This document shows positions 1 through 64,000 of a stretch of DNA of 64,000 nt, in pieces (the first letter of the stretch is position 1; each line of letters begins with the position of its first letter). The position numbers and the translations under genes are program-made. Under the pieces are notes generated by a model. That model was given only the letters and a program-made list of their open reading frames with translations. It searched no databases and had not been told where the DNA came from. This DNA comes from Betaproteobacteria bacterium (GTDB lineage Bacteria; Pseudomonadota; Gammaproteobacteria; Burkholderiales; Rhodocyclaceae). The stretch covers positions 3,350 through 67,349 of the forward strand of contig JACQYA010000118.1 in the NCBI GenBank assembly GCA_016208425.1, read 5' to 3'.

Positions 1-710
1 GCCAGACGCGCATCGAGCACCGGATTCTCGCCAGCCCGCAAGCGGCCCACGTGATCGTGCCGGCGGCAACGCTGGCCGCACGCCTGGCGGAAATTTGTCG
101 GCGTTACGAAGACCGGGGGGCGTTCATCCACAACCTGGAGCGGGTCGGCCTCAAGGAAGCGGAACTGGAAGAAGCCATCGAACGCGACTTGCGCGTCGAA
201 GCCATCCTCGAAAAGGTGGCGTCGGATGCCGCGCCGGCCGGCCTCGTCGATGCCGAGATTTACTACCACCTTCACCCGGCCGCCTTCGACCGCCCGGAAG
301 CCCGGCGGCTGCGGCACATCCTGCTCACTTCCGATAGCGTGGCGGCAAAGGCCGGGGCGGCGGCACGGCTCGAATCGCTGCGGGCAACGCTGGCAGGTGC
401 CGAAAACTTCGGCCGCGCCGCGCTGCGCTATTCCCAGTGCCCGACCGCGCTCGAAGGCGGCCAGCTCGGCGCCGTCAAGCGCGGGCAACTCTACCCGGAA
501 CTGGAAGCCGCCGCCTTTGCGCTGGCCGATGGCGAAACCAGCGCCGTGCTGGAGTCGCCCGTCGGCCTGCATATCCTGCGCTGCGACGAGATTCTGCCAA
601 GCGGCCTGCTGCCCTTCGCCGAAGTCTGCGAGCGCATCGTCCGGCACCTGACCGACCGGCACCGCCAGGAAGTGCAGAAGGTGTGGATCAAGGATCTGCC
701 CGGCGGATAA
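1..710 (+). CDS. nifM: NifM-type parvulin peptidyl-prolyl isomerase, 5' end probably outside window
   Basis: ORF 51..710, but the frame stays open back to nt 3. C-terminal PpiC/parvulin-like block (RHILL...GQLGAVKRGQLYPELEAAAFAL..GETSAVLESPVGLHILRCDEI). Located in the nif island. Confidence 0.75.
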   Translation, partial: QTRIEHRILASPQAAHVIVPAATLAARLAEICRRYEDRGAFIHNLERVGLKEAELEEAIERDLRVEAILEKVASDAAPAGLVDAEIYYHLHPAAFDRPEARRLRHILLTSDSVAAKAGAAARLESLRATLAGAENFGRAALRYSQCPTALEGGQLGAVKRGQLYPELEAAAFALADGETSAVLESPVGLHILRCDEILPSGLLPFAEVCERIVRHLTDRHRQEVQKVWIKDLPGG

Positions 711-1950
711 GCGGCGGAAAGCAAGATCCGGCGTAGCCCGGCGCAAAGGCCGTGCCGGGGTGGGCCGCCGGGCCGCTCTTGCCGGGGCGGTCGCTCCAGT
801 ACGGGGACAGCTTGCGCAGCCGGGCGACGACGCCGGGCACCGCGGCGACGACCCGGTCGATTTCCGCTTCCGTGTTGTCGCGCGACAGCGAAAAGCGGAT
901 CGTGCCGTGCGCCGCCGTATAGGGGATACCCATCGCGCGCATCACGTGCGACGGCTCCAGCGAACCCGAAGTGCAGGCCGAACCCGAGCTGGCGGCGATA
1001 CCGAGCTTGTTGAGCAGCAACAGGATGGCCTCGCCCTCGATGTATTCAAAGGCGATGTTGCTGGTGTTGGGCAAACGGTTACCGGTATCGCCGGTGACGA
1101 AACAATGGCCGATCTGGCCGAGGATGCCGTGTTCCAGCCTGTCGCGCAGACGCCCGAGCGCGGCGTTGTTTTCGGCCATGTGTGCCAGCGCCAGCTCGCA
1201 GGCTTTGCCGAGACCGACGATGGACGCCGAATTCTCGGTGCCGGCGCGGCGGCCGCGCTCCTGGTGCCCGCCGCGCAGCAGCGGGCGGAAGCGGCAGCCG
1301 CGACGCAGGTAAAGCACGCCGATACCCTTCGGCGCGTGCAGCTTGTGGCCGGAAAGCGAAAGCATGTCGATCCGGGTGCTCTTCAGGTCGAGCGGGATCT
1401 TGCCGGCCGCCTGCACGGCGTCGGTGTGGAACATGATGCCCCTGGCGGCGGCGAGTCCGGCCATTTCCTCGACCGGGAAAAGGGTGCCGGTCTCGTTGTT
1501 CGCCCACATCGCGGAGACCACCGCCACCCGGTCGTTCAGCAACGATTTGTATTCGTCGAGGTCGAGGCGGCCTTTTTTGTCCACTTTCAGCTTGTGGACG
1601 ATGGCACCCTCCTTTTCCAGCCAGTCGCACAAGGTCAGGATAGCCGGGTGCTCGACATTGGTGGTAATCACCGCGTTACGCTCCGGCTGCGCCTTGAGCG
1701 CCGAAAGGATGGCCGTGGCGTCGGACTCGGTACCGCAGGAGGTGAAGATGATCTCCGAATCGTGCTCGGCGCCGAGCAGCGCCTGCACCTGACCCCGCGC
1801 TTTCTTGAGCGCCTTGCCGACTTCGCTGCCGAAGGCGTGGATCGACGAGGCGTTGCCGAAGTGCTCGGTGAAGAAAGGCTGCATCGCTTCCACCACGGCG
1901 GGGGCTACGCGGGTGGTGGCGTTGTTGTCCAGATAGATCGGGGCATCCAT
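688..1950 (-). CDS. nifS: Cysteine desulfurase NifS
   Basis: 420 aa. Class V aminotransferase pattern with PLP-Lys block SLSGHKLHAPKGIGVLYLR and active-site Cys loop SSGSACTSG. Directly downstream of nifU. The 3' end overlaps the convergent nifM by 23 nt. Confidence 0.93.
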   Translation of the reverse strand: MDAPIYLDNNATTRVAPAVVEAMQPFFTEHFGNASSIHAFGSEVGKALKKARGQVQALLGAEHDSEIIFTSCGTESDATAILSALKAQPERNAVITTNVEHPAILTLCDWLEKEGAIVHKLKVDKKGRLDLDEYKSLLNDRVAVVSAMWANNETGTLFPVEEMAGLAAARGIMFHTDAVQAAGKIPLDLKSTRIDMLSLSGHKLHAPKGIGVLYLRRGCRFRPLLRGGHQERGRRAGTENSASIVGLGKACELALAHMAENNAALGRLRDRLEHGILGQIGHCFVTGDTGNRLPNTSNIAFEYIEGEAILLLLNKLGIAASSGSACTSGSLEPSHVMRAMGIPYTAAHGTIRFSLSRDNTEAEIDRVVAAVPGVVARLRKLSPYWSDRPGKSGPAAHPGTAFAPGYAGSCFPPLIRRADP

Positions 1951-1984
1951 GGCGGGGTTCCTGTGGAAATTGAGTTGGCAAGAA

Positions 1985-2881
1985 TCAGGCTTCGACCGGC
2001 ATGTGCGAGATCGGCAGCACCTGCACCAGTTCGCCCAGCGTTTCGATCATCTTCTGCTGGATGCCGCCCAGCGTCGCGGCTTCCATCATGCAACCCGAGC
2101 AGGCGCCCTTCAGCGTGACGTAGATCTTTTTGCCCTGCACGTCGGCCAGTTCGACGTCGCCGTGGTCGCGCTGCAACATCGGGCGGACGAAATCGAGCAC
2201 TGCCTCGATCTTCTTGATCTTTTGCACCAGCGTCAGCTTGGTGGCCGGCGGCCTGAGCGCTTCCGGCGTTGCCGGGCAGAGCGGTGGCGGAGACACCTCG
2301 CCGGGGCCGGCGCGCCCGGCCTTGACCTTGGCGAGTATCTCCTCGACGCCTTCATGGCAAGCGGCGCAACCGCCGCCTGCCTTGGTGTAGAAGGTCACTT
2401 CTTCCACCGTATGCAGGTCGTTGGCCTTGACCACATCCTCGATCATCGCGGCGTCGACGGCGAAGCACTTGCAGATCAGCGCGCCTTCCTCGTGATCGTC
2501 CGACCATTCCTCGCCGCGATAGTTGGCGATGGCGGCTTGCAAGGCTTCGCGGCCCATCACCGAGCAGTGCATCTTCTCCGGCGGCAGGCCGTCCAGGTAG
2601 TCGGCGATGTTCTGGTTGGACACCTTGAGCGCTTCGTCCAGCGTCATGCCCTTGACGATTTCGGTCAGTGCCGACGACGAGGCGATCGCCGAGCCGCAGC
2701 CGAAAGTCTGGAAGTGCGCGTCCTCGATCACCCCGGTGTCGGCATTGACCTTGAGCATCAGGCGCAGCGCGTCGCCGCACTGGATCGAGCCGACATCGCC
2801 GATGCCGTTAGCGTCTTCCAGAGGGCCGGAATTGCGCGGGTTGAAAAAATGTTCGCGGACTTTGTCGGAGTATTCCCACAT
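1985..2881 (-). CDS. nifU: Fe-S cluster scaffold NifU
   Basis: 298 aa. N-terminal IscU-like Cys motifs ([28 protein letters not shown]), a central Cys-rich domain and a C-terminal Nfu domain (GACSGC). Confidence 0.95.
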
Positions 2882-2891
2882 GAGTTTTCCC

Positions 2892-3215
2892 CTACACCGA
2901 GAACGACGAACCGCAGGAGCACTGCGAAGCGGCGTTCGGGTTGTCGAACTTGAAACCGGTGTGGGTCAGCGTGTCGATGAAGTCGACGGTAACGTTGTCG
3001 ACCATCGGCATGGTCAGCGGGTCGACCAACAGCTTGACGCCGTCGACTTCCAGCTCCCAGTCGTCCTCGGCCTTTTCGGCTTCGAGCTTCATGCCGTATT
3101 GCAGCCCGGAACAGCCGCCGCCGGAGATCACCAGGCGCAGGCCGGCAACCGGCGTCCCGGAACCGCGAATAAAGCGCTGCACGGCTTTGACGGCCGAGGG
3201 GGTCAGATGGATCAT
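2892..3215 (-). CDS. iscA: HesB/IscA-family A-type Fe-S carrier (nif-associated)
   Basis: 107 aa. GGGCSG...SQCSCGSSF cysteine signature of the IscA/HesB family. First gene behind the sigma54 promoter at 3249. Confidence 0.9.
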
Positions 3216-3248
3216 GTCGATTCTCCCAGTTTGGATAAGCGAGTCATT

Positions 3249-3263
3249 GCAAGCCCCGTGCCA
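3249..3263 (-). promoter_or_regulatory. sigma54 -24/-12 promoter for iscA-nifU-nifS
   Basis: Minus strand reads TGGCAC-GGGGC-TTGC (perfect GG-N10-GC spacing), 34 nt upstream of the iscA ATG. Confidence 0.85.
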
Positions 3264-3319
3264 TGTTCCGATAACGATTTAACTAACTGTATTTATGTGG
3301 TTTTTGCTGCGTAGCGTTT

Positions 3320-3335
3320 TGTTGCAAACGCGACA
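3320..3335 (-). promoter_or_regulatory. NifA upstream activator site (TGT-N10-ACA)
   Basis: TGTTGCAAACGCGACA, about 57 bp upstream of the -24 element at 3263. Confidence 0.8.
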
Positions 3336-3387
3336 ATCGGCGAGCGGCGCCTATAATTGCCGCAACCCGTGCCATTCCGTGGGGTGC

Positions 3388-3421
3388 GGTGGGGCACGAA
3401 CGGTGCGGTTCGTGCCCCACC
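3388..3421 (-). terminator. 14-bp perfect stem-loop just after the fdxB stop (terminator or mRNA-stabilising hairpin, no clear U-tract)
   Basis: GGTGGGGCACGAAC / GTTCGTGCCCCACC arms with a 6-nt loop, immediately 3' of the ferredoxin ORF. Confidence 0.55.
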
Positions 3422-3422
3422 A

Positions 3423-3692
3423 TCACCCCGGCGCGTAGGTGTAGCAGCCCTTCGGGCAGACGCGGCCGCAGGAGCCGCAACCGATGCAGTCGGGCGCGTT
3501 GGCGAGCGACATGACCATCATGTTGTCGTCTTCATTGTCATCGTCGTCGTCCAGCTCGCGTTCGACCAGGTCGAGCACTTTGCGCGGGCAGACCTTGAAG
3601 CAGCGGCCGCAGCCGATGCACTTGGCCTGGTCGAGGGCGGTGGCGAATTGCGGCGTCCATTCGGTGCCGCCCCGGGTGAGTCCGGTAATCAT
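3423..3692 (-). CDS. fdxB: 2x[4Fe-4S] ferredoxin, nif-specific ferredoxin III type
   Basis: 89 aa. Two CxxCxxCxxxCP motifs (CIGCGRCFKVCP, CIGCGSCGRVCP) separated by an acidic DDDDDNEDD insert. Last gene of the nifN-X operon. Confidence 0.85.
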   Translation of the reverse strand: MITGLTRGGTEWTPQFATALDQAKCIGCGRCFKVCPRKVLDLVERELDDDDDNEDDNMMVMSLANAPDCIGCGSCGRVCPKGCYTYAPG

Positions 3693-3749
3693 GCGGTTTG
3701 CTCTTTCCGTTCGGCGGCGGGCGCTTCGGCACTCATCTTGCCCCCGCCC

Positions 3750-4211
3750 TTACAGCCCGGCAACGGCCGGGTGTTGGCCGATGCGCTCGATGGCGACGGC
3801 GAGAATCTTGTCGGCTTCGTCCTTCATCTTCGACAGGCTGGCAAAACCGAAGCGGTGCACGTCGCGCAGCGTGCGGTCGACGGCGACCAGCTTGCCGACG
3901 GTAATCAGCGCCCGGCCGAAACCTTCGTGCGTCAGATGCACGAGCGGCACGGCGAGCAGCTTGCATTCCTTCTCGACGAGCACGGCGATGGCGTTGTAGA
4001 AAGCCTTGACGCGCGAAATCGTCTCGTCGTCCGGGTCGCCGATCAAGGGAATTTCGGCCTTGCGCTCCCTGGTCAGCACATAGGGGTCGAGGATTTTTTC
4101 GACGCTCCGGCCGCCGTAGCTGCCGTAGGTGTCCAGCGCGCGCATCTGGCGCACCATTTCCTTGACGAAGTCCGTGTCGAAGATGGGGTCATTGGTCGTC
4201 GCTGCGCTCAT
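3750..4211 (-). CDS. NifX-associated nitrogen fixation protein (DUF269 family)
   Basis: 153 aa. Position downstream of nifX and sequence character (RQMRALDTYG...ERKAEIPLIGDPD...FYNAIA) match the conserved nifENX-linked orf3/DUF269 family as I recall it. Confidence 0.75.
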   Translation of the reverse strand: MSAATTNDPIFDTDFVKEMVRQMRALDTYGSYGGRSVEKILDPYVLTRERKAEIPLIGDPDDETISRVKAFYNAIAVLVEKECKLLAVPLVHLTHEGFGRALITVGKLVAVDRTLRDVHRFGFASLSKMKDEADKILAVAIERIGQHPAVAGL

Positions 4212-4668
4212 GGTGGAACTCCTCTTGAGAAAGATGGGAATGGCCTGGTGCGGGAATGAGTTGTGGCGCCGGCAACAGGCCGGGAACAGTCCACAGGGCG
4301 AGACGCGCGATGCCGAGCGCGCCGAAAAAACCGACGATGGCGCCGAGCGCGGTGGCTTCGTCGCTGCCGTCCAGCGAGGCGCCGAAGCCGGCGCCGACCA
4401 GCATGGAGAGCGCCGGGAAGAGATAGCCGAGCAGGGCGGAAACCGTCAGGCGGCTTTCCGGCAGCGCGATGATGACCCGGTCGCCGGGCGCGATGCCGCC
4501 GCCGGCCGGCAGCGTGAGCAGGGTGGCGCGGCCGCCGGCCATCCGGCCGATGCCGCAAGCCGTTCCGTGGCGGCAAGAAGCGCAGCCGGCAGCTTCCATC
4601 GCGACGACGGCCTTGCCGCCTTCGACGCACCGCACGACACCACGGTGTTCGATGCTGTTAGCGACCAT
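4189..4668 (-). CDS. RseC/MucC-like Cys-rich membrane protein
   Basis: Internal ATG at 4668 of track ORF 4189..4911; the upstream part of that ORF overlaps nifX and is rejected. N-terminal VVRCVEGGKAVVAMEAAGCASCRHGTACG motif followed by two hydrophobic helices (LLGYLFPALSMLVGAGFG, LGAIVGFFGALGIARLALW), the typical RseC architecture. Confidence 0.7.
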   Translation of the reverse strand: MVANSIEHRGVVRCVEGGKAVVAMEAAGCASCRHGTACGIGRMAGGRATLLTLPAGGGIAPGDRVIIALPESRLTVSALLGYLFPALSMLVGAGFGASLDGSDEATALGAIVGFFGALGIARLALWTVPGLLPAPQLIPAPGHSHLSQEEFHHERSDDQ

Positions 4669-4673
4669 CGCGC

Positions 4674-5108
4674 TCAACCCTCCCACCCTTCTTTTTCCAT
4701 GTCGGCGAAGCGCTTGTCCGGCCCGGCCTTCACCCGCGCGGCGACGGCGCGGTCTACCCACACCACGCCGCCATCGCGTATCGCCCGGCCGATGTCGGCG
4801 AGCAGATCGCCGATCGTGTCGGCTCCGCCGGTACGTACCGGCTGTATACCCGCGGCCACCAGCTGCCGGATCGCCGAGGCACCGATCGCCGTCGCGTAAA
4901 CTGCGGCGCACCCCCGGAGGAAGCCGATCTTGGCGGCGAGCTTGTCCTCGTTGCCGTCCATCGCGTTTGCGGCGGGTGCGGTAAATTCGGCGACGCCGAC
5001 GAGCGTCGCCCTATCCGGCGTCACCTCGTAAACCACGAAGCCTTCGGCCGCACCGAAATGCTGGTCGACGCGAACGCGGTCGGTGGAAGCAAAGGCGAGC
5101 TTGAGCAT
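4674..5108 (-). CDS. nifX: FeMo-cofactor carrier NifX
   Basis: Start at internal ATG (MLKLAFASTDRVRVDQHFGAAEGFVVYEV...), the NifX/NifB C-terminal domain family. 17 nt after the nifN stop. Confidence 0.9.
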   Translation of the reverse strand: MLKLAFASTDRVRVDQHFGAAEGFVVYEVTPDRATLVGVAEFTAPAANAMDGNEDKLAAKIGFLRGCAAVYATAIGASAIRQLVAAGIQPVRTGGADTIGDLLADIGRAIRDGGVVWVDRAVAARVKAGPDKRFADMEKEGWEG

Positions 5109-5124
5109 GGCGGCGGGCTCCGGC

Positions 5125-6516
5125 TTATTGCACCAGACCCGCTGTAGCCGGCGCGACGCGGTCTTGTCCACACGCTTCGCTCCGGTAGAGGGATCGGTAG
5201 GGTTCGGGTTCATGGTGTTGGCCCTGTATCAGGTTGGCGAGATCGAACAATGCCTGCCGCGTGCCACGGTATCCCGTCCAGGTGCGGGCGTAGCCGCCGA
5301 CCAAGTCGTACTGCGGAAAGCCGGCACGCAGCAGGGGCAAGCCCAGGCGGCGAGCGGTTCCGGCTGCGTGCGAGCTGGCGATCACGAGTTGCGCGCCGTT
5401 GGCGCGCGCCTCGATTTCCAGGTCTTCCAGGTCTCCGACGACGATTTTGGCAACCGGCGAAGCGGCCAGGCTTTCCGCCTTGGCCGGACTGACGGCGCCG
5501 ACAATCTCCGCGCCCATGCCGGTCAGGAAGCGGGCCTGCATGCCGAGCAGATCGGGGTCGGCAGCCAGCGCGACGCGCGCGAAGCCGATCATGAAGTGGC
5601 AGTCGACCATCGCGTCCTGTAACTGGGTGCGGTGACGCTCGATTTTTCCCGGCACCGGCTTGCCGGAAATATTGGCCAGCGCCTGCGTGAAGGCGTCGCA
5701 GTCGTCCAGCCCCATCAGGCCGGCAAAGCGATAGTCGGGAACGCCGGTGCGCGCTTTCAGGATGTCTGCCGCCTTGTGCAGCGAGGGGCCGATGACCAGC
5801 GTGGCGCACGATTCGCCCATGATTTCGATTTCCGAGCGCGGCGTGCCGCCGATGGTCAGCGCCGAATACTCGGCTCCGGTCAGATGACCGTCGAGCGAAT
5901 CGCCGATGTCGGGCACGACGACGGGGCGCAGGCCGAAGGCTTCGATCCACTCCTTGATCGCTTCGATGTCGCCCGGCGTGAGCATCGCCGACGCCAGCAC
6001 ATTGACCTGTTTCGCCCGTTTTCCGGCACTACCGCTTTCCGGCACCAGGGTTTCGATCAGCGACTCGACGGCCAGCGCGTAGCCGCTTTCCAGGCAGCCG
6101 ATGGTGTCCGGGGTATTGGCCGGCACCACGGCGACACACGCAAACTCGGGATGCGCGGCGCGGAACTCGCGCACGGCACGGCGGATGTCGGTGCCTTGCG
6201 TTTCGGACAGGCCCGTCGTCACCAGCCCGATGATGTCGGGCTTGCTCTTGTCCGACAGCGCGCGCAGCGCCTCCTTGATGTTTTCGTCGGCGCCCATAAT
6301 GGTCGACACCTGATCCATCGCCGTTGTCTGTAGCGGGATCGGCTCGCGGAAATGGCGCACGAAGAAGACCTTGCCGAAGGCCGTGCACCCCTGTGCGCCG
6401 TGCATCAGCGGCAGGCTGCGATCCAGCCCGAGAAAGGCCAGCGCGGCACCCATCGCCTGGCTGACCTTGAGCGGATTGACTGTCAGCGCCTTCTTGGAAA
6501 CCTCGATCTTGGCCAT
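5125..6516 (-). CDS. nifN: FeMo-cofactor biosynthesis scaffold NifN
   Basis: [65 protein letters not shown] is the typical NifN N-terminus. The track start at 6567 lies inside the sigma54 promoter, so ATG 6516 is preferred. Confidence 0.92.
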
Positions 6517-6551
6517 TTTGTGAGTCGCGTGACGATAACGACTGACTTCTA

Positions 6552-6566
6552 GCAAAGACCGCGCCA
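6552..6566 (-). promoter_or_regulatory. sigma54 -24/-12 promoter dedicated to nifN
   Basis: Minus strand reads TGGCGC-GGTCT-TTGC (GG and GC correctly spaced), 36 nt upstream of ATG 6516. Confidence 0.7.
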
Positions 6567-6610
6567 CGTCTAAAATACAATGCTTTCAATGGGATGTATC
6601 GTGCGCGCCG

Positions 6611-6626
6611 TGTCGTCAACGCGACA
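6611..6626 (-). promoter_or_regulatory. NifA upstream activator site (TGT-N10-ACA) for nifN
   Basis: TGTCGTCAACGCGACA, 45 bp upstream of the -24 element. Same extended pattern as the other five UAS in the window. Confidence 0.75.
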
Positions 6627-6674
6627 ACGAGCCAAAATATCCGTCATTTTGCCAACTCGCAGATACCGAATCCC

Positions 6675-6699
6675 GTCATTCCTGGCTCGCCCGGAATCC
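6675..6699. repeat. REP-like hairpin unit GTCATTCC..GGAATCC
   Basis: GTCATTCCTGGCTCGCCCGGAATCC. A second, related copy lies at 31588..31611. Confidence 0.5.
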
Positions 6700-6960
6700 T
6701 GTAGGCTCATCTGCGGGATTTGAAAAGGCCTGTTATCACGGCTTTCTTCTCTACTCCAGCATGAATCCACCCGCCGACGCCCCACTGACGGACATGACTT
6801 GCGCCTGCGACCTGTGAGTTGACACTCCTCCCTTTCTATTTGTCGCTACAGAATGACTTGGAAGACCCGGATTTGGTTCATGCGTTGCTGGCGATACCGG
6901 GAAAATGATTTCGCGTGTTGCGCGTGATTTACAACGAAACGAGGGAACCGGTTACGGTAG

Positions 6961-7293
6961 TCACGGCTTTCTTCGACGAACAGATAAAGGATCTATGAGA
7001 CTCGAATTCGACCCGTTACGCGGCGAAACGACGTGGGCCAACGCAGATAGCCCGGCGGGCTGCATCGTACGGGCCGCAGCATCCACCATCGTTGCTACCG
7101 CCTGGCGCATTTCATCGACCAGCACCGGCCGCATGGCCTCATACATTGCCGCACCGATTGGCGCATCGAGCTTGATCAGCTTGTCGTCTATGAAATCCTT
7201 GAGCGGACGGGTACCCTGTCGCGGCAGCAGGTTACTGCAGGGCAATGTCAATTTTTGTCCAAGAGACTGTCGGCCGAAGCGATGGCGATGCAT
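6961..7293 (-). CDS. Hypothetical protein in the nifE-nifN spacer (uncertain)
   Basis: ORF co-oriented with nifE/nifN. Its central part has GC-rich third positions (..LLPRQGTRPLKDFIDDKLIKLDAPIGAAMYEAMRPVLVDEMRQAVATMVDAAA..). No family recognised, and the start overlaps the start of the opposing ORF. Confidence 0.3.
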   Translation of the reverse strand: MHRHRFGRQSLGQKLTLPCSNLLPRQGTRPLKDFIDDKLIKLDAPIGAAMYEAMRPVLVDEMRQAVATMVDAAARTMQPAGLSALAHVVSPRNGSNSSLIDPLSVRRRKP

Positions 7294-7800
7294 GAAAGTC
7301 TGTATGCCCAAGCACTGATCCAGCGGGGTGCTGAAAACGCGGTCGGAGCCTACTGCCTGTTGAACTCCGCTACAGAAGCAATGATTGACCGTTTCCTGTT
7401 TTCTTTGTGTGAGAAAGTTGAGGCGTCCAATGAACTTGAACGCTTTTTGTTGGGCGAGTCGATCAGCACCACCTGCGAACTATTCAAGGCGTCGCCGATC
7501 GCTGTTGACCCGCCGCGCTCGGCCAATCCACCCTCGCCGTTTCAACGTCTGAAGTTTCTGCAGGAGATAGGAATTGTAAAACCTTCTGAGGTGCGGCGCC
7601 TTCAGAAATTACTCACGACCGTTCGCAACGACGGCATGCGCAATGATCTGAGTCACGGAAGAAAAGGCGGCATTCCTTCAGTTGCAGTCGACAACGCGAT
7701 AGCAGCATTTCGTGACCTCAGATCCGCTTTTCAGGCGCTGGGACAGATGAATGAACAAAACATCCGCGATTCTGACCCGGAATCCGGTTCCTTGATTTAA
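7282..7800 (+). CDS. HEPN/MtlR-like domain protein candidate (Rx4H motif)
   Basis: 172 aa from ATG 7282 (the track start at 7255 is TTG). Mid-GC, atypical codon usage. C-terminal LQKLLTTVRNDGMRNDLSHG contains RNDLSH (R-x4-H), preceded by the helical ..RLKFLQEIGIVKPSEVRRL.. pattern seen in HEPN/DUF4145/MtlR-type proteins. Confidence 0.5.
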   Translation: MAMHESLYAQALIQRGAENAVGAYCLLNSATEAMIDRFLFSLCEKVEASNELERFLLGESISTTCELFKASPIAVDPPRSANPPSPFQRLKFLQEIGIVKPSEVRRLQKLLTTVRNDGMRNDLSHGRKGGIPSVAVDNAIAAFRDLRSAFQALGQMNEQNIRDSDPESGSLI

Positions 7801-7853
7801 TTGGATTCCCTCCTTCGCGTGAACGACGAAAACCGGATTTATAGAAGTGCCCT

Positions 7854-9224
7854 TTATTTCACCCACGGTGCCGGCTTGCGCACGGCTTCCCAGACCGGGC
7901 TTTCCATCGACAACGCCAACTGGCGGGCGAGTTCGACCATGCCGGTGTAGCCGGCGTAGCCGAATTCGCGTTCCTGGTTGATGTCCAGGAAGGGGATGCG
8001 CGCTTTCAGCGCCGTGTAGAGATTACGCCCGCCGGCGATCAGGATGTCGGCGCGGTACTCGTGGTACGCGGAGAGCAACGCTTTCGGGCTACCGTCGTCG
8101 ATCATCGTCGTCTCGTCGCCCATCAGCTCGCGGATGCGCGCCTTGTCTTCCTCGGTGGATTTGCGCGTGCCGGTGGCGACGACCTTCATGCCGAGATCCT
8201 GCAGGGCCGAGACGACAGACCACGATTTGACGCCCCCCGTGTAAAGCAGCGCGCGCTTGCCTTCGAGCCGCCCGCGCCAGGGTTCGAGCGCGGCGTCCGA
8301 CCGGGCTTCCTCGCGGGCGATGATCGCTTCGGTGCGCGCGACCAGATCCGGGTCGCCGATCAGGCGGGCAAAATCGCGCAGCGCGCCGGAAACGTCCTGC
8401 ACGCCATAGAAGCTGCCCTCGAAGAAAGGGATGCCGAAACGCTCGTGCATCTTGCGCGCGACGTTGAGCAGCGCTTTGGCGCAAACGACCATATTCGCCT
8501 TGGCGCGATGCATGGTCTGGACGTGACGGAAGCGCGCATCGCCGGACAGCGTGCAGAGTATGCGCAGGCCGAGCTCGTCGAATAGCGGCGCGACGTGCCA
8601 GAACTCGCCGGCGATGTTGTATTCGCCGATCAGGTTCACGTCGTAGGTCGGCAGGCCGTCGGCGCGTGGGGCGGCGGGCGCCGGTTCGCGCGTGCCGATC
8701 ACATGCTTGAACATCGCCTCGCCGGCCAGCCGGTTGCCGAGGTTCTTGGTGCCGTAGAATCCGGCCGCGTCGACCGGGACGACCGGCGTGCCCCAGCGCC
8801 CGCTCGCCGCCTTGCAGACAGCGTCCAAATCGTCGCCGATCAGCGCGGGAACACAGGTGTTGTAGACGAATACCGCCGCTGGCGCATAGCTGTCGATGGC
8901 CTGCTTGATCGCCAGGAACAAGCGCTTCTCGCCGCGCCCCATCACGACATCGGTTTCCGACAGGTCGGTGGTCATCCCGATGCGGTAGAGCGCGATGCCG
9001 GAAGAGCGCGTTCCCCGGTTGTCCCACGACGACCCGGCGCAGGCGATCGGCCCGTGCACGATGTGCGCGACATCGGCGATCGGCAACAGCACGATCTGCG
9101 CGCCGTCGAAGGAACAACCGCCCGCCGTCGCGCCCGGCGCCGGCCGCGCGCAGCCGGATTTCTCCTTCGTGTTGTGGCTACAGGCCGGCTCGTCGAGCAG
9201 AGCCTGAATCTCGCTGGCTTTCAT
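7854..9224 (-). CDS. nifE: FeMo-cofactor biosynthesis scaffold NifE
   Basis: 456 aa. [25 protein letters not shown]...[37 protein letters not shown] is typical of NifE. Confidence 0.95.
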
Positions 9225-9254
9225 GCGGGTCTCCAGAGGTCTGGATTACCCTGA

Positions 9255-9269
9255 GCAAGATAGGTGCCA
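9255..9269 (-). promoter_or_regulatory. sigma54 -24/-12 promoter for nifE
   Basis: Minus strand reads TGGCAC-CTATC-TTGC (consensus), 31 nt upstream of the nifE ATG. Confidence 0.88.
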
Positions 9270-9311
9270 CCTATAGATTATTGTTTTTGCGGAAAAATAT
9301 TCTTTGCGGTT

Positions 9312-9327
9312 TGTCACAAAGGCGACA
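9312..9327 (-). promoter_or_regulatory. NifA upstream activator site for nifE
   Basis: TGTCACAAAGGCGACA. An AT-rich tract (9270..9300) lies between the UAS and the -24 element. Confidence 0.8.
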
Positions 9328-9541
9328 ATGAGGCGCGAAGACACCTGCGGGGAGCCGGGAAGTACAAATTACCGACGGCGTTGCGGGCGGGTAAACAACG
9401 GGGTCGAAACTTGGTAACAACGCCGCACCAGTTTGAATCACACCCGGAATGATGGGGTCGGTTTCCGGCTACGGCGATTGTCGCCCCTGGTTCCAACGCC
9501 GGCGCGCGCGCAGCCCGCGTCCGGCCGGGGCGAAACAGCGC

Positions 9542-9811
9542 CTATTCTCCGTCCATATCCCGGCGCGGGACGGTGGACGGGTCGGCGATGATCGGGCGGT
9601 AGATTTCGATGCGGTCGCCGGGCTTCAGGGCGGCTTCCAGCTTGACGAGGCGGCCGAAGATGCCGACCTTCTGCGCGCCGAGGTCGATATGGGGAAACTG
9701 TCCGACGATGCCGGAGCGCGCTATGGCGTCGCCGACGGTCGCCGTCTCGGGAACTTCGATATTCAGCCAGATTTGCTGGCCGGGTTCGGAATAGGCGACA
9801 CCGATCTGCAT
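9542..9811 (-). CDS. rnfH: RnfH (ubiquitin-like UPF0125 family)
   Basis: 89 aa from internal ATG with a GGAGAG SD (MQIGVAYSEPGQQIWLNIEVPETATVGDAIARSGI...). Last gene of the rnf cluster. Confidence 0.85.
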   Translation of the reverse strand: MQIGVAYSEPGQQIWLNIEVPETATVGDAIARSGIVGQFPHIDLGAQKVGIFGRLVKLEAALKPGDRIEIYRPIIADPSTVPRRDMDGE

Positions 9812-9827
9812 CTTGCTCTCCCCGTTT

Positions 9828-10505
9828 CTATGCGGTCCCGCAACGTTCCCCGGCACGCGCTTGCAGCCGGCTTTCCATGGCACGCTTGCCGGCGAGCAGG
9901 AAACCGAGCACCGCGAAACCGCCGGGCGGCAGGATCATCAGCAGCGCGCCGCCGTAGCCCGGTATGTTCACTTCGAGAAAGGCGAAAGCCGGCCCGAGCA
10001 GGTTGGAGGCTTGCGCGAACAGCGTGCCGGCGCCGAGAAACTCGCGGATCAGGCCGATCCCGGTCAGCGCGCCGGTAAAGCCCAGGCCCATCGCCAGGCC
10101 GTCGGCCGCCGAGGCGACGACGCCGTTCTTGACGGCGAAGGCTTCGGCCCGCCCGAGGATGGCGCAGTTGACGACGATCAGCGCGATGAACAGGCCGAGC
10201 ACTTTGTAGAGATCGTGCAGCCAGGCATTCATCGCCATGTCGACGACGGTGACGAGCGTCGCGATGAGCACGACGAAGACCGGGATGCGCACCTGCGAGC
10301 TGACGGTATGGCGGATCATCGACACCAGCGCGTTGGAAACGACGAGCACCGCCGTGGTCGCCAGCCCCATGCCGAGGCCGTTGGTGCCGCTGGTCGTCAC
10401 GGCCATCGTCGGGCACATGGCGAGCAACTGCGAAAAAACCACGTTCTGCGTCCACAGCCCGTCCTTCATGATGCCGCCCAGATTGCTGCCCAGAGTCTTG
10501 CTCAT
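9828..10505 (-). CDS. rnfE: Rnf electron transport complex subunit E
   Basis: 225 aa. ...GLWTQNVVFSQLLAMCPTMAVTTSGTNGLGMGLATT... The ATG overlaps the rnfG stop (ATGA). Confidence 0.93.
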   Translation of the reverse strand: MSKTLGSNLGGIMKDGLWTQNVVFSQLLAMCPTMAVTTSGTNGLGMGLATTAVLVVSNALVSMIRHTVSSQVRIPVFVVLIATLVTVVDMAMNAWLHDLYKVLGLFIALIVVNCAILGRAEAFAVKNGVVASAADGLAMGLGFTGALTGIGLIREFLGAGTLFAQASNLLGPAFAFLEVNIPGYGGALLMILPPGGFAVLGFLLAGKRAMESRLQARAGERCGTA

Positions 10506-11125
10506 CGCCGCTCTCCCAGAATTTCCTCGCGGTGCTCGGCGTAAAACGCCAGACCGCCCTTCACCGCCTTGACCACCGCGCGCGGCGTAACAGTCGCTCC
10601 GGCAAACTGGTCGAAGACGCCGCCATCTTTCTTGACGCCCCACTTCCCGGGCGCCGGATCGCCCAGCGATTTTCCGTCGAAACCTTTGATCCAGGGCGCT
10701 TTTGCCAGCTCGACCTTGTCGCCAAGACCCGGTGTTTCCGCGTGTTTCAAGACCCGCACGCCCAATGTTTTGCCGCCGGCATCGACGGCCATCAACACCT
10801 GGATATCGGCCGCGTAGCCGCGTTCGACCCTCTTGAACACCGCCCCCTTGACCGCTCCTCCCCACCGCGCGCGGTAGACGGTCTGCGGCTTGCCGCCGCG
10901 TTCGGCGTCCGCGATTTCCAGCGTATCCCGGAGAAAATCGTTGTCGGCAAAACCTTCGGGCAACACCTCGGAGAGCTGATCGCGCAGGTCTTTGGCCTCG
11001 GCGGCGGCAATCGCCTCGCCCGTCGCGCTCGACGCCCAGGACAGCGCGCCGCTGGCGGCCAGCGCGAAGGCGCCGAGCAGGATGGGCTGGTAGCCGATTT
11101 TTTCGCGGAACGATGCGAAGTTCAT
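10502..11125 (-). CDS. rnfG: Rnf complex subunit G (FMN-binding)
   Basis: 207 aa. N-terminal TM segment and a C-terminal ..FDQFAGATVTPRAV.. FMN-attachment type motif. The ATG overlaps the rnfD stop. Confidence 0.9.
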   Translation of the reverse strand: MNFASFREKIGYQPILLGAFALAASGALSWASSATGEAIAAAEAKDLRDQLSEVLPEGFADNDFLRDTLEIADAERGGKPQTVYRARWGGAVKGAVFKRVERGYAADIQVLMAVDAGGKTLGVRVLKHAETPGLGDKVELAKAPWIKGFDGKSLGDPAPGKWGVKKDGGVFDQFAGATVTPRAVVKAVKGGLAFYAEHREEILGERR

Positions 11126-12219
11126 TGCACGCCCCCGCGCGCGACATCCAGCGCCTTGCCCTTGCGGTCGCGCCCGAGCGCGCGCGGCCTGATAAAGCGG
11201 TCGATGGCCGGCGTTAGCGCATTCATCAGCAGCACGGCAAACGCCACCCCTTCCGGGTAGCCGCCGTAACTGCGGATCACCCAGGTCAGCAGGCCGATGC
11301 CCAGGCCGAAAACGATCTGCCCGGCGGCGGTGTTCGGCGAGGTCACGTAGTCGGTGGCGATGAAGAAGGCGCCGAGCATCAGCGCGCCGGAAAGCAGGTG
11401 CGCCTGAACGCTCAGGTAGTGCGCCGGATCGGCCGCGTGGCCGATGGCCGCGGGGATCGCCACGCCGGCCAGCACGGCGAGCGGGGCATGCCAGCCGATC
11501 ACGCCGCGCGCCAGCAGGTAAAGCCCGCCGCCGAGAATCAACAGCGACGCCGGCTCGCCGAAACTGCCGGAGCGTGCGCCGATCCAGGAAACCGCCGGAG
11601 CATGCTCGCCGGCCAGCGAATGCAGCAAATCGATCCCGCGCAACATCTCGGTCTTGGAATAACCGAGCAGCGAGGCGCTGGCCATGGCGTCCGGTTGCGG
11701 CAGGCGGGTCAGGAAGATGCGCAAGCCGTCGACAAAGCCGGGGGCGGCCAGCGCCGTCAGCGGCAAGGGCGTCACCCACTGCGTGAGCGGGACGGGGAAG
11801 GAAACCAGCAGCGCGACGCGCGCCACCATCGCCGGGTTGAAGACGTTCTGCCCGAGGCCGCCGAACACCTGCTTGCCGATCACGATGGCGATGAAGCCGC
11901 CGATCGGCGCGACCCACCACGGCGCCCAGGGCGGCAGCGTCATCGCCAGCAGCCAGCCGGTGAGCGCCGCCGAGCCGTCGAGCAGGGTGGCCTTGATGCG
12001 CGTGCCGCCCGCCAGCTTCAGCGAAATTGCCTCGAAACCGAGACAGGATACTACTGTCAGCAGCCACAGGAAAAAGGAAGGCCAGCCAAACAGCCAGAAG
12101 CCATAGAGCGTCGCCGGCACCAGCGCCATCTGTACGCGAAACATGGTGCGGCCAACCGAGCTGCCGCCGTGCGCGTGTGGCGAGGCGACCGGCCGGCCGG
12201 TCGGAGCGTCTGCATTCAT
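11122..12219 (-). CDS. rnfD: Rnf complex subunit D
   Basis: 365 aa from ATG 12219 (MNADAPTG...). Polytopic NqrB/RnfD pattern (..LLDGSAALTGWLLAMTLPPWAPWW..FGGLGQNVFNPAM..). The upstream 158 codons of the track ORF are rejected. Confidence 0.9.
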   Translation of the reverse strand: MNADAPTGRPVASPHAHGGSSVGRTMFRVQMALVPATLYGFWLFGWPSFFLWLLTVVSCLGFEAISLKLAGGTRIKATLLDGSAALTGWLLAMTLPPWAPWWVAPIGGFIAIVIGKQVFGGLGQNVFNPAMVARVALLVSFPVPLTQWVTPLPLTALAAPGFVDGLRIFLTRLPQPDAMASASLLGYSKTEMLRGIDLLHSLAGEHAPAVSWIGARSGSFGEPASLLILGGGLYLLARGVIGWHAPLAVLAGVAIPAAIGHAADPAHYLSVQAHLLSGALMLGAFFIATDYVTSPNTAAGQIVFGLGIGLLTWVIRSYGGYPEGVAFAVLLMNALTPAIDRFIRPRALGRDRKGKALDVARGGVQ

Positions 12220-12334
12220 CGAAAACAAACTCCGGTTGGAAACCTCCCCATTCAGGGGGGTAATCGAACACGGGAGAGGCGCGAGCGCTTCCGTGTTGTT
12301 TCGTCCGGCTAGTCCGGACGCGGATTGAAACATG
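12215..12334 (-). repeat. 120-nt structured intercistronic element, copy 1 (rnfC/rnfD junction)
   Basis: About 94% identical to 13828..13947. Three hairpins (12243..12260, 12267..12297, 12302..12320). Supplies the GGAG SD and ATGAA start context of rnfD. The rnfC stop codon lies in the loop of the third hairpin. Confidence 0.85.
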
Positions 12335-13832
12335 CGGGTTCTCCCTGTTTTCCGGCGGCCGCCGCGCGCCCGGCCTTGCGCCTGGCGGCGGCTTCGGCTT
12401 TTTCGCGCGCTTCGCGCTCGACCCGTTCCTGGCGCTGGCGCGCCATTTTCTTCGTCGCTTCCGCGCGCAGCCTGTCTCTTTCCTGTCCGGCCAGCTCGCC
12501 TTTGGCATGCGCGAAATACTGTACCAGCGGAATGTGCGAGGGGCACACGTAGGCGCAGCAACCGCAAGCGATGCAGTCTTTCAACCCGAAGGGGATGGCC
12601 TCGGCGAACGCCCCGTTCCGTATCCGCGCGCTCATTTCGAGCGGCAGCAAACCCATCGGGCAGGCCTTGACGCAACTGCCGCAGCGGATACACGGCGCCG
12701 TTTCCCGCCCGGCGATCCCATCTACTTCCGTCGCGTCGAGCGCCAGAATGCCGCTCGTCCCCTTCACCACCGGCACCCGCCAGTGCGGGATCTGCACGCC
12801 CATCATCGGCCCGCCGATGACCCGGCGCGCCAGACCCAGGCCGTCGCCCTTCAGGCCCCCGGCAAACGCGATCACTTCCTCGGCCAGCGTGCCGATGCGC
12901 ACCTCGATATTGCCGGGCCGGTTCGCGCAGCGGCCGTTGACCGTGAGCAGGCGCGAGATCAGCGGTTTGCCTTCACGCACGGCGGCGCGCACGGCAAGCG
13001 CCGTGCCGACGTTGTGCACGATCACGCCGATATCTGCGGGACGGCCGTCGGCCGGTACTTCGATGCCGGTGAGCACCTGGATCAACTGCTTCTCGGAACC
13101 CATCGGGTAACGCGCCGGCACCGCGTGTATCCGCACCGCCCCGATGCCGGCCACGGCGGCGCGCATCGCCGCGATCGCTTCCGGCTTGTTGTCCTCGATG
13201 CCGACCAGCGCCCGCCCCGCCCCGGTCGCGCGCAGCATCAGGCGGATGCCGTCGACGATGGCGGGCGCGCTATCGCGCATCAGGCGGTCGTCGCAGGACA
13301 GATACGGCTCGCACTCGCCGCCGTTGATGACCAGGGCCGCGACCCTGGCGCGCGCCGCGCCGACCAGCTTGACCGCCGAAGGGAAGGCCGCGCCGCCCAG
13401 CCCGACCACGCCGGCCGCCGCCACCCGCCGGCCGATTTCGGCGGCGCTCAAGGCGAAGGGGGCGTCGCAGCCCCGCAGTTCCGTCCACTCGTCCAGACCA
13501 TCGGCTTCGAGGATGATCGCCGGCAGGGTGAGCCCGGACGGATGCGGCGCCGCGACCTCGGTGACCGCGACCACGACCCCGGAAGTCGGTGCGTGGACGG
13601 GCGCCGAAACCGCGCCCTGCGCTTCGGCCAGCAGTTCGCCCTTGCGCACCTTCTGGCCGACCAGCACCACCGGGCGCGCCGGCCCGCCCAGATGCTGCTG
13701 CAACGGCAGATAGAGCCGCGCCGACACCGGCATCGCGCGTACCGGCGCATCGGCCGCCGGACGTTTGTGGTCGGCCGGGTGCACGCCCCAGCCGATGCCC
13801 TTGAGGCGCCGGAAAAGCTTCATAAATTTCAT
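12309..13832 (-). CDS. rnfC: Rnf complex subunit C (NADH-binding, 2x[4Fe-4S])
   Basis: 507 aa from ATG 13832 (MKFMKLFRRLKG...). CIRCGSCVKACP and CIACGCCAYVCP ferredoxin motifs, with a Lys/Arg/Glu-rich C-terminal tail. Confidence 0.92.
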   Translation of the reverse strand: MKFMKLFRRLKGIGWGVHPADHKRPAADAPVRAMPVSARLYLPLQQHLGGPARPVVLVGQKVRKGELLAEAQGAVSAPVHAPTSGVVVAVTEVAAPHPSGLTLPAIILEADGLDEWTELRGCDAPFALSAAEIGRRVAAAGVVGLGGAAFPSAVKLVGAARARVAALVINGGECEPYLSCDDRLMRDSAPAIVDGIRLMLRATGAGRALVGIEDNKPEAIAAMRAAVAGIGAVRIHAVPARYPMGSEKQLIQVLTGIEVPADGRPADIGVIVHNVGTALAVRAAVREGKPLISRLLTVNGRCANRPGNIEVRIGTLAEEVIAFAGGLKGDGLGLARRVIGGPMMGVQIPHWRVPVVKGTSGILALDATEVDGIAGRETAPCIRCGSCVKACPMGLLPLEMSARIRNGAFAEAIPFGLKDCIACGCCAYVCPSHIPLVQYFAHAKGELAGQERDRLRAEATKKMARQRQERVEREAREKAEAAARRKAGRAAAAGKQGEPACFNPRPD

Positions 13833-13947
13833 CGGAAACAAACTCCGGTTAGAAACCTCCCCCTTCAGGGGGATAATCGAACACGGGAGAGGCGCGAGCG
13901 CTTCCGTGTTGTTTCGCCCGGCGAGTCCGGGCGCGGATTGAAACATG
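13828..13947 (-). repeat. 120-nt structured intercistronic element, copy 2 (rnfB/rnfC junction)
   Basis: Same element as 12215..12334. Hairpin 13915..13933 carries the compensatory pair change (C-G here, U-A in copy 1). Confidence 0.85.
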
Positions 13948-13962
13948 TCGGTTTCACCGATC

Positions 13963-14490
13963 TCACGCGGCTAAAGGTTTGGGCATCACCCAGTGTTGCA
14001 GGGTGACCGGCACCGGCCGCATGACCAGCGCCCCGGTCGGACATTTTTCGACACAGCTCGCGCAGCCGGTGCACGCCTCGCGCAGCACGTCGTGTATCTG
14101 CCTGGCGGCGCCGAGAATGGCGTCGGTCGGGCAGACCTTGCCGCAGCGGCAACAGCCTATGCACAGCTCCTCGGCCACGGTGGCAATCTTCGGGCCTTCG
14201 CCGGAAAGGCCGGAGAGGTCGACCGCAACGCCCAGCTTGGCGGCTAGCTGGGCGGCCAGCGTTTTGCCGCCCGCCGGGCAGCAGGCCGGAGACGCGGTAC
14301 CGTCGGCGATGGCCGCCGCCGCGCCGGAACACCCGGGGAAACCGCATTGCCCGCAGTTGGAGCCGGGCATCATTTCGATCAGCTCGCCGGCCAGCGCGCT
14401 GCTTTCGACGTGCAAGAACTTGTTGGCGACGCCCAGAACGGCGCCGAGCACGGCGCCGAGCAGGGTCAGGCTGAGGATGGCGGCGATCAT
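13963..14490 (-). CDS. rnfB: Rnf complex subunit B (Fe-S)
   Basis: 175 aa from ATG 14490. N-terminal TM helix, then the NCGQCGFPGCSG cluster and two 4Fe-4S motifs (CIGCCRCGKVCP, CTGCASCVEKCP). Confidence 0.92.
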   Translation of the reverse strand: MIAAILSLTLLGAVLGAVLGVANKFLHVESSALAGELIEMMPGSNCGQCGFPGCSGAAAAIADGTASPACCPAGGKTLAAQLAAKLGVAVDLSGLSGEGPKIATVAEELCIGCCRCGKVCPTDAILGAARQIHDVLREACTGCASCVEKCPTGALVMRPVPVTLQHWVMPKPLAA

Positions 14491-14501
14491 TGTTTTCTCC
14501 C

Positions 14502-15080
14502 CTATACGTTGAGGCCGGAGAAGCCCATAAAAGACAGGGCCAACAGGCTGATGGCGATAAACGCGACCGGCGCGCCGGCGAAGGCGGCCGGCACGCGCGC
14601 CAGCGCCACGCGCTCGCGCAGGCCGGCAAAAATGAGCAGCACCACGGCGAAGCCGAGCGCCGATCCGAAGCCGTAAAGCAGGCTCTTGAACAGGCTGAAC
14701 TTTTGCTCGACGTTGATCAGCGCGACGCCGAGCACCGCGCAGTTGGTGGTAATCAGCGGCAGGTAGATGCCCAGCGACCCGTAGAGGCCGGGGCTGGCCT
14801 TTTTGACGAACATTTCGGTGAATTGCACGACGGCGGCGATGACCAGGATGAAGGTCAGGATGCGCAGATAGCCGAGCCCGAGCGGCGCCAGCAGCCAGTT
14901 GTCGAGCATCCACGAGGCGCCGGCGGCGAGCGTGATGACGAAAGTGGTCGCCATCCCCATGCCCAGGGCGCTGTCGATGCTTTTCGATACACCCATCACC
15001 GGGCAGAGGCCGAGGAACTTGATGAGCACCACGTTGTTGACCAGCGCGGTGGAAAGTAGAAGCAGGATGAATTCGCTCAT
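14502..15080 (-). CDS. rnfA: Rnf complex subunit A
   Basis: 192 aa from ATG 15080 ([32 protein letters not shown]...), the typical RnfA/NqrE family. Confidence 0.93.
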
Positions 15081-15116
15081 GGCGGTAATGTCGGGAGGGG
15101 TACGGTCACCCTTACT

Positions 15117-15131
15117 GCACGAGCCGTGCCA
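15117..15131 (-). promoter_or_regulatory. sigma54 -24/-12 promoter for rnfABCDGEH
   Basis: Minus strand reads TGGCAC-GGCTC-GTGC, 37 nt upstream of the rnfA ATG. Same -12 variant (GTGC) as the nifH promoter. Confidence 0.8.
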
Positions 15132-15215
15132 GCTCGGGGAGCGCGGCGAAATGCCCGTACCCGCGAGCGCTTCGCGGCATGCGCACCAGACCGGGGCGAA
15201 ACCCGGGCCGGAAAA

Positions 15216-15231
15216 TGTCGCGAACCCGACA
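15216..15231 (-). promoter_or_regulatory. NifA upstream activator site for rnf operon
   Basis: TGTCGCGAACCCGACA, 85 bp upstream of the -24 element. Confidence 0.78.
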
Positions 15232-15309
15232 GACAAATCGTCGGGTTTGCCTCCCGTATCCGGCGGCAAACGGCTTATTCCAATTCGCGTTAGAAACAGG
15301 AATCATGTG

Positions 15310-15358
15310 GGAGCGGCCTTGGCCGCGATGGGCGCCGTATCGCGGCCAAGGCCGCTCC
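15310..15358. repeat. REP-type perfect palindrome (20-bp arms)
   Basis: GGAGCGGCCTTGGCCGCGAT - 9 nt loop - ATCGCGGCCAAGGCCGCTCC, in the divergent rnfA/nifL intergenic region. Confidence 0.8.
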
Positions 15359-15423
15359 TACAAAGCGCAACGGTTATTCGCATTTGTATTGCGAATCGGA
15401 ATTACAGGCGGCTTGTCGCGCAA

Positions 15424-15438
15424 AGGCACGGAACCTGC
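15424..15438 (+). promoter_or_regulatory. sigma54-like promoter for nifLA
   Basis: AGGCAC-GGAAC-CTGC with correct GG/GC spacing, 39 nt upstream of the nifL ATG. No TGT-N10-ACA nearby, so another activator such as NtrC is possible. Confidence 0.55.
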
Positions 15439-15476
15439 TTTGGATCGTCGACACGAACTTCGCAGGAGCCAACGCC

Positions 15477-17036
15477 ATGCCGTCCGCACCCCCGCCCCGG
15501 GCGCCCGCAGTTCGCCCGCAACCGGAATTGCCGCCCGAAGCCTTCCGCCAGGCCGTAGACCAGGCCGACCTGGCGATTTCGATCACCGACCCCGAGGCCA
15601 GAATACTCTTCGCCAACGAAAGCTTTAGCCGTGTGACCGGCTATTCGGCGGACGAAATCGTCGGCCAGAACGAGTCGACGCTTTCCAACCAAACGACGCC
15701 GGACGGGATTTACCGGGCGTTGTGGCGCGAGCTTTCCGCCCAGCGCCCGTGGTCGGGCCGCCTGCTCAACCGCCGGAAGAACGGCGATCTTTACCTCGCC
15801 GAGCTGACCATTTCGCCGGTCGTCGGCGCCCGGGGCAGCACCACGCATTTTCTCGGCATGCACCGCGATGTCACCGAGCTGCACCGGCTGGAGCGGCTGG
15901 TCGGCAACCAGAAGAAGCTGATCGAATCGGTCGTGGACGCGGCGCCGATGGCGCTGGCGCTGCTCGACCAGAACGGCCGCGCCGTTCTCGACAACCAGGA
16001 ATACAAGAAGCTGCTCACCGACCTGCGGGTCAAGGAACCGGCCCACACCCTGCTCGACAGCCTGTTGCCGGGCTGGCGCCAGACGCTGGCCGGCGCGCCG
16101 GAGACCTGCGCCTTCACCGGCCGCGAAGCGCGTGTCGACCGCCCGGCCGGGCGCGCCCGCTGGCTCTCGGTTAGCGCCTCGCCCATCGAGGTGCACAGCG
16201 ACTGCGCCGACAGCTACTTCTGCAAGGGCGGCCAGCCGGGCCTGCTGCTCGTCATTTCCGATATCACCGAGCTGCGCGACGAGCAGGAACGCGCGCGCGC
16301 CGCCGGGCTGCAAGCCGTGCTCGCCGATGAAGAACGCGCCGCAGAGATCCGCGAGGGTCTGTCGGCGGCGATCTTCCGGCTGGAAGAGCCGATGAACATC
16401 ATGGCCGCCGCCGCATCGGTGCTACAACGGCGCGACCCGGCCAGCGCCGGCGTGTTGCAGCGCGCCCTGGCGGCCAGCCGCGAACACCTGGACGCGCTGC
16501 GCCAAGTGATCCCGCAAAGCCCCCGGGAACCCGTCGTACACGCCAACATCAACGAGATATTGCGCGACGTTCTGGAAATCGGCACGCCGCGCCTGCTCGC
16601 CGCCGGCATCGTCGTCGACTGGCGGCCGGCGGCGATCCTGCCGCCGGTTGCCGGCCGCCCGCTGCAACTGCGCCTGCTCTTCAAAGCGCTGGTCGACAAC
16701 GCCGTCGAGGCGATGAACGTCACGGGCTGGAAGCGCCGCGAGTTGCGCCTGAGCAGCGCGGTCGAGCGCGGCCGCGTCGTCGTCGCCGTCGCGGACACCG
16801 GCCCCGGCATCCCGCCCGAATGGCGCCACAAGGCTTTCGAGCCTTTCTTCACGGCCAAGAACGCGGCCGGCCACCACATCGGCACCGGGCTGTCGCGCGC
16901 GCAGCAGGTGGTGGCCGACCACGGCGGCTTTATCGGCCTCCAAGAAAGCCCGGGCGGCGGTTGTATGGTGGTCGTCGAGTTTGGACAGTTCCGCGGACAA
17001 ACCGGGCAAGGCCGGCCCGGCGGCGACCCTATCTGA
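15477..17036 (+). CDS. nifL: Nitrogen fixation negative regulator NifL (PAS/PAS/GHKL)
   Basis: 519 aa from ATG 15477 (AGGAG SD). FRQAVDQADLAISITDPEARILFANESFSRVTGYSADEIVGQNESTLSNQTTP...YLAELTISPV...HFLGMHRDVTELHRLE closely parallels the Azotobacter-type NifL PAS1 domain. C-terminal ATPase-like domain (DTGPGIP). Confidence 0.92.
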   Translation: MPSAPPPRAPAVRPQPELPPEAFRQAVDQADLAISITDPEARILFANESFSRVTGYSADEIVGQNESTLSNQTTPDGIYRALWRELSAQRPWSGRLLNRRKNGDLYLAELTISPVVGARGSTTHFLGMHRDVTELHRLERLVGNQKKLIESVVDAAPMALALLDQNGRAVLDNQEYKKLLTDLRVKEPAHTLLDSLLPGWRQTLAGAPETCAFTGREARVDRPAGRARWLSVSASPIEVHSDCADSYFCKGGQPGLLLVISDITELRDEQERARAAGLQAVLADEERAAEIREGLSAAIFRLEEPMNIMAAAASVLQRRDPASAGVLQRALAASREHLDALRQVIPQSPREPVVHANINEILRDVLEIGTPRLLAAGIVVDWRPAAILPPVAGRPLQLRLLFKALVDNAVEAMNVTGWKRRELRLSSAVERGRVVVAVADTGPGIPPEWRHKAFEPFFTAKNAAGHHIGTGLSRAQQVVADHGGFIGLQESPGGGCMVVVEFGQFRGQTGQGRPGGDPI

Positions 17037-17050
17037 CGAAAACGACGACC

Positions 17051-18664
<1,614 letters not shown>

Positions 18665-18925
18665 CGCCCGCGCGGACATAGGATGGGGCGCGGCTCCGCG
18701 CGCGAAGGGCGCCACTGATGCGTCCGGTCGCGGCACCACCCACGTTTGAACCGGGGCGAAAACGGGGCGCCAGACCTCGTAACCCGCAAAAAGTGCCTGT
18801 CAAGACTTGACTTATTCACAAAACGCCCGCCGGAGAAAAACTTTGTATTGCAACAATGAGTTAGCCGATAAACTCCGCATAAAAATATATTTTTCATTTA
18901 AATACAACGAGTTAACAGTCTGCAC

Positions 18926-18965
18926 AAAAAACCCGCAGCGTAGTGGAAACCCTGCGCTGGCGGGT
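18926..18965 (-). terminator. Rho-independent terminator (minus strand)
   Basis: On the minus strand, ACCCGCCAGCGC...GCGCTGCGGGT (10 bp with 1 bulge) is followed by TTTTTT. Lies about 215 nt downstream of the hemerythrin stop. Confidence 0.7.
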
Positions 18966-18987
18966 CTTTAGCCCCCCTTTCCCAGCG

Positions 18988-19022
18988 TTTTCCACAGACT
19001 TATCCACAGAAAATGTGGGTAA
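18988..19022. promoter_or_regulatory. Cluster of three DnaA-box-like 9-mers
   Basis: TTTTCCACA (18988), TTATCCACA (19000, perfect consensus) and inverted TTACCCACA (19014..19022) within 35 bp. Confidence 0.45.
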
Positions 19023-19179
19023 CCCCTGGTCGCCTCAAGGAATGATGGAATTACTCGTGCCACTTAATGTGTTTCCTCAAACTCCAGGCTCAAATGAGGG
19101 GAAAAAAGGGAAGGATTCGCTGTCGCCGGGATCGCTTCCGCACGCACCGGAGACCAGTCACGGGGGGCTGGAAATCGAA

Positions 19180-19578
19180 TTATCGGCGCGTCGGCTCCGG
19201 GGTTTCCCGCTTCAAGCACCCCGCCAACGCCGCATCCATCGTGGCGACATGGAGTGCGAACCAGTCCGGCAGCGCCCGGACATAGATTCTCGCCAGGCCG
19301 ATTCGACCGGCCTTCACCCCGCGCGCGAAATAGCCGAGTTCGCCGAGTACGCGCAGGTGCTCGCTGTTGTGCTCGCCGGTGGCGGGAAAGCGGCAGGCCT
19401 TCATCAGTGTGCCTTCATGCTCGAAATGCAGCCGGGTATGCTCGTGCAGGTGCGCGAAGAGTGCCGGAAACGCCTCGTCCGGGGCGGCCATCAGCGCATC
19501 GGCGGCTTCGATGAATTCCCGGTGGGTGGCGTCCATTTCCGCCACGCCCAGGGCGTATCCCGATTCATCCCACGGCAT
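19180..19578 (-). CDS. Bacteriohemerythrin-like protein
   Basis: 132 aa from internal ATG (MPWDESGYALGVAEMDATHREFIEAADAL...HLHEHTRLHFEHEG...). Has the W-x(n)-G-x(3)-D-x(2)-H and H-F-x(2)-E hemerythrin ligand pattern. Confidence 0.8.
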   Translation of the reverse strand: MPWDESGYALGVAEMDATHREFIEAADALMAAPDEAFPALFAHLHEHTRLHFEHEGTLMKACRFPATGEHNSEHLRVLGELGYFARGVKAGRIGLARIYVRALPDWFALHVATMDAALAGCLKRETPEPTRR

Positions 19579-19870
19579 CAGAGCGCCCCGCGCGTACACG
19601 CCGTACCGCCGCCGTTGCGGGCGAGAAATTTGGTCGCCGGGCCTGAGCCGGGAGCGATACGGCCGTTTTGGGGGCAGCTTGTCGGTTTTTCGTGCAGTTC
19701 CGGGGTCATGGGGTGGACTCTGTGGGGTGGGCGTAAAGCGCTTGCAGCAAGTTCCGCGCCCGTCCGCAACCGGCGCGGCGGCACGGCTTGCAGACCGCCC
19801 GGCAGACCGGTTGTCGGGTTTGTTACACGGCGCGATGGGCCGGGTTGCCGGCAGGAAGTACAATCCGGCG

Positions 19871-20395
19871 ATGAAATCAAACCCAACAAACGAAACCGGC
19901 GAGGCCGATACGCCCGCAGCGGTCAGCGCGCCGCGCCTGTGGCGCCACAACGGATGGACTGCCCGCGTCATCAAGAGCGAAGACGACGACGGCTGGGCGG
20001 TGGAAATGTTGCTGGACGGTGAGGCCGAGCCGGCACTGGTCGGCCCGTGGACGATGGGGCGCGACAAAAAGAACCCGAAGCCGATCGATGCCCCGGCGTT
20101 CAACACCCTGGTCAAGACCGCCACCGAAGTGCTCCGCCGCCATGAGCAGCAACGGTATGCGCAATACCACAAGAGCATCGCGGCAAGCACGGCGGAAGGG
20201 CCGGTCACCGTAACGCTCGACATCGTGCCGGACGAAGACTACCCCTACGCGCTGCTCGCCGCACGCGATGCGGGCGGCGAGCGGCTGGCCGAGGTGCGCG
20301 TTGCGCCCGACTTCAAGCTGAGTCTGTCCAGCGCCGGCGCGTGGATAGAGAAAGGCTTCGGCAAACCGGGGGATGGCGGAAATTCCAGAGGCTGA
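19871..20395 (+). CDS. Hypothetical protein (no family recognised)
   Basis: 174 aa from ATG 19871. Strong GC3 bias typical of host genes. Convergent with draT. Confidence 0.6.
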   Translation: MKSNPTNETGEADTPAAVSAPRLWRHNGWTARVIKSEDDDGWAVEMLLDGEAEPALVGPWTMGRDKKNPKPIDAPAFNTLVKTATEVLRRHEQQRYAQYHKSIAASTAEGPVTVTLDIVPDEDYPYALLAARDAGGERLAEVRVAPDFKLSLSSAGAWIEKGFGKPGDGGNSRG

Positions 20396-20430
20396 AATTT
20401 GCCGGTGGCGAAAGCCGCACAAACGCCCGT

Positions 20431-20463
20431 CTCTCCAACCCTCTCCCGCGCGGTGCGCGGGGG
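20431..20463. repeat. Partial copy of the CCCTCTCCCGC-type REP element with hairpin
   Basis: CTCTCCAACCCTCTCCCGCGCGGTGCGCGGGGG; hairpin CCCGCGC-GGT-GCGCGGG. Resembles the elements at 59007..59108 and lies between convergent genes. Confidence 0.4.
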
Positions 20464-20593
20464 CAGACATACCCGGGAAGCCGCGCCAATAGGCGATCTA
20501 CGGAGGTGCCGCCCGGAAAGCCAACATCCGTGCGGGTTTTCGGGCATACCCGTCGTAGACCGTTTATCCATGCGGCTTCCATGGCAACCCCAT

Positions 20594-21478
20594 TCAGATT
20601 GTCGACAAGGTCACATCGACCACGCCGCCAATTACCAGAAACTCGTCCTCGCCCTGCAACACGCCGGGCAATAAACCGCAGTAGAAAAAAATCTTGGTCA
20701 GCGGTATTTCGGCGGCGAGGATGGTGTCGCCGAATTCGCCCGCGCGCTCGCGGCTACGGGTGAAGGAACTGAGGTTGTTGAGCAGGATGACATGGTGGCC
20801 GCCCCCGCCCCCGCTCAAAACCTCGTGATCCGCCATGCGGTTGACGCCACGGTAGAGCGTGACGTGACGGGCTGCCGGGTGGTGGCGCTGCAACTCGCGC
20901 TGGCAGAAGGTGTACACGAGGTCGAACTGCGACTCCAGCGCGTTGGTGCCATACAGCCCGCGCGCGCGCATTTCCAGGTATCGCCCGTAGGCATCGCCGG
21001 AGGAGTCGCGCAGCGGCCGGCCGTGATGGCGCGGCACCAGGCCGAACCGGGACTCGACCCAGCCTTTTAGCACCGCGCCTTCGCGGCTGTCGGAACCGAA
21101 GCTCCAGCCGCGAACCATGCGCGCGTAGCCGGCTTTGGCGCGCCCCTCAAATTTCCCGGTAAAGCCCATTTCCTCGGGATGCTCCAGGCGGAAATGCACG
21201 GTCAGGTAGTCGCGAAAGACAGCGGCACGCGCTTCGGGCAACGCGGCGTCCAGGCGCTTGAAGAGATCGCCGTGCAACTCGGCAACGCCGTCGAGCAAGA
21301 GCGGGCTGGGGTATTGCTGGTAGGTCAGGCCGCCGAGCACGACCGCCGGCAAATTGCAGCGGTTGATCGGCAGACGCGCGTCGCGCGGCAACGATGCTTT
21401 GTCGTCACCCTGACAAAGCGCGGGGGGGTTGTCGTGTCCCCACGCTTCCGTGGTGACCGACACATTCTGAATTTTCAT
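20594..21478 (-). CDS. draT: NAD+:dinitrogenase reductase ADP-ribosyltransferase DraT
   Basis: 294 aa. R-S-ExE ART signature (TLYRG, NLSSFT, QGEDEFLV) and overall DraT-like sequence. Divergent from nifH, as in other DraT-containing diazotrophs. Confidence 0.88.
   Translation of the reverse strand: MKIQNVSVTTEAWGHDNPPALCQGDDKASLPRDARLPINRCNLPAVVLGGLTYQQYPSPLLLDGVAELHGDLFKRLDAALPEARAAVFRDYLTVHFRLEHPEEMGFTGKFEGRAKAGYARMVRGWSFGSDSREGAVLKGWVESRFGLVPRHHGRPLRDSSGDAYGRYLEMRARGLYGTNALESQFDLVYTFCQRELQRHHPAARHVTLYRGVNRMADHEVLSGGGGGHHVILLNNLSSFTRSRERAGEFGDTILAAEIPLTKIFFYCGLLPGVLQGEDEFLVIGGVVDVTLSTI
21400..21415 (+). promoter_or_regulatory. NifA upstream activator site for nifH (inside the draT 5' coding region)
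   Basis: TGTCGTCACCCTGACA, 99 bp upstream of the -24 element. Confidence 0.8.
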
Positions 21479-21513
21479 CGTCCATTCAACCGGTTACGTA
21501 CGGCAAGCCGACT

Positions 21514-21528
21514 TGGCACGCAACGTGC
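21514..21528 (+). promoter_or_regulatory. sigma54 -24/-12 promoter for nifHDK
   Basis: TGGCAC-GCAAC-GTGC, 65 nt upstream of the nifH ATG. Confidence 0.85.
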
Positions 21529-21581
21529 GTAAGGGTAGTCGCGACGCTTACTGATTTCGCGCAAATCGACTGACAGATTAA

Positions 21582-22484
<903 letters not shown>

Positions 22485-22492
22485 GGACAACC

Positions 22493-22518
22493 TGCCCTCT
22501 CCTTTCGCGGGGAGGGCA
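22493..22518 (+). other. Intercistronic stem-loop nifH/nifD
   Basis: TGCCCTCTCC-TTTCGC-GGGGAGGGCA, a 10-bp stem including one G.U pair. Confidence 0.6.
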
Positions 22519-22570
22519 ACTTTCAACCAACACGCCGGCCACGGATGGGTGGCGGCGTCAGGAGAAAAAC

Positions 22571-24046
22571 ATGACCACTCTGTCTCGCGCAGAGACCGAA
22601 GCCCTCATCGCCGAGGTGCTTGAGGTCTACCCCGAAAAAGCCAGGAAGGACCGCGCCAAGCATCTCACGGCCAACGATCCGGGCATCGAACAATCGAAGA
22701 AATGCATCACTTCCAACCGCAAGTCGCTGCCCGGCGTGATGACCATACGCGGTTGCGCCTACGCCGGTTCCAAGGGCGTGGTCTGGGGGCCGATCAAGGA
22801 CATGATCCACATCTCGCACGGCCCGGTCGGCTGCGGCCAGTACTCGCGCGCCGGCCGCCGCAACTACTACGTCGGCACGACCGGCGTCGACGCCTTCGGC
22901 ACGATGAACTTCACGTCCGACTTCCAGGAAAAGGACATCGTCTTCGGCGGCGACAAGAAACTCGCCAAGCTGCTCGACGAAGTCGAACAACTGTTCCCGC
23001 TGCACCGGGGCATCTCGGTGCAATCCGAGTGCCCGATCGGCCTGATCGGCGACGACATCGAATCGGTCTCCAAGAAGGGCGCCGCCGCCATCGGCAAGCC
23101 CATCGTCCCGGTCCGCTGCGAAGGTTTCCGGGGCGTTTCGCAATCGCTCGGCCACCACATCGCCAACGACGCGATCCGCGACTGGGTGCTCGACAAGCGC
23201 GACGGTTCGCCGGACACCTCGACGCCCTACGACGTGGCCATCATCGGCGACTACAACATCGGCGGCGACGCCTGGGCCACGCGCATCCTGCTCGAAGAGA
23301 TGGGCCTGCGCGTCGTCGCCCAGTGGTCTGGCGACGGCACGCTGGCGGAAATGATGAACACGCCGAAGGTCAAGCTGAACCTGCTGCACTGCTACCGCTC
23401 GATGAACTACATCAGCCGGCACATGGAAGAGAAGTACGGTATTCCGTGGATGGAATACAACTTCTTCGGCCCGACCAAGATCGTCGAATCGCTGCGCCGC
23501 ATCGCCGCTTTCTTCGACGACCAGGTCAAAGAGAAGACCGAAGCCGTGATCGCCCGCTATCAGCCGATGATGGACGCCATCGTCGCCAGGTACAAGCCGC
23601 GCCTGCAGGGCAAGAAGGTGATGCTCTACGTCGGCGGCCTGCGCCCGCGCCACGTGATCGGCGCCTACGAGGATCTCGGCATGGAAGTGATCGGCACCGG
23701 CTACGAGTTCGGCCACAACGACGACTACGACCGCACGACCAAGGAAATGGGCGACGCGACGCTGATCTACGACGACGCCACCGGCTTCGAGCTGGAAGAG
23801 TTCGTCAAGAAGCTCAAACCCGACCTCGTCGGCTCCGGCATCAAGGAAAAATATATCTTCCAGAAGATGGGCATTCCGCTGCGCCAGATGCACTCCTGGG
23901 ACTACTCCGGCCCCTACCACGGCTACGACGGTTTCGCCATCTTCGCCCGCGACATGGACATCGCGCTGTCCAGCCCGGTCTGGGGCAAGCTGGTGCCGCC
24001 CTGGAAGAAAACCGTTGCTGAAGAGGAAGTGAAAGAGGCCGCCTGA
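22571..24046 (+). CDS. nifD: Nitrogenase MoFe protein alpha chain NifD
   Basis: 491 aa. ...[39 protein letters not shown]..., [10 protein letters not shown] (FeMoco Cys). Confidence 0.98.
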
Positions 24047-24060
24047 CCTGATAGCCAGTC

Positions 24061-24101
24061 CTCGCAGGATGCGGTTCGCTACGCTCACCGCATCCTGCGA
24101 G
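24061..24101 (+). other. Intercistronic 14-bp perfect stem-loop nifD/nifK
   Basis: CTCGCAGGATGCGG - 13 nt - CCGCATCCTGCGAG. Confidence 0.7.
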
Positions 24102-24162
24102 CTCGAGTTAAACAACCTGATGCGGGTGTCCGCAGATGAGCGGCACCGGCAAGGAGAACGCC

Positions 24163-25731
24163 ATGCAAACCGCAGAAAAGATCAAGCCCTGTTACCCGCT
24201 GTTCCGCGACGACGATTACAGGAAATCGCTCGCCGACAAGCGTAGCCAGTTCGAGGAAGGCCACTCCGCCGAGACAGTCCACGAAACCTTCCTGTGGACG
24301 ACAACCCAAGAATACCAGGAACTCAATTTCAAGCGCTCCGCGCTGACGGTCGACCCGGCCAAGGCCTGCCAGCCGCTCGGCGCCGTGCTGTGCGCCACCG
24401 GCTTCCACAAGACGCTGCCCTACGTGCACGGCTCGCAAGGCTGCGTCGCCTACTTCCGCACCTATTTCAACCGCCATTTCAAGGAGCCGTGTTCCTGCGT
24501 CTCCGACTCGATGACGGAAGACGCGGCGGTGTTCGGCGGCCAGAAGAACATGTACGACGGCCTGGCCAACGCCAAGGCCATCTACCGGCCGGAAATGATC
24601 GCCGTGTCGACCACCTGCATGGCGGAAGTGATCGGCGACGATCTGAACGCCTTCATCAACAACACGAAGAAGGAAGGGCACATCCCGCAGGATTTCCCGG
24701 TGCCCTTCGCGCACACGCCGTCCTTCGTCGGTTCGCACACCACCGGCTGGGACAACATGTTCGAGGGCATCATGCGCTCCTTCACGCTGAACACGATGGA
24801 GGGCAAGCAGGTCGGCGCCAACGGCAAGATCAACATCGTTCCCGGCTTCGAGACCTACCTCGGCAACTACCGCGCGATCAAGCGCATGCTCGGTGAAATG
24901 GACGTCGATTACACCTATCTGTGCGATCCGAGCGAAGTGTTCGATACGCCGGCCGACGGCGAATTCCGCATGTACGCCGGCGGCACGACGCAGGACGAGA
25001 TCAAGGATGCGCCGAACGCCATCACCACTCTGCTGCTGCAACCGACGCACCTGGAAAAGACGAAGAAGTTCGTCGAGAACACCTGGACGCACGAAGTTCC
25101 CAAGCTGAACATCCCGATGGGCGTCGACTGGACGGACGAGTTCCTGATGAAAGTCTCCGAAGTCACCGGCAAGGCGATTCCCGGATCGCTCGCCAAGGAG
25201 CGCGGCCGCTGCATGGATCTCATTGCCGACAGCCACGCCTGGCTGCACGGCAAGAAGTTCGCGCTCTACGGCGACCCGGACTTCGTCCTCGGCATGGTCA
25301 AGATCCTGCTCGAATGCGGCGCCGAGCCGACCCACATCCTCTCGCACAACGGCAACAAGCGCTGGACGAAGGCGGTCGACAAGCTGCTCGCGTCCAGCCC
25401 CTTCGGCGTCAACGGCAAGGTCTATGCCGGCAACGACCTGTGGCACATGCGCAGCCTGTGCTTCACCGACAAGCCGGATTTTCTGATCGGCAACTCCTAC
25501 GGCAAGTACATCCAGCGCGACACCAGGCACAAAGGCGAGGAGTTTGAAGTGCCGCTGATCCGCCTCGGCTTCCCGATCTTCGACCGCCATCACCTGCACC
25601 GCCAGACGACGATGGGTTACGAAGGGACGATGTCCATCGTCACGCAACTGACCAACGCCGTCCTCGAGCAACTCGACAAGGAAACGATGGCGATGGGAAC
25701 GACGGACTTCAATTTCGACCTGGTCCGCTAA
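24163..25731 (+). CDS. nifK: Nitrogenase MoFe protein beta chain NifK
   Basis: ATG 24163 is preceded by an AAGGAGA SD; the alternative start at 24136 adds 9 aa. ...ALTVDPAKACQPLGAVLCATGFHKTLPYVHGSQGCVAYFR... Confidence 0.97.
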   Translation: MQTAEKIKPCYPLFRDDDYRKSLADKRSQFEEGHSAETVHETFLWTTTQEYQELNFKRSALTVDPAKACQPLGAVLCATGFHKTLPYVHGSQGCVAYFRTYFNRHFKEPCSCVSDSMTEDAAVFGGQKNMYDGLANAKAIYRPEMIAVSTTCMAEVIGDDLNAFINNTKKEGHIPQDFPVPFAHTPSFVGSHTTGWDNMFEGIMRSFTLNTMEGKQVGANGKINIVPGFETYLGNYRAIKRMLGEMDVDYTYLCDPSEVFDTPADGEFRMYAGGTTQDEIKDAPNAITTLLLQPTHLEKTKKFVENTWTHEVPKLNIPMGVDWTDEFLMKVSEVTGKAIPGSLAKERGRCMDLIADSHAWLHGKKFALYGDPDFVLGMVKILLECGAEPTHILSHNGNKRWTKAVDKLLASSPFGVNGKVYAGNDLWHMRSLCFTDKPDFLIGNSYGKYIQRDTRHKGEEFEVPLIRLGFPIFDRHHLHRQTTMGYEGTMSIVTQLTNAVLEQLDKETMAMGTTDFNFDLVR

Positions 25732-25790
25732 ACCGTACCGCCGGCGGAGGCCTAGCGGCTCATGCCCCGCCGGTCAAGCAGGAGAGTTAC

Positions 25791-26018
25791 ATGGCCAACA
25801 TCATGATCCGGCAAGCCGACGGTGGCGGGCTGACGTTCTACTTGCCGAAGCGCGATCTGGAAGCCCCGATCTCGTCCATCGAATTCGACACCCCGGAAAA
25901 ATGGGGCGGCGAGCTGAAACTGGACAACGGTGGGGCGTATTACATCGACCCCATCGCCAGACCGCCGCGCCTGCCCGTTTCCCTGCGCGCCAGGCGTCTC
26001 GGCGCGGCCGAAGACTAA
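25791..26018 (+). CDS. nifT: NifT/FixU
   Basis: 75 aa. MANIMIRQADGGGLTFYLPKRDLEAPI...WGGELKLDNG matches the NifT family pattern, in the conserved position after nifK. Confidence 0.88.
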   Translation: MANIMIRQADGGGLTFYLPKRDLEAPISSIEFDTPEKWGGELKLDNGGAYYIDPIARPPRLPVSLRARRLGAAED

Positions 26019-26103
26019 AGTAGCGGTTTGTTGAAGACACTTGAGCCGGGTTACGTCGCCAATAACCGCGCCCAACCCGGCCTTCCTCCCGAGGAGACCC
26101 ATC

Positions 26104-26295
26104 ATGGCAATGAAAATCGACCCCGACATGTGCACCGCCTGCGGTGACTGCAAGGACGTTTGTCCGACCCAATCGATCACCGCCGGCAAGATCTATTTCA
26201 AGATCGCGGCGGCGACGTGCGCCGAATGCGACGGTCACAACGATACCCCGCTGTGCGCCGATGTCTGCTCGGCCGGCTGTATCGGCCCGGCCTGA
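26104..26295 (+). CDS. Small 4Fe-4S ferredoxin
   Basis: 63 aa from ATG 26104 (GAGGAG SD). CTACGDCKDVCP plus CAECDGH...CADVC. Confidence 0.8.
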   Translation: MAMKIDPDMCTACGDCKDVCPTQSITAGKIYFKIAAATCAECDGHNDTPLCADVCSAGCIGPA

Positions 26296-26390
26296 CCGAT
26301 GCGCCGGAACCCCCCCGGATTCCGGGCCGATCCCGGAACGGCAGGGGGCGCCGTTATATCCACTTGATCCACTGCTAGCCCGGAACCCCT

Positions 26391-27122
26391 ATGCCCAACA
26401 CTCCCATCGCCTCCCGCGAAGCCGCGCTGCGCATCGCGTTGGCCGCCCGCGCCCTGAACGGCCTCGATGTGCGCGCCCTGGTCGGCGCGCTGGTCGAGAA
26501 GCTCGGCTCCCCGCTCACCGAATCCCGGCTCGGCACGCTGGCCGTCGAAGATCTGCGCACCATCGTAGCCGGCAACTTCGCCGATCAGGGCTGCCATGTC
26601 GGCATCGGGGCCGGAACGCTGAAACAAGCCGTTCGCCTGCTCTGGGGCCAGGGTGCCGACAACAGCGACCTCCCCGCCGTCGACCCGTACACCGAAGGCG
26701 AAATGCCCGGCTCGATCCGCGTCGCAGTCGCCGCCAACCGCGGCGAAAACCTCGACGGCCATTTCGGTTCGTGCGAGCGTTTTCTGATCTATCAGGTCGG
26801 CCGGGAAACGGCGAAGCTGGTCGCCGCACGTTCGGCGGCCGAAGCGGACACCGCCGAAGACAAAAACGCCGCCCGTTCGGCGCTGATCGGCGACTGCCAG
26901 ATCGTATACGTGCAATCGATAGGCGGCCCCGCCGCCGCCAAGGTCGTGCGCGCCGGCGTGCATCCGGTCAAAATACCGGCCGGCGGCAAGGCGCGCGAAC
27001 TGCTGGTCGCGCTGCAAGACCGGCTCGCCAGCCCGCCTCCCTGGCTGGCGCGGATCATGGGCGTGCCGCCGGCTTCGCTGGCGCGTTTCGCCGACGGGCC
27101 GGCGGCCGGGGTGGCGGCATGA
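26391..27122 (+). CDS. nifY: NifY/NafY-like FeMo-cofactor carrier (NifX/NifB-C domain family)
   Basis: 243 aa. C-terminal domain IRVAVAANRGENLDGHFGSCERFLIYQV...IVYVQSIGGPAAAKVVRAGVHPVK is a NifX-family fold. Position after nifHDKT. Confidence 0.82.
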   Translation: MPNTPIASREAALRIALAARALNGLDVRALVGALVEKLGSPLTESRLGTLAVEDLRTIVAGNFADQGCHVGIGAGTLKQAVRLLWGQGADNSDLPAVDPYTEGEMPGSIRVAVAANRGENLDGHFGSCERFLIYQVGRETAKLVAARSAAEADTAEDKNAARSALIGDCQIVYVQSIGGPAAAKVVRAGVHPVKIPAGGKARELLVALQDRLASPPPWLARIMGVPPASLARFADGPAAGVAA

Positions 27123-27382
27123 TTACGCCCCGGCTGCTCGTTCGCATCGGTGAGGCGATCCAGCTAAACCCGGCCGTCTCCCTGCTGCGCCGGCACTTTC
27201 CCGACCTGCACTTCAGCGAGTGTACCGGCGACGACGTTTCGCCCCGTTACCGGGCGGCGTTGAGCTTCGACGGCTACGACCTCTATCTTGTTTCCGGCGC
27301 TCCGGGACACTGTTTCGAGCTGACCGACGACCCCGCAACAGCGACCGGCATTCTCGTTGCCGCCAAAACCTATGACGCCTGA
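27119..27382 (+). CDS. Small hypothetical protein, translationally coupled to nifY
   Basis: 87 aa. The ATG overlaps the nifY stop (ATGA). High GC3. No family recognised with confidence. Confidence 0.6.
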   Translation: MITPRLLVRIGEAIQLNPAVSLLRRHFPDLHFSECTGDDVSPRYRAALSFDGYDLYLVSGAPGHCFELTDDPATATGILVAAKTYDA

Positions 27383-28385
27383 CAGAACTTTTGCCGGAGC
27401 CGGGCCTGCGCCACGGATGAGTGACGCCGTCGGCTGGGCGGAATACTGCAAGTCGCTCGCCCCCGCTATCGCCGAGACCTGTGCCACGGTGCCGGTCAAC
27501 AGCGGCTCCGGCGCGCTCGTCAAAGCGCTCGGCGTGGCGCTGCCGGAGTGGAAGTTCCGCCACGCGATGAGCCGGGGCGGCTGGTATCGCCTGGGCGGCG
27601 TGCACGATGGCTGCGGCGTGCGCGTCTCCGGCAACCTCGAAACCTGGGCCAAAGACGCCCTCGACGAACGCGGCGGCGATTTTGGCCGGCTCGCCGACGA
27701 CTTCGCCGGCCGGACGCTGTTCGCCACCCGTCTGGTGGGCCAGACGCACTATCTGGTCGCCACCGCCGACGAAAGCGCGGACGGTTTCCTGCAACTGGAA
27801 ATCGAAGCCGTGCAGGAGATGCGCGTCCACCGGCTTTTTGCCGGCGATCCGTCCTCCCTCGAAGAGCTGGTCGACCCGCGCGGCGGCGCCGGCCAACCGG
27901 TGCCGCTCGGCCTGCCCGGTTACGCCTTCCGCCGCCTCCAGCACATCGGCGCCTTCCTGCGCCGCATGCTGGCGCAAAGCCCCGTCCCTGCGCCCATCCA
28001 CCGCATGCTCGACGACTGGTCGAAAAGCAGCGCGGGCCATACCGGCGCCTATTGCCGCCACTGGGTCATCGCCACCCGCGAGCACCTGGACCGCTACCAC
28101 CAACCGGTTTTCCGGGCGCAACCGATCTCGGTGCAGGCCGGCGCGGCACCGGAATTTGGCGCCGCCGACGGCACCAGCGGCCTCAAGCTGAACGAAGCGC
28201 TCGCCCGCTTCGACCGCGAAGCCGGCTACCCGATGGCCTGGTATTTCCACATGTTGGGCACCCGGTCTGTCCCGCACCGGGTCGCGCAAACCGTCGTCGA
28301 AGATTCGCTGGCCGGCTTCGCCTACCTGCCGCAACGCGACGTCGACGTGGTGCGCGGCTGGCTGCACCGGCCGTACTCGGTATAG
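27372..28385 (+). CDS. Hypothetical protein (about 337 aa), no recognisable family
   Basis: ATG 27372 overlaps the preceding ORF by 11 nt (the track start at 27357 is TTG). Host-like codon bias. No motif I can name. Confidence 0.65.
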   Translation: MTPDRTFAGAGPAPRMSDAVGWAEYCKSLAPAIAETCATVPVNSGSGALVKALGVALPEWKFRHAMSRGGWYRLGGVHDGCGVRVSGNLETWAKDALDERGGDFGRLADDFAGRTLFATRLVGQTHYLVATADESADGFLQLEIEAVQEMRVHRLFAGDPSSLEELVDPRGGAGQPVPLGLPGYAFRRLQHIGAFLRRMLAQSPVPAPIHRMLDDWSKSSAGHTGAYCRHWVIATREHLDRYHQPVFRAQPISVQAGAAPEFGAADGTSGLKLNEALARFDREAGYPMAWYFHMLGTRSVPHRVAQTVVEDSLAGFAYLPQRDVDVVRGWLHRPYSV

Positions 28386-28425
28386 CCGGCCGTGGCTGGC
28401 GCGTGGGGATAACCCGGAGAAAATC

Positions 28426-29289
28426 ATGGCGCCAGAACTGCGCGACAAGCTGTTGGCCGGCCTCAAAAACGGCGGTATCGTTCCTTACCTTGGCCCCGGC
28501 GTCCTCGCCGACGTGAGGGACGCGGCGACCGGCGCGCCGATTCCGTCCGACAGCGATTCGCTGATCCTGGCGATGAACGGTGGGAAGCCGATGGCGGCCA
28601 AGCTGATGTACGAGTTTCCGCGCGCCGCGATGAACGTCGAACTGAAGCGCGGGCGCGGCGCGGTGAGCAAGTTCCTGAACCGCACCTACGGCGGCACGGT
28701 GTGGACGCGCGGCGCCGTGCACGACTGGCTGAAAGCGATTTCCCCGCACTACGTGGTCGACATCAACCGCGATACGCAACTTCAGGATTCCTACGCCGAC
28801 ACGCCCCATAACCTGGTCGTCGGCGTCGCGCGCACCGGCGGCACGGATTTCCGCTACAAGCTGTATTCGTGGGACGGCAACGCCTACCGGAGAACCGACC
28901 TGATCGATCCGTCCCTCCCCATCCTGTTCAAGCCTATGGGTACGCCGAAACCGGAAGCAAACTACATCGCTTCCGACGCCGACTACGTCGATTTCATTAC
29001 CGAGCTGATGGGTGGCTTCGCTATCCCGCCGGAGCTCAAAGCGCTGCGCGGGGGCAAGCAATATCTGCTGCTCGGCCTGCGCCTTAACCGCGACACCGAG
29101 CGCATGGTGATGGCCGACATCATCTACGGCGCCGCACGGCCCGCCGGCTGGGCGCTGATCGGGGCGCCGACCGACAAAGAGCGCCGCTTCTGCACAAAAC
29201 TTGGCCTGGAGCTGATCGAGGGCGATGTTTTCGATGCCTTCGATTCCTCCAATGTCTCCGATCCGACCGGCGCGCCCGGGACAGCATAG
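28426..29289 (+). CDS. SIR2-like (SIR2_2 / DHS-like NAD-binding fold) protein, putative catalytic His replaced
   Basis: 287 aa with a GGAGA SD. Ordered motif matches to the SIR2_2 family: IVPYLGPGV (GAGxS-like loop), VVDINRDTQLQ (TNYD-like), LFKPMGT (KlHGs-like with Met in place of His), YIASDADYVDFI (teeDY), YLLLGLRLNRDTER (liGySl.D). Confidence 0.65.
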   Translation: MAPELRDKLLAGLKNGGIVPYLGPGVLADVRDAATGAPIPSDSDSLILAMNGGKPMAAKLMYEFPRAAMNVELKRGRGAVSKFLNRTYGGTVWTRGAVHDWLKAISPHYVVDINRDTQLQDSYADTPHNLVVGVARTGGTDFRYKLYSWDGNAYRRTDLIDPSLPILFKPMGTPKPEANYIASDADYVDFITELMGGFAIPPELKALRGGKQYLLLGLRLNRDTERMVMADIIYGAARPAGWALIGAPTDKERRFCTKLGLELIEGDVFDAFDSSNVSDPTGAPGTA

Positions 29290-29317
29290 AGGGAAACCCT
29301 CCGCCCCGGCGCGAAGA

Positions 29318-30268
29318 TCAGGCCGGTTCGCCGAAGCCGGCGAGCGCGAGCAGCGCGTGCGCCTGCTCCGAACACTGCGCGGCGATCTTGCCGTCGAGCG
29401 CCCTCAGCCAGCGCCGGGGAATGCCTTCCACCCCGTAACGCGCACCGGCCAGCATGCCGGCGATAGCGCCCGTGGTGTCGGCATCGCCGCCCCGGTTGAC
29501 GACATCGAGCAGACAGTCTTCAAAGCTCGAGGTGGAGACGGAACCCTGAAAAACGGCCTGCATCGTTTCGACCACATAGCCGCTCGGGTTTTCGCGCCGC
29601 TTCTTGTCGAAGGCGAAAGCCGGATAGGCGCCGACCAGCGCTTCCGCTCGCCGCTGAAATGCGTCCGCCGCATCGCGCCCGGCGAGCAAATCGTGCACGA
29701 CGAATACCAGCGTTTCGCAGGCAGCATCCGACAAGGCATTGTGATGCGTGACGTGGGCCTGGGCGCGGCTGGCGGCAATGATTTTTTCCTCGGGCTGGCC
29801 GTAGCAGGCGAGCGCGACGGGCAAAACGCGCATGGCCGCGCCGTTGCCGGCGTCGTGCTCGCAAACGGTGGCCTGCGGGTTTCCCGTACCGCGAAAGCGG
29901 ATCAGGTTGCGGCGCACGGTGTTGCCGACATCGACCGGCCGGGCCCGCATCCAGGCGTCGAAAGCGTCGGCGGCGGCCTGTGCGCGGACACCCCCGGCGG
30001 CCAGGATCGCCCGCCCGAGCGCCAGCGACATGGTCGTGTCGTCGGTGACCTGGCCGGCTTTCAGACGCAGCCAGCCACCGCCGGTGAGGTCGCGGTGTAC
30101 GCCATACTGGTGGCGTATTTCGTTCGGCGTGAGGAATTCGACCGTCGCGCCCAGGGCGTCGCCGACGGCCAAACCCAAGTAGGCGCCCGCCGCCTTGCCG
30201 GGCAATGGGGCGGCTTTTTCCGGCAGCACCGTCAGGCGGTGGGCGATCAGGTCTCCGGGCCGAAACAT
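29318..30268 (-). CDS. draG: ADP-ribosyl-[dinitrogen reductase] glycohydrolase DraG
   Basis: AYLGLAVGDALGATVEFLTPNEIRHQYGVHRDLTGGGWLRLKAGQVTDDTTMSLALG is the typical DraG/ARH family sequence. Start uncertain: ATG 30268 overlaps nifQ by 22 nt, GTG 30229 is an alternative, and the track start at 30295 is TTG. Confidence 0.88.
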   Translation of the reverse strand: MFRPGDLIAHRLTVLPEKAAPLPGKAAGAYLGLAVGDALGATVEFLTPNEIRHQYGVHRDLTGGGWLRLKAGQVTDDTTMSLALGRAILAAGGVRAQAAADAFDAWMRARPVDVGNTVRRNLIRFRGTGNPQATVCEHDAGNGAAMRVLPVALACYGQPEEKIIAASRAQAHVTHHNALSDAACETLVFVVHDLLAGRDAADAFQRRAEALVGAYPAFAFDKKRRENPSGYVVETMQAVFQGSVSTSSFEDCLLDVVNRGGDADTTGAIAGMLAGARYGVEGIPRRWLRALDGKIAAQCSEQAHALLALAGFGEPA

Positions 30269-30843
30269 CTCGCGTAGTCCTTGCATTCGCCGCAAGACGG
30301 GGCGGGACAGACGTAGATGCCTTCAAGCGCGCAAAACTGGCGGTAGAGGAATTTCTTCCACTTCATGTCGCCGCTGTTGGCGCGCGCGAGTTCGGGGAAA
30401 TTCGCGCGCATCAGCGCAGTGAGCTGGGCGCGGTCGAGCAGGCCGAGATCCTGCCACAGGTGGTGGTTGCCGGCGCAGGCGGTGGCGACGATGTCGGCGA
30501 TCCACAGCTCCGAACCGCGCTCCCGGGCGCGGTGGCCGACCAGCAGTTTTTGCAGGTCGCCCCACTCGGGGATCGTTTTGGCGTCCGTTTTGGCACCCGC
30601 TTCGGCGCACTCTTCCGGCGCGATATCCTCGTAGCCGGGAAAGTGTTCGGCGGCCATGCGGCGATAGGCTGCCTCGCCGAGGCCAAGGTGGTTCGGCAGG
30701 CAGCCGGCACCGGCGGCGCGGCTGGCGATCAGGGTGGCGAGAAACCGCCGGTTCGGATCGCCGGTTGCGGCGGAAGTCGCGGGCGTCGCCAGCAGGGCGG
30801 CAAGCAGCGTCGCGCAATAGGGCAGGCGTTCGGGAGCGTTCAT
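30247..30843 (-). CDS. nifQ: Molybdenum-processing protein NifQ
   Basis: 198 aa. C-terminal Cys motif CPAPSCGECKDYARC (Cx4Cx2Cx5C) and ...HHLWQDLGL...MKWKKFLYRQ... Confidence 0.88.
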   Translation of the reverse strand: MNAPERLPYCATLLAALLATPATSAATGDPNRRFLATLIASRAAGAGCLPNHLGLGEAAYRRMAAEHFPGYEDIAPEECAEAGAKTDAKTIPEWGDLQKLLVGHRARERGSELWIADIVATACAGNHHLWQDLGLLDRAQLTALMRANFPELARANSGDMKWKKFLYRQFCALEGIYVCPAPSCGECKDYARCFGPET

Positions 30844-30856
30844 GATCCCGGCTCCC

Positions 30857-31219
30857 CTACTTGCTCGGATATTCGACGAGGATGTCCTCGTCGCGAACGA
30901 TCATCTGGCAGGCCAAACGCCATTGCGTCGGCGGGATGTCATCGATGTACATCCGCTCGATCTGCGCCTTGGTGATGTGGCCGAGCTCGCCCAGCGCGGC
31001 GACTTCGCGCGCGTTCAGCGGGCCGCCCATCGGCCGCCGCTTGCCGTCGACCGAGGAAACCTTGACCAGGCAGGTGCCGCAGTTGCCCTCCTGGCAGCCA
31101 AAGTCGATCGGGATGTGATGTTCCTTGGCCAGCGCCAGGATGGTCTGCGTGTGGCTGCCGGCCACGGCATAGACGGTCTTGTCCTTGTGCATCGGGCTGG
31201 TGAAGGTGATGAGCGCCAT
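30857..31219 (-). CDS. [2Fe-2S] ferredoxin
   Basis: 120 aa. CQEGNCGTC...C pattern (plant/vertebrate-type 2Fe-2S ligands). Confidence 0.8.
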   Translation of the reverse strand: MALITFTSPMHKDKTVYAVAGSHTQTILALAKEHHIPIDFGCQEGNCGTCLVKVSSVDGKRRPMGGPLNAREVAALGELGHITKAQIERMYIDDIPPTQWRLACQMIVRDEDILVEYPSK

Positions 31220-31277
31220 TTTGGGTTTCTCCGGGTAACAGGTTGGGTCAGGGTTTCCGCCAGACCGGGCGTCGTTC

Positions 31278-31565
31278 TCAGGCGGGGCTGACGACGATTT
31301 CGCCGCCGATGATCTGCGCCTGGCAGGCCAGGCGGTGCTGGCGGGGCGCCATGTTGTCCTTGAGCACCTGATCTTCGAGGATCGACGGTGGCGCCAGGTT
31401 TTCCCCTCCCGAGACGATCCTCGTCAGGCAGGTGCAACATTCGCCTTCGCGACAGCCGTAGGTGATGCCGGCGCCAACCGTTTCCGAGACTTCGATCAGA
31501 CGGGTGCCGGCCGGCACGGTGACGGTAACGCCGATGTCGGCAAAGGTGACTTTGGCTTTGGGCAT
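31278..31565 (-). CDS. [2Fe-2S] ferredoxin
   Basis: 95 aa. CREGECCTC...LACQ pattern. Confidence 0.8.
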   Translation of the reverse strand: MPKAKVTFADIGVTVTVPAGTRLIEVSETVGAGITYGCREGECCTCLTRIVSGGENLAPPSILEDQVLKDNMAPRQHRLACQAQIIGGEIVVSPA

Positions 31566-31587
31566 TGCGTGTTCCTGTCAAAAGTGC

Positions 31588-31627
31588 GTCATACCGGGCT
31601 CGCCGGAATCCCGGTGAGCGAGCCCGG
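31588..31627. repeat. REP-like unit plus extended hairpin
   Basis: GTCATACCGGGCTCGCCGGAATCC (related to 6675..6699) and a 10-bp inverted repeat CCGGGCTCGC/GCGAGCCCGG. Confidence 0.5.
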
Positions 31628-31837
31628 CGGGTTGAGCGGATCGCCCGCTTCGTCGACGATGGCGCACTCGATCGGGCAGATCGCGGCGCATTGCGCTTCG
31701 GCGTAGTCGCCCAGACACTCGGTGCATTTTTGGTCGTCGACCAGAAAGTGCGGTATCTCCCGAGCGATTGCCCCGTTGGGGCAGACCCCGGCGCAGGCCC
31801 AGCAGTTGACGCACGCTTGAGTGATCTGCAAAGCCAT
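31589..31837 (-). CDS. fdxN: 2x[4Fe-4S] ferredoxin, FdxN-like
   Basis: 82 aa from internal ATG 31837, 3 nt after the nifB stop. CVNCWACAGVCP and CTECLGD..CAAICP. The last ~12 codons and the stop lie inside a REP-like hairpin. Confidence 0.82.
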   Translation of the reverse strand: MALQITQACVNCWACAGVCPNGAIAREIPHFLVDDQKCTECLGDYAEAQCAAICPIECAIVDEAGDPLNPPGSLTGIPASPV

Positions 31838-31839
31838 GA

Positions 31840-33378
31840 TTACGCTGCCTGTCTTTCTGTAGCCGGCAGCGCAAGCTTGCCGTTGGCGTGCAATTCCCGG
31901 TAAACCGCCAGGACGGCATCCTCTACCGGCTCCAGCGCGTGCTCGCCGTTCGGCCAAATGCCGTGGGTTTCCAGCTTGTTCCAGGGTTCGTAGCCGATCT
32001 TCGAGCAGAGCACGACTTCGCAGCCGGCCAGCGCGGCAACGGTTTTGTCGAGAGCCGCTTCGGGCCGGCCGTCGTCCCCGCCGCAGGTGGCGGAGCCGCC
32101 GCAATAGAGGTCGGTCTTGCGGTGGCCGATAAAGCGGACGCCGCCTGGCGAAGCTTCGTAAATCTGGAACTCGCGGGCGTGGCCGAAGTGTTCGGCGACG
32201 AGGCCGTTCTTGCCGGCGACGGCCATCAGCACGCTTCTCGTACCCGCCGGGATGCCGTGATCGGCCGCGGCCGGGGCATGCGGCGCGCCCCCGGCTTCAC
32301 GCCGCAGCGTTTGCTGTTGTTCCCGCTTTTGCCTCAATTCGCCATGGATCGCGTCGCGCACCTCCTTGCGGCGGATCAGGGCGGTTTCGTAGTCGATGTC
32401 GCCGAGCGCGAGGCGGTCGATCTTGTCCAGCGTAAACTCCGGGCCGCGATCCTCGCCGAGCAAGCCGACCGCGTCGGCGCGGCACTGGCGGCAGTGCCGC
32501 ATCATCGCCATGTCGCCCGCGCAATCGTCCTGCAGCTCCCGCAATTGTGCGGTGGTCGGCTCCGGCTGTCGCATCAGGCCGTAGTAGGTGCCGTGCCCGG
32601 CTTCGGCGATCAACGGCATAACGTTGTGCAGGAACGCGCCTTTGGCCTTGACCCGCTTCGAAACTTCCTTCAGGTGCCTGTCGTTCACGCCCGGGATCAG
32701 CACCGAGTTGACCTTCACCAGAACGCCGCGCGCGGTCAGCATCTCCAGCCCCTTCTGCTGCTGCTCGACCAGAATCCTCGCCGCTTCGACACCACGGATG
32801 CGCCTGTTCTGCCAGAAAATCCACGGATAGATTTTGGCGCCGACATCCGGGTCGATGCAGTTGATCGTTATCGTCACGTGGTCGATGTTGTGCCTGGCGA
32901 TTTCGTCGGCGTACCGCGGAAGATTGAGGCCGTTGGTCGACACGCAGAGCTTGATGTCCGGCGCCCGTTCGGATAGCTGGCGGAAGGTCTCGAAAGTACG
33001 GGCCGGGTTGGCCAGCGGGTCTCCCGGCCCGGCGATGCCGAGCACCGTCATCTGCGGGATGGCAGCCGCCACGGCAAGCACCTTCTTGATCGCCTGCCCG
33101 GGCGAAAGAAGTTCGGAAACGACGCCGGGACGCGACTCGTTGGCGCAGTCGTACTTGCGGTTGCAGTAGTTGCACTGGATGTTGCAGGCCGGCGCCACAG
33201 CCACGTGCATGCGGGCAAAGTAGTGGTGCGCCTCCTCCGAGTAGCAAGGGTGATCCTGCACCTTGGCGCGGATGTGATCGGGAAGATGCGCCAGCGCATC
33301 GGGCGCCGCGCCGCAGCCGCCGGAAGAGCAGCCACCGCCGGCTGCGGGGGCGGTATTGCCGATAACGGGTAAGTCCAC
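31840..33378 (-). CDS. nifB: Radical SAM FeMo-cofactor biosynthesis protein NifB (with C-terminal NifX-like domain)
   Basis: HPCYSEEAHHYFARMHVAVAPACNIQCNYCNRKYDC radical-SAM motif. Start reassigned to GTG 33378 (AGGAGA SD 6 nt upstream), because the track TTG start at 33429 is the TGGCAC of the promoter. Confidence 0.93.
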   Translation of the reverse strand: MDLPVIGNTAPAAGGGCSSGGCGAAPDALAHLPDHIRAKVQDHPCYSEEAHHYFARMHVAVAPACNIQCNYCNRKYDCANESRPGVVSELLSPGQAIKKVLAVAAAIPQMTVLGIAGPGDPLANPARTFETFRQLSERAPDIKLCVSTNGLNLPRYADEIARHNIDHVTITINCIDPDVGAKIYPWIFWQNRRIRGVEAARILVEQQQKGLEMLTARGVLVKVNSVLIPGVNDRHLKEVSKRVKAKGAFLHNVMPLIAEAGHGTYYGLMRQPEPTTAQLRELQDDCAGDMAMMRHCRQCRADAVGLLGEDRGPEFTLDKIDRLALGDIDYETALIRRKEVRDAIHGELRQKREQQQTLRREAGGAPHAPAAADHGIPAGTRSVLMAVAGKNGLVAEHFGHAREFQIYEASPGGVRFIGHRKTDLYCGGSATCGGDDGRPEAALDKTVAALAGCEVVLCSKIGYEPWNKLETHGIWPNGEHALEPVEDAVLAVYRELHANGKLALPATERQAA

Positions 33379-33413
33379 GATGCGTTCTCCTGGGATGCTG
33401 TCGAGCCTGTTCA

Positions 33414-33428
33414 GCAATCGTCGTGCCA
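33414..33428 (-). promoter_or_regulatory. sigma54 -24/-12 promoter for the nifB operon
   Basis: Minus strand reads TGGCAC-GACGA-TTGC (consensus). Confidence 0.88.
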
Positions 33429-33491
33429 AGCCGGAGAACGGCTTTGATACAAGGGGTTGTGAGCTGTATGCCGCACCGTTTGTCGGGCTTT

Positions 33492-33507
33492 TGTCGCAAA
33501 GCCGACA
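33492..33507 (-). promoter_or_regulatory. NifA upstream activator site for nifB
   Basis: TGTCGCAAAGCCGACA, 64 bp upstream of the -24 element. Confidence 0.8.
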
Positions 33508-33550
33508 GCCCGGTTATGCGCCGGACGGCAGCCTCGACCCGACGGACTTC

Positions 33551-33580
33551 CCGAATTTTCCAGAATTTTCCCGGATTTTC
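33551..33580. repeat. Three 10-bp phased direct repeats (T-tracts in helical phase)
   Basis: CCGAATTTTC CAGAATTTTC CCGGATTTTC, in the divergent nifB/MCP intergenic region. Confidence 0.6.
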
Positions 33581-33743
33581 CTTTTCGCTGCGCGCGTTAT
33601 CGTAGCCCCGTTAAAAAAGCACTTTTTCACGGCTCGGGAAATTGAAACTCCCTGTCCCGACCCGCGACCCGAAGCCTTGGCGAGGCACCGCAAGCGCCTC
33701 CCCCCGTTTCGGCGGAGCGCTCTATCTACGGAAGGTTTTCAAG

Positions 33744-35282
33744 GTGAAAACAAAGACGCAACTGACGGTTCTGGCCGTTCTTTCGGGATCGGGTCTGCTG
33801 CTGCTTGGCGCGGTCGCCCTGTTCTTTCTCGGCCAGCTCGGCCGCACCCTGAATTCGGCGATGGATCAGCGCGAGAAGGTCGAGAAATGGGTCGGCAGCG
33901 CGCGGTCCGCCCAGGTCAATTTCCAGCGGCAGGTGCAGGAATGGAAGAACATTCTCGTCAGGGGCAACGACGCTGAGGACTACGGGAAATATTTCGGCGA
34001 GTTTGGCGCCCGGGAAGAAGTCGTTCAGTCCACGCTCGGGGAACTCAAGTTGGCGATGAACGAGCTCGGCGCCGACACGCCACGGGTCGACAGTTTGCGC
34101 TCCGCCCACAAGGATCTGGGCAAGAAATATCGCGACGCCTTGGGCAGTTTCGACAAAGGCAACCCGAACGCCGGCCAGGTCGTGGACAAACTGGTCAAGG
34201 GGATGGATCGGGCGACTTCTTCGGGCATCGACGATCTGGCCGGTTTTATCGAAAGGGAAGCGCAGGCCAGATTAGAGGCACTGAGAGCCGAATCTGGCCA
34301 GGCGGCCAGCCGTCAGAAACTGGCGCTGATTTTCGTCGCCGGCATCGTGATGGCCGTCGTCGGCGTGTTGGGGGGCGTGATCGGCCGAAACATCTTCCGG
34401 CAGTTCGGGGGCGAGCCATCGTATGCCGTAGAAATCACGCGGAAGATTGCCGGGGGCGACTTGAGCGTGCCGGTCAGGACGATGGCCGGAGATACCGGCA
34501 GCCTTCTGGCGGCGATGGGCGAGATGCGGGAGGCGCGGCAGACGGCGGTTCGCGAAATTGTCGTCTGCGCCGACGGCCTCGCCGGCTCTGCGGGCGAACT
34601 GTCGGCCGCCTCGCACCAAGTCGCGGCCAGCACCCAGGCGCAGGCACGGGCCACCTCTTCCTCGGCGGCGGCCGTCGAGCAGGCGACCGGCCAGATCATG
34701 GGCGTTGGCGACGGCGTCGAAAAGACCATGAGAGACATCCAGGCGCTTTCCACGGAAGTCGAACAGATCGGCGATGTTGCGTTTGTCATCAAGGAAATCG
34801 CCGGCCAGACCAACCTGCTCGCGTTGAACGCAGCCATCGAAGCGGCACGCGCCGGAGAGCAGGGACGCGGCTTTGCCGTTGTCGCCGACGAAGTGCGCAA
34901 GCTCGCCGAACGCACGACAAGCTCGGTGGCAAAAATCGCGGACATGATCGCCAAGATTCAGCGCGAGACTCGCGCCGTGGTCGGCAGCATGCAGGAGAAC
35001 CACGATCTGACCTCCCGCGTTATTTCGTCGTCGGCCGGCGCCACGGGATCTATCGCCCAGATCAGTGATACGACCGACTCCGTAGTCGCCGCCATCGCCG
35101 AAATTTCGGGCGCACTCGGAGAGCAACGCTCGGCCGCGACGGGGCTGGCGCGCAACCTCGAATCGATAGCGCAAATGTCCGAAGAAAACCCGGCCGCCGT
35201 AGATGCCATCGCGGCAACCGCGCGCGGGCTGGAGTCTACGTCGGCGCGTCTAAAAAGCGCCATTTCGCGCTTCCGGCTTTAA
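33744..35282 (+). CDS. Methyl-accepting chemotaxis protein
   Basis: GTG 33744 gives an N-terminal TM helix ([23 protein letters not shown]), a periplasmic helical domain, a second TM/HAMP region and the signalling hairpin [41 protein letters not shown]. Confidence 0.88.
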
Positions 35283-35296
35283 ACGCCGACAAGGCA

Positions 35297-35320
35297 GCCG
35301 TCCCGGTCACCCGGGACGGC
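35297..35320. terminator. 10-bp perfect hairpin between the convergent MCP and aceA genes
   Basis: GCCGTCCCGG-TCAC-CCGGGACGGC; no U-tract. Confidence 0.5.
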
Positions 35321-35348
35321 CAGCAGTGCGATCTGCCTGATACCCCGC

Positions 35349-36647
35349 TCAGTGGAACTGCTCTTCTTCGGTCGACCCGGTCAGCGCGGTCACCGACGAG
35401 GCGCCGCCCTGAATGACCGTCGTCACTTCGTCGAAGTAGCCGGTACCGACTTCCTGCTGGTGGGAAACGAAAGAGTAGCCACGGTCGCGCGCGGCGAATT
35501 CCGGCTCCTGCACTTTCTCGACGTAGGCCGACATGCCGCGCGCGACATAGTCCTGCGCCAGATCGAACATGTTGTACCACATCGAGTGGATGCCGGCCAA
35601 AGTGATGAACTGGTACTTGTAGCCCATCGCGCCGAGTTCGCGCTGGAACCTGGCGATGGTCGCGTCGTCCAGGTTCTTCTTCCAGTTGAACGACGGCGAG
35701 CAGTTGTAGGCGAGCAGTTTGCCCGGGTGCCGGGCATGCACGGCTTCGGCGAACTTGCGGGCGAATTCGAGATCCGGCGTACCGGTTTCGCACCACACCA
35801 GGTCGGCGTAGCCGGCGTAAGCGATGGCGCGGGAGATGGCTTGATCCAGACCCTTCTTCGTCTTGTAGAAGCCTTCGGCGGTGCGCTCGCCGGTGACGAA
35901 GGGCTGGTCGTTCTCGTCGTAGTCGGAGGTCAGCAGATCGGCCGCTTCGGCGTCGGTGCGGGCGATGACCAGCGTCGGCACGCCGCAGCAGTCGGCGGCG
36001 AAACGCGCGGCGATCAGCTTCTGCACGGCTTCCTGGGTCGGCACCAGCACCTTGCCGCCCATGTGGCCGCACTTCTTGACGGAAGCCAACTGGTCTTCCC
36101 AATGCACGCCGGCCGCGCCGGAGCGGATCATCGCCTTCATCAGCTCGAAGGCGTTCAGCACGCCGCCGAAACCGGCTTCGGCATCGGCCACGATGGGCGC
36201 GAAGTAGTCGATATAGCCCGTGTCGCCGGCATTGATGTTCTTCGAGAACTGGATTTCGTCGGCGCGGCGGAACGAGTTGTTGATGCGCTCGACCACTTTC
36301 GGCACGGAGTCGACCGGGTACAGCGACTGGTCGGGGTACATCGCCGCGTAGGAGTTGTTGTCGGCGGCGACCTGCCAGCCGGACAGGTAGATGGCCTTGA
36401 TGCCGGCCTTGACCTGCTGCATCGCCTGACCACCGGTCAGCGCGCCGAGGCAGTTGACGTAGGGCTCGTTGTTGACCAGATCCCACAACTTCTCGGCGCC
36501 GCGGCGGGCGACGGTGTATTCGATCGGGAAGGAGCCGCGCAGGCGTACCACCTCGGCAGCGTTGTAACCGCGCTTGATGCCCTTCCAGCGGGGGTTTTCG
36601 GCCCAGTCTTTTTCTAGGGCGGCAATTTCTTGTTCACGAGAGTTCAT
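35349..36647 (-). CDS. aceA: Isocitrate lyase
   Basis: ATG 36647 (GAGG SD; the track start is GTG 36659). ...[28 protein letters not shown]..., catalytic KKCGHMGGK motif. Confidence 0.95.
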
Positions 36648-36780
36648 CTGATACCTCACAAAAAGTCACAAACAGCGATGGGGAAGTCGCGGAAATTCTG
36701 CTGCCCCGACACCGAACATCAAGCGTTGCCGGAACCGGCCAGCGAGCGAAGTATAGAGAGTTTTTTGCACAGCAGCAATA

Positions 36781-36794
36781 GTCTTATATAAGAC
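36781..36794. promoter_or_regulatory. Perfect 14-bp palindrome upstream of aceA (candidate operator)
   Basis: GTCTTATATAAGAC in an AT-rich region about 135 bp upstream of the aceA start. Confidence 0.35.
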
Positions 36795-36968
36795 ATAAGA
36801 TATTTTATTTGTTCAACAATTCAATAGTTTGAATACGGTATTCCGCATTACGGGAAGTGATTTGCCTTCGTGAAATTCCCGGCTTTTGCGAGATGGCGCT
36901 TCGTGCGAAGCGAAGAAAACCGTCCGAATAGCAAGCGGGCGCCCGGACACCCCGGCACTGCTCCCGCG

Positions 36969-37373
36969 TCAAAAAAGCGCGGCCGTCCAAACCAGCGGGT
37001 TGCGCGTCAAGGCGACGGACACGATGTACAAAAAAAACGCGCACGCGACGACGAAAAATACCGCGCGCTGGACTTTGCTTCGTCCTCGCTTGAGCGCGAC
37101 TGTCCCGCACAGGATGTAGGCGATCAAACCGAAAATTTTTGCTGTCAGCCAGCCCTCTACGAAGGGATATTGTCCGCTCATTACCGCCATCGAAACCGCG
37201 CTGCCCAACAAAGCGGTATCGACAAAGTGCGGCGCAACCCCGACCCAGCGGCGCGACAGCCAAGGGGAGCCGGTCAGCATCCAGAAGCCTCTGAGCAGAA
37301 AACCCGTACCGCTGAGCACCACGCAGAGCAAATGCAGATGTTTGAGCGAAAAATAGATCGTCTGGGAGATCAT
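36969..37373 (-). CDS. SirB2-family small membrane protein
   Basis: 134 aa with four hydrophobic helices. The N-terminus ..SLKHLHLLCVVLSGTGFLLRGFW.. resembles the SirB family. Confidence 0.6.
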   Translation of the reverse strand: MISQTIYFSLKHLHLLCVVLSGTGFLLRGFWMLTGSPWLSRRWVGVAPHFVDTALLGSAVSMAVMSGQYPFVEGWLTAKIFGLIAYILCGTVALKRGRSKVQRAVFFVVACAFFLYIVSVALTRNPLVWTAALF

Positions 37374-37421
37374 CTCGCGGACGGGGTCGCCATAAAACCG
37401 CCTTGGGTGCGACCTCTGTTC

Positions 37422-38723
37422 TCAGGTCGATGCGACAAGCAAGGCCTCGATTTTCTTGAGATGGTGCCGATATACGCCCGCCGCCGACAGCAGGTTATAC
37501 AGCAACCAGGTGTTGGCCGCGATCATGGCCACACCGGCCGGGTAAACCAGCCATTCGGGCCAGAAAACCGCGAGAACCAGCAGCGCGAAGGCGGCGAAGT
37601 GCGCGGTCATTTGTCTCACCATCTGCCGCTCCGACAGCACCTTTTTCATGTTCGGCGCCATCAAACGACCCCGCCCCAAATTCTGCAAATGCATCCAGAC
37701 GAGAAATGGCACAATTTTGTACAGCATGCCGACGATCACCGACATGAAACCGCCAACGAGCAAGAGCACGCCCAACAGCAACGGCCAGCCATGCCACTCG
37801 CCGATCTGTGGAACGCTGCGGGCCACCAGCCACAAGACGGACGCCGCCAACGCGCTGAACATCGCCATCCGCCAGTATCGCTGCGTCGCGTCGAACCCGG
37901 CGCGCTTGCTTTTGCGCTGAATTTTTAAGGTGACGTAGAAAAATACGGCTGCAACCAGCACCACCAGCCCGGAGAGCAGCCCGGACGCCAGCTCCCATCC
38001 GGCCAGGTCGGCGGCCGTCCATAGCGCGACCGACGTCAATGCCGCGACCGAATAGGCGCGCCCAAACCAGTCCGGGTAGGCTGGCGTAAGCTGGAACATG
38101 GGTACCACCACATAGGCCACAGCGGCGAGCAACACGCTGCCCCAGGCGACCACACCCCAAGTCAAATGAATATTTGCAAGTTGCAGCAGCGGCATCGGAA
38201 ACGACCCGCCGAGCGAAATGGCCAGCACCAGCCCGAGGCCGACCGTAACCCCCAGCCCCAGCATGGCAAGCTTGAGGCCGCCGATGGTCGGCGTGGTCGA
38301 CGGCACGCGGTAGAGAGCGTGCGCGGTGGCGCCGATATACACCGTCGCACCGAGGCCGAGACAGCCCGCAGCGAGGCCGAAAAACAGCGGGGTGTAGCTC
38401 AGAAAAGCGGCTACCAGCAACAGGGTTCCGGCGGTCATCGCCGCGTGGACGATGGTCGCCACGCGTAGCGGCCGCACCACGTGGGCGCCCGCCACGACGG
38501 GAAGAATCTGCACCATCGCGCCGAGCATTGCCTGCATCATGAATCCGGCGGTCAGCAGATGGGTCAACGCCAGCGCGCCCGGCGTCCAGCGCGAGGCAAA
38601 CAGTTCCGGCCCGCTCGACAGCAACAGGACTCCGGCGAGAATGGCAAAAACGGGAGCCGTGACAAAGAACCGGAATGGCGCGGCAAACGGCGGCGCCTGA
38701 TCGAAAGACAACAAGGCCTGCAT
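37422..38723 (-). CDS. Polytopic membrane protein (NnrS-like context, family not certain)
   Basis: 433 aa with about 12 hydrophobic segments. The ATG overlaps the stop of the DUF2249 gene by 1 nt. Confidence 0.6.
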   Translation of the reverse strand: MQALLSFDQAPPFAAPFRFFVTAPVFAILAGVLLLSSGPELFASRWTPGALALTHLLTAGFMMQAMLGAMVQILPVVAGAHVVRPLRVATIVHAAMTAGTLLLVAAFLSYTPLFFGLAAGCLGLGATVYIGATAHALYRVPSTTPTIGGLKLAMLGLGVTVGLGLVLAISLGGSFPMPLLQLANIHLTWGVVAWGSVLLAAVAYVVVPMFQLTPAYPDWFGRAYSVAALTSVALWTAADLAGWELASGLLSGLVVLVAAVFFYVTLKIQRKSKRAGFDATQRYWRMAMFSALAASVLWLVARSVPQIGEWHGWPLLLGVLLLVGGFMSVIVGMLYKIVPFLVWMHLQNLGRGRLMAPNMKKVLSERQMVRQMTAHFAAFALLVLAVFWPEWLVYPAGVAMIAANTWLLYNLLSAAGVYRHHLKKIEALLVAST

Positions 38724-38959
38724 TACTGCGGTTTACGCCAGATCAATATCTCGACAAGCCCATCCGGTTTGCGGTCGGTTTGCCAGGCAAAACCGTTGAT
38801 TTCCAGCGCGCGGTAGAGAGGGTGCGGCTCGCGCGTAAGGAGCAGCAGCAGTTTCCCGGAAGACCCGATCCCGTCCAGCGCTTCCATGGTGCGCACAAAG
38901 GGTTCCGGCGGCTCCAGATTCCGGGCATCGATCACCAGATCGGGGCGAGGCTCGATCAT
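38723..38959 (-). CDS. DUF2249/TusA-like small protein
   Basis: 78 aa. ..IDARNLEPPEPFVRTMEAL.....LLLLLTREPHPLYRAL fits the DUF2249 pattern. Overlaps the hemerythrin gene stop by 4 nt. Confidence 0.65.
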   Translation of the reverse strand: MIEPRPDLVIDARNLEPPEPFVRTMEALDGIGSSGKLLLLLTREPHPLYRALEINGFAWQTDRKPDGLVEILIWRKPQ

Positions 38960-39414
38960 CCCGCCGGTTCCAGGTCATGAACCGCATCGCGCAGACCCGG
39001 CAACAAAACCGCGCCCTGGTCATCGAGATGCTGGTCGCACATGGGGTAAAGAACGTTTTCTTCCTTCATATTGTGCTGCTGCATCATAATCAACAAGGTT
39101 TCGGCGTCCCCGGAATACGCCTCTGCATCCCCGGCGCGCAGCGCCTCTTCGGCGGACGCAATCAGTTGGCGCAACTGCACATGCTCGCCACGCATCACCT
39201 GTGTCGGCCCCATATACATACCCGTGCGCTCTTCGAATGCCGGAAAGAGCAGAGACTCCTCGGCTGCGAAGTGGCGCAACATGCTATCCCGGAACTGCGA
39301 AAATCCGGTGACCGCCCGAACCCACGCCCCTTCAGCTACGGCCTTCTCGACCGCGACGAACAAGTCGTCGCAACGGCGATGATCGCCGGCCATAAACTCT
39401 CTGATATTTTGCAT
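38956..39414 (-). CDS. Hemerythrin HHE cation-binding domain protein
   Basis: MQNIREFMAGDHRRCDDLF...RHFAAEESLLFPAFE...MRGEHVQLR...HNMKEENVLYP, repeated H/E ligand motifs. Alternative start at 39444. Confidence 0.75.
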   Translation of the reverse strand: MQNIREFMAGDHRRCDDLFVAVEKAVAEGAWVRAVTGFSQFRDSMLRHFAAEESLLFPAFEERTGMYMGPTQVMRGEHVQLRQLIASAEEALRAGDAEAYSGDAETLLIMMQQHNMKEENVLYPMCDQHLDDQGAVLLPGLRDAVHDLEPAG

Positions 39415-39539
39415 AAAAGACCCCGCTGAAATGACGGGGTTCATTGTCGTGGGGCTATCCGCCCCATGCCTTGACCAATATCAAAAGCCCACCCGACTAA
39501 GAATTCGCAAAGGAATCCCGGCCGGCGGCCTCCAACTCC

Positions 39540-40280
39540 CTAGCCGCGCAACACGCCGACATGCAGCGTGTCAAACCAGTCGATGAAACGCTGAACATCC
39601 TTCCCTTGATACAGTGCACCATGCTGGGGGCACAGGATATCGATGTCGAGCTGCGAGATACGCTCGCACCACTGCCGCTTGGCCTCGTTCGACCCCATCC
39701 AGCGCCGATGGAAGCCTTCAGCGTGGCGGATGTGGGCGCTGAAATCTTTCACAAAAAGATCTTGTTGCTCGGACGGCAACAACGCCGCACCGACATCGCC
39801 CGAGAAGAAGACCTTGGCGGTGCGGTCGTAGAGATGAAAATTGCCCGAAGAATGGAGATAGTGCGCCGGCACTGCCTGCAAGGATAGCCCGCCGACAGAA
39901 ATCGCTGCCCCTTCGTCGGGGATCGCCGAGAAAGTGCTCGCGTTACCGCCGAAGTGCGGGATAAAACTGGCCCACAGCCAGCTAATATAGCAACGCATCT
40001 GCGGGTTGAACTCAAGCCATAGCGCGAGCGACGAAATCACGTCCGGGTCTTGATGGGAGGCGAACACGGCGGCAATCGCCGACGGATCGAACTCGGTGGC
40101 GACCGCAGAAAAAACCGCCGGAAAAATCTCCAGGCCGCCCGGGTCGACCAGCAGCCCCTGGCCGCTGTGGGTTACCAGATATTCGTTGGTGTCGATCAGA
40201 TAGTCTTGGCGGCCGGGATCGCGCACGATAGCCACCCATTTATGGTCGCCGTCCTGGAATATGGTTTGTGTTGTTTTCAT
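39540..40280 (-). CDS. MBL-fold di-iron protein, ODP-like (flavodiiron N-terminal-domain-like)
   Basis: 246 aa. Metal-ligand-like blocks ASHQDPD, AHYLHSSG, FFSGDVG, LCPQHG. Immediately downstream of the soluble MCP-like gene. Confidence 0.65.
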   Translation of the reverse strand: MKTTQTIFQDGDHKWVAIVRDPGRQDYLIDTNEYLVTHSGQGLLVDPGGLEIFPAVFSAVATEFDPSAIAAVFASHQDPDVISSLALWLEFNPQMRCYISWLWASFIPHFGGNASTFSAIPDEGAAISVGGLSLQAVPAHYLHSSGNFHLYDRTAKVFFSGDVGAALLPSEQQDLFVKDFSAHIRHAEGFHRRWMGSNEAKRQWCERISQLDIDILCPQHGALYQGKDVQRFIDWFDTLHVGVLRG

Positions 40281-40282
40281 TC

Positions 40283-40909
40283 TCAGCCTCTGAAAAACCT
40301 GGATTTACGCAACGTATCGAGCGATCCGCGAATTTCCTCGACGATTCCGTCGAACTCGCCGGAAACCTGCGACAACGAAACGGAGAAAGAGGCGCCGTAA
40401 GCCGCTTCGATCTTTGCCGATTTGGCCAGGACGCCGCCCAGTTCGACCAACCGGAACGCATCCTCCACCGAAGAGCGCAGGGAACGCCGCAAAACCGATA
40501 ACTTTGCGCGGTACTCGGCCGTGCGCGCCTCGCGACGCTCGATGACGGAGCGCAGGCGAGCGCTTGCCGGAACCAGGGCGGCAGCCGCCGAAAATATGCT
40601 GCTGTAACGCGAATCGAGCAACAGCACGGAAACTTCGCCGACGGAGGCGTGAATCAAGCCGTTGAGCGACAGCATCGTTTCGCGGAGTTGCCCGGAAAAA
40701 CTGCGCAGCTCGTTGGACAACACGCCGAAACCCAGCGCCGCCGTCCCCGCCCGCTTGGCGAGAAATATCGCGTTCAAGGCCATGATGTTGATCTTGAACG
40801 CAACGGCGACGACGGCCTTGATTTCTTCGTTGATGCGGACAATGTGCAACAAGTCCAACGCCGAACCTTTGGGTTCGATCCCGGCGGCAACCGTCAATTG
40901 TTCAGTCAT
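40283..40909 (-). CDS. Soluble truncated MCP-signalling-domain protein
   Basis: 208 aa with no TM or HAMP. KINIMALNAIFLAKRAGTAALGFGVLSNELRSFS aligns with the canonical hairpin [34 protein letters not shown] of the MCP at 33744. Confidence 0.65.
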   Translation of the reverse strand: MTEQLTVAAGIEPKGSALDLLHIVRINEEIKAVVAVAFKINIMALNAIFLAKRAGTAALGFGVLSNELRSFSGQLRETMLSLNGLIHASVGEVSVLLLDSRYSSIFSAAAALVPASARLRSVIERREARTAEYRAKLSVLRRSLRSSVEDAFRLVELGGVLAKSAKIEAAYGASFSVSLSQVSGEFDGIVEEIRGSLDTLRKSRFFRG

Positions 40910-41060
40910 ACGTCCACCACCCCAGTAGTTGCTGGCCGAGACGCCGACACCCGCAGAAACTGCCGCCGGACGCCGGATCGCACAAGCCAGTGCGCAGATC
41001 GCACTCTAGCAAACAACCGCGCTCAAGTGCACCCGCTTGCCGCGCCACCGCTCAAAAATC

Positions 41061-42815
41061 CTACTTCTCGTGAACGTAGTTGCCCGGCGCGGCTCCGAGA
41101 TCGGGACAGTCCGCCGATTTCATGTCCGACGCATTTACTGTCGGGCCGCACCTGGACGACAACCAGGCCACCCAATCGGCCCACCACGACCCCGGCCGTT
41201 TTTCGGAACGGGCTAACCAGTGCTCGAAATGTTCGTTGCGCTCGGGTTCGGCAACCCAAAAACTGCGTTTCGTGGGTTCCACGACCGGATTGACGATGCC
41301 GAGAATATGGCCGGATGTGGAAAGAACGAAACGTACCGGAGCGTTCACGTTGACGTACTTGCGAATCCGGTAAGACTGGCGCCACGGAACGATGTGGTCG
41401 TCTTCGGCGGCGACCGCGTAGAGCGGCTGTGCGATGAGATCGAGATCGATCGGGTGGCCGGCGACCGTCATCGCGTCGCGTTTCATCAGGTTGTTGTTCA
41501 GATACATCTGGTTCAGGTAATAGGCGTGCATCGCCGACGGCATGCGCGTCGTGTCCATGTTCCAGAACAGCACGTCGAATGGCGGCAGCGGCTCGCCGTA
41601 GAGGTAGCTGTGAACGAAGTAATGCCAGATCAAGCCGTTCGAGCGCAGGAGCCGGAAGCTGGACGCCATCTCGTCGCCTTCCAGATAGCCGCGCGCGGCC
41701 ATCTTCTCGGTGAGCGCCTGAACCGATCCCGGATCGATGAAAACGTCGATATCGCCCGGCTTCGAAAAGTCGGTGAGCGTCGCAAACAGGCTCCAGTGGG
41801 CGACCGGCATCTTTTTGGCGCCATAGTGCCGGCTAGCCCACGCCATATACGTCGCCACCAGCGTGCCGCCGATGCAATAGCCGGCCAGATGCACCTGCGG
41901 AACGCCGCAAAGCTTGCGGACGGCGGCGACGCTTTGGTCGACGCCATCGGTCAGGTAGTCTTCAAAACCGACGTCCGCCATCTCGGCCGTAGGATTTTTC
42001 CAGCTTGTGATGAAAACGCTGTATCCCCGGTCAACAAGATATTTGACCATGCTCTTTTTCGGGGTCAGATCGAGGATGTAATACTTGTTGATCCACGGCG
42101 TCACGATGAGAAGCGGCGTCCGATGCACCTTCCCGGTCGTCGGCGTATAGCGGATCAGCTCCAGCATGCGGTTGCGCATGACGACCCGGCCCGGCGTCGT
42201 CGCCAGATCGGTGCCGATCTTGAAGGCGTCGGCTTCCACCATGCGGATATTCCTGGCCTTGATGTCCCGCATCAGGTATTGGTAGCCCAGCTTCAGGCTT
42301 TCGCCGTTGGTTTCGACGAACTTGCGCACGGCGACGGGATTGGACAGGAAAAAATTGCCGGGCGCTATCGCGTTCAACCACTCGCGCATCCAGAAAGCGG
42401 CGCGCCGGCGCTCTTTGTCCGAGAGGCCGGGCGTATCGAAGAGCATGTCTTCGATACGGCGCGTCATCGCCAGATACGACTCCTTGACGATGTCCCAAGT
42501 GGGCGACTCGCTCCACACCGGATCGGAAAACCGCGCATCGTCGGCATGCGGCTTGACGACATCGTCGCTCGGCAGCCCGCAAGCGCGCCGCATCAAGTGC
42601 GCCTGCAACGCCAGCAGGTCGCCCGACATGGCGCCGATCGCGCGCGACAGTTCCTGCGGGTGCATCATCCACGCCGCCTGCGCGTTGAGCATGGACGTGG
42701 TCACGCCAAACGGATCGATGCGCTGCTGGGCCGCCGCCAGCAGCCCCTCGACCGAACTGACGCCGTTCGCTTTGGCGCGGTGTCCGGGCGCCGGCTCCCC
42801 GTTCGCACTCATCAA
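41061..42815 (-). CDS. phaC: Class I poly(3-hydroxyalkanoate) synthase
   Basis: 584 aa. Lipase-box GYCIGGT and the characteristic ...PLLIVTPWINKYYILDL... block. Confidence 0.93.
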   Translation of the reverse strand: MMSANGEPAPGHRAKANGVSSVEGLLAAAQQRIDPFGVTTSMLNAQAAWMMHPQELSRAIGAMSGDLLALQAHLMRRACGLPSDDVVKPHADDARFSDPVWSESPTWDIVKESYLAMTRRIEDMLFDTPGLSDKERRRAAFWMREWLNAIAPGNFFLSNPVAVRKFVETNGESLKLGYQYLMRDIKARNIRMVEADAFKIGTDLATTPGRVVMRNRMLELIRYTPTTGKVHRTPLLIVTPWINKYYILDLTPKKSMVKYLVDRGYSVFITSWKNPTAEMADVGFEDYLTDGVDQSVAAVRKLCGVPQVHLAGYCIGGTLVATYMAWASRHYGAKKMPVAHWSLFATLTDFSKPGDIDVFIDPGSVQALTEKMAARGYLEGDEMASSFRLLRSNGLIWHYFVHSYLYGEPLPPFDVLFWNMDTTRMPSAMHAYYLNQMYLNNNLMKRDAMTVAGHPIDLDLIAQPLYAVAAEDDHIVPWRQSYRIRKYVNVNAPVRFVLSTSGHILGIVNPVVEPTKRSFWVAEPERNEHFEHWLARSEKRPGSWWADWVAWLSSRCGPTVNASDMKSADCPDLGAAPGNYVHEK

Positions 42816-42837
42816 AATCTCCGCTCGTTTACAACCA

Positions 42838-44259
42838 TCACAGGGTGACCGCCTGTTTCTGAACGGGAATCTCTACGTTTGCCCAGCCCAAGGTCTGGCG
42901 CACGGTTCCCGCAAAAATGGCCGCCGTTTCGGCTTCGCCGTGCACGACAAAGGTGTGCTGCGGCGGCTTGCGAAATGCGCCCAACCAGCCTAATAACGCC
43001 CCTTGGTCGGCATGCGCCGATAGTCCTCCGATGGTAAAAATGTCGGCGCGAACAGGAATTTGTTGCCCGAAGATGCGCACCGCGCGCGCGCCGTCGACCA
43101 GTCTCCGACCCAAGGTGCCCGCCGCCTGGAAGCCTGTTATCAGCACCGAACTCTCGGCGCGCGAAAGATTGTTTTGCAGGTGATATTTGATCCGTCCGGC
43201 ATCGCACATGCCGCTTGCCGAAATAATTACCGCCCCGTGACGCATATCGTTCAGCCGCATCGACTCCTCGACATCGGCCACAAACTGGATACGCATTTTT
43301 TCCGGGTTGCGCTCTTGCCAGGAGATCAGTTCCCGCGTTTCGCCGGAGAGTAGCGGCAAATGGCGAAGTGTTATTTTCGTCGCCTCGTTGGCCATCGGCG
43401 AATCGACATAAACGGTCAGTGGCGCCATTCGCCCCAGGCGAACCAGTTGCGTCAACACAAAAAGTATCTCCTGCGTTCTGCCCACGGCAAAGGCCGGGAT
43501 GATGACGTTGCCGCGCTTTTTGTGCAGCGTGTAATGAAAAGCCTCGACGATCTCCCTCTCGGTGTCGGCGAGACTTCTGTGTTGGCGGTTTCCGTAGGTG
43601 GATTCGACCAATAGTATGTCCGCTTCATCTACCCGTGCCGGGTTGCGCAACACGGGCCGGTTCGGCTGACCGAGGTCGCCCGAAAAGACCAGCTTCCTTT
43701 CTTTCCCACCGTCCTCCAGCCACAGTTCGACGATTGCCGAACCGAGGATGTGCCCGGCATCGCGGAACTTGAACCGGGCACCGGAACCCGGAAAAGTGTT
43801 TTCGTCGTAACTGGCCGGACGCAGTTGCTTCAGACAGGCTTGAGCCTGCGTGACGGTGTAGAGGGGAGCCGGCGTGCTGCCGGCGGGCGTGTTTTTGCGA
43901 CGCCGGTGGCGAAGAATCCACTCGCTCTCTTTTTCCTGAATGTGGGCGCTGTCGAGCAACAGCACATGCAGAAGTTCGATCGTCGCCGGCGTCGCGTATA
44001 CCGGCCCTTTGTAGCCAAGAACGGTCAGGCGCGGCAACAAGCCCGAGTGGTCGATATGGGCGTGCGTCACCAGCACGAAGTCCAGTTGCCGGACGTCGAA
44101 AGGCAAAGCGTGCTGGTTTTTTTGATACGCTTCGCGCCCACCTTGGAACATTCCGCAGTCGACAAGGAAGCGGGCGGAATCGCTCTCGATCAGATAGCAG
44201 GAGCCGGTAACCTCGCCGGCGGCGCCAAAAAAAGTGATTTTCATAGGGAGCAGTCTCAT
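42838..44259 (-). CDS. MBL-fold beta-CASP family hydrolase (RNA-metabolising type)
   Basis: HAHIDHSG motif with beta-CASP and C-terminal RMMBL-like regions. ATG 44244 (MKITFFGA) is an alternative start. Confidence 0.85.
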   Translation of the reverse strand: MRLLPMKITFFGAAGEVTGSCYLIESDSARFLVDCGMFQGGREAYQKNQHALPFDVRQLDFVLVTHAHIDHSGLLPRLTVLGYKGPVYATPATIELLHVLLLDSAHIQEKESEWILRHRRRKNTPAGSTPAPLYTVTQAQACLKQLRPASYDENTFPGSGARFKFRDAGHILGSAIVELWLEDGGKERKLVFSGDLGQPNRPVLRNPARVDEADILLVESTYGNRQHRSLADTEREIVEAFHYTLHKKRGNVIIPAFAVGRTQEILFVLTQLVRLGRMAPLTVYVDSPMANEATKITLRHLPLLSGETRELISWQERNPEKMRIQFVADVEESMRLNDMRHGAVIISASGMCDAGRIKYHLQNNLSRAESSVLITGFQAAGTLGRRLVDGARAVRIFGQQIPVRADIFTIGGLSAHADQGALLGWLGAFRKPPQHTFVVHGEAETAAIFAGTVRQTLGWANVEIPVQKQAVTL

Positions 44260-44350
44260 CCCGGCGCCGAGCGCCTGTATTGACTTCGATCAAGAGTCCC
44301 GCCGTATTCTTGGCCTACAGTGGAGCGGTTGCATTGAGGAGATATTACCC

Positions 44351-44794
44351 ATGTTCAAGCACCTGCTCGTTCCGACCGACGGATCGGAACTCTCTCAGGA
44401 AACGGCGAGACGAGCCGTTTCGTTCGCCAAGGAGACCGGCGCCCGGATTACCGCTGTCTACGCGAAACCCGAGTACCCCGTCACATACTACGGGGAAGGC
44501 GCGTTGATCGACCCGACGACGCCGGAAAAATTTGCCGAACTCGCCGAACAGCAAGCGTCGCAGACGCTCGGCTTCGTAGAAACGCTGTGCCTCGACGCCG
44601 GCGTGAAGTGCGACAAGCTATCGCTGACCAACGATGTTCCCTACGAAGCGATTATCACGGCGGCGACGCAGTCGGGCTGCGATCTCATATTCATGGCTTC
44701 GCACGGTCGCCGGGGATTCAGCGGGCTGCTGCTCGGCAGCGAAACAAACAAGGTGCTGACCCACTCGAAGATCCCGGTACTGGTCTTCCGCTAG
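44351..44794 (+). CDS. Universal stress protein (UspA family)
   Basis: 147 aa from ATG 44351 (GAGGAG SD). MFKHLLVPTDGSELS...MASHGRRGFSGLLLGSETNKVLTHSKIPVLV. Confidence 0.9.
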   Translation: MFKHLLVPTDGSELSQETARRAVSFAKETGARITAVYAKPEYPVTYYGEGALIDPTTPEKFAELAEQQASQTLGFVETLCLDAGVKCDKLSLTNDVPYEAIITAATQSGCDLIFMASHGRRGFSGLLLGSETNKVLTHSKIPVLVFR

Positions 44795-44832
44795 GCGCCG
44801 ATCCGGGGTTGTCCGATCTGCGGCGCCCAAAG

Positions 44833-44867
44833 AAAAACGCCCCCGGCAACTATTGCGGGGGCGTTCT
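44833..44867. terminator. Bidirectional rho-independent terminator
   Basis: AAAAACGCCCCCGG...CGGGGGCGTTCT: a 9-10 bp GC stem flanked by an A-run and a T-rich tail, between uspA (+) and the small ORF/ccoH (-). Confidence 0.75.
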
Positions 44868-44888
44868 GGATACGCAGGTTTTCCGCTA

Positions 44889-45032
44889 TCAGGTCTTCTT
44901 GGCCTGGTCTTCTTCTTCATGCATTTTCTTGCTGAAGTAGATTGCATACCAGACCGACATACCCAACGTAAAAACGATAACAAACAGGCTTAACAGCCCG
45001 ATATCGCTCGTTAACAGCAATTGCCAAGCCAT
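44889..45032 (-). CDS. Small single-pass membrane protein (47 aa), not in the ORF track
   Basis: MAWQLLLTSDIGLLSLFVIVFTLGMSVWYAIYFSKKMHEEEDQAKKT. GGGAGG SD; the ATG lies 3 nt after the ccoH stop, and the terminator follows. Confidence 0.6.
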   Translation of the reverse strand: MAWQLLLTSDIGLLSLFVIVFTLGMSVWYAIYFSKKMHEEEDQAKKT

Positions 45033-45035
45033 GAC

Positions 45036-45590
45036 TTACCTCCCAGTATTGTCAGAATGAACAACGGAACCACCACCTGCCGCACTACCCAGTTGCAGTG
45101 TTGCCTGCTTTTCGATCACCCAGTCGCCGAGCAAGCGCCACTCGCGCTCTTTGTCTTCGAGCGCGACATGCCAGCGACCGGTCAGAGGAGTCGCGAGAGC
45201 GCCCGAATAAACCCCTCTTCCCTCGGGGCGCAACACGATGTTCTGGTCGGCGCCACTGCGCGTGGGGTGCGTCAAACGCAAGTTAAGCGCCTCGGGAACC
45301 GGGTCGCTCTGCTTGCCCTGCAGAAACACTCTCAACTGTAAACCGTCGGCGCCGGGCATCACCTCTGCCTGCAAGCCCAGATCGCCGGCGTGCCTGTCCC
45401 GCGCCGTGCGTTGGTTGACCGCCAAACCTTGCTTGTAGTAGTCGTCCTCGACCAGGCCATCGTTGCTGACCACCGCCAGATAGGCGGTTATCATGCCGGC
45501 GACAACCACGACAAACGGGCCGGCCATGAGTATCCACGGCCAAGGTTCGCGATACCAAGGTTGAGACGGAATTCCGAGCTTCTGGTTCAT
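45036..45590 (-). CDS. ccoH: cbb3 oxidase assembly protein CcoH/FixH
   Basis: 184 aa. N-terminal PWYREPWPWILMAGPFVVVVAGMITAYLAV. Overlaps the ccoG stop by 4 nt. Confidence 0.85.
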   Translation of the reverse strand: MNQKLGIPSQPWYREPWPWILMAGPFVVVVAGMITAYLAVVSNDGLVEDDYYKQGLAVNQRTARDRHAGDLGLQAEVMPGADGLQLRVFLQGKQSDPVPEALNLRLTHPTRSGADQNIVLRPEGRGVYSGALATPLTGRWHVALEDKEREWRLLGDWVIEKQATLQLGSAAGGGSVVHSDNTGR

Positions 45591-47008
45591 GGCAGGAAGA
45601 ACGACGCTTTCTCGCGAACCACAATCCCCTCGTGGTTCTGCGCTTTGATTTCAAAAAAGATGCGGCTGCTTCCCTTATTCCCGCTCTCGCCATCAACGCG
45701 CGCGGAAAGCATCACGGTTTTTGCCGATGCTGCCGGCACGTCGACAATCCGCTCTCCCACCAGATCGATACCGTCCATTCCGCTCACGCTGATCGCATAG
45801 CGATGCTCCGCTTCGTCGGTATTCATGATATGCAGGGAAAACACGTTCTCGATACGCCCGTCGTCCGCCTCGCGGGCCAGCGACGAACGGTCGCGAATAA
45901 TGTCGACTTTGAGCGGTATCCGGATACTCAGGCTCCAGGCCGTGGCAGCCATGATCGCCAGCAAAATCACCGTGTAGAGTATCGTCCTGGGGCGCATCAG
46001 ATGCACCAGAATGTCGCGCGGCTTATAGTGCTTGGCCATGGCATTCTCGGTCGAATAGCGGATCAGCCCGCGCGGCGAACCGACCTTGTCCATCACTTCA
46101 TCGCACGCATCGATACAGGCCGCGCAGGCAATACATTCATACTGCATGCCATCGCGGATATCGATCCCCGTCGGGCAGACCTGCACGCATATTCCGCAAT
46201 CAATACAATCGCCCGACACGTGCGCCTTGGTACCGACATTCTTCTTTCGTGCGCCGCGAGGCTCGCCGCGCTCGGGGTCATAGGTGATGATAAGCGTGTC
46301 GGGATCGAACATTACCCCCTGAAAGCGGGCGTAGGGACACATATACTTGCACACCTGCTCGCGCAGGAAGCCAGCCTGCATATAGAGGAACGCGGCGTAA
46401 AACAGTATCCAGAAGATTTCCCAAGAGCCGAAGGAAAACGCGAGCGTCGAGGCGACGAGTTCCTTTACCGGAGTGAAATAGCCGACAAAAGTAAATCCCG
46501 TCCACAAAGACACGAGCAGCCATAACGTGTGCTTGACGAACTTGAGACGGAATTTGCGGGAATTCATCGGCTGCGCGTCGAGTTTCATGCGCGCGGGGCG
46601 CTCTCCTTCGACCTTGCGCTCTATCCACATCAATATTTCCGTGTAGACGGTCTGCGGGCAGGCGTACCCGCAAAACAGGCGCCCGCCGATCGCTGTCACA
46701 AGGAACAAGGCGTAAGCCGAAATCACCAGCAGGAGCGCGAGGTAAATCACGTCCTGCGGCCAGAAAACCATGCCGAATATGTAGAATTTTCGCTCGACCA
46801 GATGAAACAGCACCGCCTGCCGGCCGTTCCAGTCGAACCAGATCAGACCGTAGAACAAAGCCTGGGTGAGAATCACCAGACCCCAGCGCCAGTTGTCGAA
46901 CAGCCCGCCGGACACGCTGCGGACGTAAATCGTTTTGTGCTTCTCGTACAACCCGTCGCTATTGATAACGATCGGCTTTCCGCTGTTGTCAGCCGGCTGC
47001 TTCATCAT
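45587..47008 (-). CDS. ccoG: cbb3 oxidase accessory 4Fe-4S protein CcoG/FixG
   Basis: 473 aa. TM segments plus CIDCGICVQVCP and CIACAACIDAC motifs. Confidence 0.92.
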   Translation of the reverse strand: MMKQPADNSGKPIVINSDGLYEKHKTIYVRSVSGGLFDNWRWGLVILTQALFYGLIWFDWNGRQAVLFHLVERKFYIFGMVFWPQDVIYLALLLVISAYALFLVTAIGGRLFCGYACPQTVYTEILMWIERKVEGERPARMKLDAQPMNSRKFRLKFVKHTLWLLVSLWTGFTFVGYFTPVKELVASTLAFSFGSWEIFWILFYAAFLYMQAGFLREQVCKYMCPYARFQGVMFDPDTLIITYDPERGEPRGARKKNVGTKAHVSGDCIDCGICVQVCPTGIDIRDGMQYECIACAACIDACDEVMDKVGSPRGLIRYSTENAMAKHYKPRDILVHLMRPRTILYTVILLAIMAATAWSLSIRIPLKVDIIRDRSSLAREADDGRIENVFSLHIMNTDEAEHRYAISVSGMDGIDLVGERIVDVPAASAKTVMLSARVDGESGNKGSSRIFFEIKAQNHEGIVVREKASFFLP

Positions 47009-47078
47009 AGTCTATTTACCCTAATCTATTTCAGAATCACACGAACTTCTAATATTCCATTATAGAGCTTATGCGATT

Positions 47079-47092
47079 TTGAAACAGATCAG
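47079..47092 (-). promoter_or_regulatory. FNR/Anr-like box upstream of ccoG
   Basis: TTGAA-ACAG-ATCAG (8/10 match to TTGAT-N4-ATCAA), 71 nt upstream of the ccoG start. Confidence 0.5.
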
Positions 47093-47120
47093 CCTTCGGA
47101 AATTCGATGGATGGTTCTGG

Positions 47121-47149
47121 AAAAACGGAGCGGCGAAAACCGCTCCGTT
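47121..47149 (-). terminator. Rho-independent terminator after ccoP
   Basis: Minus strand: AACGGAGCGG-TTTTCG-CCGCTCCGTT followed by TTT. Confidence 0.8.
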
Positions 47150-47159
47150 CCCTGCGAGA

Positions 47160-48086
47160 CTACTTCTTGTCCGCTCCCGCGCTCAGGCTGAACACGTAGG
47201 CCGACAACAGGTGCACCTTGGCTTCACCGAGAAAATCTTTCCAGGCGGGCATCTGGTTGGTACGACCCTTGGTGATGGTTTCAACAATTGTCGCTTCGGA
47301 GCTGCCGTACAGCCAGACCTTGTCGGTCAGGTTGGGCGCGCCAAGCGCGGCCATCCCCTTGCCGTCCGGGCCGTGGCAGGCGACACAAACCGTCTCGAAC
47401 TTGGCCTTGCCGGCCGCCGCCAGATCGGCATTGTGGGTCAGGCCGGACAGCGAGCGGACGTAGTTCGCCACTTCCTTGGCGCCCGCCTCGCCACCCACCG
47501 CTTCCGGGTTGCCGCCGTAGGCCGGCATCGAACCGATGCGGCCGGCGCTGACCGTCTCGACGATCTGGGCCGCCTCTCCGCCCCACTGCCAATCGTTGTC
47601 GGCCAGGTTCGTGAAGCCCTTGGAGCCGCGCGCATCGGCACCATGACACTGGACGCAATAGGTCAGGTACAAACGCTTGCCCATCTCCATGCCTTCCTTG
47701 TCGGCAGCGACGGCCGCCAGATCCATTTTCAGGAACTTGTCGAACAGCGGCTTGACCTGGGCATCGACCTTGTCGACCTCCGCCTTGTGCTGACCGGCCG
47801 ACGACCAGCCGAGCATGCCCTGAAAGCGGCCGAGACCCGGATACAGCGCCAGATAGACCAGCGAAAAAACGATGGTGATGTAAAACAGCCAGCTCCACCA
47901 TTTCGGCAGCGGGTGGTTGTACTCTTCCAGCGTCTCGTCCCACACATGCCCCATGGTTTCAACCTTGGCGCCTGCAGCCGGGGCGTGGATACTTTGCGAC
48001 CACAGGAACACGCCGCAGGCAAGAATACTCACCAGCACGATCACAACTACGTACAAGTTCCAAAAATCATTCACAAAATCGCTCAT
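47160..48086 (-). CDS. ccoP: cbb3 oxidase subunit III, dihaem cytochrome c CcoP
   Basis: 308 aa. Two CxxCH motifs (CVQCHG, CVACHG). Confidence 0.95.
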   Translation of the reverse strand: MSDFVNDFWNLYVVVIVLVSILACGVFLWSQSIHAPAAGAKVETMGHVWDETLEEYNHPLPKWWSWLFYITIVFSLVYLALYPGLGRFQGMLGWSSAGQHKAEVDKVDAQVKPLFDKFLKMDLAAVAADKEGMEMGKRLYLTYCVQCHGADARGSKGFTNLADNDWQWGGEAAQIVETVSAGRIGSMPAYGGNPEAVGGEAGAKEVANYVRSLSGLTHNADLAAAGKAKFETVCVACHGPDGKGMAALGAPNLTDKVWLYGSSEATIVETITKGRTNQMPAWKDFLGEAKVHLLSAYVFSLSAGADKK

Positions 48087-48274
48087 GATGCTTTCCTTTT
48101 CACGTTGCTGGACAGGCCGAGCTCGGCCCGATCCGCGTCATCATCCGAAAACGGCAGGTTGGCCGCTTCATCAAAACCTTTCTTGTTGGTTTTGGTGTAT
48201 GCCCACCAGACGATCCCCAAAAATGTCAGCAGGCTCACCACGGTCATGATGGAGCGCAGATCGTTAAGGTCCAT
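48083..48274 (-). CDS. ccoQ: cbb3 oxidase subunit CcoQ
   Basis: 63 aa, single TM (IMTVVSLLTFLGIVWWAY). Positioned between ccoO and ccoP. Confidence 0.85.
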   Translation of the reverse strand: MDLNDLRSIMTVVSLLTFLGIVWWAYTKTNKKGFDEAANLPFSDDDADRAELGLSSNVKRKAS

Positions 48275-48278
48275 GACT

Positions 48279-48890
48279 TTACTTGACGCCCTTCATTTCC
48301 ACGCCCATCCCTTGCAGATAGGCGATCAACACGTCAAGTTCCGTTTTGCCTTCGACCATCTTCGCCGCGCCGGAGATTTCCTGATCGGAATACGGCACGC
48401 CCACCATGCGCAGCGCTTTCATCTTGGCTTCAACGCCACCCGCATCGGCCGGCGATTTTTCAAGGAACGCATAAGCCGGCATATTGGATTCGGGAACCAC
48501 GTCGCGCGGATTAATCAGGTGGGCACGCTGCCACTGATCGGAGTAACGGCCGCCAACGCGGTGCAGATCCGGGCCGGTACGCTTCGACCCCCACTGGAAC
48601 GGGTGGTCATAGACGAACTCGCCGGCCACCGAATAGTGGCCGTAGCGCTCGGTCTCGGCACGGAACGGGCGAATCATCTGCGAATGGCAGTTGTAGCAGC
48701 CCTCGCGGATATAGATGTCGCGCCCGGTGAGACGCACCGGGTCGTAGGGCTTGAGCCCCGCGACCGGCGTCGTGGTCGACGTTTGGAAAAACAAGGGAAC
48801 GATCTCCAGCAAGCCACCCCAGAGCACCACCAGGAGTGTCAGTACGATCAGAAGACCAACATTTTTTTCAATTTGTTCGTGCTTAAGCAT
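48279..48890 (-). CDS. ccoO: cbb3 oxidase subunit II, monohaem cytochrome c CcoO
   Basis: 203 aa. CYNCHSQ haem motif. Confidence 0.95.
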
Positions 48891-48907
48891 TTTTTACCTC
48901 CCCTAGC

Positions 48908-50335
48908 TTAGGCGTGATGACCGGCGGCGGCGACCACGGGAACGTCCTTCGTATTGCCGGCGGCAATCGTCTTGAACATGTTGTAAGCCATGATCAGCAT
49001 GCCGGACAGGAAGAGAACGCCACCCAGGAAACGGATCGCCCAGAACGGATAGGTGGCCTTCACAGCTTCCACGAAACTGTAGGTCAGCGTACCGTCGCTA
49101 TTGACCGCGCGCCACATCAGTCCCTGCATCACGCCCGAAATCCACATCGAAGCGATGTACAGCACCACGCCGATGGTCGCCACCCAGAAGTGGACTGTAA
49201 TCAGTTTGACGCTATGCATTTCCTGGCGGTTGAACAGGCGCGGCAGCAGATAGTACAGAGCGCCGATCGAAACCATCGCCACCCAGCCCAAGGCGCCGGA
49301 GTGAACGTGGCCGACCGTCCAGTCGGTGTAGTGCGACAGCGCGTTGACCGTCTTGATCGACATCATCGGGCCTTCGAAGGTCGACATGCCGTAGAACGAC
49401 AGCGAGGTCACCAGGAATTTCAGGATCGGGTCGTCGCGCAGTTTGCTCCAGGCACCCGACAGCGTCATGATGCCGTTAATCATGCCACCCCAGGACGGCG
49501 CGAGCAGGATCAGCGAAAAGAGCATGCCGACGGATTGTGTCCAGTCGGGCAACGCGGTGTAGTGCAGATGGTGCGGACCCGCCCACATATAGGTGAAGAT
49601 CAGCGCCCAGAAGTGCACCACCGACAGGCGGTAGGAGTAAACCGGACGGCCGGCCTGCTTCGGCACGAAGTAGTACATGATGCCGAGGAAGCCTGCGGTC
49701 AGGAAGAAACCCACCGCGTTGTGGCCGTACCACCACTGAACCATCGCGTCCTGAACCCCGGCGTAGGCCGAATACGACTTGGTCAGCGACACCGGGATCT
49801 CGGCACTGTTGACCAGGTGCAGCAGAGCCACCGTGATAATCATCGACCCGAAAAACCAGTTGGCCACGTAAATGTGGGAGACAGTTCGCTTGGCGATCGT
49901 CCCAAAGAACACGATAGCGTAGGAGACCCATACGACCGTAATCAGGATGTCGATCGGCCACTCCAACTCCGCGTATTCCTTACCGGTCGTAAAGCCCAGC
50001 GGAAGCGACAGCGCCGCAAGCAGAATGATTAGCTGCCAGCCCCAGAAAGTGAAAGCCGCCAGACCTCCGGCGAACAGACGTGCATGGCTGGTACGTTGCA
50101 CCACATAGTAGGAAGTTGCAAACAGCGCGCAACCGCCGAAGGCGAAAATAACTGCATTGGTATGCAACGGACGCAGGCGACCATAGGTCAACCACGGGCC
50201 AATGTTAAGCTCGGGCCAGACGAGCTGGGCGGCGATGATAACGCCGACCAGCATACCGACAATGCCCCAGATGACGGTCATCACGGCAAATTGCCGCACC
50301 ACCTTGTAGTTATATGTAGACTGAGTTTCCGACAT
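48908..50335 (-). CDS. ccoN: cbb3 oxidase catalytic subunit CcoN
   Basis: 475 aa from ATG 50335 ([18 protein letters not shown]...). Haem-copper oxidase His ligands (..HFWALIF.., ..[13 protein letters not shown]..). Confidence 0.95.
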
Positions 50336-50437
50336 GGACCCACCTCGTTTTTTAGAAAAAAAGCGGTTATACCCTCTACCCAAACCCCCCTGTAGACGGC
50401 AACGGACGGATAATATTTTAGCGGGGCGCAAGTCAGT

Positions 50438-50451
50438 TTGATATAGATCAA
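50438..50451. promoter_or_regulatory. Perfect FNR/Anr box upstream of ccoN
   Basis: TTGAT-ATAG-ATCAA, about 103 nt upstream of the ccoN ATG. Confidence 0.8.
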
Positions 50452-50634
50452 GAACCGGGAGAACAATATCAAAAACCCGGGACGGGGCGAAAAAAAAGGG
50501 TGCGTAAAAACGCACCCCAACCCCAACAGAGAAACCGCCTGAAAAACCACCCCAACAAACCGCGCCCGGACGGTGCCGGCACCGCCAACACCATCAGACT
50601 GGGAAGCATTATCCCAGCGAGAAAGAAATTATTT

Positions 50635-50648
50635 TTGATTCACATCAA
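50635..50648. promoter_or_regulatory. Second perfect FNR/Anr box
   Basis: TTGAT-TCAC-ATCAA, 30 nt downstream of the ccoS stop and about 300 nt upstream of ccoN. Confidence 0.7.
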
Positions 50649-50677
50649 GACACTGTTAGATTTGCCGCGATGAGCGC

Positions 50678-50833
50678 TCAATCGGGTTTGGCCTTGTCAT
50701 CGTCCATCAGAATGCGATACCCCGGCCCTTCCATGTCGTCAAACTGGCCGCTGCGCACAGACCACCAAAACACCGCGCCGATCAGAAAGACCAGCACGAC
50801 AGAAACCGGTATCAGCAGATAAAGAATTTCCAT
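50678..50833 (-). CDS. ccoS: cbb3 oxidase maturation protein CcoS/FixS (51 aa, not in the ORF track)
   Basis: MEILYLLIPVSVVLVFLIGAVFWWSVRSGQFDDMEGPGYRILMDDDKAKPD, the typical CcoS sequence. Starts 7 nt after the ccoI stop. Confidence 0.85.
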   Translation of the reverse strand: MEILYLLIPVSVVLVFLIGAVFWWSVRSGQFDDMEGPGYRILMDDDKAKPD

Positions 50834-50839
50834 TTGGCG

Positions 50840-53341
50840 TCAACGTTCCCCGGATTGTTGCTCGGTGTTTCGCGGATATTCCTGCCCGTTTTTCTGCCCG
50901 TTTTTCTGCTCATTTTTCTGCAATCGCAACGAGTTCACCACCACCAGCAAGGAGCTGCCGGACATGCCGATACCGGCCATCCACGGCGTAATGAAGCCGA
51001 ACATGGCCAAGGGCAAGGCGACGAAATTATAGGCGAAAGACCATACCAGATTTTGCCGGATTACCCCTAGCGACCGCCGCGCGACGGCAACCCCCTTTTG
51101 CAGATGGCGCAAATTCTCCGACAGGAGGATCAGATCGGCTTGCGTGCGCGCCAGCTGGGAGCCGCCGCCCATGGCGACCGACACCTGCGCCTGGGCGAGC
51201 ACCGGCGCATCGTTGACGCCGTCGCCGACCATCGCCACCACCGCCCCGCCGGCCTGCAAGCGGGTCACGTAGTCGTGCTTCCCCTGCGGCGACACGCCGG
51301 CAACCACCTCGTCTACCCCCAAGATCCGCGCCACCTTTTGCGCAACCGCCGCCGAATCGCCCGTCAGCAAAACGACGTGGCGCCCTTCCGCGCGCAGGCT
51401 GGCGACCATTCCGGCGGCTTCGGGCCGCACTTCGTCGCCGATGCGAAACAGCGCCAGCCAACCGGTCTCGTCGCCGAGCGCGATCGCCGTATCGCCGCTC
51501 CCGCAAAACGCCGCGCCCGTCTCCGGCAAGGGTTGTCCGTGCAAAGATCCGACATATCGGAGTTGCCCGAGGCGGACGCGCTTCCCGGAAAGGAGGGCGC
51601 TCACCCCGCAGCCCGGATCGCTCGCCAGCGCGTCCAGCGCCCAGATCTCCGCGCCTGCCGCGAGGCGCAGCGCCGCGCCTATCGGGTGCTCGGACGCCTG
51701 TTCCAGCGCTGCGGCAAGAGACAGGCAGCGTTCCCGGTCGAGCGCGCCGAGCGGCATCGCGTCGAGCAGTTTCATCCGCCCCGAAGTCAAGGTGCCGGTC
51801 TTGTCGAAGACGAAATGGGTCGCCCGCGCCAGCGTTTCGATAGCGTGGCTGCGCGTCACCAGCAGACCCGCCCGCGCCATCGCCCCGCCGGCCACGGTCA
51901 GCGCCACCGGCGTCGCCAGCGACAACGCGCAGGGGCAGGTCACGACGAGCACGGAAACGGTGATCCACAGCGCTTTGGACGGATCGATAAACCACCACGC
52001 CACCGCCACGGCGACGGCAATTACCAGCAAGGCCAAAATAAAGTGGCCGGCAATACGGTCGGCCAGCTCCACGATACGCGGCTTCTCCATCGCCGCGCGC
52101 TCCATCAGGCGCACGATGGCCGACAGCCGGGTCGCCTCGCCCACTTGCTCGACCCTGATATACAGCGGGCTTTCGATATTCACGGCACCGCCGGTCACCG
52201 CCGAACCCGGCCGCTTGGATACCGGGGCGCTTTCGCCGGTCAGCAGCGCCTCGTTCGCGCAACTGACGCCTTCAAGCACCCGGCCATCGGCCGGAATCGT
52301 CGCGCCGGGCTTGACCACAACGACATCGCCCGGCCGCAGGTCGGCCGCGATCACCCGCTCGCAAAAGCGGTCCAGCGGATAGGCGCTTACCCGATCCGCG
52401 AAAGCCGGCATCAGTTTGGCCAGCGCCTCGGTCACGCCGACGGCGTGCTGGCGCGCCGTCATTTCCAGGAAACGGCCACCGAGCAGGAAAAAGACAAACA
52501 TCGTCACCGAGTCGAAATACACTTCGCCCGAGGCCGTCACCGTCGCCCAGACACTGGCCGCAAACGCGGCGCCCACACCGAGCGCGACCGGCGTATCCAT
52601 GCCGGCACGACGCAGCTTCAGATCGCGCCAGGCACCGCGAAAGAAAGGGGCCGCCGAGTAGAAGACGACCGGCAGCGTCAGCGCCAGGCTGGCCCAGCGC
52701 ATCAACTGTTCGACATCGGGCGCCATGTCGCCTTCGCCGGCCAGGTACACCGGGATGGCGTACATCATGACCTGCATCATGCCGAAACCGGCGACGAACA
52801 CCCGCCACAGCGCACCGCGCCTCTCCTTGCGCGCCAGCTCCTCGCTCTTGGCGGCATCGTAGGGATAGGCGCGATAGCCGATGGCGGCAATCGCCGCCAG
52901 AATGTCCGAAAGCTTGATCCGCCGTTCGTCCCAGCGCACGCGCGCGCGGCGCGTGGCGTAGTTGAGGTCGGCGCCGATCACGCCCGGAAGCCGGGAAAGG
53001 TGCTGCTCGTTCAGCCAGATGCAGGCGGCGCAGGTAATCCCTTCCAGAATCAGCGAGGCTTCGCGTTCGTTCTCGCCGAGATCGCGCACGAAGCTCTTCT
53101 GGAAATCCGCGTGGTCGTACAGCTTCAGCCCGTCGAGAACCGCCGGCAGAGCCTCGCGCGGCTGATCGGGCAGCGCGTCGCGATTCCGGTAATAGTCGGC
53201 CAGGCCGTTATCGGCGATGGCTTGCGCAACCGCCTGACACCCGGCGCAACACATGGCGCGCGGCCTATCGCCGATATTTACCGACAGATCGACATCGGCC
53301 GGAACGTGCTGGCCACAGTGATAACAATTACCCGTGTTCAT
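50840..53341 (-). CDS. ccoI: Copper-translocating P-type ATPase CcoI/FixI
   Basis: 833 aa. CPC transmembrane motif, DKTGTLT phosphorylation site, GDGVNDAP hinge, N-terminal CxxC metal-binding region. Confidence 0.93.
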   Translation of the reverse strand: MNTGNCYHCGQHVPADVDLSVNIGDRPRAMCCAGCQAVAQAIADNGLADYYRNRDALPDQPREALPAVLDGLKLYDHADFQKSFVRDLGENEREASLILEGITCAACIWLNEQHLSRLPGVIGADLNYATRRARVRWDERRIKLSDILAAIAAIGYRAYPYDAAKSEELARKERRGALWRVFVAGFGMMQVMMYAIPVYLAGEGDMAPDVEQLMRWASLALTLPVVFYSAAPFFRGAWRDLKLRRAGMDTPVALGVGAAFAASVWATVTASGEVYFDSVTMFVFFLLGGRFLEMTARQHAVGVTEALAKLMPAFADRVSAYPLDRFCERVIAADLRPGDVVVVKPGATIPADGRVLEGVSCANEALLTGESAPVSKRPGSAVTGGAVNIESPLYIRVEQVGEATRLSAIVRLMERAAMEKPRIVELADRIAGHFILALLVIAVAVAVAWWFIDPSKALWITVSVLVVTCPCALSLATPVALTVAGGAMARAGLLVTRSHAIETLARATHFVFDKTGTLTSGRMKLLDAMPLGALDRERCLSLAAALEQASEHPIGAALRLAAGAEIWALDALASDPGCGVSALLSGKRVRLGQLRYVGSLHGQPLPETGAAFCGSGDTAIALGDETGWLALFRIGDEVRPEAAGMVASLRAEGRHVVLLTGDSAAVAQKVARILGVDEVVAGVSPQGKHDYVTRLQAGGAVVAMVGDGVNDAPVLAQAQVSVAMGGGSQLARTQADLILLSENLRHLQKGVAVARRSLGVIRQNLVWSFAYNFVALPLAMFGFITPWMAGIGMSGSSLLVVVNSLRLQKNEQKNGQKNGQEYPRNTEQQSGER
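50882..50917 (-). repeat. 3 x 12-nt tandem repeat at the ccoI 3' end
   Basis: CTGCCCGTTTTT CTGCCCGTTTTT CTGCTCATTTTT, encoding the ..KNEQKNGQKNGQ.. tail. Confidence 0.8.
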
Positions 53342-53418
53342 CGCCGCCCAGTTTGCAAAACCAAAATGAAAAAAGGCGCCGGCTACTGCCCGCGCCCTTA
53401 GAAACCGGCAAGTATAGG

Positions 53419-54186
53419 TTATTTCGGCGCCATGCGGATGGCTCCGTCCAGGCGGATCGTCTCGCCGTTGAGCATCGCGTTCTCGAAGATGTGGCGCACC
53501 AGCGCGGCGTATTCGGCCGGCTTGCCCAGGCGCGACGGAAAAGGAACCATCTTGCCCAGCGCTTCCTGCACCTCGGGCGACATGCCGAGCAGTATCGGCG
53601 TTTCAAAAATGCCAGGGGCGATGGTCATGACGCGGATCCCGTAGCGTGCCAGTTCCCGCGCCAAAGGCAGGGTCATCGCCACGATACCGCCCTTGGACGC
53701 CGCGTAGGCGGCCTGTCCGATCTGGCCGTCGTAGGCGGCAACCGACGCGGTGCAGACGATCGCGCCGCGCTCGCCGGCCTCGTTTGGCTCGGACTGGCTC
53801 ATGGCCTCGGCCGCCAGGCGGATCATGTTGAAGGAGCCGATCAGATTGACGTTGATCGCGCGGGCAAAAGTTGCCAGCCTGTGTATGCCGTCCCGCCCGA
53901 CGACCTTTTCGGCCGGCGCGATACCGGCGCAATTGACCAGCCCGCGCAAACCGCCAAACACCTGGCGCGCCAACCCGATGGCGCGGCGGCCGCTGTCCTC
54001 GTCCGCCACATCGGTTTCCGCAAAACGTGCACCAGCGCCCAGTTCGGCGGCCAGCGCCTCGCCGGCCGCCCTGTTCACGTCGGCCAGCACGACTTTCCCC
54101 CCGGCGCCGACAATCATTCGCGCCGTGGCGGCGCCCAAACCCGAACTGCCGCCGGTGACGACAAACGCTGAATTTTCGATCCGCAT
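53419..54186 (-). CDS. Short-chain dehydrogenase, 3-hydroxyacyl-CoA dehydrogenase type II-like
   Basis: 255 aa. TGGSSGLG cofactor motif, YAASKGG catalytic motif. Confidence 0.88.
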
Positions 54187-54292
54187 CCTGGCTCCCTACT
54201 GACCGCGAGTGGCGGATCTTACCGCGACAGACGCAATTTCCGAACGGGAGCGTATGGAAAATCGATGCCGGGAGAAGCGGCGGCGGCCCGCC

Positions 54293-54850
54293 TCAGCGCT
54301 TGCCCACCGTTTGCAGCAGGGCGCGGATATTGCTGTCGTGCGGAACCGCGTAATCGTAGGCGGCCAGCACCTGGTTGCCGTTGGGGTGGAGCACCTTGAC
54401 GTTGACGAACACCATTTCGGTGCTCACCGCATACAGGCCGACAACCACCGCCTGGGCGTTGTGTTCCGCCGCAATGTCCTTGATTTCGCGGGTCAACAAC
54501 AGTTCGCCCTCGTTGCGTTTCATGTAGACGTTTTTGCGCGCCTTCATCTCGACCATTTTCAACCCGGACTGCGAAAATCTGGCCGAGATGTGTTCGGAAA
54601 CGAGGCGGCCGAAGGCGGAAGAGCTTTCCAGTTGGTTGATGTTGACCACCGTTGCGATAATCACCGGCTGTTCGGCGGCGAGCGACAATCTGGCCTGCGC
54701 GATCAGGGCGTTGGCCGCCTTGTAGTTGGCTGCGATCAGCTCGCTGTTCGCCGCCTCCTCGTAACTGATTTGCCGTACCTGACGGTCGCCGCCGGAGCAT
54801 GCGGCGAGAAACGCCGCCAACACGATCCCCAAGAAAAGCGACGGTTTCAT
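54293..54850 (-). CDS. Lipoprotein (FlgO-like fold suspected)
   Basis: 185 aa. Lipobox LAAC after the signal peptide. The family call is tentative. Confidence 0.6.
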   Translation of the reverse strand: MKPSLFLGIVLAAFLAACSGGDRQVRQISYEEAANSELIAANYKAANALIAQARLSLAAEQPVIIATVVNINQLESSSAFGRLVSEHISARFSQSGLKMVEMKARKNVYMKRNEGELLLTREIKDIAAEHNAQAVVVGLYAVSTEMVFVNVKVLHPNGNQVLAAYDYAVPHDSNIRALLQTVGKR

Positions 54851-55686
54851 TTCTCACCCCCCGAGCGGCAACTCTCCAGCGCGCAGTCGCCGACGACCTT
54901 CATCACGCTGACTTGCGGGTCGCCCCGTTTGCCCTGTACACACGGGCGAACGATAGAGCAGATTTCCTGGCCGTAAAGCTGCGCGTCGCTATCGGCAACG
55001 TAGTAGACGTTGGTGCTGCGCGCCATGTAAATACGCGCGTCGGAAAGCGACAGGGTGACGACGATTTCGGTTTGTGGTGTCTGGCCGGAGGCAAACTGGG
55101 TGCGGAGCCACACGTTCGATCCCGCCAGCGGCGGCGACGGCGACAACGAAGCGTCCGCCGGGTTCATGTCGGCCACGTCGCGCAAGGCCCAGACACCGTC
55201 CCCCAGTTCCGTGGCAACGCCGGCATACCGGTACTGCGGGCGGTTGCCGGTGAATTTGACCGGCTGCACATCGATGTCCATTTCAACGGCGCCCGGCTGG
55301 TTCCGCCTGGCGACGGCGACGCCGTTTTCCACCAGTGCCGTCTTGAGCTGGTTGTAAAAGGCGCGGCTAAACTCGGTCAGATACTCGGGCGTACGCACGA
55401 AAACGGGACGGCACTCGGTGCTCCTCGGAATGCAGGCCCCGCCCTTCTGCATGCTTTCGTAGATGGCTTTTGCGCTGTCGCGCGCGATCAGGTTCCAGTG
55501 TTCTCCCGATTGCAGTTTGCGTTGCGTGCTGGTCTGGAAGTTGGTCGCCACGGGCACCTCGTTGTTGGGGGCGACCATCTGGGGAGCATCGGTATAAATC
55601 ACGGCGCGCGCGCAAGCGGAAAGCAGCAAAACCGCCGTCACCGAAAGGGCGATGCGGGAAAAACCCATCGCGCGAAGATCCTTCAT
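54847..55686 (-). CDS. Lipoprotein, unknown function
   Basis: 279 aa. Lipobox LSAC. Overlaps the downstream lipoprotein gene by 4 nt. Confidence 0.6.
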   Translation of the reverse strand: MKDLRAMGFSRIALSVTAVLLLSACARAVIYTDAPQMVAPNNEVPVATNFQTSTQRKLQSGEHWNLIARDSAKAIYESMQKGGACIPRSTECRPVFVRTPEYLTEFSRAFYNQLKTALVENGVAVARRNQPGAVEMDIDVQPVKFTGNRPQYRYAGVATELGDGVWALRDVADMNPADASLSPSPPLAGSNVWLRTQFASGQTPQTEIVVTLSLSDARIYMARSTNVYYVADSDAQLYGQEICSIVRPCVQGKRGDPQVSVMKVVGDCALESCRSGGEK

Positions 55687-55834
55687 GGCGTCCCTCCAAG
55701 TATTTAATCCACGACGGATTCTAACCCAAGTGAAGTTTTCGCAAACCGCTTCATTGGCCCCCTTAATGCGGCTCCACCGGCGAGTCTCTTCGCTCCCGTT
55801 CCAGAGGAGCGATCCGGCGGGCTGTTGCCACCAG

Positions 55835-55850
55835 ATTACAGAACTGTAAT
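55835..55850. promoter_or_regulatory. 16-bp palindrome upstream of cusF (candidate CopR/CusR-type operator)
   Basis: ATTACAG-AA-CTGTAAT, 66 nt upstream of the cusF ATG. Confidence 0.5.
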
Positions 55851-55916
55851 TTTCCCGTCAGCACCGTGTGGGTCACCGTTTGGCAAAATTGCGGCATTCT
55901 TTCTAAGGAGTCCGCC

Positions 55917-56234
55917 ATGCGCCTTATCCTCTCGCTTCTCGTCGCCCTCAGCTTTCCGGTTTACGCCCAACACGACCACAGCGCCCACATGGCGGCAGCG
56001 GCAAAGCCGGCGGCGCTGACCGACGGTTTGGTCAAAAAGATCGACAAGGCCGACGGCGAAATCGTCATCCAGCACGGCCCGCTCGACAGCATTGGCCTGC
56101 CGCCGATGACCATGGCTTTCGGTGTGGCCGACAAGGGCTGGCTGAACAAGCTGAAGGCCGGCGACAAGATCCGTTTCGCCGCCGAAATGAAGGGCGGCAA
56201 CGCCATCGTCAGCCGCTACGAAATGGCAAAATGA
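55917..56234 (+). CDS. cusF: Periplasmic Cu(I)/Ag(I) chaperone CusF-like
   Basis: 105 aa from ATG 55917 (AAGGAG SD). Signal peptide; GLVKKIDKADGEIVIQHGPLDSIGLPPMTMAF is the CusF fold motif. Confidence 0.85.
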   Translation: MRLILSLLVALSFPVYAQHDHSAHMAAAAKPAALTDGLVKKIDKADGEIVIQHGPLDSIGLPPMTMAFGVADKGWLNKLKAGDKIRFAAEMKGGNAIVSRYEMAK

Positions 56235-57484
56235 AACCGCCGTTAGCGGCGCTGGCGCTAGCGCTCCTGCCGTTCTTTGCGCCGCTGCACGCCGAGCCGC
56301 TGCCCGGCGCCAGCGTCGAATCGCTGTTGGCGGCGGCCCGCGAGCACAGCCCGGATGTGCGCATGGTACGCGCCGAGGCTGCCGCCGCCAGCGAGCGCAT
56401 CGGCCCGGCGGGCGCGCTGCCCGACCCGGTAGTGCGCATCGAACTGGAAAACCTGACGCGCAGCGGCAGCCAGAATGCCACGCTGCTGCCTTCGCGCGTC
56501 GGCGACACCAAATACACATTGATGCAGCCGCTGCCCTTCTGGGGCAAGCGCGACCTGAAACGCGAAGTCGCCGCCGCCGAGGCCGAGCAGGCAAGCGGCC
56601 GGGCAAACGACGCCTGGGCCGAGATTGCCGCCAAGGTCAAAAACCTTTATGCGCAATACTGGCTGACGCACCGCAGCCTGGAGCTGATGCGCGAGAACAT
56701 CGAACTCGCCGGCAGCCTGGAGCAGATCGCCCAAGTGCGCTACGCCGGGGGCCTGGCGGCACAGCAGGACGCCATCCGCGCGCAGGTTGAGCGCAGCACG
56801 ATGGAAACCGAACGGGTCGCCATCGAAGCCGAGTACCGGCAACTAAGCACTTTCATCAACACCATGCTGGCCCGCAAGGGAAACGCTGCGCTGGCCGCGC
56901 CGGAGTCGCTGCGTCCACTGCCGGCGCGGCTCGACCCCGAACGACTGAGCGAACGTTTGCAAGCGCGCAATCCGCAACTCGCGGTCGAAGCCGCCCGCCT
57001 CGGCGGCGCCGAAAAAAGCCGCGATCTGGCGTATCGCAACCGCTACCCGGACTTCACCGTCGGTGTCGTTCCGATGCAGATGCAGAACCGCGTCGAGTCG
57101 TGGAGCCTGATGCTGGAATTGAATCTGCCGCTGCAGCAGGACAGCCGGCGCAGCCAGGAACGCGAAGCCGAGCGCATGCTCGAAGCGGCCACCGCGCGCC
57201 AGGAGGCGCTCACCCACCGGCTGCACGGCGAGTTGAGCGGCGCACTGGCCAACCTGGAAGCGGCGCAGACGACCGAACAGATTGCCCGCAACCGCCTGTT
57301 GCCGCAGGCCGAACTGACCTTCAAGGCGGCGCTCGCCGGCTACGAAACGGGCAAGGTGGATTTCGCCACGCTGCTCGACGCCCAGCGCCAGATCCGTAAC
57401 GCCCGCCTCGCGCTGTTGCGCGCCCAGGCCAGCCAGCAGACACGCCTGGCCGACATCGAACGCTTGCTCGGAGAAGATCTGTGA
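56231..57484 (+). CDS. cusC: Outer membrane efflux protein (CusC/TolC family)
   Basis: 417 aa. OEP repeats; coupled to cusF and cusB by 4-nt overlaps. Confidence 0.88.
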   Translation: MKPPLAALALALLPFFAPLHAEPLPGASVESLLAAAREHSPDVRMVRAEAAAASERIGPAGALPDPVVRIELENLTRSGSQNATLLPSRVGDTKYTLMQPLPFWGKRDLKREVAAAEAEQASGRANDAWAEIAAKVKNLYAQYWLTHRSLELMRENIELAGSLEQIAQVRYAGGLAAQQDAIRAQVERSTMETERVAIEAEYRQLSTFINTMLARKGNAALAAPESLRPLPARLDPERLSERLQARNPQLAVEAARLGGAEKSRDLAYRNRYPDFTVGVVPMQMQNRVESWSLMLELNLPLQQDSRRSQEREAERMLEAATARQEALTHRLHGELSGALANLEAAQTTEQIARNRLLPQAELTFKAALAGYETGKVDFATLLDAQRQIRNARLALLRAQASQQTRLADIERLLGEDL

Positions 57485-58974
57485 AAACCGGCCCCACGCT
57501 GATTGTCGTTGCTCTGGCCCTCGTTGCCGGAGGTTTCGGCGGTTATTTTGTCGCACCACCTGCCAGCCCCAAGGGCGACGCCGCCGTTCAAACCGCCGAC
57601 GGTAGCGCGAAGCCGGCGAAGAAGCTGCTCTACTACCGCAACCCGATGGGTCTGCCCGATACCTCGCCGGCGCCGAAAAAAGACCCGATGGGGATGGACT
57701 ACATTCCGGTTTACCAAGGCGAAGAGGCATCCGAAAGCGGGCTGAAGATAGGCGCCGAAAAAATCCAGAAGATGGGCGTCAAAACCGAGCCGGCCAAGCT
57801 GCAAATGCTCGACCGGAGCGTGCGCGCCAGCGGCCGCGTCGAGATCGACGAGAGCCGCACGACGACGGTCGCCGCCAAGTTCGAGGGCTATATCGAGCGT
57901 TTGTTCGTCAACACTACCGGCCAACCGGTCGGTCGTGGTCAGCCGTTGTTCGAGGTGTACAGCCCTGAACTGGTTTCGGCGCAGCGCGAGTACGCGATTG
58001 CCGCGCAGGGCGTCGGCAAACTGAGCGAAGCGGGCGGCGAAGCGCAGCGCGGGATGCAGCAACTGGCCGACTCCAGCCTGCAACGGTTGAAGAACTGGGA
58101 TATTTCCGAAGAACAGGTCAAGGCGCTGGCCAAATCCGGCGAAATGAAACGCACGCTGACCTTCCGTTCGCCGGCCTCCGGCGTCGTCACCGAAAAGAAG
58201 GCCGTACAGGGCATGCGCTTCATGCCGGGCGAGACGCTGTTCCAGATCGCCGACACGTCTACCGTCTGGGTACAGGCCGATGTGTTCGAGCAGGACATTG
58301 CAGCCGTGAAGGTCGGCCAGAAGGCGAGGATTACCATCAACGCCTACCCCGGCGAGGTTTTCGAGGGTCGCATCGCCTACGTTTACCCAACGTTGAAATC
58401 GGAGACACGCACGGTGCAGGTGCGCATCGAGCTGAACAACGCCAGGGGCAGGTTCAAGCCGGCAATGTTTGCCGAGGTCGATATTCCGGTGGCTGGCGCA
58501 GCGCCGGTGCTGACCGTGCCCAACTCGGCGGTGATCGACAGCGGCAGCCGGCAGGTGCTCATCGTGCAACTCGGAGAAGGGCGCTTCGAGCCGCGCGAGG
58601 TCAAGCTCGGGCTGCGTGGCGGCGATTTCGTGCAGGTGTTGGGCGGCGTCAAGGAAGGCGAAGCGGTCGTCGTTGCCGCCAACTTCCTTATCGACGCCGA
58701 AAGCAATCTGAAGGCGGCGCTCGGCGGCTTGCAGAAGGCCGCAGCTATCGGCCACAAGGCGGAAGGCATACTGAACGCCATCGATGCCGCGAATGGCGGC
58801 GTCACCGTCAGCCACGGCCCGGTTGCCAGTCTGAACTGGCCGTCGATGAAGATGGACTTCGTGCTGGCCAACCCGGCGCTGGTTGAAGGCGTCAAGCCGG
58901 GAACGGCGGTCGCCATCGAGTTCGTCGAACGCAAGCCGGGCGAATGGGTGATTACTGCGTTGAGGGTGAAATGA
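57481..58974 (+). CDS. cusB: RND periplasmic adaptor CusB with fused C-terminal CusF-like domain
   Basis: 497 aa. HlyD/MFP core. C-terminal GILNAIDAANGGVTVSHGPVASLNWPSMKMDF repeats the CusF motif. Confidence 0.88.
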   Translation: MKTGPTLIVVALALVAGGFGGYFVAPPASPKGDAAVQTADGSAKPAKKLLYYRNPMGLPDTSPAPKKDPMGMDYIPVYQGEEASESGLKIGAEKIQKMGVKTEPAKLQMLDRSVRASGRVEIDESRTTTVAAKFEGYIERLFVNTTGQPVGRGQPLFEVYSPELVSAQREYAIAAQGVGKLSEAGGEAQRGMQQLADSSLQRLKNWDISEEQVKALAKSGEMKRTLTFRSPASGVVTEKKAVQGMRFMPGETLFQIADTSTVWVQADVFEQDIAAVKVGQKARITINAYPGEVFEGRIAYVYPTLKSETRTVQVRIELNNARGRFKPAMFAEVDIPVAGAAPVLTVPNSAVIDSGSRQVLIVQLGEGRFEPREVKLGLRGGDFVQVLGGVKEGEAVVVAANFLIDAESNLKAALGGLQKAAAIGHKAEGILNAIDAANGGVTVSHGPVASLNWPSMKMDFVLANPALVEGVKPGTAVAIEFVERKPGEWVITALRVK

Positions 58975-59006
58975 AGCAGCAGACCTGTACAGCCGGCTGG
59001 TTTGCT

Positions 59007-59108
59007 CCCTCTCCCCTTGCGGGAGAGGGCTGGGGAGAGGGGTATAGCAGCGTTTCAGGGACAACCCACCCCTCTCCCCCAACCCCTCTCCCGCAAGGGG
59101 AGAGGGGG
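59007..59108. repeat. Inverted pair of CCCTCTCCCCTTGCGGGAGAGGG-type REP elements
   Basis: Copy A at 59007..59042 and inverted copy B at 59069..59108. Each has an internal hairpin. Explains spurious ORF 58944..59129 (..SPLAGEGWGEG..). Confidence 0.85.
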
Positions 59109-59131
59109 GTTTTGGCAGGCGGACGCTAGCC

Positions 59132-62100
59132 ATGCTCAATTCCCTGATCGACTGGTCGGCCAGAAACCGCTTTCTGGTGCTGCTCGCCACGCTCTTCGTG
59201 ATTATCGGCGGCGTCTGGTCGGTGCTGAAAACGCCGCTCGACGCCATCCCGGATCTATCCGACGTGCAGGTCATCCTGTACACCGAGTTTCCCGGCCAGG
59301 CGCCGCAGGTGGTCGAGGATCAGGTGACCTACCCGCTATCCACGGCGCTGCTCTCGGTGCCGAAATCGAAGGTCGTGCGCGGGTTTTCCTTCTTTGGCGC
59401 GTCCTTCGTCTACGTCATTTTCGAGGACGGCACCGACATCTACTGGGCGCGTTCGCGCGTGCTCGAATACGTCAATTCGGTGTCCGGCAAGCTGCCCAAG
59501 GGCGTTTCGCCGACCCTCGGCCCGGACGCGACCGGCGTCGGCTGGGTCTATCAGTACGCCGTGCTCGCCAAGGACAGAACGCTGGCCGAATTGCGCACGC
59601 TGCAAGACTGGTATCTGCGCTACCAGCTCGCCAAGGCGCCGGGGGTCGCCGAAGTCGCCAGCATCGGCGGCTTCGTGCAGCAGTACCAGGTGACGGTCGA
59701 TCCGGTCAAGCTCAAGGCTTACGGCATCCCCTTGATGCGCGTTGTCGACGTCGTCCGCAACGCCAACCGCGATGTCGGCGGACGCACGCTGGAAATGGGC
59801 GAAACCGAGTACATGGTGCGCGGTCGTGGTTACCTGAAAGGCAAGGACGATATTGCAGGCCTGGTGCTGAAAGCGCAGAACGGCACGCCGGTACGCATCG
59901 CCGACATCGGCCGCGTCGAACTGGTCGCCGACGAACGGCGCGGCTTGACTGAGCTGAACGGCGAGGGCGAGGTGGTCTCGGGCATCGCGATGGCGCGCTA
60001 CGGGCAAAACGCGCTGGAAGTGATCGACAACCTGAAAGCCAAGGTCGCCGAAATCGGCGCGGGACTGCCGGCCGGGGTGAGCATCGCCACCGTCTACGAC
60101 CGCTCCGAGCTGATCCAGCGGGCGATCGCGACCTTGAAACGCACGCTGGCCGAGGAAAGCCTGATTGTCGCGCTGGTCTGCTTCGCCTTCCTGCTGCACC
60201 TGCGTTCGGCGCTGGTCGCCATCCTGATGCTGCCGGTCGGCATTCTCGCCGCCTTCATCGGCATGCGCGCGCTCGGCATCAACTCCAACATCATGAGCCT
60301 GGGCGGCATCGCGATTGCCGTCGGCGCGATGATAGACGCGGCTATCGTGATGATCGAGAACGCGCACAAGCACCTGGAACGCCTGCCACCCGGCGCATCG
60401 CCGAGCGCCGCCATCATCGCCGCCTGCAAGGAAGTCGGCCCGGCGCTCTTCTTCAGCTTGCTCATCATCACCGTCTCCTTCCTGCCGGTGTTCACGCTCG
60501 AAGCGCAGGAAGGCCGCCTCTTCGCGCCGCTGGCCTGGACCAAGACCTTCGCGATGGCCGCTGCGGCCATTCTGTCGGTCACGCTGGTGCCGGTGCTGAT
60601 GCTGCTCTTCATTCGTGGCAAGATTCGGCCGGAAGCCGAGAACCCGGTCAACCGCTTCCTGATCCGCCTCTATCGCCCGATCATCGCCGGCGTGATGAAC
60701 TGGAAGAAGGCGACCATCGCAGCCGCCGTTGTCGTGCTGGCGATCTCCGCGATTCCGGCCAGCCGGCTGGGCAGCGAGTTCATGCCGACGCTCAACGAAG
60801 GCACGCTGTTCTACATGCCGACCACGCTGCCCGGCCTGTCGGTGACCAAGGCCGCCGAACTGCTGCAAACGCAGAACAAGATCATCAAGAGCTTCCCGGA
60901 AGTCGCCTCGGTCTATGGCAAGGCCGGCCGCGCGCAGACGGCGACCGACCCGGCGCCGCTGGAGATGTTCGAGACGGTGATCAACCTCAAGCCGGAGAGC
61001 GAGTGGCGCGCCGGCATGAACACCGACAAGCTGATCGCCGAACTCGATAAAGCGCTGCAATTCCCCGGCGTCGCCAACTCGTGGACGATGCCGATCAAGG
61101 CGCGCATCGACATGCTGTCTACCGGCATCCGCACACCGATCGGCATCAAGGTCTTCGGCACCGATCTCGTTGAAATGGAACGCCTGGCCAAGGAAATCGA
61201 AACGGTCGTCAAAGCTGTTCCCGGCACCAGCAGCGCCTTCGCCGAACGCATCACCGGCGGCTTTTACCTCGACATCGTTCCCGACCGCAAGGCGCTGGCC
61301 CGCTACGGCCTCTCCATCGGCGACGTGCAGGACGTGGTGGCGACGGCGCTCGGCGGCGAGCTGGTGACGACCACCGTCGAAGGCCGCGAGCGCTTTGGCG
61401 TCACCGTGCGCTACCCGCGCGACGCGCGCAGCGACCCCCAGGCCATCGCGCGGCAAGTGCTGGTGCCTCTGCCTGGAGAGATGGGCGGCGTGACGCCGAT
61501 GATCCCGCTCGGCCAGATCGCCGAAATCAAAATCAGCACGGGTGCGCCGTCCATACGCACCGAAAACGCGCTGCTCTCGGCTTACATCTACGTCGACATC
61601 CGCGAGCGCGACATCGGCTCCTACGTTGCCGAAGCCCGGAAAGCAGTCAACGAAAAGGTCAAATTCACGCCCGGCGCCTACGTTACCTGGAGCGGCCAGT
61701 TCGAATATATGGAGCGCGCCACCGAGAAGCTCAAGGTCGTCGTGCCGGTCACGCTGCTGATTATCTTCTTGCTGCTCTACCTCAACTTCCGGCGCATCGC
61801 CGAAACGCTGATCGTCATGCTCTCGGTGCCTTTCGCGCTGGTCGGCGGCATCTGGCTGATGGCGCTGCTCGGCTACAACCTCTCGGTCGCCGCCGCCATC
61901 GGTTTTATCGCGCTGGCCGGGGTGGCGGCCGAAACCGGTGTCGTGATGCTGATCTACCTCGACCACGCTTGGGAAAGCACCAAAACCCGTTGCGCTGCCG
62001 CAGGTCGCAGCGCGACCACCGCCGACCTCTACGCCGCCGTGATGGAAGGCGCCGTCGAGCGCGTGCGCCCGAAAATGATGACCGTCACCGCGATCATGGC

Positions 62101-62272
62101 TGGCCTGCTGCCCATCCTGTGGGGCACCGGCACCGGCTCGGAAGTCATGAGCCGCATCGCCGCACCGATGGTCGGCGGAATGGTTTCATCGACCGTGCTG
62201 ACGCTGGCGGTGATTCCCGCGATCTATGCCCTGCTCAAGCAGCGCGGGGTGGATCGCAACATCGCCGGTTGA
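59132..62272 (+). CDS. cusA: Heavy-metal efflux RND permease CusA
   Basis: 1046 aa. HME-RND family, 12 TM plus large periplasmic loops. Confidence 0.95.
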   Translation: MLNSLIDWSARNRFLVLLATLFVIIGGVWSVLKTPLDAIPDLSDVQVILYTEFPGQAPQVVEDQVTYPLSTALLSVPKSKVVRGFSFFGASFVYVIFEDGTDIYWARSRVLEYVNSVSGKLPKGVSPTLGPDATGVGWVYQYAVLAKDRTLAELRTLQDWYLRYQLAKAPGVAEVASIGGFVQQYQVTVDPVKLKAYGIPLMRVVDVVRNANRDVGGRTLEMGETEYMVRGRGYLKGKDDIAGLVLKAQNGTPVRIADIGRVELVADERRGLTELNGEGEVVSGIAMARYGQNALEVIDNLKAKVAEIGAGLPAGVSIATVYDRSELIQRAIATLKRTLAEESLIVALVCFAFLLHLRSALVAILMLPVGILAAFIGMRALGINSNIMSLGGIAIAVGAMIDAAIVMIENAHKHLERLPPGASPSAAIIAACKEVGPALFFSLLIITVSFLPVFTLEAQEGRLFAPLAWTKTFAMAAAAILSVTLVPVLMLLFIRGKIRPEAENPVNRFLIRLYRPIIAGVMNWKKATIAAAVVVLAISAIPASRLGSEFMPTLNEGTLFYMPTTLPGLSVTKAAELLQTQNKIIKSFPEVASVYGKAGRAQTATDPAPLEMFETVINLKPESEWRAGMNTDKLIAELDKALQFPGVANSWTMPIKARIDMLSTGIRTPIGIKVFGTDLVEMERLAKEIETVVKAVPGTSSAFAERITGGFYLDIVPDRKALARYGLSIGDVQDVVATALGGELVTTTVEGRERFGVTVRYPRDARSDPQAIARQVLVPLPGEMGGVTPMIPLGQIAEIKISTGAPSIRTENALLSAYIYVDIRERDIGSYVAEARKAVNEKVKFTPGAYVTWSGQFEYMERATEKLKVVVPVTLLIIFLLLYLNFRRIAETLIVMLSVPFALVGGIWLMALLGYNLSVAAAIGFIALAGVAAETGVVMLIYLDHAWESTKTRCAAAGRSATTADLYAAVMEGAVERVRPKMMTVTAIMAGLLPILWGTGTGSEVMSRIAAPMVGGMVSSTVLTLAVIPAIYALLKQRGVDRNIAG

Positions 62273-62366
62273 GTGCCGGCGCCAGGCGTAAGGGGAATGT
62301 TTCCGGCACCGCCCGATTCACCCACCATAAGAACTTGCAAAGACACCCTCTTTGCATTTCGATGAA

Positions 62367-62398
62367 CCCCGCCAGACGCCACGTTTGGCGGGGTTTTT
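62367..62398 (+). terminator. Rho-independent terminator after cusA
   Basis: CCCCGCCA - 11 nt - TGGCGGGG followed by TTTTT. Confidence 0.85.
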
Positions 62399-62407
62399 CA
62401 CTTCTGC

Positions 62408-62513
62408 TTGCGGACTTGGCACCCGACCGCACCGCCGGTTTTCCGCCTTTTTCGCCCCTCTCTCGCTCTCTTTTCTCTACTTCTTGCGAACGCGCGAAGC
62501 GCCAAGTCCGCAA
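62408..62513. repeat. 13-bp perfect inverted repeats flanking an 80-nt CT-rich spacer
   Basis: TTGCGGACTTGGC (62408..62420) and GCCAAGTCCGCAA (62501..62513). Located at the junction between the cus terminator and the truncated rhuM. Confidence 0.6.
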
Positions 62514-62629
62514 GGTCACGTCCTTTGAAAACATGGACTTACGCGCAATCTGCCTGTCCATCTTTTTTTCAGCATCGCTCTGTCGTTGCGGATTTGAGAG
62601 AAAGAGAACCCCGTCAAATCTGCGCAACT

Positions 62630-63254
62630 GATTCGGTTTGCCGGCATCGGCGCGCTGCTTGATGACTTCCGCTGCCGTCTGACCGTGGGCGGCGTAGTGC
62701 AGCTTGTTCTGCACGGTCTTGAAGAAGACGACGCTGGCCTCTGCCTTGGGGTCGTAATCGACGCTGGTGGCGTACAAATCGAGCACCTGCCGGTAGAGCA
62801 CCTTTTCGCTGGAGCGGATGTCGCGGATGCGCTCCAGCAGTTCTTTCCAGTAGTTGCCGCCGCCCAGGTTCTTGAGGCGGGCATCGTCCATGGTGAAACC
62901 CTTGACCAGATACTCGCGCAGCCGCTCGGTGGCCCAGATGCGGAACTGGGTGCCCTACCGGGACTTGACCCGGTAGCCGACCGAGATGATGACGTCGAGG
63001 TTGAAATGCTCGACCTGGTAGGTTTTTCCATCGGCGGCAGTTGTTGCAAATTCTGCAACAACTGAATGGCGCTCCAGTTCGCCCTCGGCAAACACGTTGG
63101 AGATATGCCGGGAAATGGTGGATTTGTCGCGCCCCAGCAGATCGGCAATCTGGTTCAGGGACAGCCAGACCGTATCACCGATAAGCCGTACATCAATGGC
63201 CGGCGCGTCGCCGCGCTGGTACAGAATGATTTCCCCGCCGGGTTGCTCCTTCAT
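62630..63254 (-). pseudogene. rhuM: RhuM-family gene with in-frame amber codon and 3' truncation
   Basis: N-terminus ..ISVGYRVKSR then TAG (62955..62957), then in-frame GTQFRIWATERLREYLVKGFTMDDARLKN...KQRADAGKPN. Family-like sequence stops near 62630, about 130 C-terminal aa short of the usual length. Confidence 0.75.
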
Positions 63255-64000
63255 GCCCGCTCTCCTTCCAGATCAGCCACGATGGTGTCGATCTGCGTCC
63301 GCAATTCCGCCTGTCGCTCCACGATGCGGGCGATCTTGGCATTGAGCGCCTGAATGTCCACCGCTTCGCTATTATCGGCTTGCGCGACATACGACGAGAC
63401 GGAGATGTTGTAGCCGTTCTCCGCGATGTCGCCGTTATCCACCAGCCGGGCGAAGTGGTCGATGCTCTTGCGCCCGGTGTAGGCATCGAGAATCTTCTGC
63501 TGGTGAGTGTCTGTCAGTTTGTTCTTGTTGCCGTTGCGCACGAACGCGGCCGAGGCGTCGATGAACAGCGTCGCATTGTCGCGCTTGGATTTCTTTAGCA
63601 CGATGATGCAGGTGGCAATCGTGGTGCCAAAGAAGAGATCGGGCGGCAACTGGATGACGGTATCGACGTAGTTGTTGTCGATCAGATACTGACGGATCTT
63701 CTGCTCCGCGCCGCCGCGATAGAGCACGCCGGGGAATTCGACAATCGCCGCCGTGCCATTTACGGCCAGCCAGCTCAGGATGTGCATGGTGAAGGCAAGG
63801 TCGGCCTTGCTCTTGGGCGCCAGCACACCTGCGGGTGCGAAGCGCGGGTCGTTGATGAGCAAGGGATTCGCGTCGCCGTCCCATCTGATCGAGTACGGTG
63901 GATTAGAGACGATGGCCTCGAAGGGTTCGTCGTCCCAGTGGGCCGGGTCGGTGAGCGTGTCGCCGTGGGCGACGTTGAATTTTTCGTAATTCACGTCGTG
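63251..64000 (-). CDS. hsdM: Type I restriction-modification methyltransferase subunit HsdM, C-terminal part (5' end outside window)
   Basis: N6-adenine MTase motif IVSNPPYS. The frame is open to the window edge. The stop overlaps the rhuM ATG (ATGA). Confidence 0.88.
   Translation of the reverse strand, partial: HDVNYEKFNVAHGDTLTDPAHWDDEPFEAIVSNPPYSIRWDGDANPLLINDPRFAPAGVLAPKSKADLAFTMHILSWLAVNGTAAIVEFPGVLYRGGAEQKIRQYLIDNNYVDTVIQLPPDLFFGTTIATCIIVLKKSKRDNATLFIDASAAFVRNGNKNKLTDTHQQKILDAYTGRKSIDHFARLVDNGDIAENGYNISVSSYVAQADNSEAVDIQALNAKIARIVERQAELRTQIDTIVADLEGERA

Follow-up and report, generated by a model that had tools for sequence, protein, structure and literature searches.

NifE and NifN assemble into an obligate heterotetrameric scaffold, and their genes are normally adjacent, translationally coupled or fused. 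In the canonical nifENX operon of the Klebsiella, Azotobacter and Azoarcus type, nifE and nifN are likewise coupled or even fused. The locus described here lies in a window of 64 kb, by which we mean the whole stretch of DNA that was analysed. It shares with the canonical operon the genes themselves, the succession of nifX, a gene for a NifX-associated protein and then fdxN downstream of nifN, and a promoter of the NifA/sigma54 type before nifE. It differs from that operon by the 1.3 kb of DNA between nifE and nifN and by a separate UAS/sigma54 module before nifN, and the NifE:NifN stoichiometry cannot rest on translational coupling. A NifA/sigma54-type promoter has been reported for nifE of Azoarcus BH72 (PMC3916325).

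As a place of variable gene content, the nifE-nifN junction resembles genomic islets and variable regions, with which it shares conserved flanks, a single site filled with unrelated cargo and a state that can change from one near-identical relative to the next. Unlike them, it is located inside what is normally a single operon for an essential cofactor-assembly pair, no integrase, tRNA or repeat boundary was found at it, and one of its edges is always the same promoter module. The classical UAS distance, as in Klebsiella nifH, is about 100 nt or more. The site before nifN has both consensus elements of NifA-dependent sigma54 promoters in the same order and orientation, but its UAS is closer, only about 44 nt from the -24 element, and its -24 hexamer is TGGCGC instead of the consensus TGGCAC.

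Results

The nifE-nifN gap and the promoter of nifN

The identities of nifE and nifN were established by matches to NCBIfam equivalogs, both genes were intact, and the start of nifN agreed with that in 80 relatives. The gap between them was 1,337 bp, as a preliminary description of the sequence had noted in placing the end of nifE and the start of nifN about 1.3 kb apart. Its statement that the insert is poorer in GC and uses different codons was also borne out: the GC content was 0.52-0.60 in the insert versus about 0.65-0.69 in the flanks, and GC3 was 0.57 in the HEPN ORF versus 0.86 in nifE and 0.82 in nifN. The NifE protein of the window ends in APWVK and lacks a C-terminal tail of about 11 residues that was present in every relative (more than 50 compared), which places a breakpoint inside the 3' end of nifE. 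No terminator-like site was found in the short spacer following the nifE stop codon or on the minus strand between nifE and nifN, and so nifE and nifN may still be co-transcribed. The coordinates of all features are collected in Table 1.

Table 1. Features of the nifE-nifN region (positions in the window)
Feature	Position	Strand	Remarks
nifN	5125-6516	-	ATG at 6516; TIGR01285 (NCBIfam equivalog), 591 bits
nifN leader	6517-6550	-	small inverted repeat (GTCAGTCG...CGACTCAC)
sigma54 -24/-12 element of nifN	6551-6566	-	TGGCGCGGTCTTTGCT; ends 35 nt before the nifN ATG
NifA-type UAS of nifN	6611-6626		TGTCGTCAACGCGACA, TGT-N10-ACA; distance to the downstream -24 element, 44 nt
DNA without detectable homologue	6627-7213		about 590 bp, GC about 0.55
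Short imperfect inverted repeat	6675-6699		fold z = -1.2 against shuffles
110-aa hypothetical ORF HY777_09860	6961-7293	-	overlaps at its 5' end with the oppositely oriented HEPN remnant
3' remnant of a gene for a TPR-like / alpha-beta / HEPN protein	7214-7800	+	last ~194 codons of a 476-490-codon gene; tblastn, blastn
Rx4H catalytic-type motif, R-N-D-L-S-H-G	7639-7659	+	within MRNDLSHG, 7636-7659
Spacer between the convergent stops of nifE and the HEPN remnant	7801-7853		53 bp
nifE	7854-9224	-	TIGR01283 (NCBIfam equivalog), 695 bits
nifE promoter	9254-9327	-	sigma54 element TGGCACCTATCTTGCT, 9254-9269, and UAS TGTCACAAAGGCGACA, 9312-9327, 42 nt apart

The sigma54 element and the TGT-N10-ACA site that had been pointed out directly upstream of nifN were both confirmed, and the pair is conserved in relatives. 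The sigma54 element is one mismatch off TGGCAC-N5-TTGCW, and an AT-rich, IHF-like stretch lies between it and the UAS. Five of the seven sigma54-like matches in the window, the nifE promoter among them, had a TGTCG...CGACA site 42-84 nt upstream, and the design found before nifN is that of four other pairs in the window. Since so many of the matches are paired with a UAS, and since the pair before nifN is kept across relatives, both nifN promoter elements are beyond chance. The strong comparative evidence supports the view that nifN has a NifA/sigma54-type promoter of its own; this promoter is predicted to be active and dependent on NifA. Inverted repeats analogous to the one in the nifN leader occurred before nifN in relatives with different stem sequences (mean z -1.56 against shuffles).

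Two forms of the junction in related genomes

The junction was compared in 80 related nifN loci. A coupled junction was found in 23 of the 80, with an intergenic distance of about 3-10 bp or an overlap of 8 bp. The window differs from this form by its gap holding the promoter module. The UAS and -24/-12 module was present before nifN in 51 of the 56 testable uncoupled loci (the window and related Rhodocyclales loci) and in none of the 23 coupled ones; the five uncoupled loci without it had gaps of just 148-366 bp. Its spacing was regular, the UAS being followed after 40-45 nt (one outlier of 25) by the -24/-12 element and this, after 32-37 nt (two outliers of 24-25), by the ATG. The sigma54 element in relatives was conserved as TGGC(G/T)CG-N4-TTGC. 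In one relative, L062, the spacer of 118 bp consisted of the module alone. Culturable relatives with the uncoupled junction include Azonexus hydrophilus and A. fungiphilus DSM 23841, the latter with nothing but the module as its spacer.

The flanks were conserved (protein identity to the window 78-93% for nifE and 66-85% for nifN, the best NifN identity being 85%), and what lay between them was variable. The smallest nifE-nifN gap was about 40 bp (a tblastn extrapolation, the true value being about 10 bp) and the largest exceeded 6 kb. The interval between nifE and the module, which contained unrelated genes, was anything between 0 and over 6 kb long. The cargo in relatives included MCP, PAS kinase, GNAT, FIST, PEP-CTERM/lectin, CitMHS+LysR, GGDEF, GGDEF-EAL, FixG-like and TPR genes, and no transposase or integrase was present among about 30 cargo ORFs. 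The uncoupled arrangement, with all elements on one strand, was found in dozens of independently assembled genomes, isolates included. Coupled and uncoupled loci were interleaved in the NifN tree and were found in genomes with 97% identical NifN. To judge from these loci, two junction forms, coupled and uncoupled, circulate across the Azonexaceae and Rhodocyclales. We found no description of the uncoupled form in Rhodocyclales in the searchable literature, and an earlier mention is possible.

These comparisons modify two suggestions made from the window alone. The split had been regarded as stable and nifN expression as rewired; nifN does appear to have its own promoter, and the arrangement is stable, being that of 51 of the 56 loci, but it was not rewired locally and belongs to a clade-wide form. 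As to whether the insert is strain-specific, the HEPN ORF was found in none of the 80 relatives, whereas the split and the promoter module are widespread.

The HEPN reading frame is the 3' end of a longer gene

Of the HEPN superfamily RNases, those nearest to the plus-strand ORF are the C6orf70/DUF4209 proteins (Anantharaman et al. 2013, PMC3710099), with which it shares the placement of R-N-x3-H, an all-helical domain and an upstream glutamate. The full-length relatives of the remnant also have a TPR-like N-terminus, like the TPR-fused members of the C6orf70/DUF4209 family. They differ by an additional alpha/beta middle domain and a conserved CxxC, and the window copy is a C-terminal fragment. 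With the HepT-MntA (HEPN-MNT) type VII toxin-antitoxin the shared features are the HEPN fold and Rx4H; in contrast to HepT, the full-length proteins are multidomain proteins of about 480 and not about 130 amino acids, and no MNT gene is adjacent.

Profile searches gave no match for the HEPN ORF or the 110-aa ORF in Pfam, NCBIfam or PADLOC, and the HEPN assignment was therefore made from homologues, structure and motif. In HEPN domains the motif is Rx4-6H, where the R is followed by N, D or H as a polar residue, placed at a helix end or loop before the last helix (PMC3710099). In the window the R codon is 7639-7641 and the H codon 7654-7656. In an alignment of 50 full-length relatives R and H did not vary, and the conservation of N and G was at least 90%; the motif was present in nearly all of 79 family proteins retaining the region. 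An upstream glutamate was nearly invariant in the family, and the acidic residue is intact in the window copy. In the AF2 model of the remnant (pLDDT 91.9) the motif, residues 143-149, closes helix 140-147, and a loop then leads into the long last helix, 156-187. The leading Foldseek matches in the PDB included an HEPN toxin (7ae8), HepT (7bxo, 6m6u, 6m6w) and Csm6 (8jbc, 6tug); the top match was 2q00 (probability 1.0, E = 0.04, TM 0.43/0.63), and no match was below 1e-3.

Among the homologues, P0008 matched the HEPN part of the PADLOC Csx1/Csm6 model with E = 1.6e-6, and the only other models with E <1e-3 for family homologues were also CARF+HEPN. Of 37 members, 6 had a weak match to Pfam DUF4209 (best E 0.015) and 2 to HEPN_RiboL-PSP (best E 0.019), all below threshold; the gathering threshold of PF13910 (C6orf70/DUF4209) was reached by none of the 37, and the window fragment had no match to it. 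A family sequence profile found nothing relevant among PDB sequences, and in a Foldseek search with the full-length model the middle alpha/beta domain had no significant match (pseudouridine-synthase-like, E ~0.2). The conserved motif, the confident model with its leading matches to HEPN proteins and the CARF+HEPN matches of homologues support the view that the ORF encodes an HEPN-type domain. The family (TPR-like / alpha-beta / HEPN, about 480 aa, without a Pfam model) is an uncharacterised addition to the known superfamily.

The ORF had been described as a gene of 172 codons. The HEPN-type fold and motif stand, but not the completeness of the gene. The full-length homologues have 476-490 amino acids, and both tblastn and blastn showed an abrupt onset of homology at 7213/7214, which corresponds to residue 296/297 of these proteins. 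Thus the window ORF is the C-terminal 38-40% of the protein, with 296 codons missing, and it keeps the whole C-terminal HEPN-like domain. Its DNA is 87.6% identical to that of the homologue L083. The GC content of the family gene was 0.48-0.52 in every host, below that of its flanks.

The question then is whether the fragment could act by itself, as a functional HEPN RNase. Such an RNase could be a toxin, act in abortive infection or modulate nif mRNA; it would be made from a plus-strand transcript, which antisense RNA reading through from nifE might keep in check. Between 7051 and 7800 the frame has no stop, and it is intact over the 195 codons of the remnant; translation of the 172 amino acids would begin at ATG 7282, and TTG 7255 and ATG 7288 are alternative internal starts. 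All catalytic-type residues are kept, both the motif positions R, N, H and G and the acidic residue conserved in the family, and the fragment was modelled as a complete domain. The cut falls exactly at an inter-domain linker (residues 292-296, of low confidence in the full-length model), and such a cut at a domain boundary might be a sign that an HEPN domain standing by itself was selected for. Family members of 94-158 amino acids also occur in the representative library, but these may be fragments on short contigs. Against a functional protein, the candidate starts are internal codons of the full-length gene with no convincing Shine-Dalgarno sequence before them, and no sigma70-like promoter was found in 6300-8000. 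No MNT antitoxin gene was present in 6517-7853 or beside the full-length homologues (11 loci), and the remnant is missing from every other nifE-nifN gap, none of the 80 related nifN loci having a copy. The dN/dS ratio, which was estimated from very few substitutions on an uncertain topology, was about 0.8-1.7 on the window branch, near 1, compared with 0.13-0.36 on the branches of full-length genes. Because of the 5' truncation, the lack of a recognisable promoter, Shine-Dalgarno sequence and partner, the absence in relatives and this ratio, reading the ORF as an HEPN regulator or toxin gene is unsupported, and we regard a functional RNase as unlikely. Of the earlier proposal of a toxin or abortive-infection remnant or a regulator of nifEN stoichiometry, the remnant is the best supported option, as the gene is truncated and has no recognisable promoter or partner gene. 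Most likely the HEPN fragment is unexpressed and decaying and would have no regulatory role in nitrogen fixation.

The remainder of the spacer

Attempts to trace the origin of the DNA in 6627-7213 by tblastx against the 80 nifN loci and 13 family loci and by plasmid blastn and tblastn were not successful. A metagenome scan with a 137-aa plus-strand ORF of this region, a megablast of the whole insert against plasmids and an Rfam search of 6300-8000 also gave nothing. The co-oriented 110-aa ORF, which had been listed as a possible gene, had only its self-match among 5.8 billion proteins and is probably not a gene. The hairpin at 6675-6699 had been called REP-like; a REP element was rejected, as the repeat folds no better than shuffled sequences and occurs in a single copy in the window (up to 3 mismatches allowed).

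An insertion sequence, transposon or integrative element was also considered and rejected. No transposase or integrase domain was present in the insert ORFs, the only repeats were short, weak ones of 10-21 nt compatible with chance, and there was no target-site duplication. These results weigh against the possibility that a mobile element inserted recently into a coupled nifEN operon and split it, with polar disruption. The lower GC content and foreign codon usage of the insert would agree with such an event, as would the NifE tail uniquely missing in the window with its breakpoint in the 3' end of nifE. However, the 110 bp nearest to nifN are the clade-wide promoter module and not foreign, terminal inverted repeats and a tRNA are lacking as well, and neither nif gene is disrupted. 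Moreover, the cargo is already truncated, which requires a later deletion and so gives the insert some age. A recent disruption is thus very improbable. An assembly or binning artefact, in which contigs of nifE and nifN were chimerically joined, is hardly credible, for although the window comes from a metagenome-assembled genome, the insert differs in composition from its flanks and a 24-mer across the 7213/7214 breakpoint had 0 matches in metagenome contigs, the same order of nifE, variable DNA, module and nifN recurs in the dozens of independent assemblies, and the module is joined seamlessly to nifN.

An 11-bp direct repeat, CCTTGAGCGGA, is present at 6465-6475 and at 7197-7207, beside the breakpoint; by our estimate, chance alone would give about 0.3 repeats of this kind in 1.6 kb.

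Discussion

We consider it probable that the spacer is a conserved nifN promoter module joined to variable filler, the latter including a decaying, horizontally acquired HEPN remnant without a role in nif regulation. The spacer would be a composite of the module at 6517-6626 (110 bp) and unrelated filler at 6627-7853. The module would transcribe nifN, nifX, the NifX-associated gene and fdxN independently of nifE, and nifE would be effectively monocistronic under a promoter of the same design. As nifN would carry its own promoter, filler between the nifE stop codon and that promoter could be gained or lost without polar effects, and it is presumably this promoter that makes the site permissive. 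One piece of the filler would come from a low-GC gene of about 480 codons that moves horizontally; its 3' third is left, cut exactly at the linker before the HEPN domain, and the other the roughly 590 bp without recognisable origin. Read-through from nifE would at most give RNA antisense to the HEPN fragment.

More tentatively, the nifEN junction of the Azonexaceae and Rhodocyclales might exist as two long-lived forms that close relatives exchange by recombination, with the uncoupled form acting as a hotspot where accessory genes are gained and lost. The cargo would then be exposed to nif-induced sense or antisense read-through, and some of it may have been co-opted into the nitrogen-fixation regulon. 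This wider proposal is possible but somewhat doubtful.

In a widespread clade nifE and nifN are predicted to stand under two separate NifA/sigma54 promoters, with kilobases of unrelated genes tolerated between them, which suggests that the stoichiometry of the two proteins can be set without coupling. This is of relevance to the refactoring of nif clusters for transfer to other hosts. The junction is also a natural system in which to study how the gain of a promoter opens the interior of an operon to insertions. As to annotation, one of the two 'hypothetical proteins' of the spacer is a gene fragment and the other is probably not a gene.

Two forms of the nifE-nifN junction

The source of the window is the metagenome-assembled genome of a betaproteobacterium, with locus tags HY777_; its NifN shares no more than 85% identity with that of Dechloromonas, Azonexus and other Rhodocyclales. 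The sequence features named in the preliminary description were found where it had placed them, and its observation was largely correct. The gap between nifE and nifN is 1,337 bp with a GC content of 0.52-0.60, the flanks having about 0.65-0.69, and codon usage differs as reported, GC3 being 0.57 in the plus-strand ORF, 0.86 in nifE and 0.82 in nifN. Upstream of nifE lie rnfC...rnfE-rnfH; nifN is followed by nifX, a NifX-associated gene, fdxN and then iscA-nifU-nifS.

Features of the window locus (no prefix), of full-length homologues of its HEPN ORF (L-numbers, fetched loci) and of the model of homologue P0052 (residues)
Feature	Location	Strand	Remark
nifE	7854-9224	-	TIGR01283, 695 bits
nifN	5125-6516	-	TIGR01285, 591 bits
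HEPN fragment	7214-7800	+	
Sigma54/UAS before nifN	6551/6611	-	
Sigma54/UAS before nifE	9254/9312	-	9254-9327
Sigma54/UAS	3248/3320	-	3248-3335
Sigma54/UAS	15116/15216	-	15116-15231
Sigma54/UAS	33413/33492	-	33413-33507
Full-length gene	L083:3435-4907		
Full-length gene	L086:254-1684		
Full-length gene	L092:7001-8434		other family loci also
P0052, N-terminus	8-148		TPR-like, helical
P0052, middle	154-286		alpha/beta
P0052, linker	292-296		disordered
P0052, C-terminal domain	304-475		helical

The more interesting result, beyond the framing of the preliminary description, is that the Rhodocyclales nifE-nifN junction occurs in two forms, coupled and uncoupled, the latter being host to a hypervariable spacer; no description of such a junction was found in the searchable literature. 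Eighty loci were fetched through NifN and the nifE-to-nifN distance was measured in each. The junction is coupled in 23, the NifE tail ...AKQSGPGTVLAA* being separated from nifN by some 10 bp or overlapping it by 8 bp. Gaps of 115-324 bp occur in six (three being REP-like palindromes or other repeats) and gaps of 0.6-5.7 kb in 26, while nifE is absent from the available upstream DNA in 25, for 17 of which this was the full 6 kb. A sigma54 element with a TGT-N10-ACA site (UAS) precedes nifN in 51 of the 56 uncoupled loci having enough upstream sequence, the window included; neither element was found in any of the 23 coupled loci. The geometry of this module is nearly invariant (UAS, 40-45 nt, -24/-12, 32-37 nt, ATG), apart from a UAS-to-(-24) distance of 25 nt in one locus and a (-12)-to-ATG distance of 24-25 nt in two. 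The five uncoupled loci lacking it have gaps of just 148-366 bp. The minimal uncoupled form is that of L062 (Azonexus fungiphilus DSM 23841), whose 118-bp spacer (5883-6000) is the module alone, with no cargo, and among more distant loci the module recurs in those of Sulfuritalea, Azoarcus and Zoogloeaceae.

Within the window, a search for TGGCAC-N5-TTGCW allowing at most one mismatch gave seven matches, all on the minus strand, five of which are preceded at 42-84 nt by a TGT-N10-ACA site extended to TGTCG...CGACA. Such pairs stand before both nifE and nifN, and the two predicted promoters are therefore of the same design. The four pairs besides that of nifN mark predicted NifA-type promoters, of iscA-nifU-nifS, nifE and two others. 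Judged from the compared sequences, the putative nifN promoter reflects a clade-wide architecture, and the predicted independence of nifN from nifE read-through is well founded by comparison. Thus nifN does have its own NifA/sigma54 module, as proposed, but it is no rewiring of this particular genome, since most uncoupled loci share it. The suggestion that the split is stable and not a fresh disruption holds, the uncoupled junction being an old form common to relatives.

Several smaller observations were made at these loci. The nifN leader (window 6517-6550) carries an inverted repeat directly after the -12 element, spanning the expected transcription start. Such repeats are also seen in loci L003-L077 (about 24 nt past -12), with stems varying by lineage (TGAGAT/ATCTCA, AATGGAG/CTTCATT, AAAGGGTA/TACCCTTT; some with G-T pairs) and a mean fold z of -1.56 against shuffles (49 distinct leaders). 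Loci L005 and L055 have a 115-bp spacer with REP-like palindromes (GTTCCCGCGCAGGCGGGAAC...) between otherwise coupled genes, L058, counted as coupled, has a 58-bp spacer of five tandem copies of AAGCAATC, and L029 a 162-bp spacer with other short repeats; no nifN promoter was found in these four.

Variability and proposed exchange of the junction

The gap ORFs of different genomes have little in common, the largest shared cluster covering 10 of 51 loci. Pfam recognises among them methyl-accepting chemotaxis proteins (MCP), PAS histidine kinase, enoyl-CoA hydratase, enolase-family protein, cytochrome c peroxidase, GNAT, FIST, PEP-CTERM/lectin proteins, CitMHS+LysR, GGDEF, GGDEF-EAL, FixG-like ferredoxin and TPR protein; no transposase or integrase was among the cargo ORFs identified in relatives' gaps. 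In the NifN tree coupled and uncoupled states are interleaved. In two pairs of loci with 97% identical NifN (L016 and L019, L012 and L034) one member is coupled and the other has a promoter-bearing spacer, of 2.5 kb or 1.8 kb, which suggests that the form was exchanged by recombination between close genomes. Promoter modules of distant uncoupled loci stay much alike, e.g. in L016 and L009 (NifN 87.5% identical). The two forms would co-circulate and be exchanged, with conserved nifE and nifN serving as homology arms, and owing to nifN's own promoter the interval would tolerate insertions and deletions. In L011, a MAG locus, the best tblastn match to NifE (179-958) spans residues 1-260 only and is followed by an oppositely oriented MCP gene; either nifE has a truncation or frameshift there, or the match may be split between HSPs.

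The HEPN ORF as a gene fragment

Billions of proteins include just a few dozen relatives of the HEPN ORF of the window, and complete homologues are nearly all 457-491 aa long, the closest being P0052 (476 aa, 85% identity) and P0057 (490 aa, 80%). Window 7214-7768 is 87.6% identical in DNA to L083, with an abrupt onset of homology at ...GGGTAC|CCTGTCGCGG, i.e. codon 296/297 of the full-length genes, whose first 296 codons have no match anywhere in the window. By this comparison the ORF is evidently a gene fragment. In the four-part AlphaFold model of P0052 (pLDDT 89.4) the breakpoint falls within the linker, and therefore exactly the C-terminal domain survives. The full-length gene is solitary, and its chromosomal surroundings are unrelated from locus to locus; a gene of about 120 aa often comes before it (in L087, one of 104 aa with a weak HTH_3 match). 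It is AT-richer than its surroundings in every host (GC 0.48-0.52); the low GC of the insert is thus explained because this horizontally moving gene is AT-rich everywhere.

The surviving domain is very probably of HEPN type. The leading PDB matches of its model (pLDDT 91.9) include HEPN toxin 7ae8, HepT (7bxo, 6m6u, 6m6w) and Csm6 8jbc; the top match, 2q00, has probability 1.0 and E = 0.04, and none falls below 1e-3. Across 50 full-length relatives the motif [LM]RNxxxHG never varies in its R and H, and conservation reaches 90% or more for its N and G, for an upstream E and for a CxxC. The motif lies where one helix ends and the loop leading into the last helix begins, a position described for HEPN by Anantharaman et al. 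(PMC3710099). Homologue P0008 matches the HEPN part of the PADLOC Csx1/Csm6 model (E = 1.6e-6), and the other PADLOC models matched below 1e-3 are CARF+HEPN only. Pfam matches, to DUF4209 and RiboL-PSP-HEPN, are all sub-threshold; DUF4209 overlaps the TPR-fused C6orf70 HEPN family (PMC3710099), in agreement with the TPR-like N-terminus of the full-length homologues. The HEPN protein is assigned to no curated family; its uncharacterised family of about 480 aa, lacking a Pfam model, combines a TPR-like N-terminus, an alpha/beta middle, a conserved CxxC and a C-terminal HEPN-type domain. The HEPN-type fold and motif first noted are thus upheld, but not a complete gene.

It is unlikely that the fragment functions as a stand-alone HEPN protein, although its frame and catalytic-type residues are intact and the cut coincides with a domain boundary. 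The candidate starts (TTG 7255, ATG 7282, ATG 7288) derive from internal codons of the full-length gene and have no convincing ribosome-binding site, no sigma70-like promoter was found in 6300-8000, and there is neither a partner gene nor a copy in any other nifE-nifN gap. In a three-taxon decomposition with few substitutions, dN/dS was about 0.8-1.7 on the window branch vs 0.13-0.36 on full-length branches. On the minus strand no terminator-like site was found in the nifE-nifN gap, so that predicted nifE read-through, antisense to the fragment, is likely. Of the roles considered earlier, that of a remnant fits the 5'-truncated gene, but a toxin or a nif regulator is not supported.

Remaining spacer and the end of nifE

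The 110-aa co-oriented ORF is not regarded as a gene, because it has no match and shares part of its length, on the other strand, with the HEPN remnant. The REP-like hairpin was rejected as a weak fold in single copy within the window. No homologue of 6627-7213 was found among proteins, related nifN and family loci, Rfam, plasmids or metagenomes, and no mobile-element hallmarks were found in the insert. Window NifE ends ...KPAPWVK*, without the C-terminal tail of about 11 residues (e.g. AKQSGPGTVLAA) that more than 50 relatives, coupled or uncoupled, keep without exception, and a rearrangement breakpoint is therefore placed in the nifE 3' end (7854-7900). Tail-less nifE and truncated cargo point to deletions after acquisition. 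An exact 11-bp direct repeat, CCTTGAGCGGA, was noted at 6465-6475 in the nifN 5' coding region and at 7197-7207, the second copy ending 6 bp before the 7213/7214 breakpoint; chance alone is estimated to yield about 0.3 such repeats.

Follow-up and report, generated by a model that had tools for sequence, protein, structure and literature searches.

A dispersed, probably mobile repeat with a type I-C-like CRISPR repeat at one end occupies the start codons of rnfC and rnfD in a betaproteobacterium

The betaproteobacterial DNA analysed here (a stretch of 64 000 nt, referred to as the window) carries rnf genes on its minus strand, recognized with NCBIfam profiles, and, at two of their junctions, the copies of a direct repeat (12215-12340 and 13828-13953; 126 nt, 93% identity), recovered by blastn as a self-match of the window with E = 3e-50. 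The original prediction had named 120 nt of each copy (12215-12334 and 13828-13947), with seven differences, located at the rnfC/rnfD and rnfB/rnfC junctions, respectively, and co-oriented with the operon; the count is exact, junctions and orientation are as claimed, and neither blastn nor a covariance model detects a third copy in the window. An element of 114 nt can be delimited in each copy (table 1). As had been read from the sequence, both copies finish with CCGGAGTTTGTTT(T/C)CG-ATGAA, and the 3′ tail, CCGGAGTTTGTTTTCGATG, is nearly invariant across the family of related elements described below.

As for the genes themselves, the NCBIfam RsxC/RnfC profile starts near residue 46 of the long rnfC open reading frame, and RnfC homologues are all about 500-518 aa long. 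The gene rnfB was assigned on the basis of its length and position, which match those of called FeS/Fer4-domain genes in the closest relative (L001) and in two further loci (L002, L143), and it shares 94.7% nucleotide identity with its L001 counterpart. The ancestral arrangement of the rnfC/rnfD junction is an ATGA stop/start overlap, as seen in L002 and L143. In the window, copy 1 contains the final 8 codons of rnfC and its stop codon, the latter lying, as predicted, in the loop of a hairpin (TAG at 12311-12309), and RnfC has gained 7 residues encoded by the element (CFNPRPD).

Table 1. Features of the two element copies and of the rnf genes that they separate; positions refer to the window.
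Feature	Position	Strand	Description
rnfD	11122..12219	-	365 aa from second ATG; NCBIfam rnfD; L001 gene call starts at the equivalent ATG
rnfD start codon ATGAA, conserved target/flank	12215..12219	-	plus strand TTCAT; pentamer also in empty sites
Element copy 1	12220..12333	-	114 nt, ATGTTTCAATCC...GTTTTCG; at rnfD start codon; covariance model 128.7 bits
GGAG, Shine-Dalgarno-like, element-supplied	12230..12233	-	10 nt 5′ of rnfD ATG; sequence reading
Weaker promoter-like site, antisense, copy 1	12236..12264	+	TTGGAA-17-GGTAAT; 8/12 matches
Hairpin 3, copy 1	12245..12260	-	CCCC-CTGAAT-GGGG; centroid fold, family covariation
Hairpin 2, copy 1	12267..12297	-	AACACGG...CCGTGTT, degenerate inner stem; centroid fold
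Solitary type I-C-like CRISPR repeat, copy 1	12298..12331	+	GTTTCGTCCGGCTAGTCCGGACGCGGATTGAAAC; DR9 27.8 bits, E = 0.0015, full model length
rnfC stop codon TAG	12309..12311	-	inside hairpin 1 loop of copy 1
rnfC	12309..13832	-	507 aa from second ATG; NCBIfam RsxC/RnfC
rnfC start codon ATGAA, conserved target/flank	13828..13832	-	pentamer also in empty sites
Element copy 2	13833..13946	-	114 nt; at rnfC start codon; covariance model 130.4 bits
GGAG, Shine-Dalgarno-like, element-supplied	13843..13846	-	10 nt 5′ of rnfC ATG; sequence reading
Sigma-70-like promoter, antisense, copy 2	13850..13877	+	TAGAAA-16-GATAAT; promoter scan, 1 found versus 0.1 expected
Hairpin 3, copy 2	13858..13873	-	TCCCCC-TGAA-GGGGGA; centroid fold, family covariation
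Hairpin 2, copy 2	13880..13910	-	centroid fold, family covariation
Solitary type I-C-like CRISPR repeat, copy 2	13911..13944	+	GTTTCGCCCGGCGAGTCCGGGCGCGGATTGAAAC; DR9 33.2 bits, E = 3.6e-5, model 1-37 of 37
rnfB	13963..14490	-	175 aa; stop codon 16 nt upstream of copy 2

In L001, whose RnfC is 97% identical to that of the window, the rnfB/rnfC junction is an empty site (..GACATGAAATT.. / ..AAACCGACATGAAATTTATG..), and an orthologue of copy 1, of 113 nt, is present at the rnfC/rnfD junction. Among 11 fetched contigs, both junctions are without the element in three more distant rnf lineages (L002-L005, L143-L148), the rnfC/rnfD site being empty, with the ATGA overlap, in L002 and L143-L148, and the rnfB/rnfC site being empty also in L002 and L143; a covariance-model search of the rnf loci of L002-L005 and L143-L148 returned no element. 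In both cases, the 114-nt element was inserted directly before an ATGAA that already existed and that provides the start codon of the respective gene, rnfD or rnfC; the position of the element relative to the rnf orthologues is not conserved, the element being found, among the relatives fetched, only in the window and at one L001 junction. The L001 copy is 8.8% diverged from copy 1, as compared with 4.7-5.9% at the fourfold-degenerate sites of the flanking genes, and exhibits two uncompensated changes in the stem of hairpin 2 together with a 1-nt loop deletion; as the interior of the element diverges at least as fast as fourfold-degenerate sites, purifying selection does not appear to act on it at the rnf locus.

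These data bear on the proposal, made in the original prediction, that the repeat is a dedicated intercistronic RNA module setting the processing, stability or translation ratios of RnfB, RnfC and RnfD. Such a role would be in keeping with the co-oriented presence at two junctions of one operon, with the GGAG-N10-ATG supplied by the element and with the one compensatory change of hairpin 1 that arose in place, namely the paired T-A/C-G change between copy 1 and its L001 orthologue, which may point to a degree of constraint on the element where it resides or, else, to hairpin-templated mutation. However, the same junctions are empty in the other fetched relatives, including rnfB/rnfC of the 97%-identical one, the L001 copy has a damaged hairpin 2, the interior evolves no slower than synonymous sites, and the same element is found 5′ of unrelated genes in other genera, all of which makes a module dedicated to rnf very unlikely.

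Copy 1 would be older than the split from the L001 lineage, and copy 2 would have appeared later, in the window lineage, being derived from copy 1 or having undergone gene conversion with it, because the two share a unique hairpin-2 loop (AGCGCTCGCGCC). This shared variant would also be expected if the repeat were immobile and had spread solely by duplication or gene conversion inside the rnf operon, a scenario that is, however, already contradicted by 22 further copies at unrelated loci and in other genera, and by the precise ATGAA boundaries of both insertions when compared with the empty sites, and that is to be regarded as extremely improbable. Copy 2 is 92.5% identical to a copy from Thiomonas, a similarity comparable to that with copy 1.

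Indeed, at least 24 distinct full-length copies were collected by a genome scan (12 loci), a metagenome scan and a peptide route, with covariance-model scores of 93-141 bits, 22 of them lying beyond the window at unrelated loci. The hosts, which include Accumulibacter, Azonexus, Zoogloeaceae, Thiomonas, Hydrogenophaga and Comamonas, belong to the Rhodocyclales and Burkholderiales, with at least six genera carrying the element at unrelated loci. Locally, two copies occur in the 64-kb window and three in one 12.7-kb contig, and exact 22-mer matches number three in each of two MAGs. At least half of the copies sit exactly on a start codon, also within tight operons (rnfB/C, rnfC/D, fliG/H); family assignments support rnfC and rnfD (NCBIfam) and fliH (Pfam) as the genes at the 3′ ATG, and other downstream open reading frames look TldD-like, PlsY-like, chemoreceptor-like and Gfo/Idh-like as judged from their N-termini only.

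The element is 109-125 nt long and, in 9 of 14 copies measured, out of frame, so that it is non-coding. The contrary view, in which it provides RnfC and RnfD with an in-frame 38-residue N-terminal extension (MFQSA...), similarly to in-frame Rickettsia palindromic elements, draws on the fact that both window copies are exactly 114 nt long and stop-free, with the ancestral Shine-Dalgarno motif and ATG still present upstream. It is, nevertheless, scarcely probable: besides the out-of-frame copies, among which the 113-nt L001 orthologue, the extension is missing from all RnfC homologues compared, and a peptide search of 5.8 billion protein clusters retrieved no fusion to a larger protein but only hypothetical open reading frames of 34-60 aa. 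The seven differences between the window copies split, as had been counted, into 4 nonsynonymous and 3 synonymous in the MFQSA frame, which is not conserved as a coding frame, in agreement with the earlier view of it as artefactual.

The two copies are, therefore, probably members of a dispersed, non-coding, mobile repeat family of about 115 nt, resembling miniature inverted-repeat transposable elements (MITEs) or the IS200/IS605-related PATEs. The second possibility envisaged in the original prediction, that of a small mobile structured repeat carrying a ribosome-binding site, is the one borne out by the empty sites and the dispersed copies, and the best reading is that the element is not an Rnf-specific regulator, but a mobile repeat tolerated at start codons.

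With regard to structure, the CG(T/C)CCGG-loop-CCGG(A/G)CG hairpin, with its paired T-A versus C-G change between copies, is as described originally. That each copy folds into three hairpins does not follow from the two copies alone, single-sequence folds being no better than those of shuffled sequences (z about -1.2), but is supported by covariation across the family, where 89% of the cells are paired as opposed to 41-57% when the partners are slid, and where nine pairs have changed on both sides; none of 500 shuffles attains the observed value. In hairpin 2, such double changes affect five of the seven outer and two of the four inner pairs. The element as a whole has no Rfam match at the gathering score, in line with its not being recognized initially as a named RNA family. 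As to whether it is a plain REP sequence, an outcome considered at the start, it does occur at many unrelated loci, but with its covarying structure kept. REP/BIME sequences are 20-40-nt palindromes with a GTAG head, present in high copy number and mostly 3′ of genes, while the present 115-nt unit lacks a GTAG head, has three hairpins that differ from one another and is found at gene 5′ ends.

Of 23 copies, 16 have ATGAA as their right flank and the others near variants of it; the left flank is unconserved beyond ATG. In 18 of the 23, both junctions show an ATG, the left one being missing in four; a duplication of the target would account for this, but equally so would an element that starts with ATG and inserts before ATGAA. 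The target duplication may be none, AT or ATG, with element boundaries correspondingly approximate, and neither empty/filled comparison requires a duplication. No terminal inverted repeats were found, the sole inverted repeat of at least 8 nt being the internal hairpin 2. Any similarity between the two ends (GTTTCAATCC and GTTTCCAACC) is rather that of a weak direct repeat. In plus-strand orientation, 25 nt separate hairpin 3 from one end, and 13 nt (an 11-nt handle plus AT) separate hairpin 1 from the other.

PATEs of the IS200/IS605 group share with this family their small size, non-coding nature, dispersed distribution and polymorphism between close relatives, as well as the lack of terminal inverted repeats and of a clear target duplication, the hairpins near both ends and a conserved pentanucleotide, here TTCAT, on one side only. 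In contrast with PATEs, the ends have no established counterpart in a known insertion sequence, a cognate transposase being only assumed (an unsystematic look at about 278 kb of element-bearing DNA revealed neither a transposase nor an autonomous partner whose ends match), and one end provides a ribosome-binding site and a start codon, the other a CRISPR-like repeat. Classical MITEs are likewise small, non-coding, dispersed and polymorphic, but have the terminal inverted repeats that are absent here. ERIC, Correia and Rickettsia palindromic elements are comparable in being structured units of about 100-150 nt, sited at transcribed intergenic junctions, sometimes in frame and tolerated in operons; their sequences are, however, unrelated, and they are built as imperfect palindromes or bounded by terminal inverted repeats and TA duplications. 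None of them is known to insert at start codons or to include a CRISPR repeat.

The repeat could be mobilized in trans by an IS200/IS605-type transposase that recognizes hairpins, acts on single-stranded DNA and inserts 3′ of TTCAT. By regenerating GGAG-N10-ATG, the end of the element would keep the downstream gene translatable upon insertion at a start codon, while insertions within genes would be purged, which would explain why at least half of the copies reside on start codons. The rnf elements would then ride passively in the polycistronic mRNA, with their own ribosome-binding site replacing the ancestral stop/start coupling, and their hairpins, including the type I-C-like CRISPR repeat, would be features of the family rather than adaptations of the rnf operon.

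The CRISPR link is what makes the element of particular interest. When read on the opposite strand, the compensatory hairpin of the original prediction, together with the 5′ end of the element, is a full-length match to the Rfam model CRISPR-DR9 (RF01322). The match recurs on the antisense strand, over the full model length, in every copy tested, at 27.8-34.3 bits, that is, below the gathering score of 45. Like type I-C repeats, the repeat of the element is 31-34 nt long and has a GC-rich hairpin, after which come 11 nt with GGATTGAAAC at their end. This handle, (C/T)GGATTGAAAC, measures exactly 11 nt from the base of the hairpin to the end of the repeat and is invariant in 20 aligned copies; the repeat points outward, the sequence that follows being the variable insertion flank, and in copy 1 it stops 2 nt short of the element boundary. 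A pattern scan found true arrays with the same repeat ends, with a period of 66-72 nt, only in other loci, where they adjoin type I-C cas genes (cas3-cas5c-cas8c-cas7-cas4-cas1c) and share with the element all 17 nt that follow the loop. The repeat of the element differs from these in its shorter loop and its 5′ end (GTTTCG), and in being solitary, placed at one end of a dispersed unit of 115 nt and devoid of spacers and of nearby cas genes: the window contains no CRISPR array, each element having one repeat, and tblastn with Cas3, Cas5c, Cas8c, Cas7, Cas4 and Cas1c from locus L029 found no cas genes in the window and 22 other element-bearing loci (278 kb).

A putative outward promoter accompanies the repeat. 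The one predicted in copy 2 straddles hairpin 3 and faces the CRISPR-like repeat and the exterior of the element, and the arrangement TTG(G/A)AA-N16/17-GATAAT, with 8 to 10 of 12 matches, recurs in 23 of 25 full-length rows. Furthermore, TTC, the type I-C PAM, abuts the flank only when the site is empty, empty sites reading TTC-AT-flank, which suggests that a guide RNA may protect the element.

An addition to the mobile-repeat explanation, rather than a replacement for it, can be conceived on these grounds by analogy with known systems, although we consider it unlikely: the element would be a selfish one that exploits the type I-C CRISPR machinery of its host. The antisense promoter would transcribe hairpin 2′, the solitary repeat and then the flank; Cas5c would cut 3′ of the hairpin, leaving the 11-nt handle (C/U)GGAUUGAAAC on a crRNA-like product, the spacer of which would be AU plus flank. 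Since AAC, the repeat end and not a PAM, precedes the AT-flank in the occupied site, and TTC does so in the empty one, Cascade-Cas3 would attack only alleles or sister chromosomes without the element and would, therefore, enforce its retention or drive homing, as TnpB/IscB guides do for IS200/IS605.

Solitary type I-C units are, indeed, known to be processed by Cas5c into RNAs of 48-50 nt that carry an 11-nt handle, are loaded into Cascade and act at TTC PAMs (10.1101/2024.12.27.630466), and the single repeat-like hairpin, the 11-nt handle and the non-repeat sequence that follows are common to these crlRNA units (CreR/CreA type) and to the element. The crlRNA units, however, sit in cas operons and have a fixed pseudo-spacer partly matching a nearby promoter beside a TTC/TTA PAM, whereas the element is dispersed far from cas genes, with its insertion flank as the would-be spacer. 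Type I-C systems are present in 6 of 43 Accumulibacter genomes (10.1101/2022.10.12.504627), as well as in the related taxa Thiobacillaceae, Hydrogenophilales and Herminiimonas. Several findings speak against the exploitation of host CRISPR: besides the 278 kb without cas genes and the scores below the gathering score, ATGAA is equally expected from a start-codon context, an antisense promoter inside operons would face incoming transcription, and the non-repeat part of the element has no DNA match in the fetched CRISPR-array loci, spacers included. Moreover, a sister family that has the TTCAT end and hairpin 3 in common with the element lacks the -10 box, carries a hairpin of non-CRISPR type and gives no CRISPR-DR match in Rfam.

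In TnpB/IscB systems, a structured omega-RNA (reRNA) scaffold at the transposon end is transcribed outward with the flank as the guide, and the target motif of the transposon doubles as the adjacent motif of the nuclease, so that only the empty site can be cut. The architecture proposed for the element would be the same, but with no TnpB or IscB and no Rfam match to omega-RNA families, and with a class 1 (type I-C) repeat as the scaffold, for which the Cascade of the host would have to be borrowed. TTCAT, the target motif of the element, includes the type I-C PAM. Were the proposal true, a non-autonomous mobile element would have acquired a lone type I-C repeat together with an outward promoter, and a transposon would be retained, or would home, by means of a class 1 CRISPR system, as an analogue of TnpB/IscB omega-RNA that borrows host immunity. 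Also in its favour, two element subfamilies mirror two classes of genuine repeats, the short-hairpin subfamily with A in the handle matching 32-nt repeats and the longer-hairpin subfamily with G matching 37-nt repeats.

The two copies of the element in the window form a direct repeat of 126 nt (12215-12340 and 13828-13953; 93% identity, blastn E = 3e-50), and no third copy is present in the window, either by blastn or by a covariance model. The original prediction had described 120 nt with seven differences, split 4:3 between nonsynonymous and synonymous changes, a CCGGAGTTTGTTTYCG-ATGAA tail and a paired T-A/C-G difference in hairpin 1; all these details are correct. Single-sequence folding of the window copies is unremarkable (z about -1.2). 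The statement that they belong to no named RNA family also stands: nothing in the whole window reaches the gathering score against Rfam, from which the element as a whole is absent, and no prior description of it was found in the literature searched.

Layout of the rnf operon and of the element (hairpins 1, 2 and 3 are numbered in minus-strand, i.e. rnf-sense, order; a prime denotes reading on the plus strand)
Feature	Window coordinates	Strand	Content
rnfA	14502-15080	minus	
rnfB	13963-14490	minus	
rnfC	12309-13832	minus	
rnfD	11122-12219	minus	
rnfG	10502-11125	minus	
Element copy 1	12220-12333		at rnfD start
Element copy 2	13833-13946		at rnfC start
Element, left end		plus	CGAAAACAAACTCCGGTTGGAAACC + hairpin 3
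Element, right end		plus	hairpin 1 + GGATTGAAACAT
Element order, 1		plus	flank-TTC-AT, then CGAAAACAAACTCCGG
Element order, 2		plus	TTGGAA (-35), then 16-17 nt with hairpin 3
Element order, 3		plus	GATAAT (-10), then hairpin 2'
Element order, 4		plus	GTTTCG, then hairpin 1', then (C/T)GGATTGAAAC, then AT-flank
11-nt handle, as RNA			(C/U)GGAUUGAAAC

Comparison of filled and empty junctions identifies the element as an insertion and not as a feature of rnf. In the closest relative (locus L001, assembly GCA_974483865.1; RnfC 97% identical) the rnfB/rnfC junction is uninterrupted (..GAAACCGACATGAAATTTATG..) and the rnfC/rnfD junction is occupied by an element of 113 nt. In the rnf loci L002-L005 and L143-L148 of further relatives (RnfC identity 82-84%), a gap of 7-13 nt separates rnfB from rnfC, rnfC and rnfD overlap as ATGA, and the covariance model finds no element. 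At both junctions alike, the filled site differs from the empty one by a 114-nt block, ATGTTTCAATCC...GTTTYCG, placed directly 5' of an ATGAA that was already present and that provides the start codon of the downstream gene. The rnfD insertion disrupted the ancestral ATGA stop/start overlap, and RnfC now reads seven extra element codons (CFNPRPD) and then stops in the hairpin-1 loop, where its stop codon had been correctly placed originally.

Both insertions are in frame, and mechanical ORF calling returns an RnfC of 545 aa (12309-13946) and an RnfD of 403 aa (11122-12333), both on the minus strand and with a common N-terminus, MFQSA... RnfC homologues are all about 500-518 aa, none with the 38-residue MFQSA extension. 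The long ORFs are probably artefacts of in-frame insertion, and gene callers preferring the longest ORF would mis-annotate both proteins. The element also accounts for two unusual gaps in an rnf operon linked to nif genes.

Outside the window, a 22-nt pattern from the element 3' end is found at 12 loci in metagenome-assembled genomes (MAGs) of Accumulibacter, Azonexus, Zoogloeaceae, Comamonas, Hydrogenophaga and Thiomonas. More copies were obtained from contigs whose short spurious ORFs translate the element and from a metagenome pattern scan, which returned mostly true CRISPR arrays, with at least four new element-bearing loci among the matches listed. A covariance model built from 20 copies recognizes 24 distinct full-length copies (93-141 bits); neither a plasmid collection (blastn, distant mode) nor viral contigs (pattern scan) yielded any. 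The loci are unrelated: one copy occupies the start codon of fliH (Pfam) where that gene adjoins fliG, one lies upstream of pntA and one beside the start of an opposite-strand smc gene, others precede ORFs with putative TldD-, PlsY-, chemoreceptor- and Gfo/Idh-oxidoreductase-like N-termini, as read from translations, and a few have no downstream gene. For at least 12 of 23 copies, the insertion point coincides exactly with the start codon of a sizeable ORF in the same orientation. The 5' and 3' ATG are 109-125 nt apart, a distance that is out of frame in 9 of 14 measured copies. The element is thus non-coding, and being in frame, as both window copies are, does not characterize the family. A coding module was accordingly rejected on length and frame, as well as by homologue and peptide searches. 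As to the two readings originally offered, an rnf-specific regulatory RNA is unsupported, given that relatives have empty rnf junctions (in L001, the rnfB/rnfC junction) and that the element occurs at unrelated loci, whereas a mobile repeat carrying a ribosome-binding site is supported, and extended, by the empty sites and the dispersed copies. We class the element as a MITE/PATE-like repeat with two unusual traits: it inserts at start codons, and it ends in a solitary type I-C-like CRISPR repeat with an outward-facing promoter-like site.

The 5' end, (ATG)TTTCAATCC, and the 3' tail, GGTTTCNAACCGGAGTTTGTTTTCGATGAA, are near-invariant across the family, the conservation of the tail being in part a search bias (it is how the first 12 copies were found) from which the 5' end is free. 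When scored on a structure-blind MAFFT alignment, the three hairpins covary: 89% of cells are paired versus 41-57% with the partners slid, both sides have changed in 9 of the 20 hairpin pairs, and the observed covariation was reached in 0 of 500 shuffles. The wobble cells (hand tally from the pair table) comprise 18 G-U in the sense strand versus 15 A-C, equivalent to G-U on the antisense strand, so that covariation identifies neither the selected strand nor the selected molecule, DNA or RNA; the family being mobile, it may simply reflect the needs of movement. A terminator function on the sense strand was rejected, the minus strand holding no terminator-like site within the elements. Sixteen of 23 copies have ATGAA as their right flank and the others a close variant of it, while the left flank is unconserved beyond an ATG that is itself missing in four copies. 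The element lacks terminal inverted repeats and a clear target duplication, has a hairpin close to either end, and is flanked at one side only by a specific pentanucleotide (TTCAT when read on the opposite strand). It thereby shares the signature of non-autonomous IS200/IS605-type elements, to which, as no transposase was identified, we assign it by inference. An integron attC, a casposon and off-target integration by Cas1-Cas2 were dropped, since the empty sites have no repeat-like sequence and at most ATG is duplicated.

A sister family (L013, 2030-2145; L138, 10199-10288) has the TTCAT end, hairpin 3 and the GGTTTCNARCCGGAGTNNGTTT tail in common with the element, and carries at its other end different long hairpins (GGTCGAAACCCCGGCC...GGCCGGGGTTTCGACC and GGGGAGGGG...CCCCTCCCC), with no CRISPR-DR match and no -10 box. 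At L044 (5294-5566, minus strand) an element copy is split in the hairpin-3 loop by an element of roughly 160 nt, whose 15-bp terminal inverted repeats (CAGGATGCTCAAAAA...TTTTTGAGCATCCTG) and CTAA duplication indicate a classical MITE nested inside it. The left flanks at L007 (3100-3127, GACGGAGTTTCAATG) and L011 (2828-2855, CCGGGAGTTTAAATG) resemble degenerate element 3' tails, which suggests repeated or nested insertion at a site that the element itself recreates.

Start-codon insertion would be tolerated through what the element brings with it. Its end regenerates GGAG-N10-ATG, so that the gene downstream of an ATGAA insertion would keep a ribosome-binding site and its own start; bringing this motif along would be why the element survives even in translationally coupled operons. 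An identical insertion within a gene would be disruptive; a target preference for ATGAA combined with purifying selection would, we infer, suffice for the enrichment at start codons, tight operons included. For mobile-element biology, the point of interest is a small repeat that lands repeatedly, and exactly, on start codons, a lifestyle of which no description was found in the literature searched. In Azonexus sp. MAGs, an unrelated 83-nt insertion lies exactly on the rnfB start codon (L143, 2377-2462; also L144 and L145), reading ..GGGAGAAACCATG[ACGACC...GGGAGGCTTGACATG]ATCGCC...; it has ATG at both junctions and brings a GGGAGG Shine-Dalgarno motif of its own together with GC-rich hairpins. 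No interruption is present at this site in the window, L001 or L146, and the insertion is thus a second, different small element in the same start-codon niche of the same operon in another lineage.

The history of the two window copies can be followed in part. Between the window and L001, 4.7-5.9% of the fourfold-degenerate sites of rnfB, rnfC and rnfD have changed, as have 10 of 114 positions (8.8%) of the orthologous element, from which it follows that the element interior is not under purifying selection at this locus. All 10 changes are confined to the central 70 nt, the first 15 and last 30 nt being unchanged; judging from this distribution, the ends may be under purifying selection. The L001 copy has two uncompensated changes in the hairpin-2 stem and one loop base fewer in hairpin 3. 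The paired T-A of copy 1 arose in place, L001 and the family having C-G; it accounts for two of the four changes found in copy 1 alone (chance odds roughly estimated at <1%), and is compatible with either selection on hairpin 1 or hairpin-templated mutation. The hairpin-2 loop variant AGCGCTCGCGCC, common to copies 1 and 2 and absent from the other copies, implies that copy 2 derived from copy 1 or that the two exchanged sequence; overall, copy 2 is about as similar to a Thiomonas copy (92.5% identity) as to copy 1 (92.9%).

The reverse complement of hairpin 1 and the 5' end is matched by Rfam CRISPR-DR9 over the full model length, with scores (33.2 and 27.8 bits in the window, 29-34 in six other copies) that are all below the gathering score of 45. 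A pattern drawn from this segment finds at least 74 true CRISPR arrays among the matches listed, with repeats of 32 or 37 nt; three arrays with flanking DNA adjoin cas3-cas5c-cas8c-cas7-cas4-cas1c, i.e. type I-C, and their closest named Cas1c relatives are from Thiobacillaceae, Hydrogenophilales, Herminiimonas and Halothiobacillus. That the rest of the element is a CRISPR leader or is matched by spacers was rejected, the non-repeat part having no blastn match in the 74 array loci. The distance from the hairpin to the end of the CRISPR-like repeat is exactly 11 nt in all copies. Of 25 full-length rows, 23 carry a promoter-like pair of hexamers that matches at 8-10 of 12 positions. Two loci outside the element family (L136, 278-377; L049, 312-404) carry solitary or two-copy type I-C-like repeats, with the repeat portion only and low covariance-model scores; stray type I-C repeat units thus exist outside arrays in metagenomes too.

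A 2024 preprint (10.1101/2024.12.27.630466) shows that in type I-C systems Cas5c cleaves solitary single-hairpin repeat units immediately 3' of the hairpin, giving Cascade-loaded RNAs of 48-50 nt that retain the 11-nt handle and act at 5'-TTC-3' PAMs. The outward-facing solitary repeat of the element, with its intact handle and conserved promoter-like site, might conceivably make a guide against the element's own empty site through the type I-C CRISPR system of the host, as AT plus flank, the would-be guide after the handle, is preceded by TTC in empty sites and by the repeat end AAC in the occupied one. We regard this as unlikely, however, since no cas genes were found near any copy, start-codon context explains ATGAA more simply, and the sister family has no CRISPR-like repeat. 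If true, mobile DNA would borrow a class 1 CRISPR effector for its own protection or spread; if false, the element could still give rise to stray crRNA-like transcripts and to false CRISPR predictions. The prediction is concrete and cheap to test.

In the window, nifE lies downstream of the rnf genes, with a PAS/histidine-kinase ORF divergent and upstream, and an exact-protein look-up returned no identical protein on record for RnfB. About 40 nt upstream of rnfA, CTGGCACGGCTCGTGCA (15116-15132, minus strand) fits the sigma-54 -24/-12 consensus, TGGCAC-N5-TTGCA, and is consistent with a NifA-dependent promoter for the whole rnf operon, in which case both elements would share one polycistronic mRNA. 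A 24-bp inverted repeat, TGTGGGAGCGGCCTTGGCCGCGAT / ATCGCGGCCAAGGCCGCTCCTACA (15306-15362), 96% complementary and with a 9-nt spacer, occupies part of the intergenic region that separates rnfA from the divergent PAS/histidine-kinase (nifL-like) ORF.

Follow-up and report, generated by a model that had tools for sequence, protein, structure and literature searches.

Results

The nif operon and the genes that follow nifY

The window, that is the whole 64,000-nucleotide stretch of DNA analysed here, carries on its forward strand a nitrogenase operon identified from its ORFs and their translations: nifH (21594-22484), nifD (22571-24046), nifK (24136-25731) and nifT (25791-26018), followed by a gene for a small 4Fe-4S ferredoxin of 63 amino acids (26104-26295, translation beginning MAMKIDPDMCTACGDC) and by nifY (26391-27122; PF16844 DIMCO_N, E = 5e-25, and PF02579 Nitro_FeMo-Co, E = 1e-20). 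The close relatives L086 and L087 have the same nifHDKT order (Pfam Fer4_NifH, Oxidored_nitro and NifT), and 63-aa Fer4 genes occupy the place of the ferredoxin in loci L081 and L086. On the reverse strand, divergent from nifH, lies draT (20594-21478; PF07357 DRAT, E = 8.6e-95), which encodes dinitrogenase reductase ADP-ribosyltransferase; its position is as given in the first-pass annotation of this DNA, and the GCAGRGVIT motif which that annotation read in NifH is indeed present. The operon is preceded, on the forward strand, by a sigma54 -24/-12 promoter (21514-21528, TGGCACGCAACGTGC) with one mismatch relative to TGGCAC-N5-TTGC, the nifH ATG lying 66 nt further on. A NifA upstream activator site of the form TGT-N10-ACA (21400-21415, forward strand, TGTCGTCACCCTGACA) is located about 114 nt 5' of this element.

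Three ORFs on the same strand follow nifY. ORF1 (27119-27382, 87 aa) opens in an ATGA at 27119-27122 that overlaps the nifY stop codon (27120-27122), at the coordinates first proposed. With 97.6 bits against PF19624 (cutoff 23.6, E = 3.4e-28), it is a DUF6129 protein, of the kind that regularly comes after nifY, as it does in L081, L084, L085 and L086. ORF1 is thus a clear member in its usual place among nifHDKTY operons encoding a DUF6129 and an LRV 4Fe-4S protein. In such operons the lrv gene normally sits between the DUF6129 gene and ORF2 (positions 1032-1790 in L081, PF01816 and PF05484), whereas no lrv gene was found anywhere in the window.

ORF2 (27417-28385, forward strand) was initially read as a 337-aa product starting at an in-frame ATG at 27372, with an 11-nt overlap with ORF1. 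This start is doubtful. Homologues number 871 at E ≤ 0.001. The 120 listed all span 94-96% of the query and almost without exception have 322 aa; relatives begin with MKETLAW and have stop codons a few codons 5' of that start, and gene callers chose the 322-aa version in the closest relative as well. Moreover, 4 codons of the 15-codon extension differ from that relative, 3 of them changing the amino acid, for an ORF2 body that is 93% identical. The start is therefore most likely the ATG at 27417, giving a protein of 322 aa and a 34-nt gap after ORF1. ORF2 has no match in Pfam or NCBIfam, and its predicted structure (AlphaFold pLDDT 91.7, pTM 0.85) has no fold match in the PDB or BFVD. The earlier remark that it belongs to no family holds to that extent; it is nevertheless a conserved gene that regularly ends nifHDK...nifY operons in beta- and gammaproteobacteria.

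ORF3 (28426-29289, forward strand, 287 aa) begins 40 nt behind ORF2 and is preceded by a strong Shine-Dalgarno sequence (GGAG, 8 nt before the ATG), as had been described. Convergent with it is draG (29318-30295, reverse strand; TIGR02662, 392 bits for a cutoff of 337, also PF03747), coding for ADP-ribosyl-[dinitrogen reductase] hydrolase. The draG stop, at 29318, is 28 nt from that of ORF3, not 29 nt as annotated at first.

From the nifH promoter to position 29289, no second full-consensus sigma54 element was found on the forward strand, and terminator-like matches were not above chance (11 found for 8.9 expected). The first-pass statement that no promoter or terminator separates the three ORFs is thus upheld at full consensus, with one reservation: the looser pattern GG-N8-TTGC has a single match in this interval, at 27347, without a NifA site. 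Since the same match recurs in 4 of 17 other loci, again within the DUF6129 gene, where TGILVA- or TGIVVA-type peptides are encoded, it is probably a by-product of coding. Directly upstream of ORF3, neither a sigma54 element nor a NifA site is present. As far as sequence can show, ORF1 to ORF3 would be the last genes of the nifHDKT-fdx-nifY operon, which is under NifA/sigma54 control, and would be co-transcribed with nifHDK.

ORF3 has a SIR2_2 fold without a conserved catalytic histidine

The sole Pfam match of ORF3 at E ≤ 0.1 is PF13289 (SIR2_2), at 23.0 bits for a cutoff of 24.5 (E = 8.9e-5). The same profile matches 22 of 22 diverse relatives (best E = 1.1e-20), and precomputed matches to it exist in most close homologues. 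The AlphaFold model (pLDDT 93, pTM 0.91) gave 97 PDB matches at E ≤ 0.001 with Foldseek, the top ones being the SIR2 domains of DSR2, ThsA (Thoeris), KomC (Kongming) and AVAST5, with a probability of 1.0 and a TM-score of about 0.6. These searches bear out the SIR2_2/DHS assignment made at first, and the five motifs quoted for it are all in the translation. Together, the profiles and the predicted structure place ORF3 in a compact family within the defence-type SIR2_2 clade, whose members are stand-alone proteins.

Identity between ORF3 and the defence NADases is 11-15%. They share the Gly-rich loop, the AQY...R helix, the (T/D)xN(Y/R)D motif, K-x-x-G, D-Y and LG...D. When ORF3 is profile-aligned with ThsA (6lhx, E = 1.6e-5), N112 of ThsA (TTNYD), at the catalytic Asn position, pairs with N114 of ORF3 (DINRD), and H152 (YKMHGD), at the catalytic His position, pairs with M171 (FKPMGT), in agreement with the His-to-Met replacement proposed initially. 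The corresponding histidine is H171 in DSR2 and H146 in KomC, and ORF3 lacks the K-x-H-G motif. The counterpart of the ORF3 loop LGPGV (residues 22-26) in 7uxt is IGAGLS.

Among 111 sequences of the family, the first loop glycine is kept in 110 (G23) and the second in 94 (G25). The Asn column holds Asn in 95 sequences and Trp in 9, plus others, Trp being typical of a rhizobial-type subfamily. The His column is occupied by Met (77), Leu (19), His (6), Tyr (3), Ile (2), Phe (2) or Ala (1), so that the residue of the defence enzymes is mostly replaced by Met or Leu; even two congeneric Marinobacterium disagree, one having Leu and the other His. Because this position varies so freely, the family is unlikely to carry out canonical NAD+ cleavage or deacylation. 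Three close orthologues (L048, L054 and L073) keep both Asn and His, and residual or lineage-specific catalysis may still be possible. The rhizobial/Paraburkholderia subfamily has lost the second loop Gly, has Trp in place of the Asn and in most cases lacks the His, which means that the NAD pocket is not kept family-wide. E72, R77, D186, E193, R208 and R226 are invariant, and D112, D116 and D184 nearly so; these residues could form an alternative active site.

The rest of the protein also sets ORF3 apart from known SIR2 systems. It is a single domain, without the SLOG, sensor or partner domains of defence SIR2 NADases, and its context is that of the nif regulon rather than of defence islands. 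No fused or adjacent SLOG, HerA, pAgo, ThsB or KomAB was encountered, the neighbours being nif and dra genes. No PADLOC model matched ORF3 at E ≤ 0.01; distant family members match the ThsA model weakly (E = 3e-8). CobB/Sir2 deacylases and SirTM belong with ORF3 to the broad SIR2/DHS-like NAD-binding superfamily. SirTM, cited at first as a precedent for a transferase and hydrolase pair, comes with a macrodomain hydrolase. That parallel fails here: no macrodomain gene lies near ORF3, which has no catalytic His, and DraG is of the ADP-ribosylglycohydrolase family (PF03747).

Most homologues of ORF3 have their own nif-type promoters

Among species-representative genomes, at least 588 matching stretches contain a gene for an ORF3 relative, and those examined have nif-type promoters. 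Promoters and neighbourhoods were surveyed at 80 species loci, across which identity ranges from 59 to 83%. A GG-N8-TTGC sigma54 element is found 45-60 nt 5' of the homologue's ATG in 78 of them, with a NifA site (TGT-N10-ACA) 50-160 nt further 5' in 63, the background for these elements in random 270-nt stretches being 12%, 5.6% and 1%. This promoter is kept also where the homologue sits away from nif genes or directly 3' of draT.

The homologue usually either diverges from nifH or closely follows draT, as illustrated by L081, and is sometimes far from nif genes. The linkage to nif genes is strong: nif or dra genes occur in the fetched flank of 56 of the 80 loci. Of the 42 loci flanked by 8 kb or more on either side, 32 have them, and the other 10 lack such genes within 10 kb. 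Plasmid-borne homologues are part of nif operons too, in the order nifA-nifB-fdx-nifZ-nifT-SIR2 on Rhizobium pSym, and inside a nif operon on Paraburkholderia pBN1.

The arrangement in the window departs from this pattern. In the window and in the one close relative examined, both lrv and the homologue's own promoter are missing, and ORF3 lies 40 nt behind ORF2. This layout recurs in two independent samples (L086/L087) of that one close relative and was seen at none of the 80 species loci; ORF2 and a SIR2-like gene are not normal neighbours (0 of 80 loci).

SIR2-annotated nif genes in the literature

Genes annotated as SIR2 have been noted repeatedly in nif clusters, and one was mutated once. 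In Pseudomonas stutzeri A1501, a strain in which neither DraT nor DraG was found, PST1325 is induced 9.7-fold and has sigma54 and NifA sites, and a non-polar mutant is left with 23% of nitrogenase activity (PMC2820453); it has been named as a SIR2 family gene (PMC11332353). Rhodobacter capsulatus Rcc03262 is missing from a nifA double mutant (PMC6925177), and Zymomonas mobilis ZMO1821 rises in abundance under N2 fixation, alongside acetylome changes (PMC8600466). We likened these three to the ORF3 family by annotation and by where they lie, adjacent to nifH or nifT, together with an aligned Rhizobium plasmid homologue (E = 3e-23) in an operon of the nifB-fdx-nifZ-nifT-SIR2 type, as for Rcc03262 (PMC6925177). 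Like ORF3, they and the Thalassolituus and Paenirhizobium 'sir2' genes are stand-alone and lie in or beside nif operons, and the named genes are induced under N2 fixation. The control of PST1325, with both sites, and of Rcc03262, lost in the nifA mutant, resembles that read from the sequence of ORF3 relatives. ORF3 of the window differs from them in having lost its own promoter and in being appended to nifHDKT-fdx-nifY-DUF6129-ORF2. In the literature searched, SIR2 nif genes are described as likely lysine deacetylases, an idea repeated in bioRxiv 10.64898/2026.08.28.747955, with no tested function assigned, and the papers on the PST1325, Rcc03262, ZMO1821, Thalassolituus and Paenirhizobium genes do not report the missing catalytic His.

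Discussion

The reading that we favour, with a probability of about 0.6, is that ORF1 to ORF3 are the tail of the nif operon, and that ORF3 is a member of the nif regulon, probably non-cleaving, which supports nitrogenase independently of DraT and DraG. In the window, ORF3 would owe its expression to transcripts that read through from the nifH promoter, so that its regulon would be unchanged and only its wiring different. The protein is predicted to retain the SIR2 fold together with its Gly-rich loop (GPG) and Asn/Asp motif (DINRD), with Met at the freely variable His position. Since fold and motifs are kept and the catalytic His is replaced, the most likely role of ORF3 is to bind either a protein partner or a ligand of nucleotide type, resembling NAD(H) or ADP-ribose, and not to cleave NAD+ in the canonical manner. 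It probably supports nitrogenase activity with no need for DraT or DraG. A broader version, which we offer as a tentative speculation, would make nif SIR2_2 proteins a dedicated class of nitrogenase accessory proteins across proteobacterial diazotrophs, having given up cleavage to sense or hold an NAD(H)/ADP-ribose-type ligand, or to dock on a Nif protein, and so keep nitrogenase active. Beside it, ORF2 would be a second uncharacterised protein of the nif operon, with a fold unseen in solved structures.

Alternatively, ORF3 may be a non-canonical enzyme using the SIR2 fold as a nucleotide scaffold, with catalysis by E72, R77, D112, D116, D184, D186 and E193. Its substrate would be NAD+, ADP-ribose or some nitrogenase component carrying a modification, perhaps an inhibitory one that the enzyme takes off. 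The charged residues are conserved in both subfamilies, the window's subfamily retains the Gly loop and the Asn/Asp motif, and the loss of activity of the PST1325 mutant (23% left) would suit an enzyme that relieves an inhibition (PMC2820453). However, the rhizobial/Paraburkholderia subfamily has lost NAD-pocket residues, and E72, R77, the D-Y motif and G217 are common to ThsA and other SIR2_2 proteins and may be structural; we regard such an enzyme as rather unlikely.

The first-pass annotation suggested an NAD+/ADP-ribose-linked sensor, sink or second modifier working with DraT and DraG on the NifH arginine. Besides the convergent draG seen here, such a module could invoke draG within 500 nt of the homologue at 12 of the 80 loci, an adjacency that is not conserved, and draT upstream on the same strand at 31, directly adjacent in 12. 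Yet homologues downstream of draT have their own NifA/sigma54 promoter; L053, L062, L073 and L078 have the homologue beside nifH and no draT in the fetched flank; and in L034, L049, L051 and L072 it lies beside nifEN-like genes (with a nifX-like gene in three, and with draG about 7 kb away in L051). Rhizobial plasmid homologues belong to nifB...nifT operons, the PST1325 phenotype was obtained in a strain for which no DraT or DraG was found (PMC2820453), and ORF3 has no catalytic His. This makes a DraT/DraG module improbable.

A sirtuin-type lysine deacetylase controlling the acetylation of nitrogenase or NifA, as suggested in the literature for ZMO1821 and the Thalassolituus genes, would fit the SIR2 family annotation and the rise of ZMO1821 with acetylome changes (PMC8600466). 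It is very improbable for ORF3, whose only Pfam match is to SIR2_2 and not to the sirtuin family, whose nearest structures are defence-type NADases rather than CobB or other sirtuins, whose general-base His is missing and variable, and whose single Cys leaves no Cys4 zinc module. Finally, chance capture of a defence-type SIR2 NADase effector by a nif operon, also raised in the first-pass annotation, would fit the best fold matches (DSR2, ThsA, KomC and AVAST5) and the weak ThsA PADLOC match of distant members. The survey of promoters and gene order (59-83% identity over 80 species loci, with nif promoters) all but refutes it, and ORF3 itself has no PADLOC match, sensor domain, partner gene or catalytic His.

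To the recurrence of SIR2-annotated genes in nif clusters, the present analysis adds three features of the ORF3 family: its place in the defence-type SIR2_2 clade, the lack of conservation of its catalytic His, and a NifA/sigma54 promoter that is kept even away from nif genes. These three features argue against both the deacetylase and the DraT/DraG readings. The family is tied to nitrogenase in general, and neither to the DraT/DraG switch nor to phage defence. Its members seem to help sustain nitrogenase activity in a non-canonical way, which bears on the transfer of minimal nif gene sets to other hosts, and ORF2 stands beside them as a second conserved nif-operon protein without family or structural match.

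Layout of the nitrogen-fixation island

The window carries a nitrogen-fixation island. Its leftmost block consists, from left to right, of nifS, nifU, a small ferredoxin gene, a DUF269 gene, nifX, nifN (5125-6567, minus strand) and nifE (7854-9224, minus strand), to the right of which lie rnfH, rnfD, rnfC and rnfA, the rnf genes that were checked. A nifL-like gene of the PAS/histidine-kinase type and a nifA-like GAF/sigma54-activator gene follow, then a hemerythrin gene (19207-19578, minus strand) and, left of nifH, draT (minus strand). The plus strand continues with nifH, nifD, nifK, nifT, a ferredoxin gene, nifY and three further genes, ORF1 to ORF3. Convergent with these, on the minus strand, are draG, nifQ, two 2Fe-2S ferredoxin genes, a 4Fe-4S ferredoxin gene and nifB. 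Separately, we noted that nifE and nifN, which are normally adjacent, are parted by a 1.3-kb stretch of lower G+C content (6568-7853, 51-59% vs about 65%), which looks like a foreign insertion in the nifEN operon; it contains a 181-aa ORF (7255-7800) on the strand opposite to nifEN. Neither this ORF nor a 185-aa ORF located between the hemerythrin gene and draT (19838-20395, plus strand) matched Pfam.

The first-pass annotation had described ORF1 to ORF3 as a SIR2-like gene and two companions on the nifHDKT-fdx-nifY operon, and this observation was largely right, coordinates included, except for the start of ORF2. ORF1 (27119-27382, plus strand) shares an ATGA with the nifY stop, and encodes what is clearly a DUF6129 protein, located behind nifY as is usual for that family. 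ORF3 (28426-29289, plus strand), the SIR2-like gene, is preceded by a 40-nt gap and a GGAG 8 nt 5' of its ATG; its stop lies 28 nt from that of draG. ORF2 (plus strand) had been started at ATG 27372. Nearly all of the 120 homologues listed are 322 aa long, and each of the 120 spans 94-96% of the 337-aa query; relatives open with MKETLAW... and have stop codons immediately 5'. Most differences between the 15-codon extension and its counterpart in the closest relative alter the amino acid, while the protein body is 93% identical. We therefore reject ATG 27372 and place the most likely start at ATG 27417 (27417-28385).

ORF3 has a SIR2 fold and lacks the catalytic histidine

The Pfam SIR2_2 model scored ORF3 just below threshold (23.0 bits vs a cutoff of 24.5), and matched all of 22 diverse ORF3 relatives (best E 1e-20). 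An NCBIfam search assigned no family to any of the three ORFs, and ORF2 and ORF3, each run as a single sequence against those of the PDB, gave chance-level matches only. The AlphaFold model of ORF3 is confident (pLDDT 93, pTM 0.91), and the PDB structures closest to it are the SIR2 domains of DSR2, ThsA, KomC and AVAST5 (probability 1.0, TM about 0.6, 11-15% identity). A profile of distant family members likewise matched ThsA (6lhx, E 1.6e-5). In the ThsA alignment, TTNYD falls on the DINRD column, with N112 on ORF3 N114, and YKMHGD on FKPMGT, with H152 on M171. Both the SIR2 fold and the replacement of His by Met, as first proposed from motifs, are thus confirmed.

The family is compact, since only 237 related clusters were found among 1.84 billion cluster representatives. 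Over 111 family sequences, the His column holds Met in 77, Leu in 19, His in 6, Tyr in 3, Ile and Phe in 2 each and Ala in 1; two Marinobacterium species are split between Leu and His. The Asn column is better kept (Asn in 95, Trp in 9, few others), and only 3 of the 111 sequences have both Asn and His. A second subfamily, made of rhizobial, Paraburkholderia, Leptospirales-type and Rhodobacteraceae-type members, has Trp in place of Asn and has also lost the second Gly of the nucleotide loop. In characterised SIR2 NADases this His is treated as catalytic, and PDB entries include DSR2 H171A and KomC H146N. Because it is not kept in the family, canonical NAD+ cleavage or deacylation is unlikely.

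The ORF3 family and the nif regulon

With each species represented by one genome, a scan yielded at least 588 matching stretches encoding an ORF3 relative, the best 80 of which (59-83% identity) were surveyed. They come from Rhodocyclaceae, Chromatiaceae, Methylococcaceae, Sedimenticolaceae, Thiodiazotropha, Marinobacterium and others. The fetched flanks contained nif or dra genes at 56 of these 80 loci (58 when fragments of nifB and nifH are included), and at 32 of the 42 loci for which each flank reached 8 kb or more. In the usual layout, one strand reads ORF2, lrv (encoding an LRV 4Fe-4S protein), DUF6129, nifY, fdx, nifT, nifK, nifD, nifH, and the opposite strand draT, sometimes a response-regulator/GGDEF gene, then the SIR2-like gene, with draG and nifQ convergent further along. 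Four loci (L053, L062, L073, L078) whose fetched flank lacks draT have the SIR2-like gene and nifH adjacent and divergently transcribed. Four others (L034, L049, L051, L072) show the same arrangement with nifEN-like genes, in 3 of 4 together with a nifX-like gene.

A GG-N8-TTGC element was found 45-60 nt 5' of the SIR2-like start codon at 78/80 loci, and at 63/80 a TGT-N10-ACA was also present another 50-160 nt upstream; the comparison with random 270-nt stretches gave 12%, 5.6% and 1%. From these promoters and neighbours, the ORF3 family is predicted to belong to the nif regulon, a link to nitrogen fixation stronger and more general than first supposed. Six loci (L066, L068 and L074 from Methylomonas, L032 and L038 from Thiocapsa, and L011, where the SIR2-like gene adjoins urease genes) lacked nif and dra genes within 10 kb of the SIR2-like gene, and still have the sigma54 element with the upstream TGT-N10-ACA.

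Related genes occur beyond these taxa and in the literature. A tblastn search against plasmids gave 72 records (70 rhizobial, 1 Paraburkholderia, 1 Methylococcus): a Rhizobium symbiotic plasmid has the SIR2 gene last in nifA-nifB-fdx-nifZ-nifT-SIR2, and Paraburkholderia pBN1 has one within a nif operon. Published SIR2-annotated nif genes, likened here by annotation and gene position, occupy similar positions. In R. capsulatus, Rcc03262 is last in nifB1-orf-nifZT-rcc03262, and the protein went undetected in a nifA double mutant (PMC6925177). P. stutzeri PST1325, annotated as SIR2 family (PMC11332353), adjoins nifH, has sigma54 and NifA sites and is induced 9.7-fold; a non-polar mutant retained 23% of nitrogenase activity (PMC2820453). 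Z. mobilis ZMO1821 is up under N2 fixation (PMC8600466, PMC8594446), a SIR2_2 gene adjoins nifH in 23/25 Thalassolituus genomes (bioRxiv 10.64898/2026.08.28.747955), and Paenirhizobium nif regions include 'sir2' (PMC13455631). We found in this literature annotations, expression data and one mutant, no functional study, and no mention of the missing catalytic His. SIR2-family genes in nif clusters are thus already annotated and noted in print; what is unusual about ORF3 is its operon wiring.

A probable rewired operon in the window

A sigma54 element (TGGCACGCAACGTGC, 21514-21528) lies 66 nt 5' of nifH, with a NifA site (TGTCGTCACCCTGACA, at 21400) about 114 nt further 5'. On the plus strand, from this promoter to 29289, no second match to the full sigma54 consensus was found. 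The looser GG-N8-TTGC pattern matched once, at 27347; we rejected it as an internal ORF2 promoter, since no NifA site accompanies it and the same match turns up within the coding sequence of DUF6129 at other loci, where the next gene is lrv instead. Terminator-like matches were at chance level. Co-transcription of ORF1 to ORF3 with the nitrogenase genes, as the first-pass annotation had it, is thus a reasonable prediction. On the facing strand, draG is apparently last in nifB-fdx-fer2-fer2-nifQ-draG (29318-33428). An exact sigma54 consensus (TGGCACGACGATTGC, 33414-33428) just 5' of nifB, together with the overlap of nifQ and draG, suggests NifA-dependent draG expression.

Neither sigma54 nor NifA elements were present upstream of the window ORF3. 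Its similarity to relatives starts about 25-40 nt 5' of the ATG, and further upstream lies the 3' end of ORF2, a gene found upstream of the SIR2-like gene at none of the 80 loci. A close relative that was sampled twice independently (L086/L087) has the same arrangement, which is thus genuine and common to that lineage. By its gene order and promoters, the window would be a rewired variant.

ORF2, with about 1,000 homologues, belongs to nif operons independently of the SIR2-like gene, with which it is not regularly paired: in relatives it ends the nifHDK...nifY-DUF6129-lrv operon, often directly ahead of nifEN. The lrv gene (PF01816 and PF05484) sits between DUF6129 and ORF2 in each of the three relatives for which genes were called (L081, where it spans 1032-1790, L084 and L085). 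Its counterpart point in the window is 27383-27416; it was not found in the whole 64 kb, and is likewise missing from L086/L087. The ORF2 model is confident (pLDDT 91.7, pTM 0.85), with long beta hairpins and helices. Pfam and profile searches gave no family or match, and Foldseek nothing credible in PDB (best E 0.49, TM 0.11) or BFVD (best E 0.026, TM 0.12), so that the fold may be undescribed.

Two relatives differ locally. In Thiodiazotropha L084, a 331-aa TrpD-like gene of phosphoribosyltransferase-type fold (7006-8001; PF02885, PF00591) lies between lrv and ORF2, its stop overlapping the ORF2 start. In Ferribacterium limneticum L081, a response-regulator/GGDEF gene (8931-9869) separates draT from the SIR2-like gene, followed by a 185-aa gene with no assigned role and a hemerythrin gene. 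The window retains only the hemerythrin gene of this set, moved to the other side of draT; the 185-aa Ferribacterium gene had no tblastn match anywhere in it.

Possible role of ORF3

An NAD+/ADP-ribose-linked module tied to DraT and DraG had first been proposed. The usual layout does place draT and draG nearby; a link specific to them is disfavoured by the nifH-adjacent loci without draT and by the NifA/sigma54 promoter that relatives have of their own. Neither DraT nor DraG was found in the P. stutzeri PST1325 strain (PMC2820453). The other proposal, a captured defence effector, is opposed by the nif-type promoters and neighbours and by a PADLOC search of the window proteins, which gave no match. 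The best-supported reading is that ORF3 would be a non-catalytic or non-canonical accessory, binding a nucleotide or a partner, that supports nitrogenase activity.
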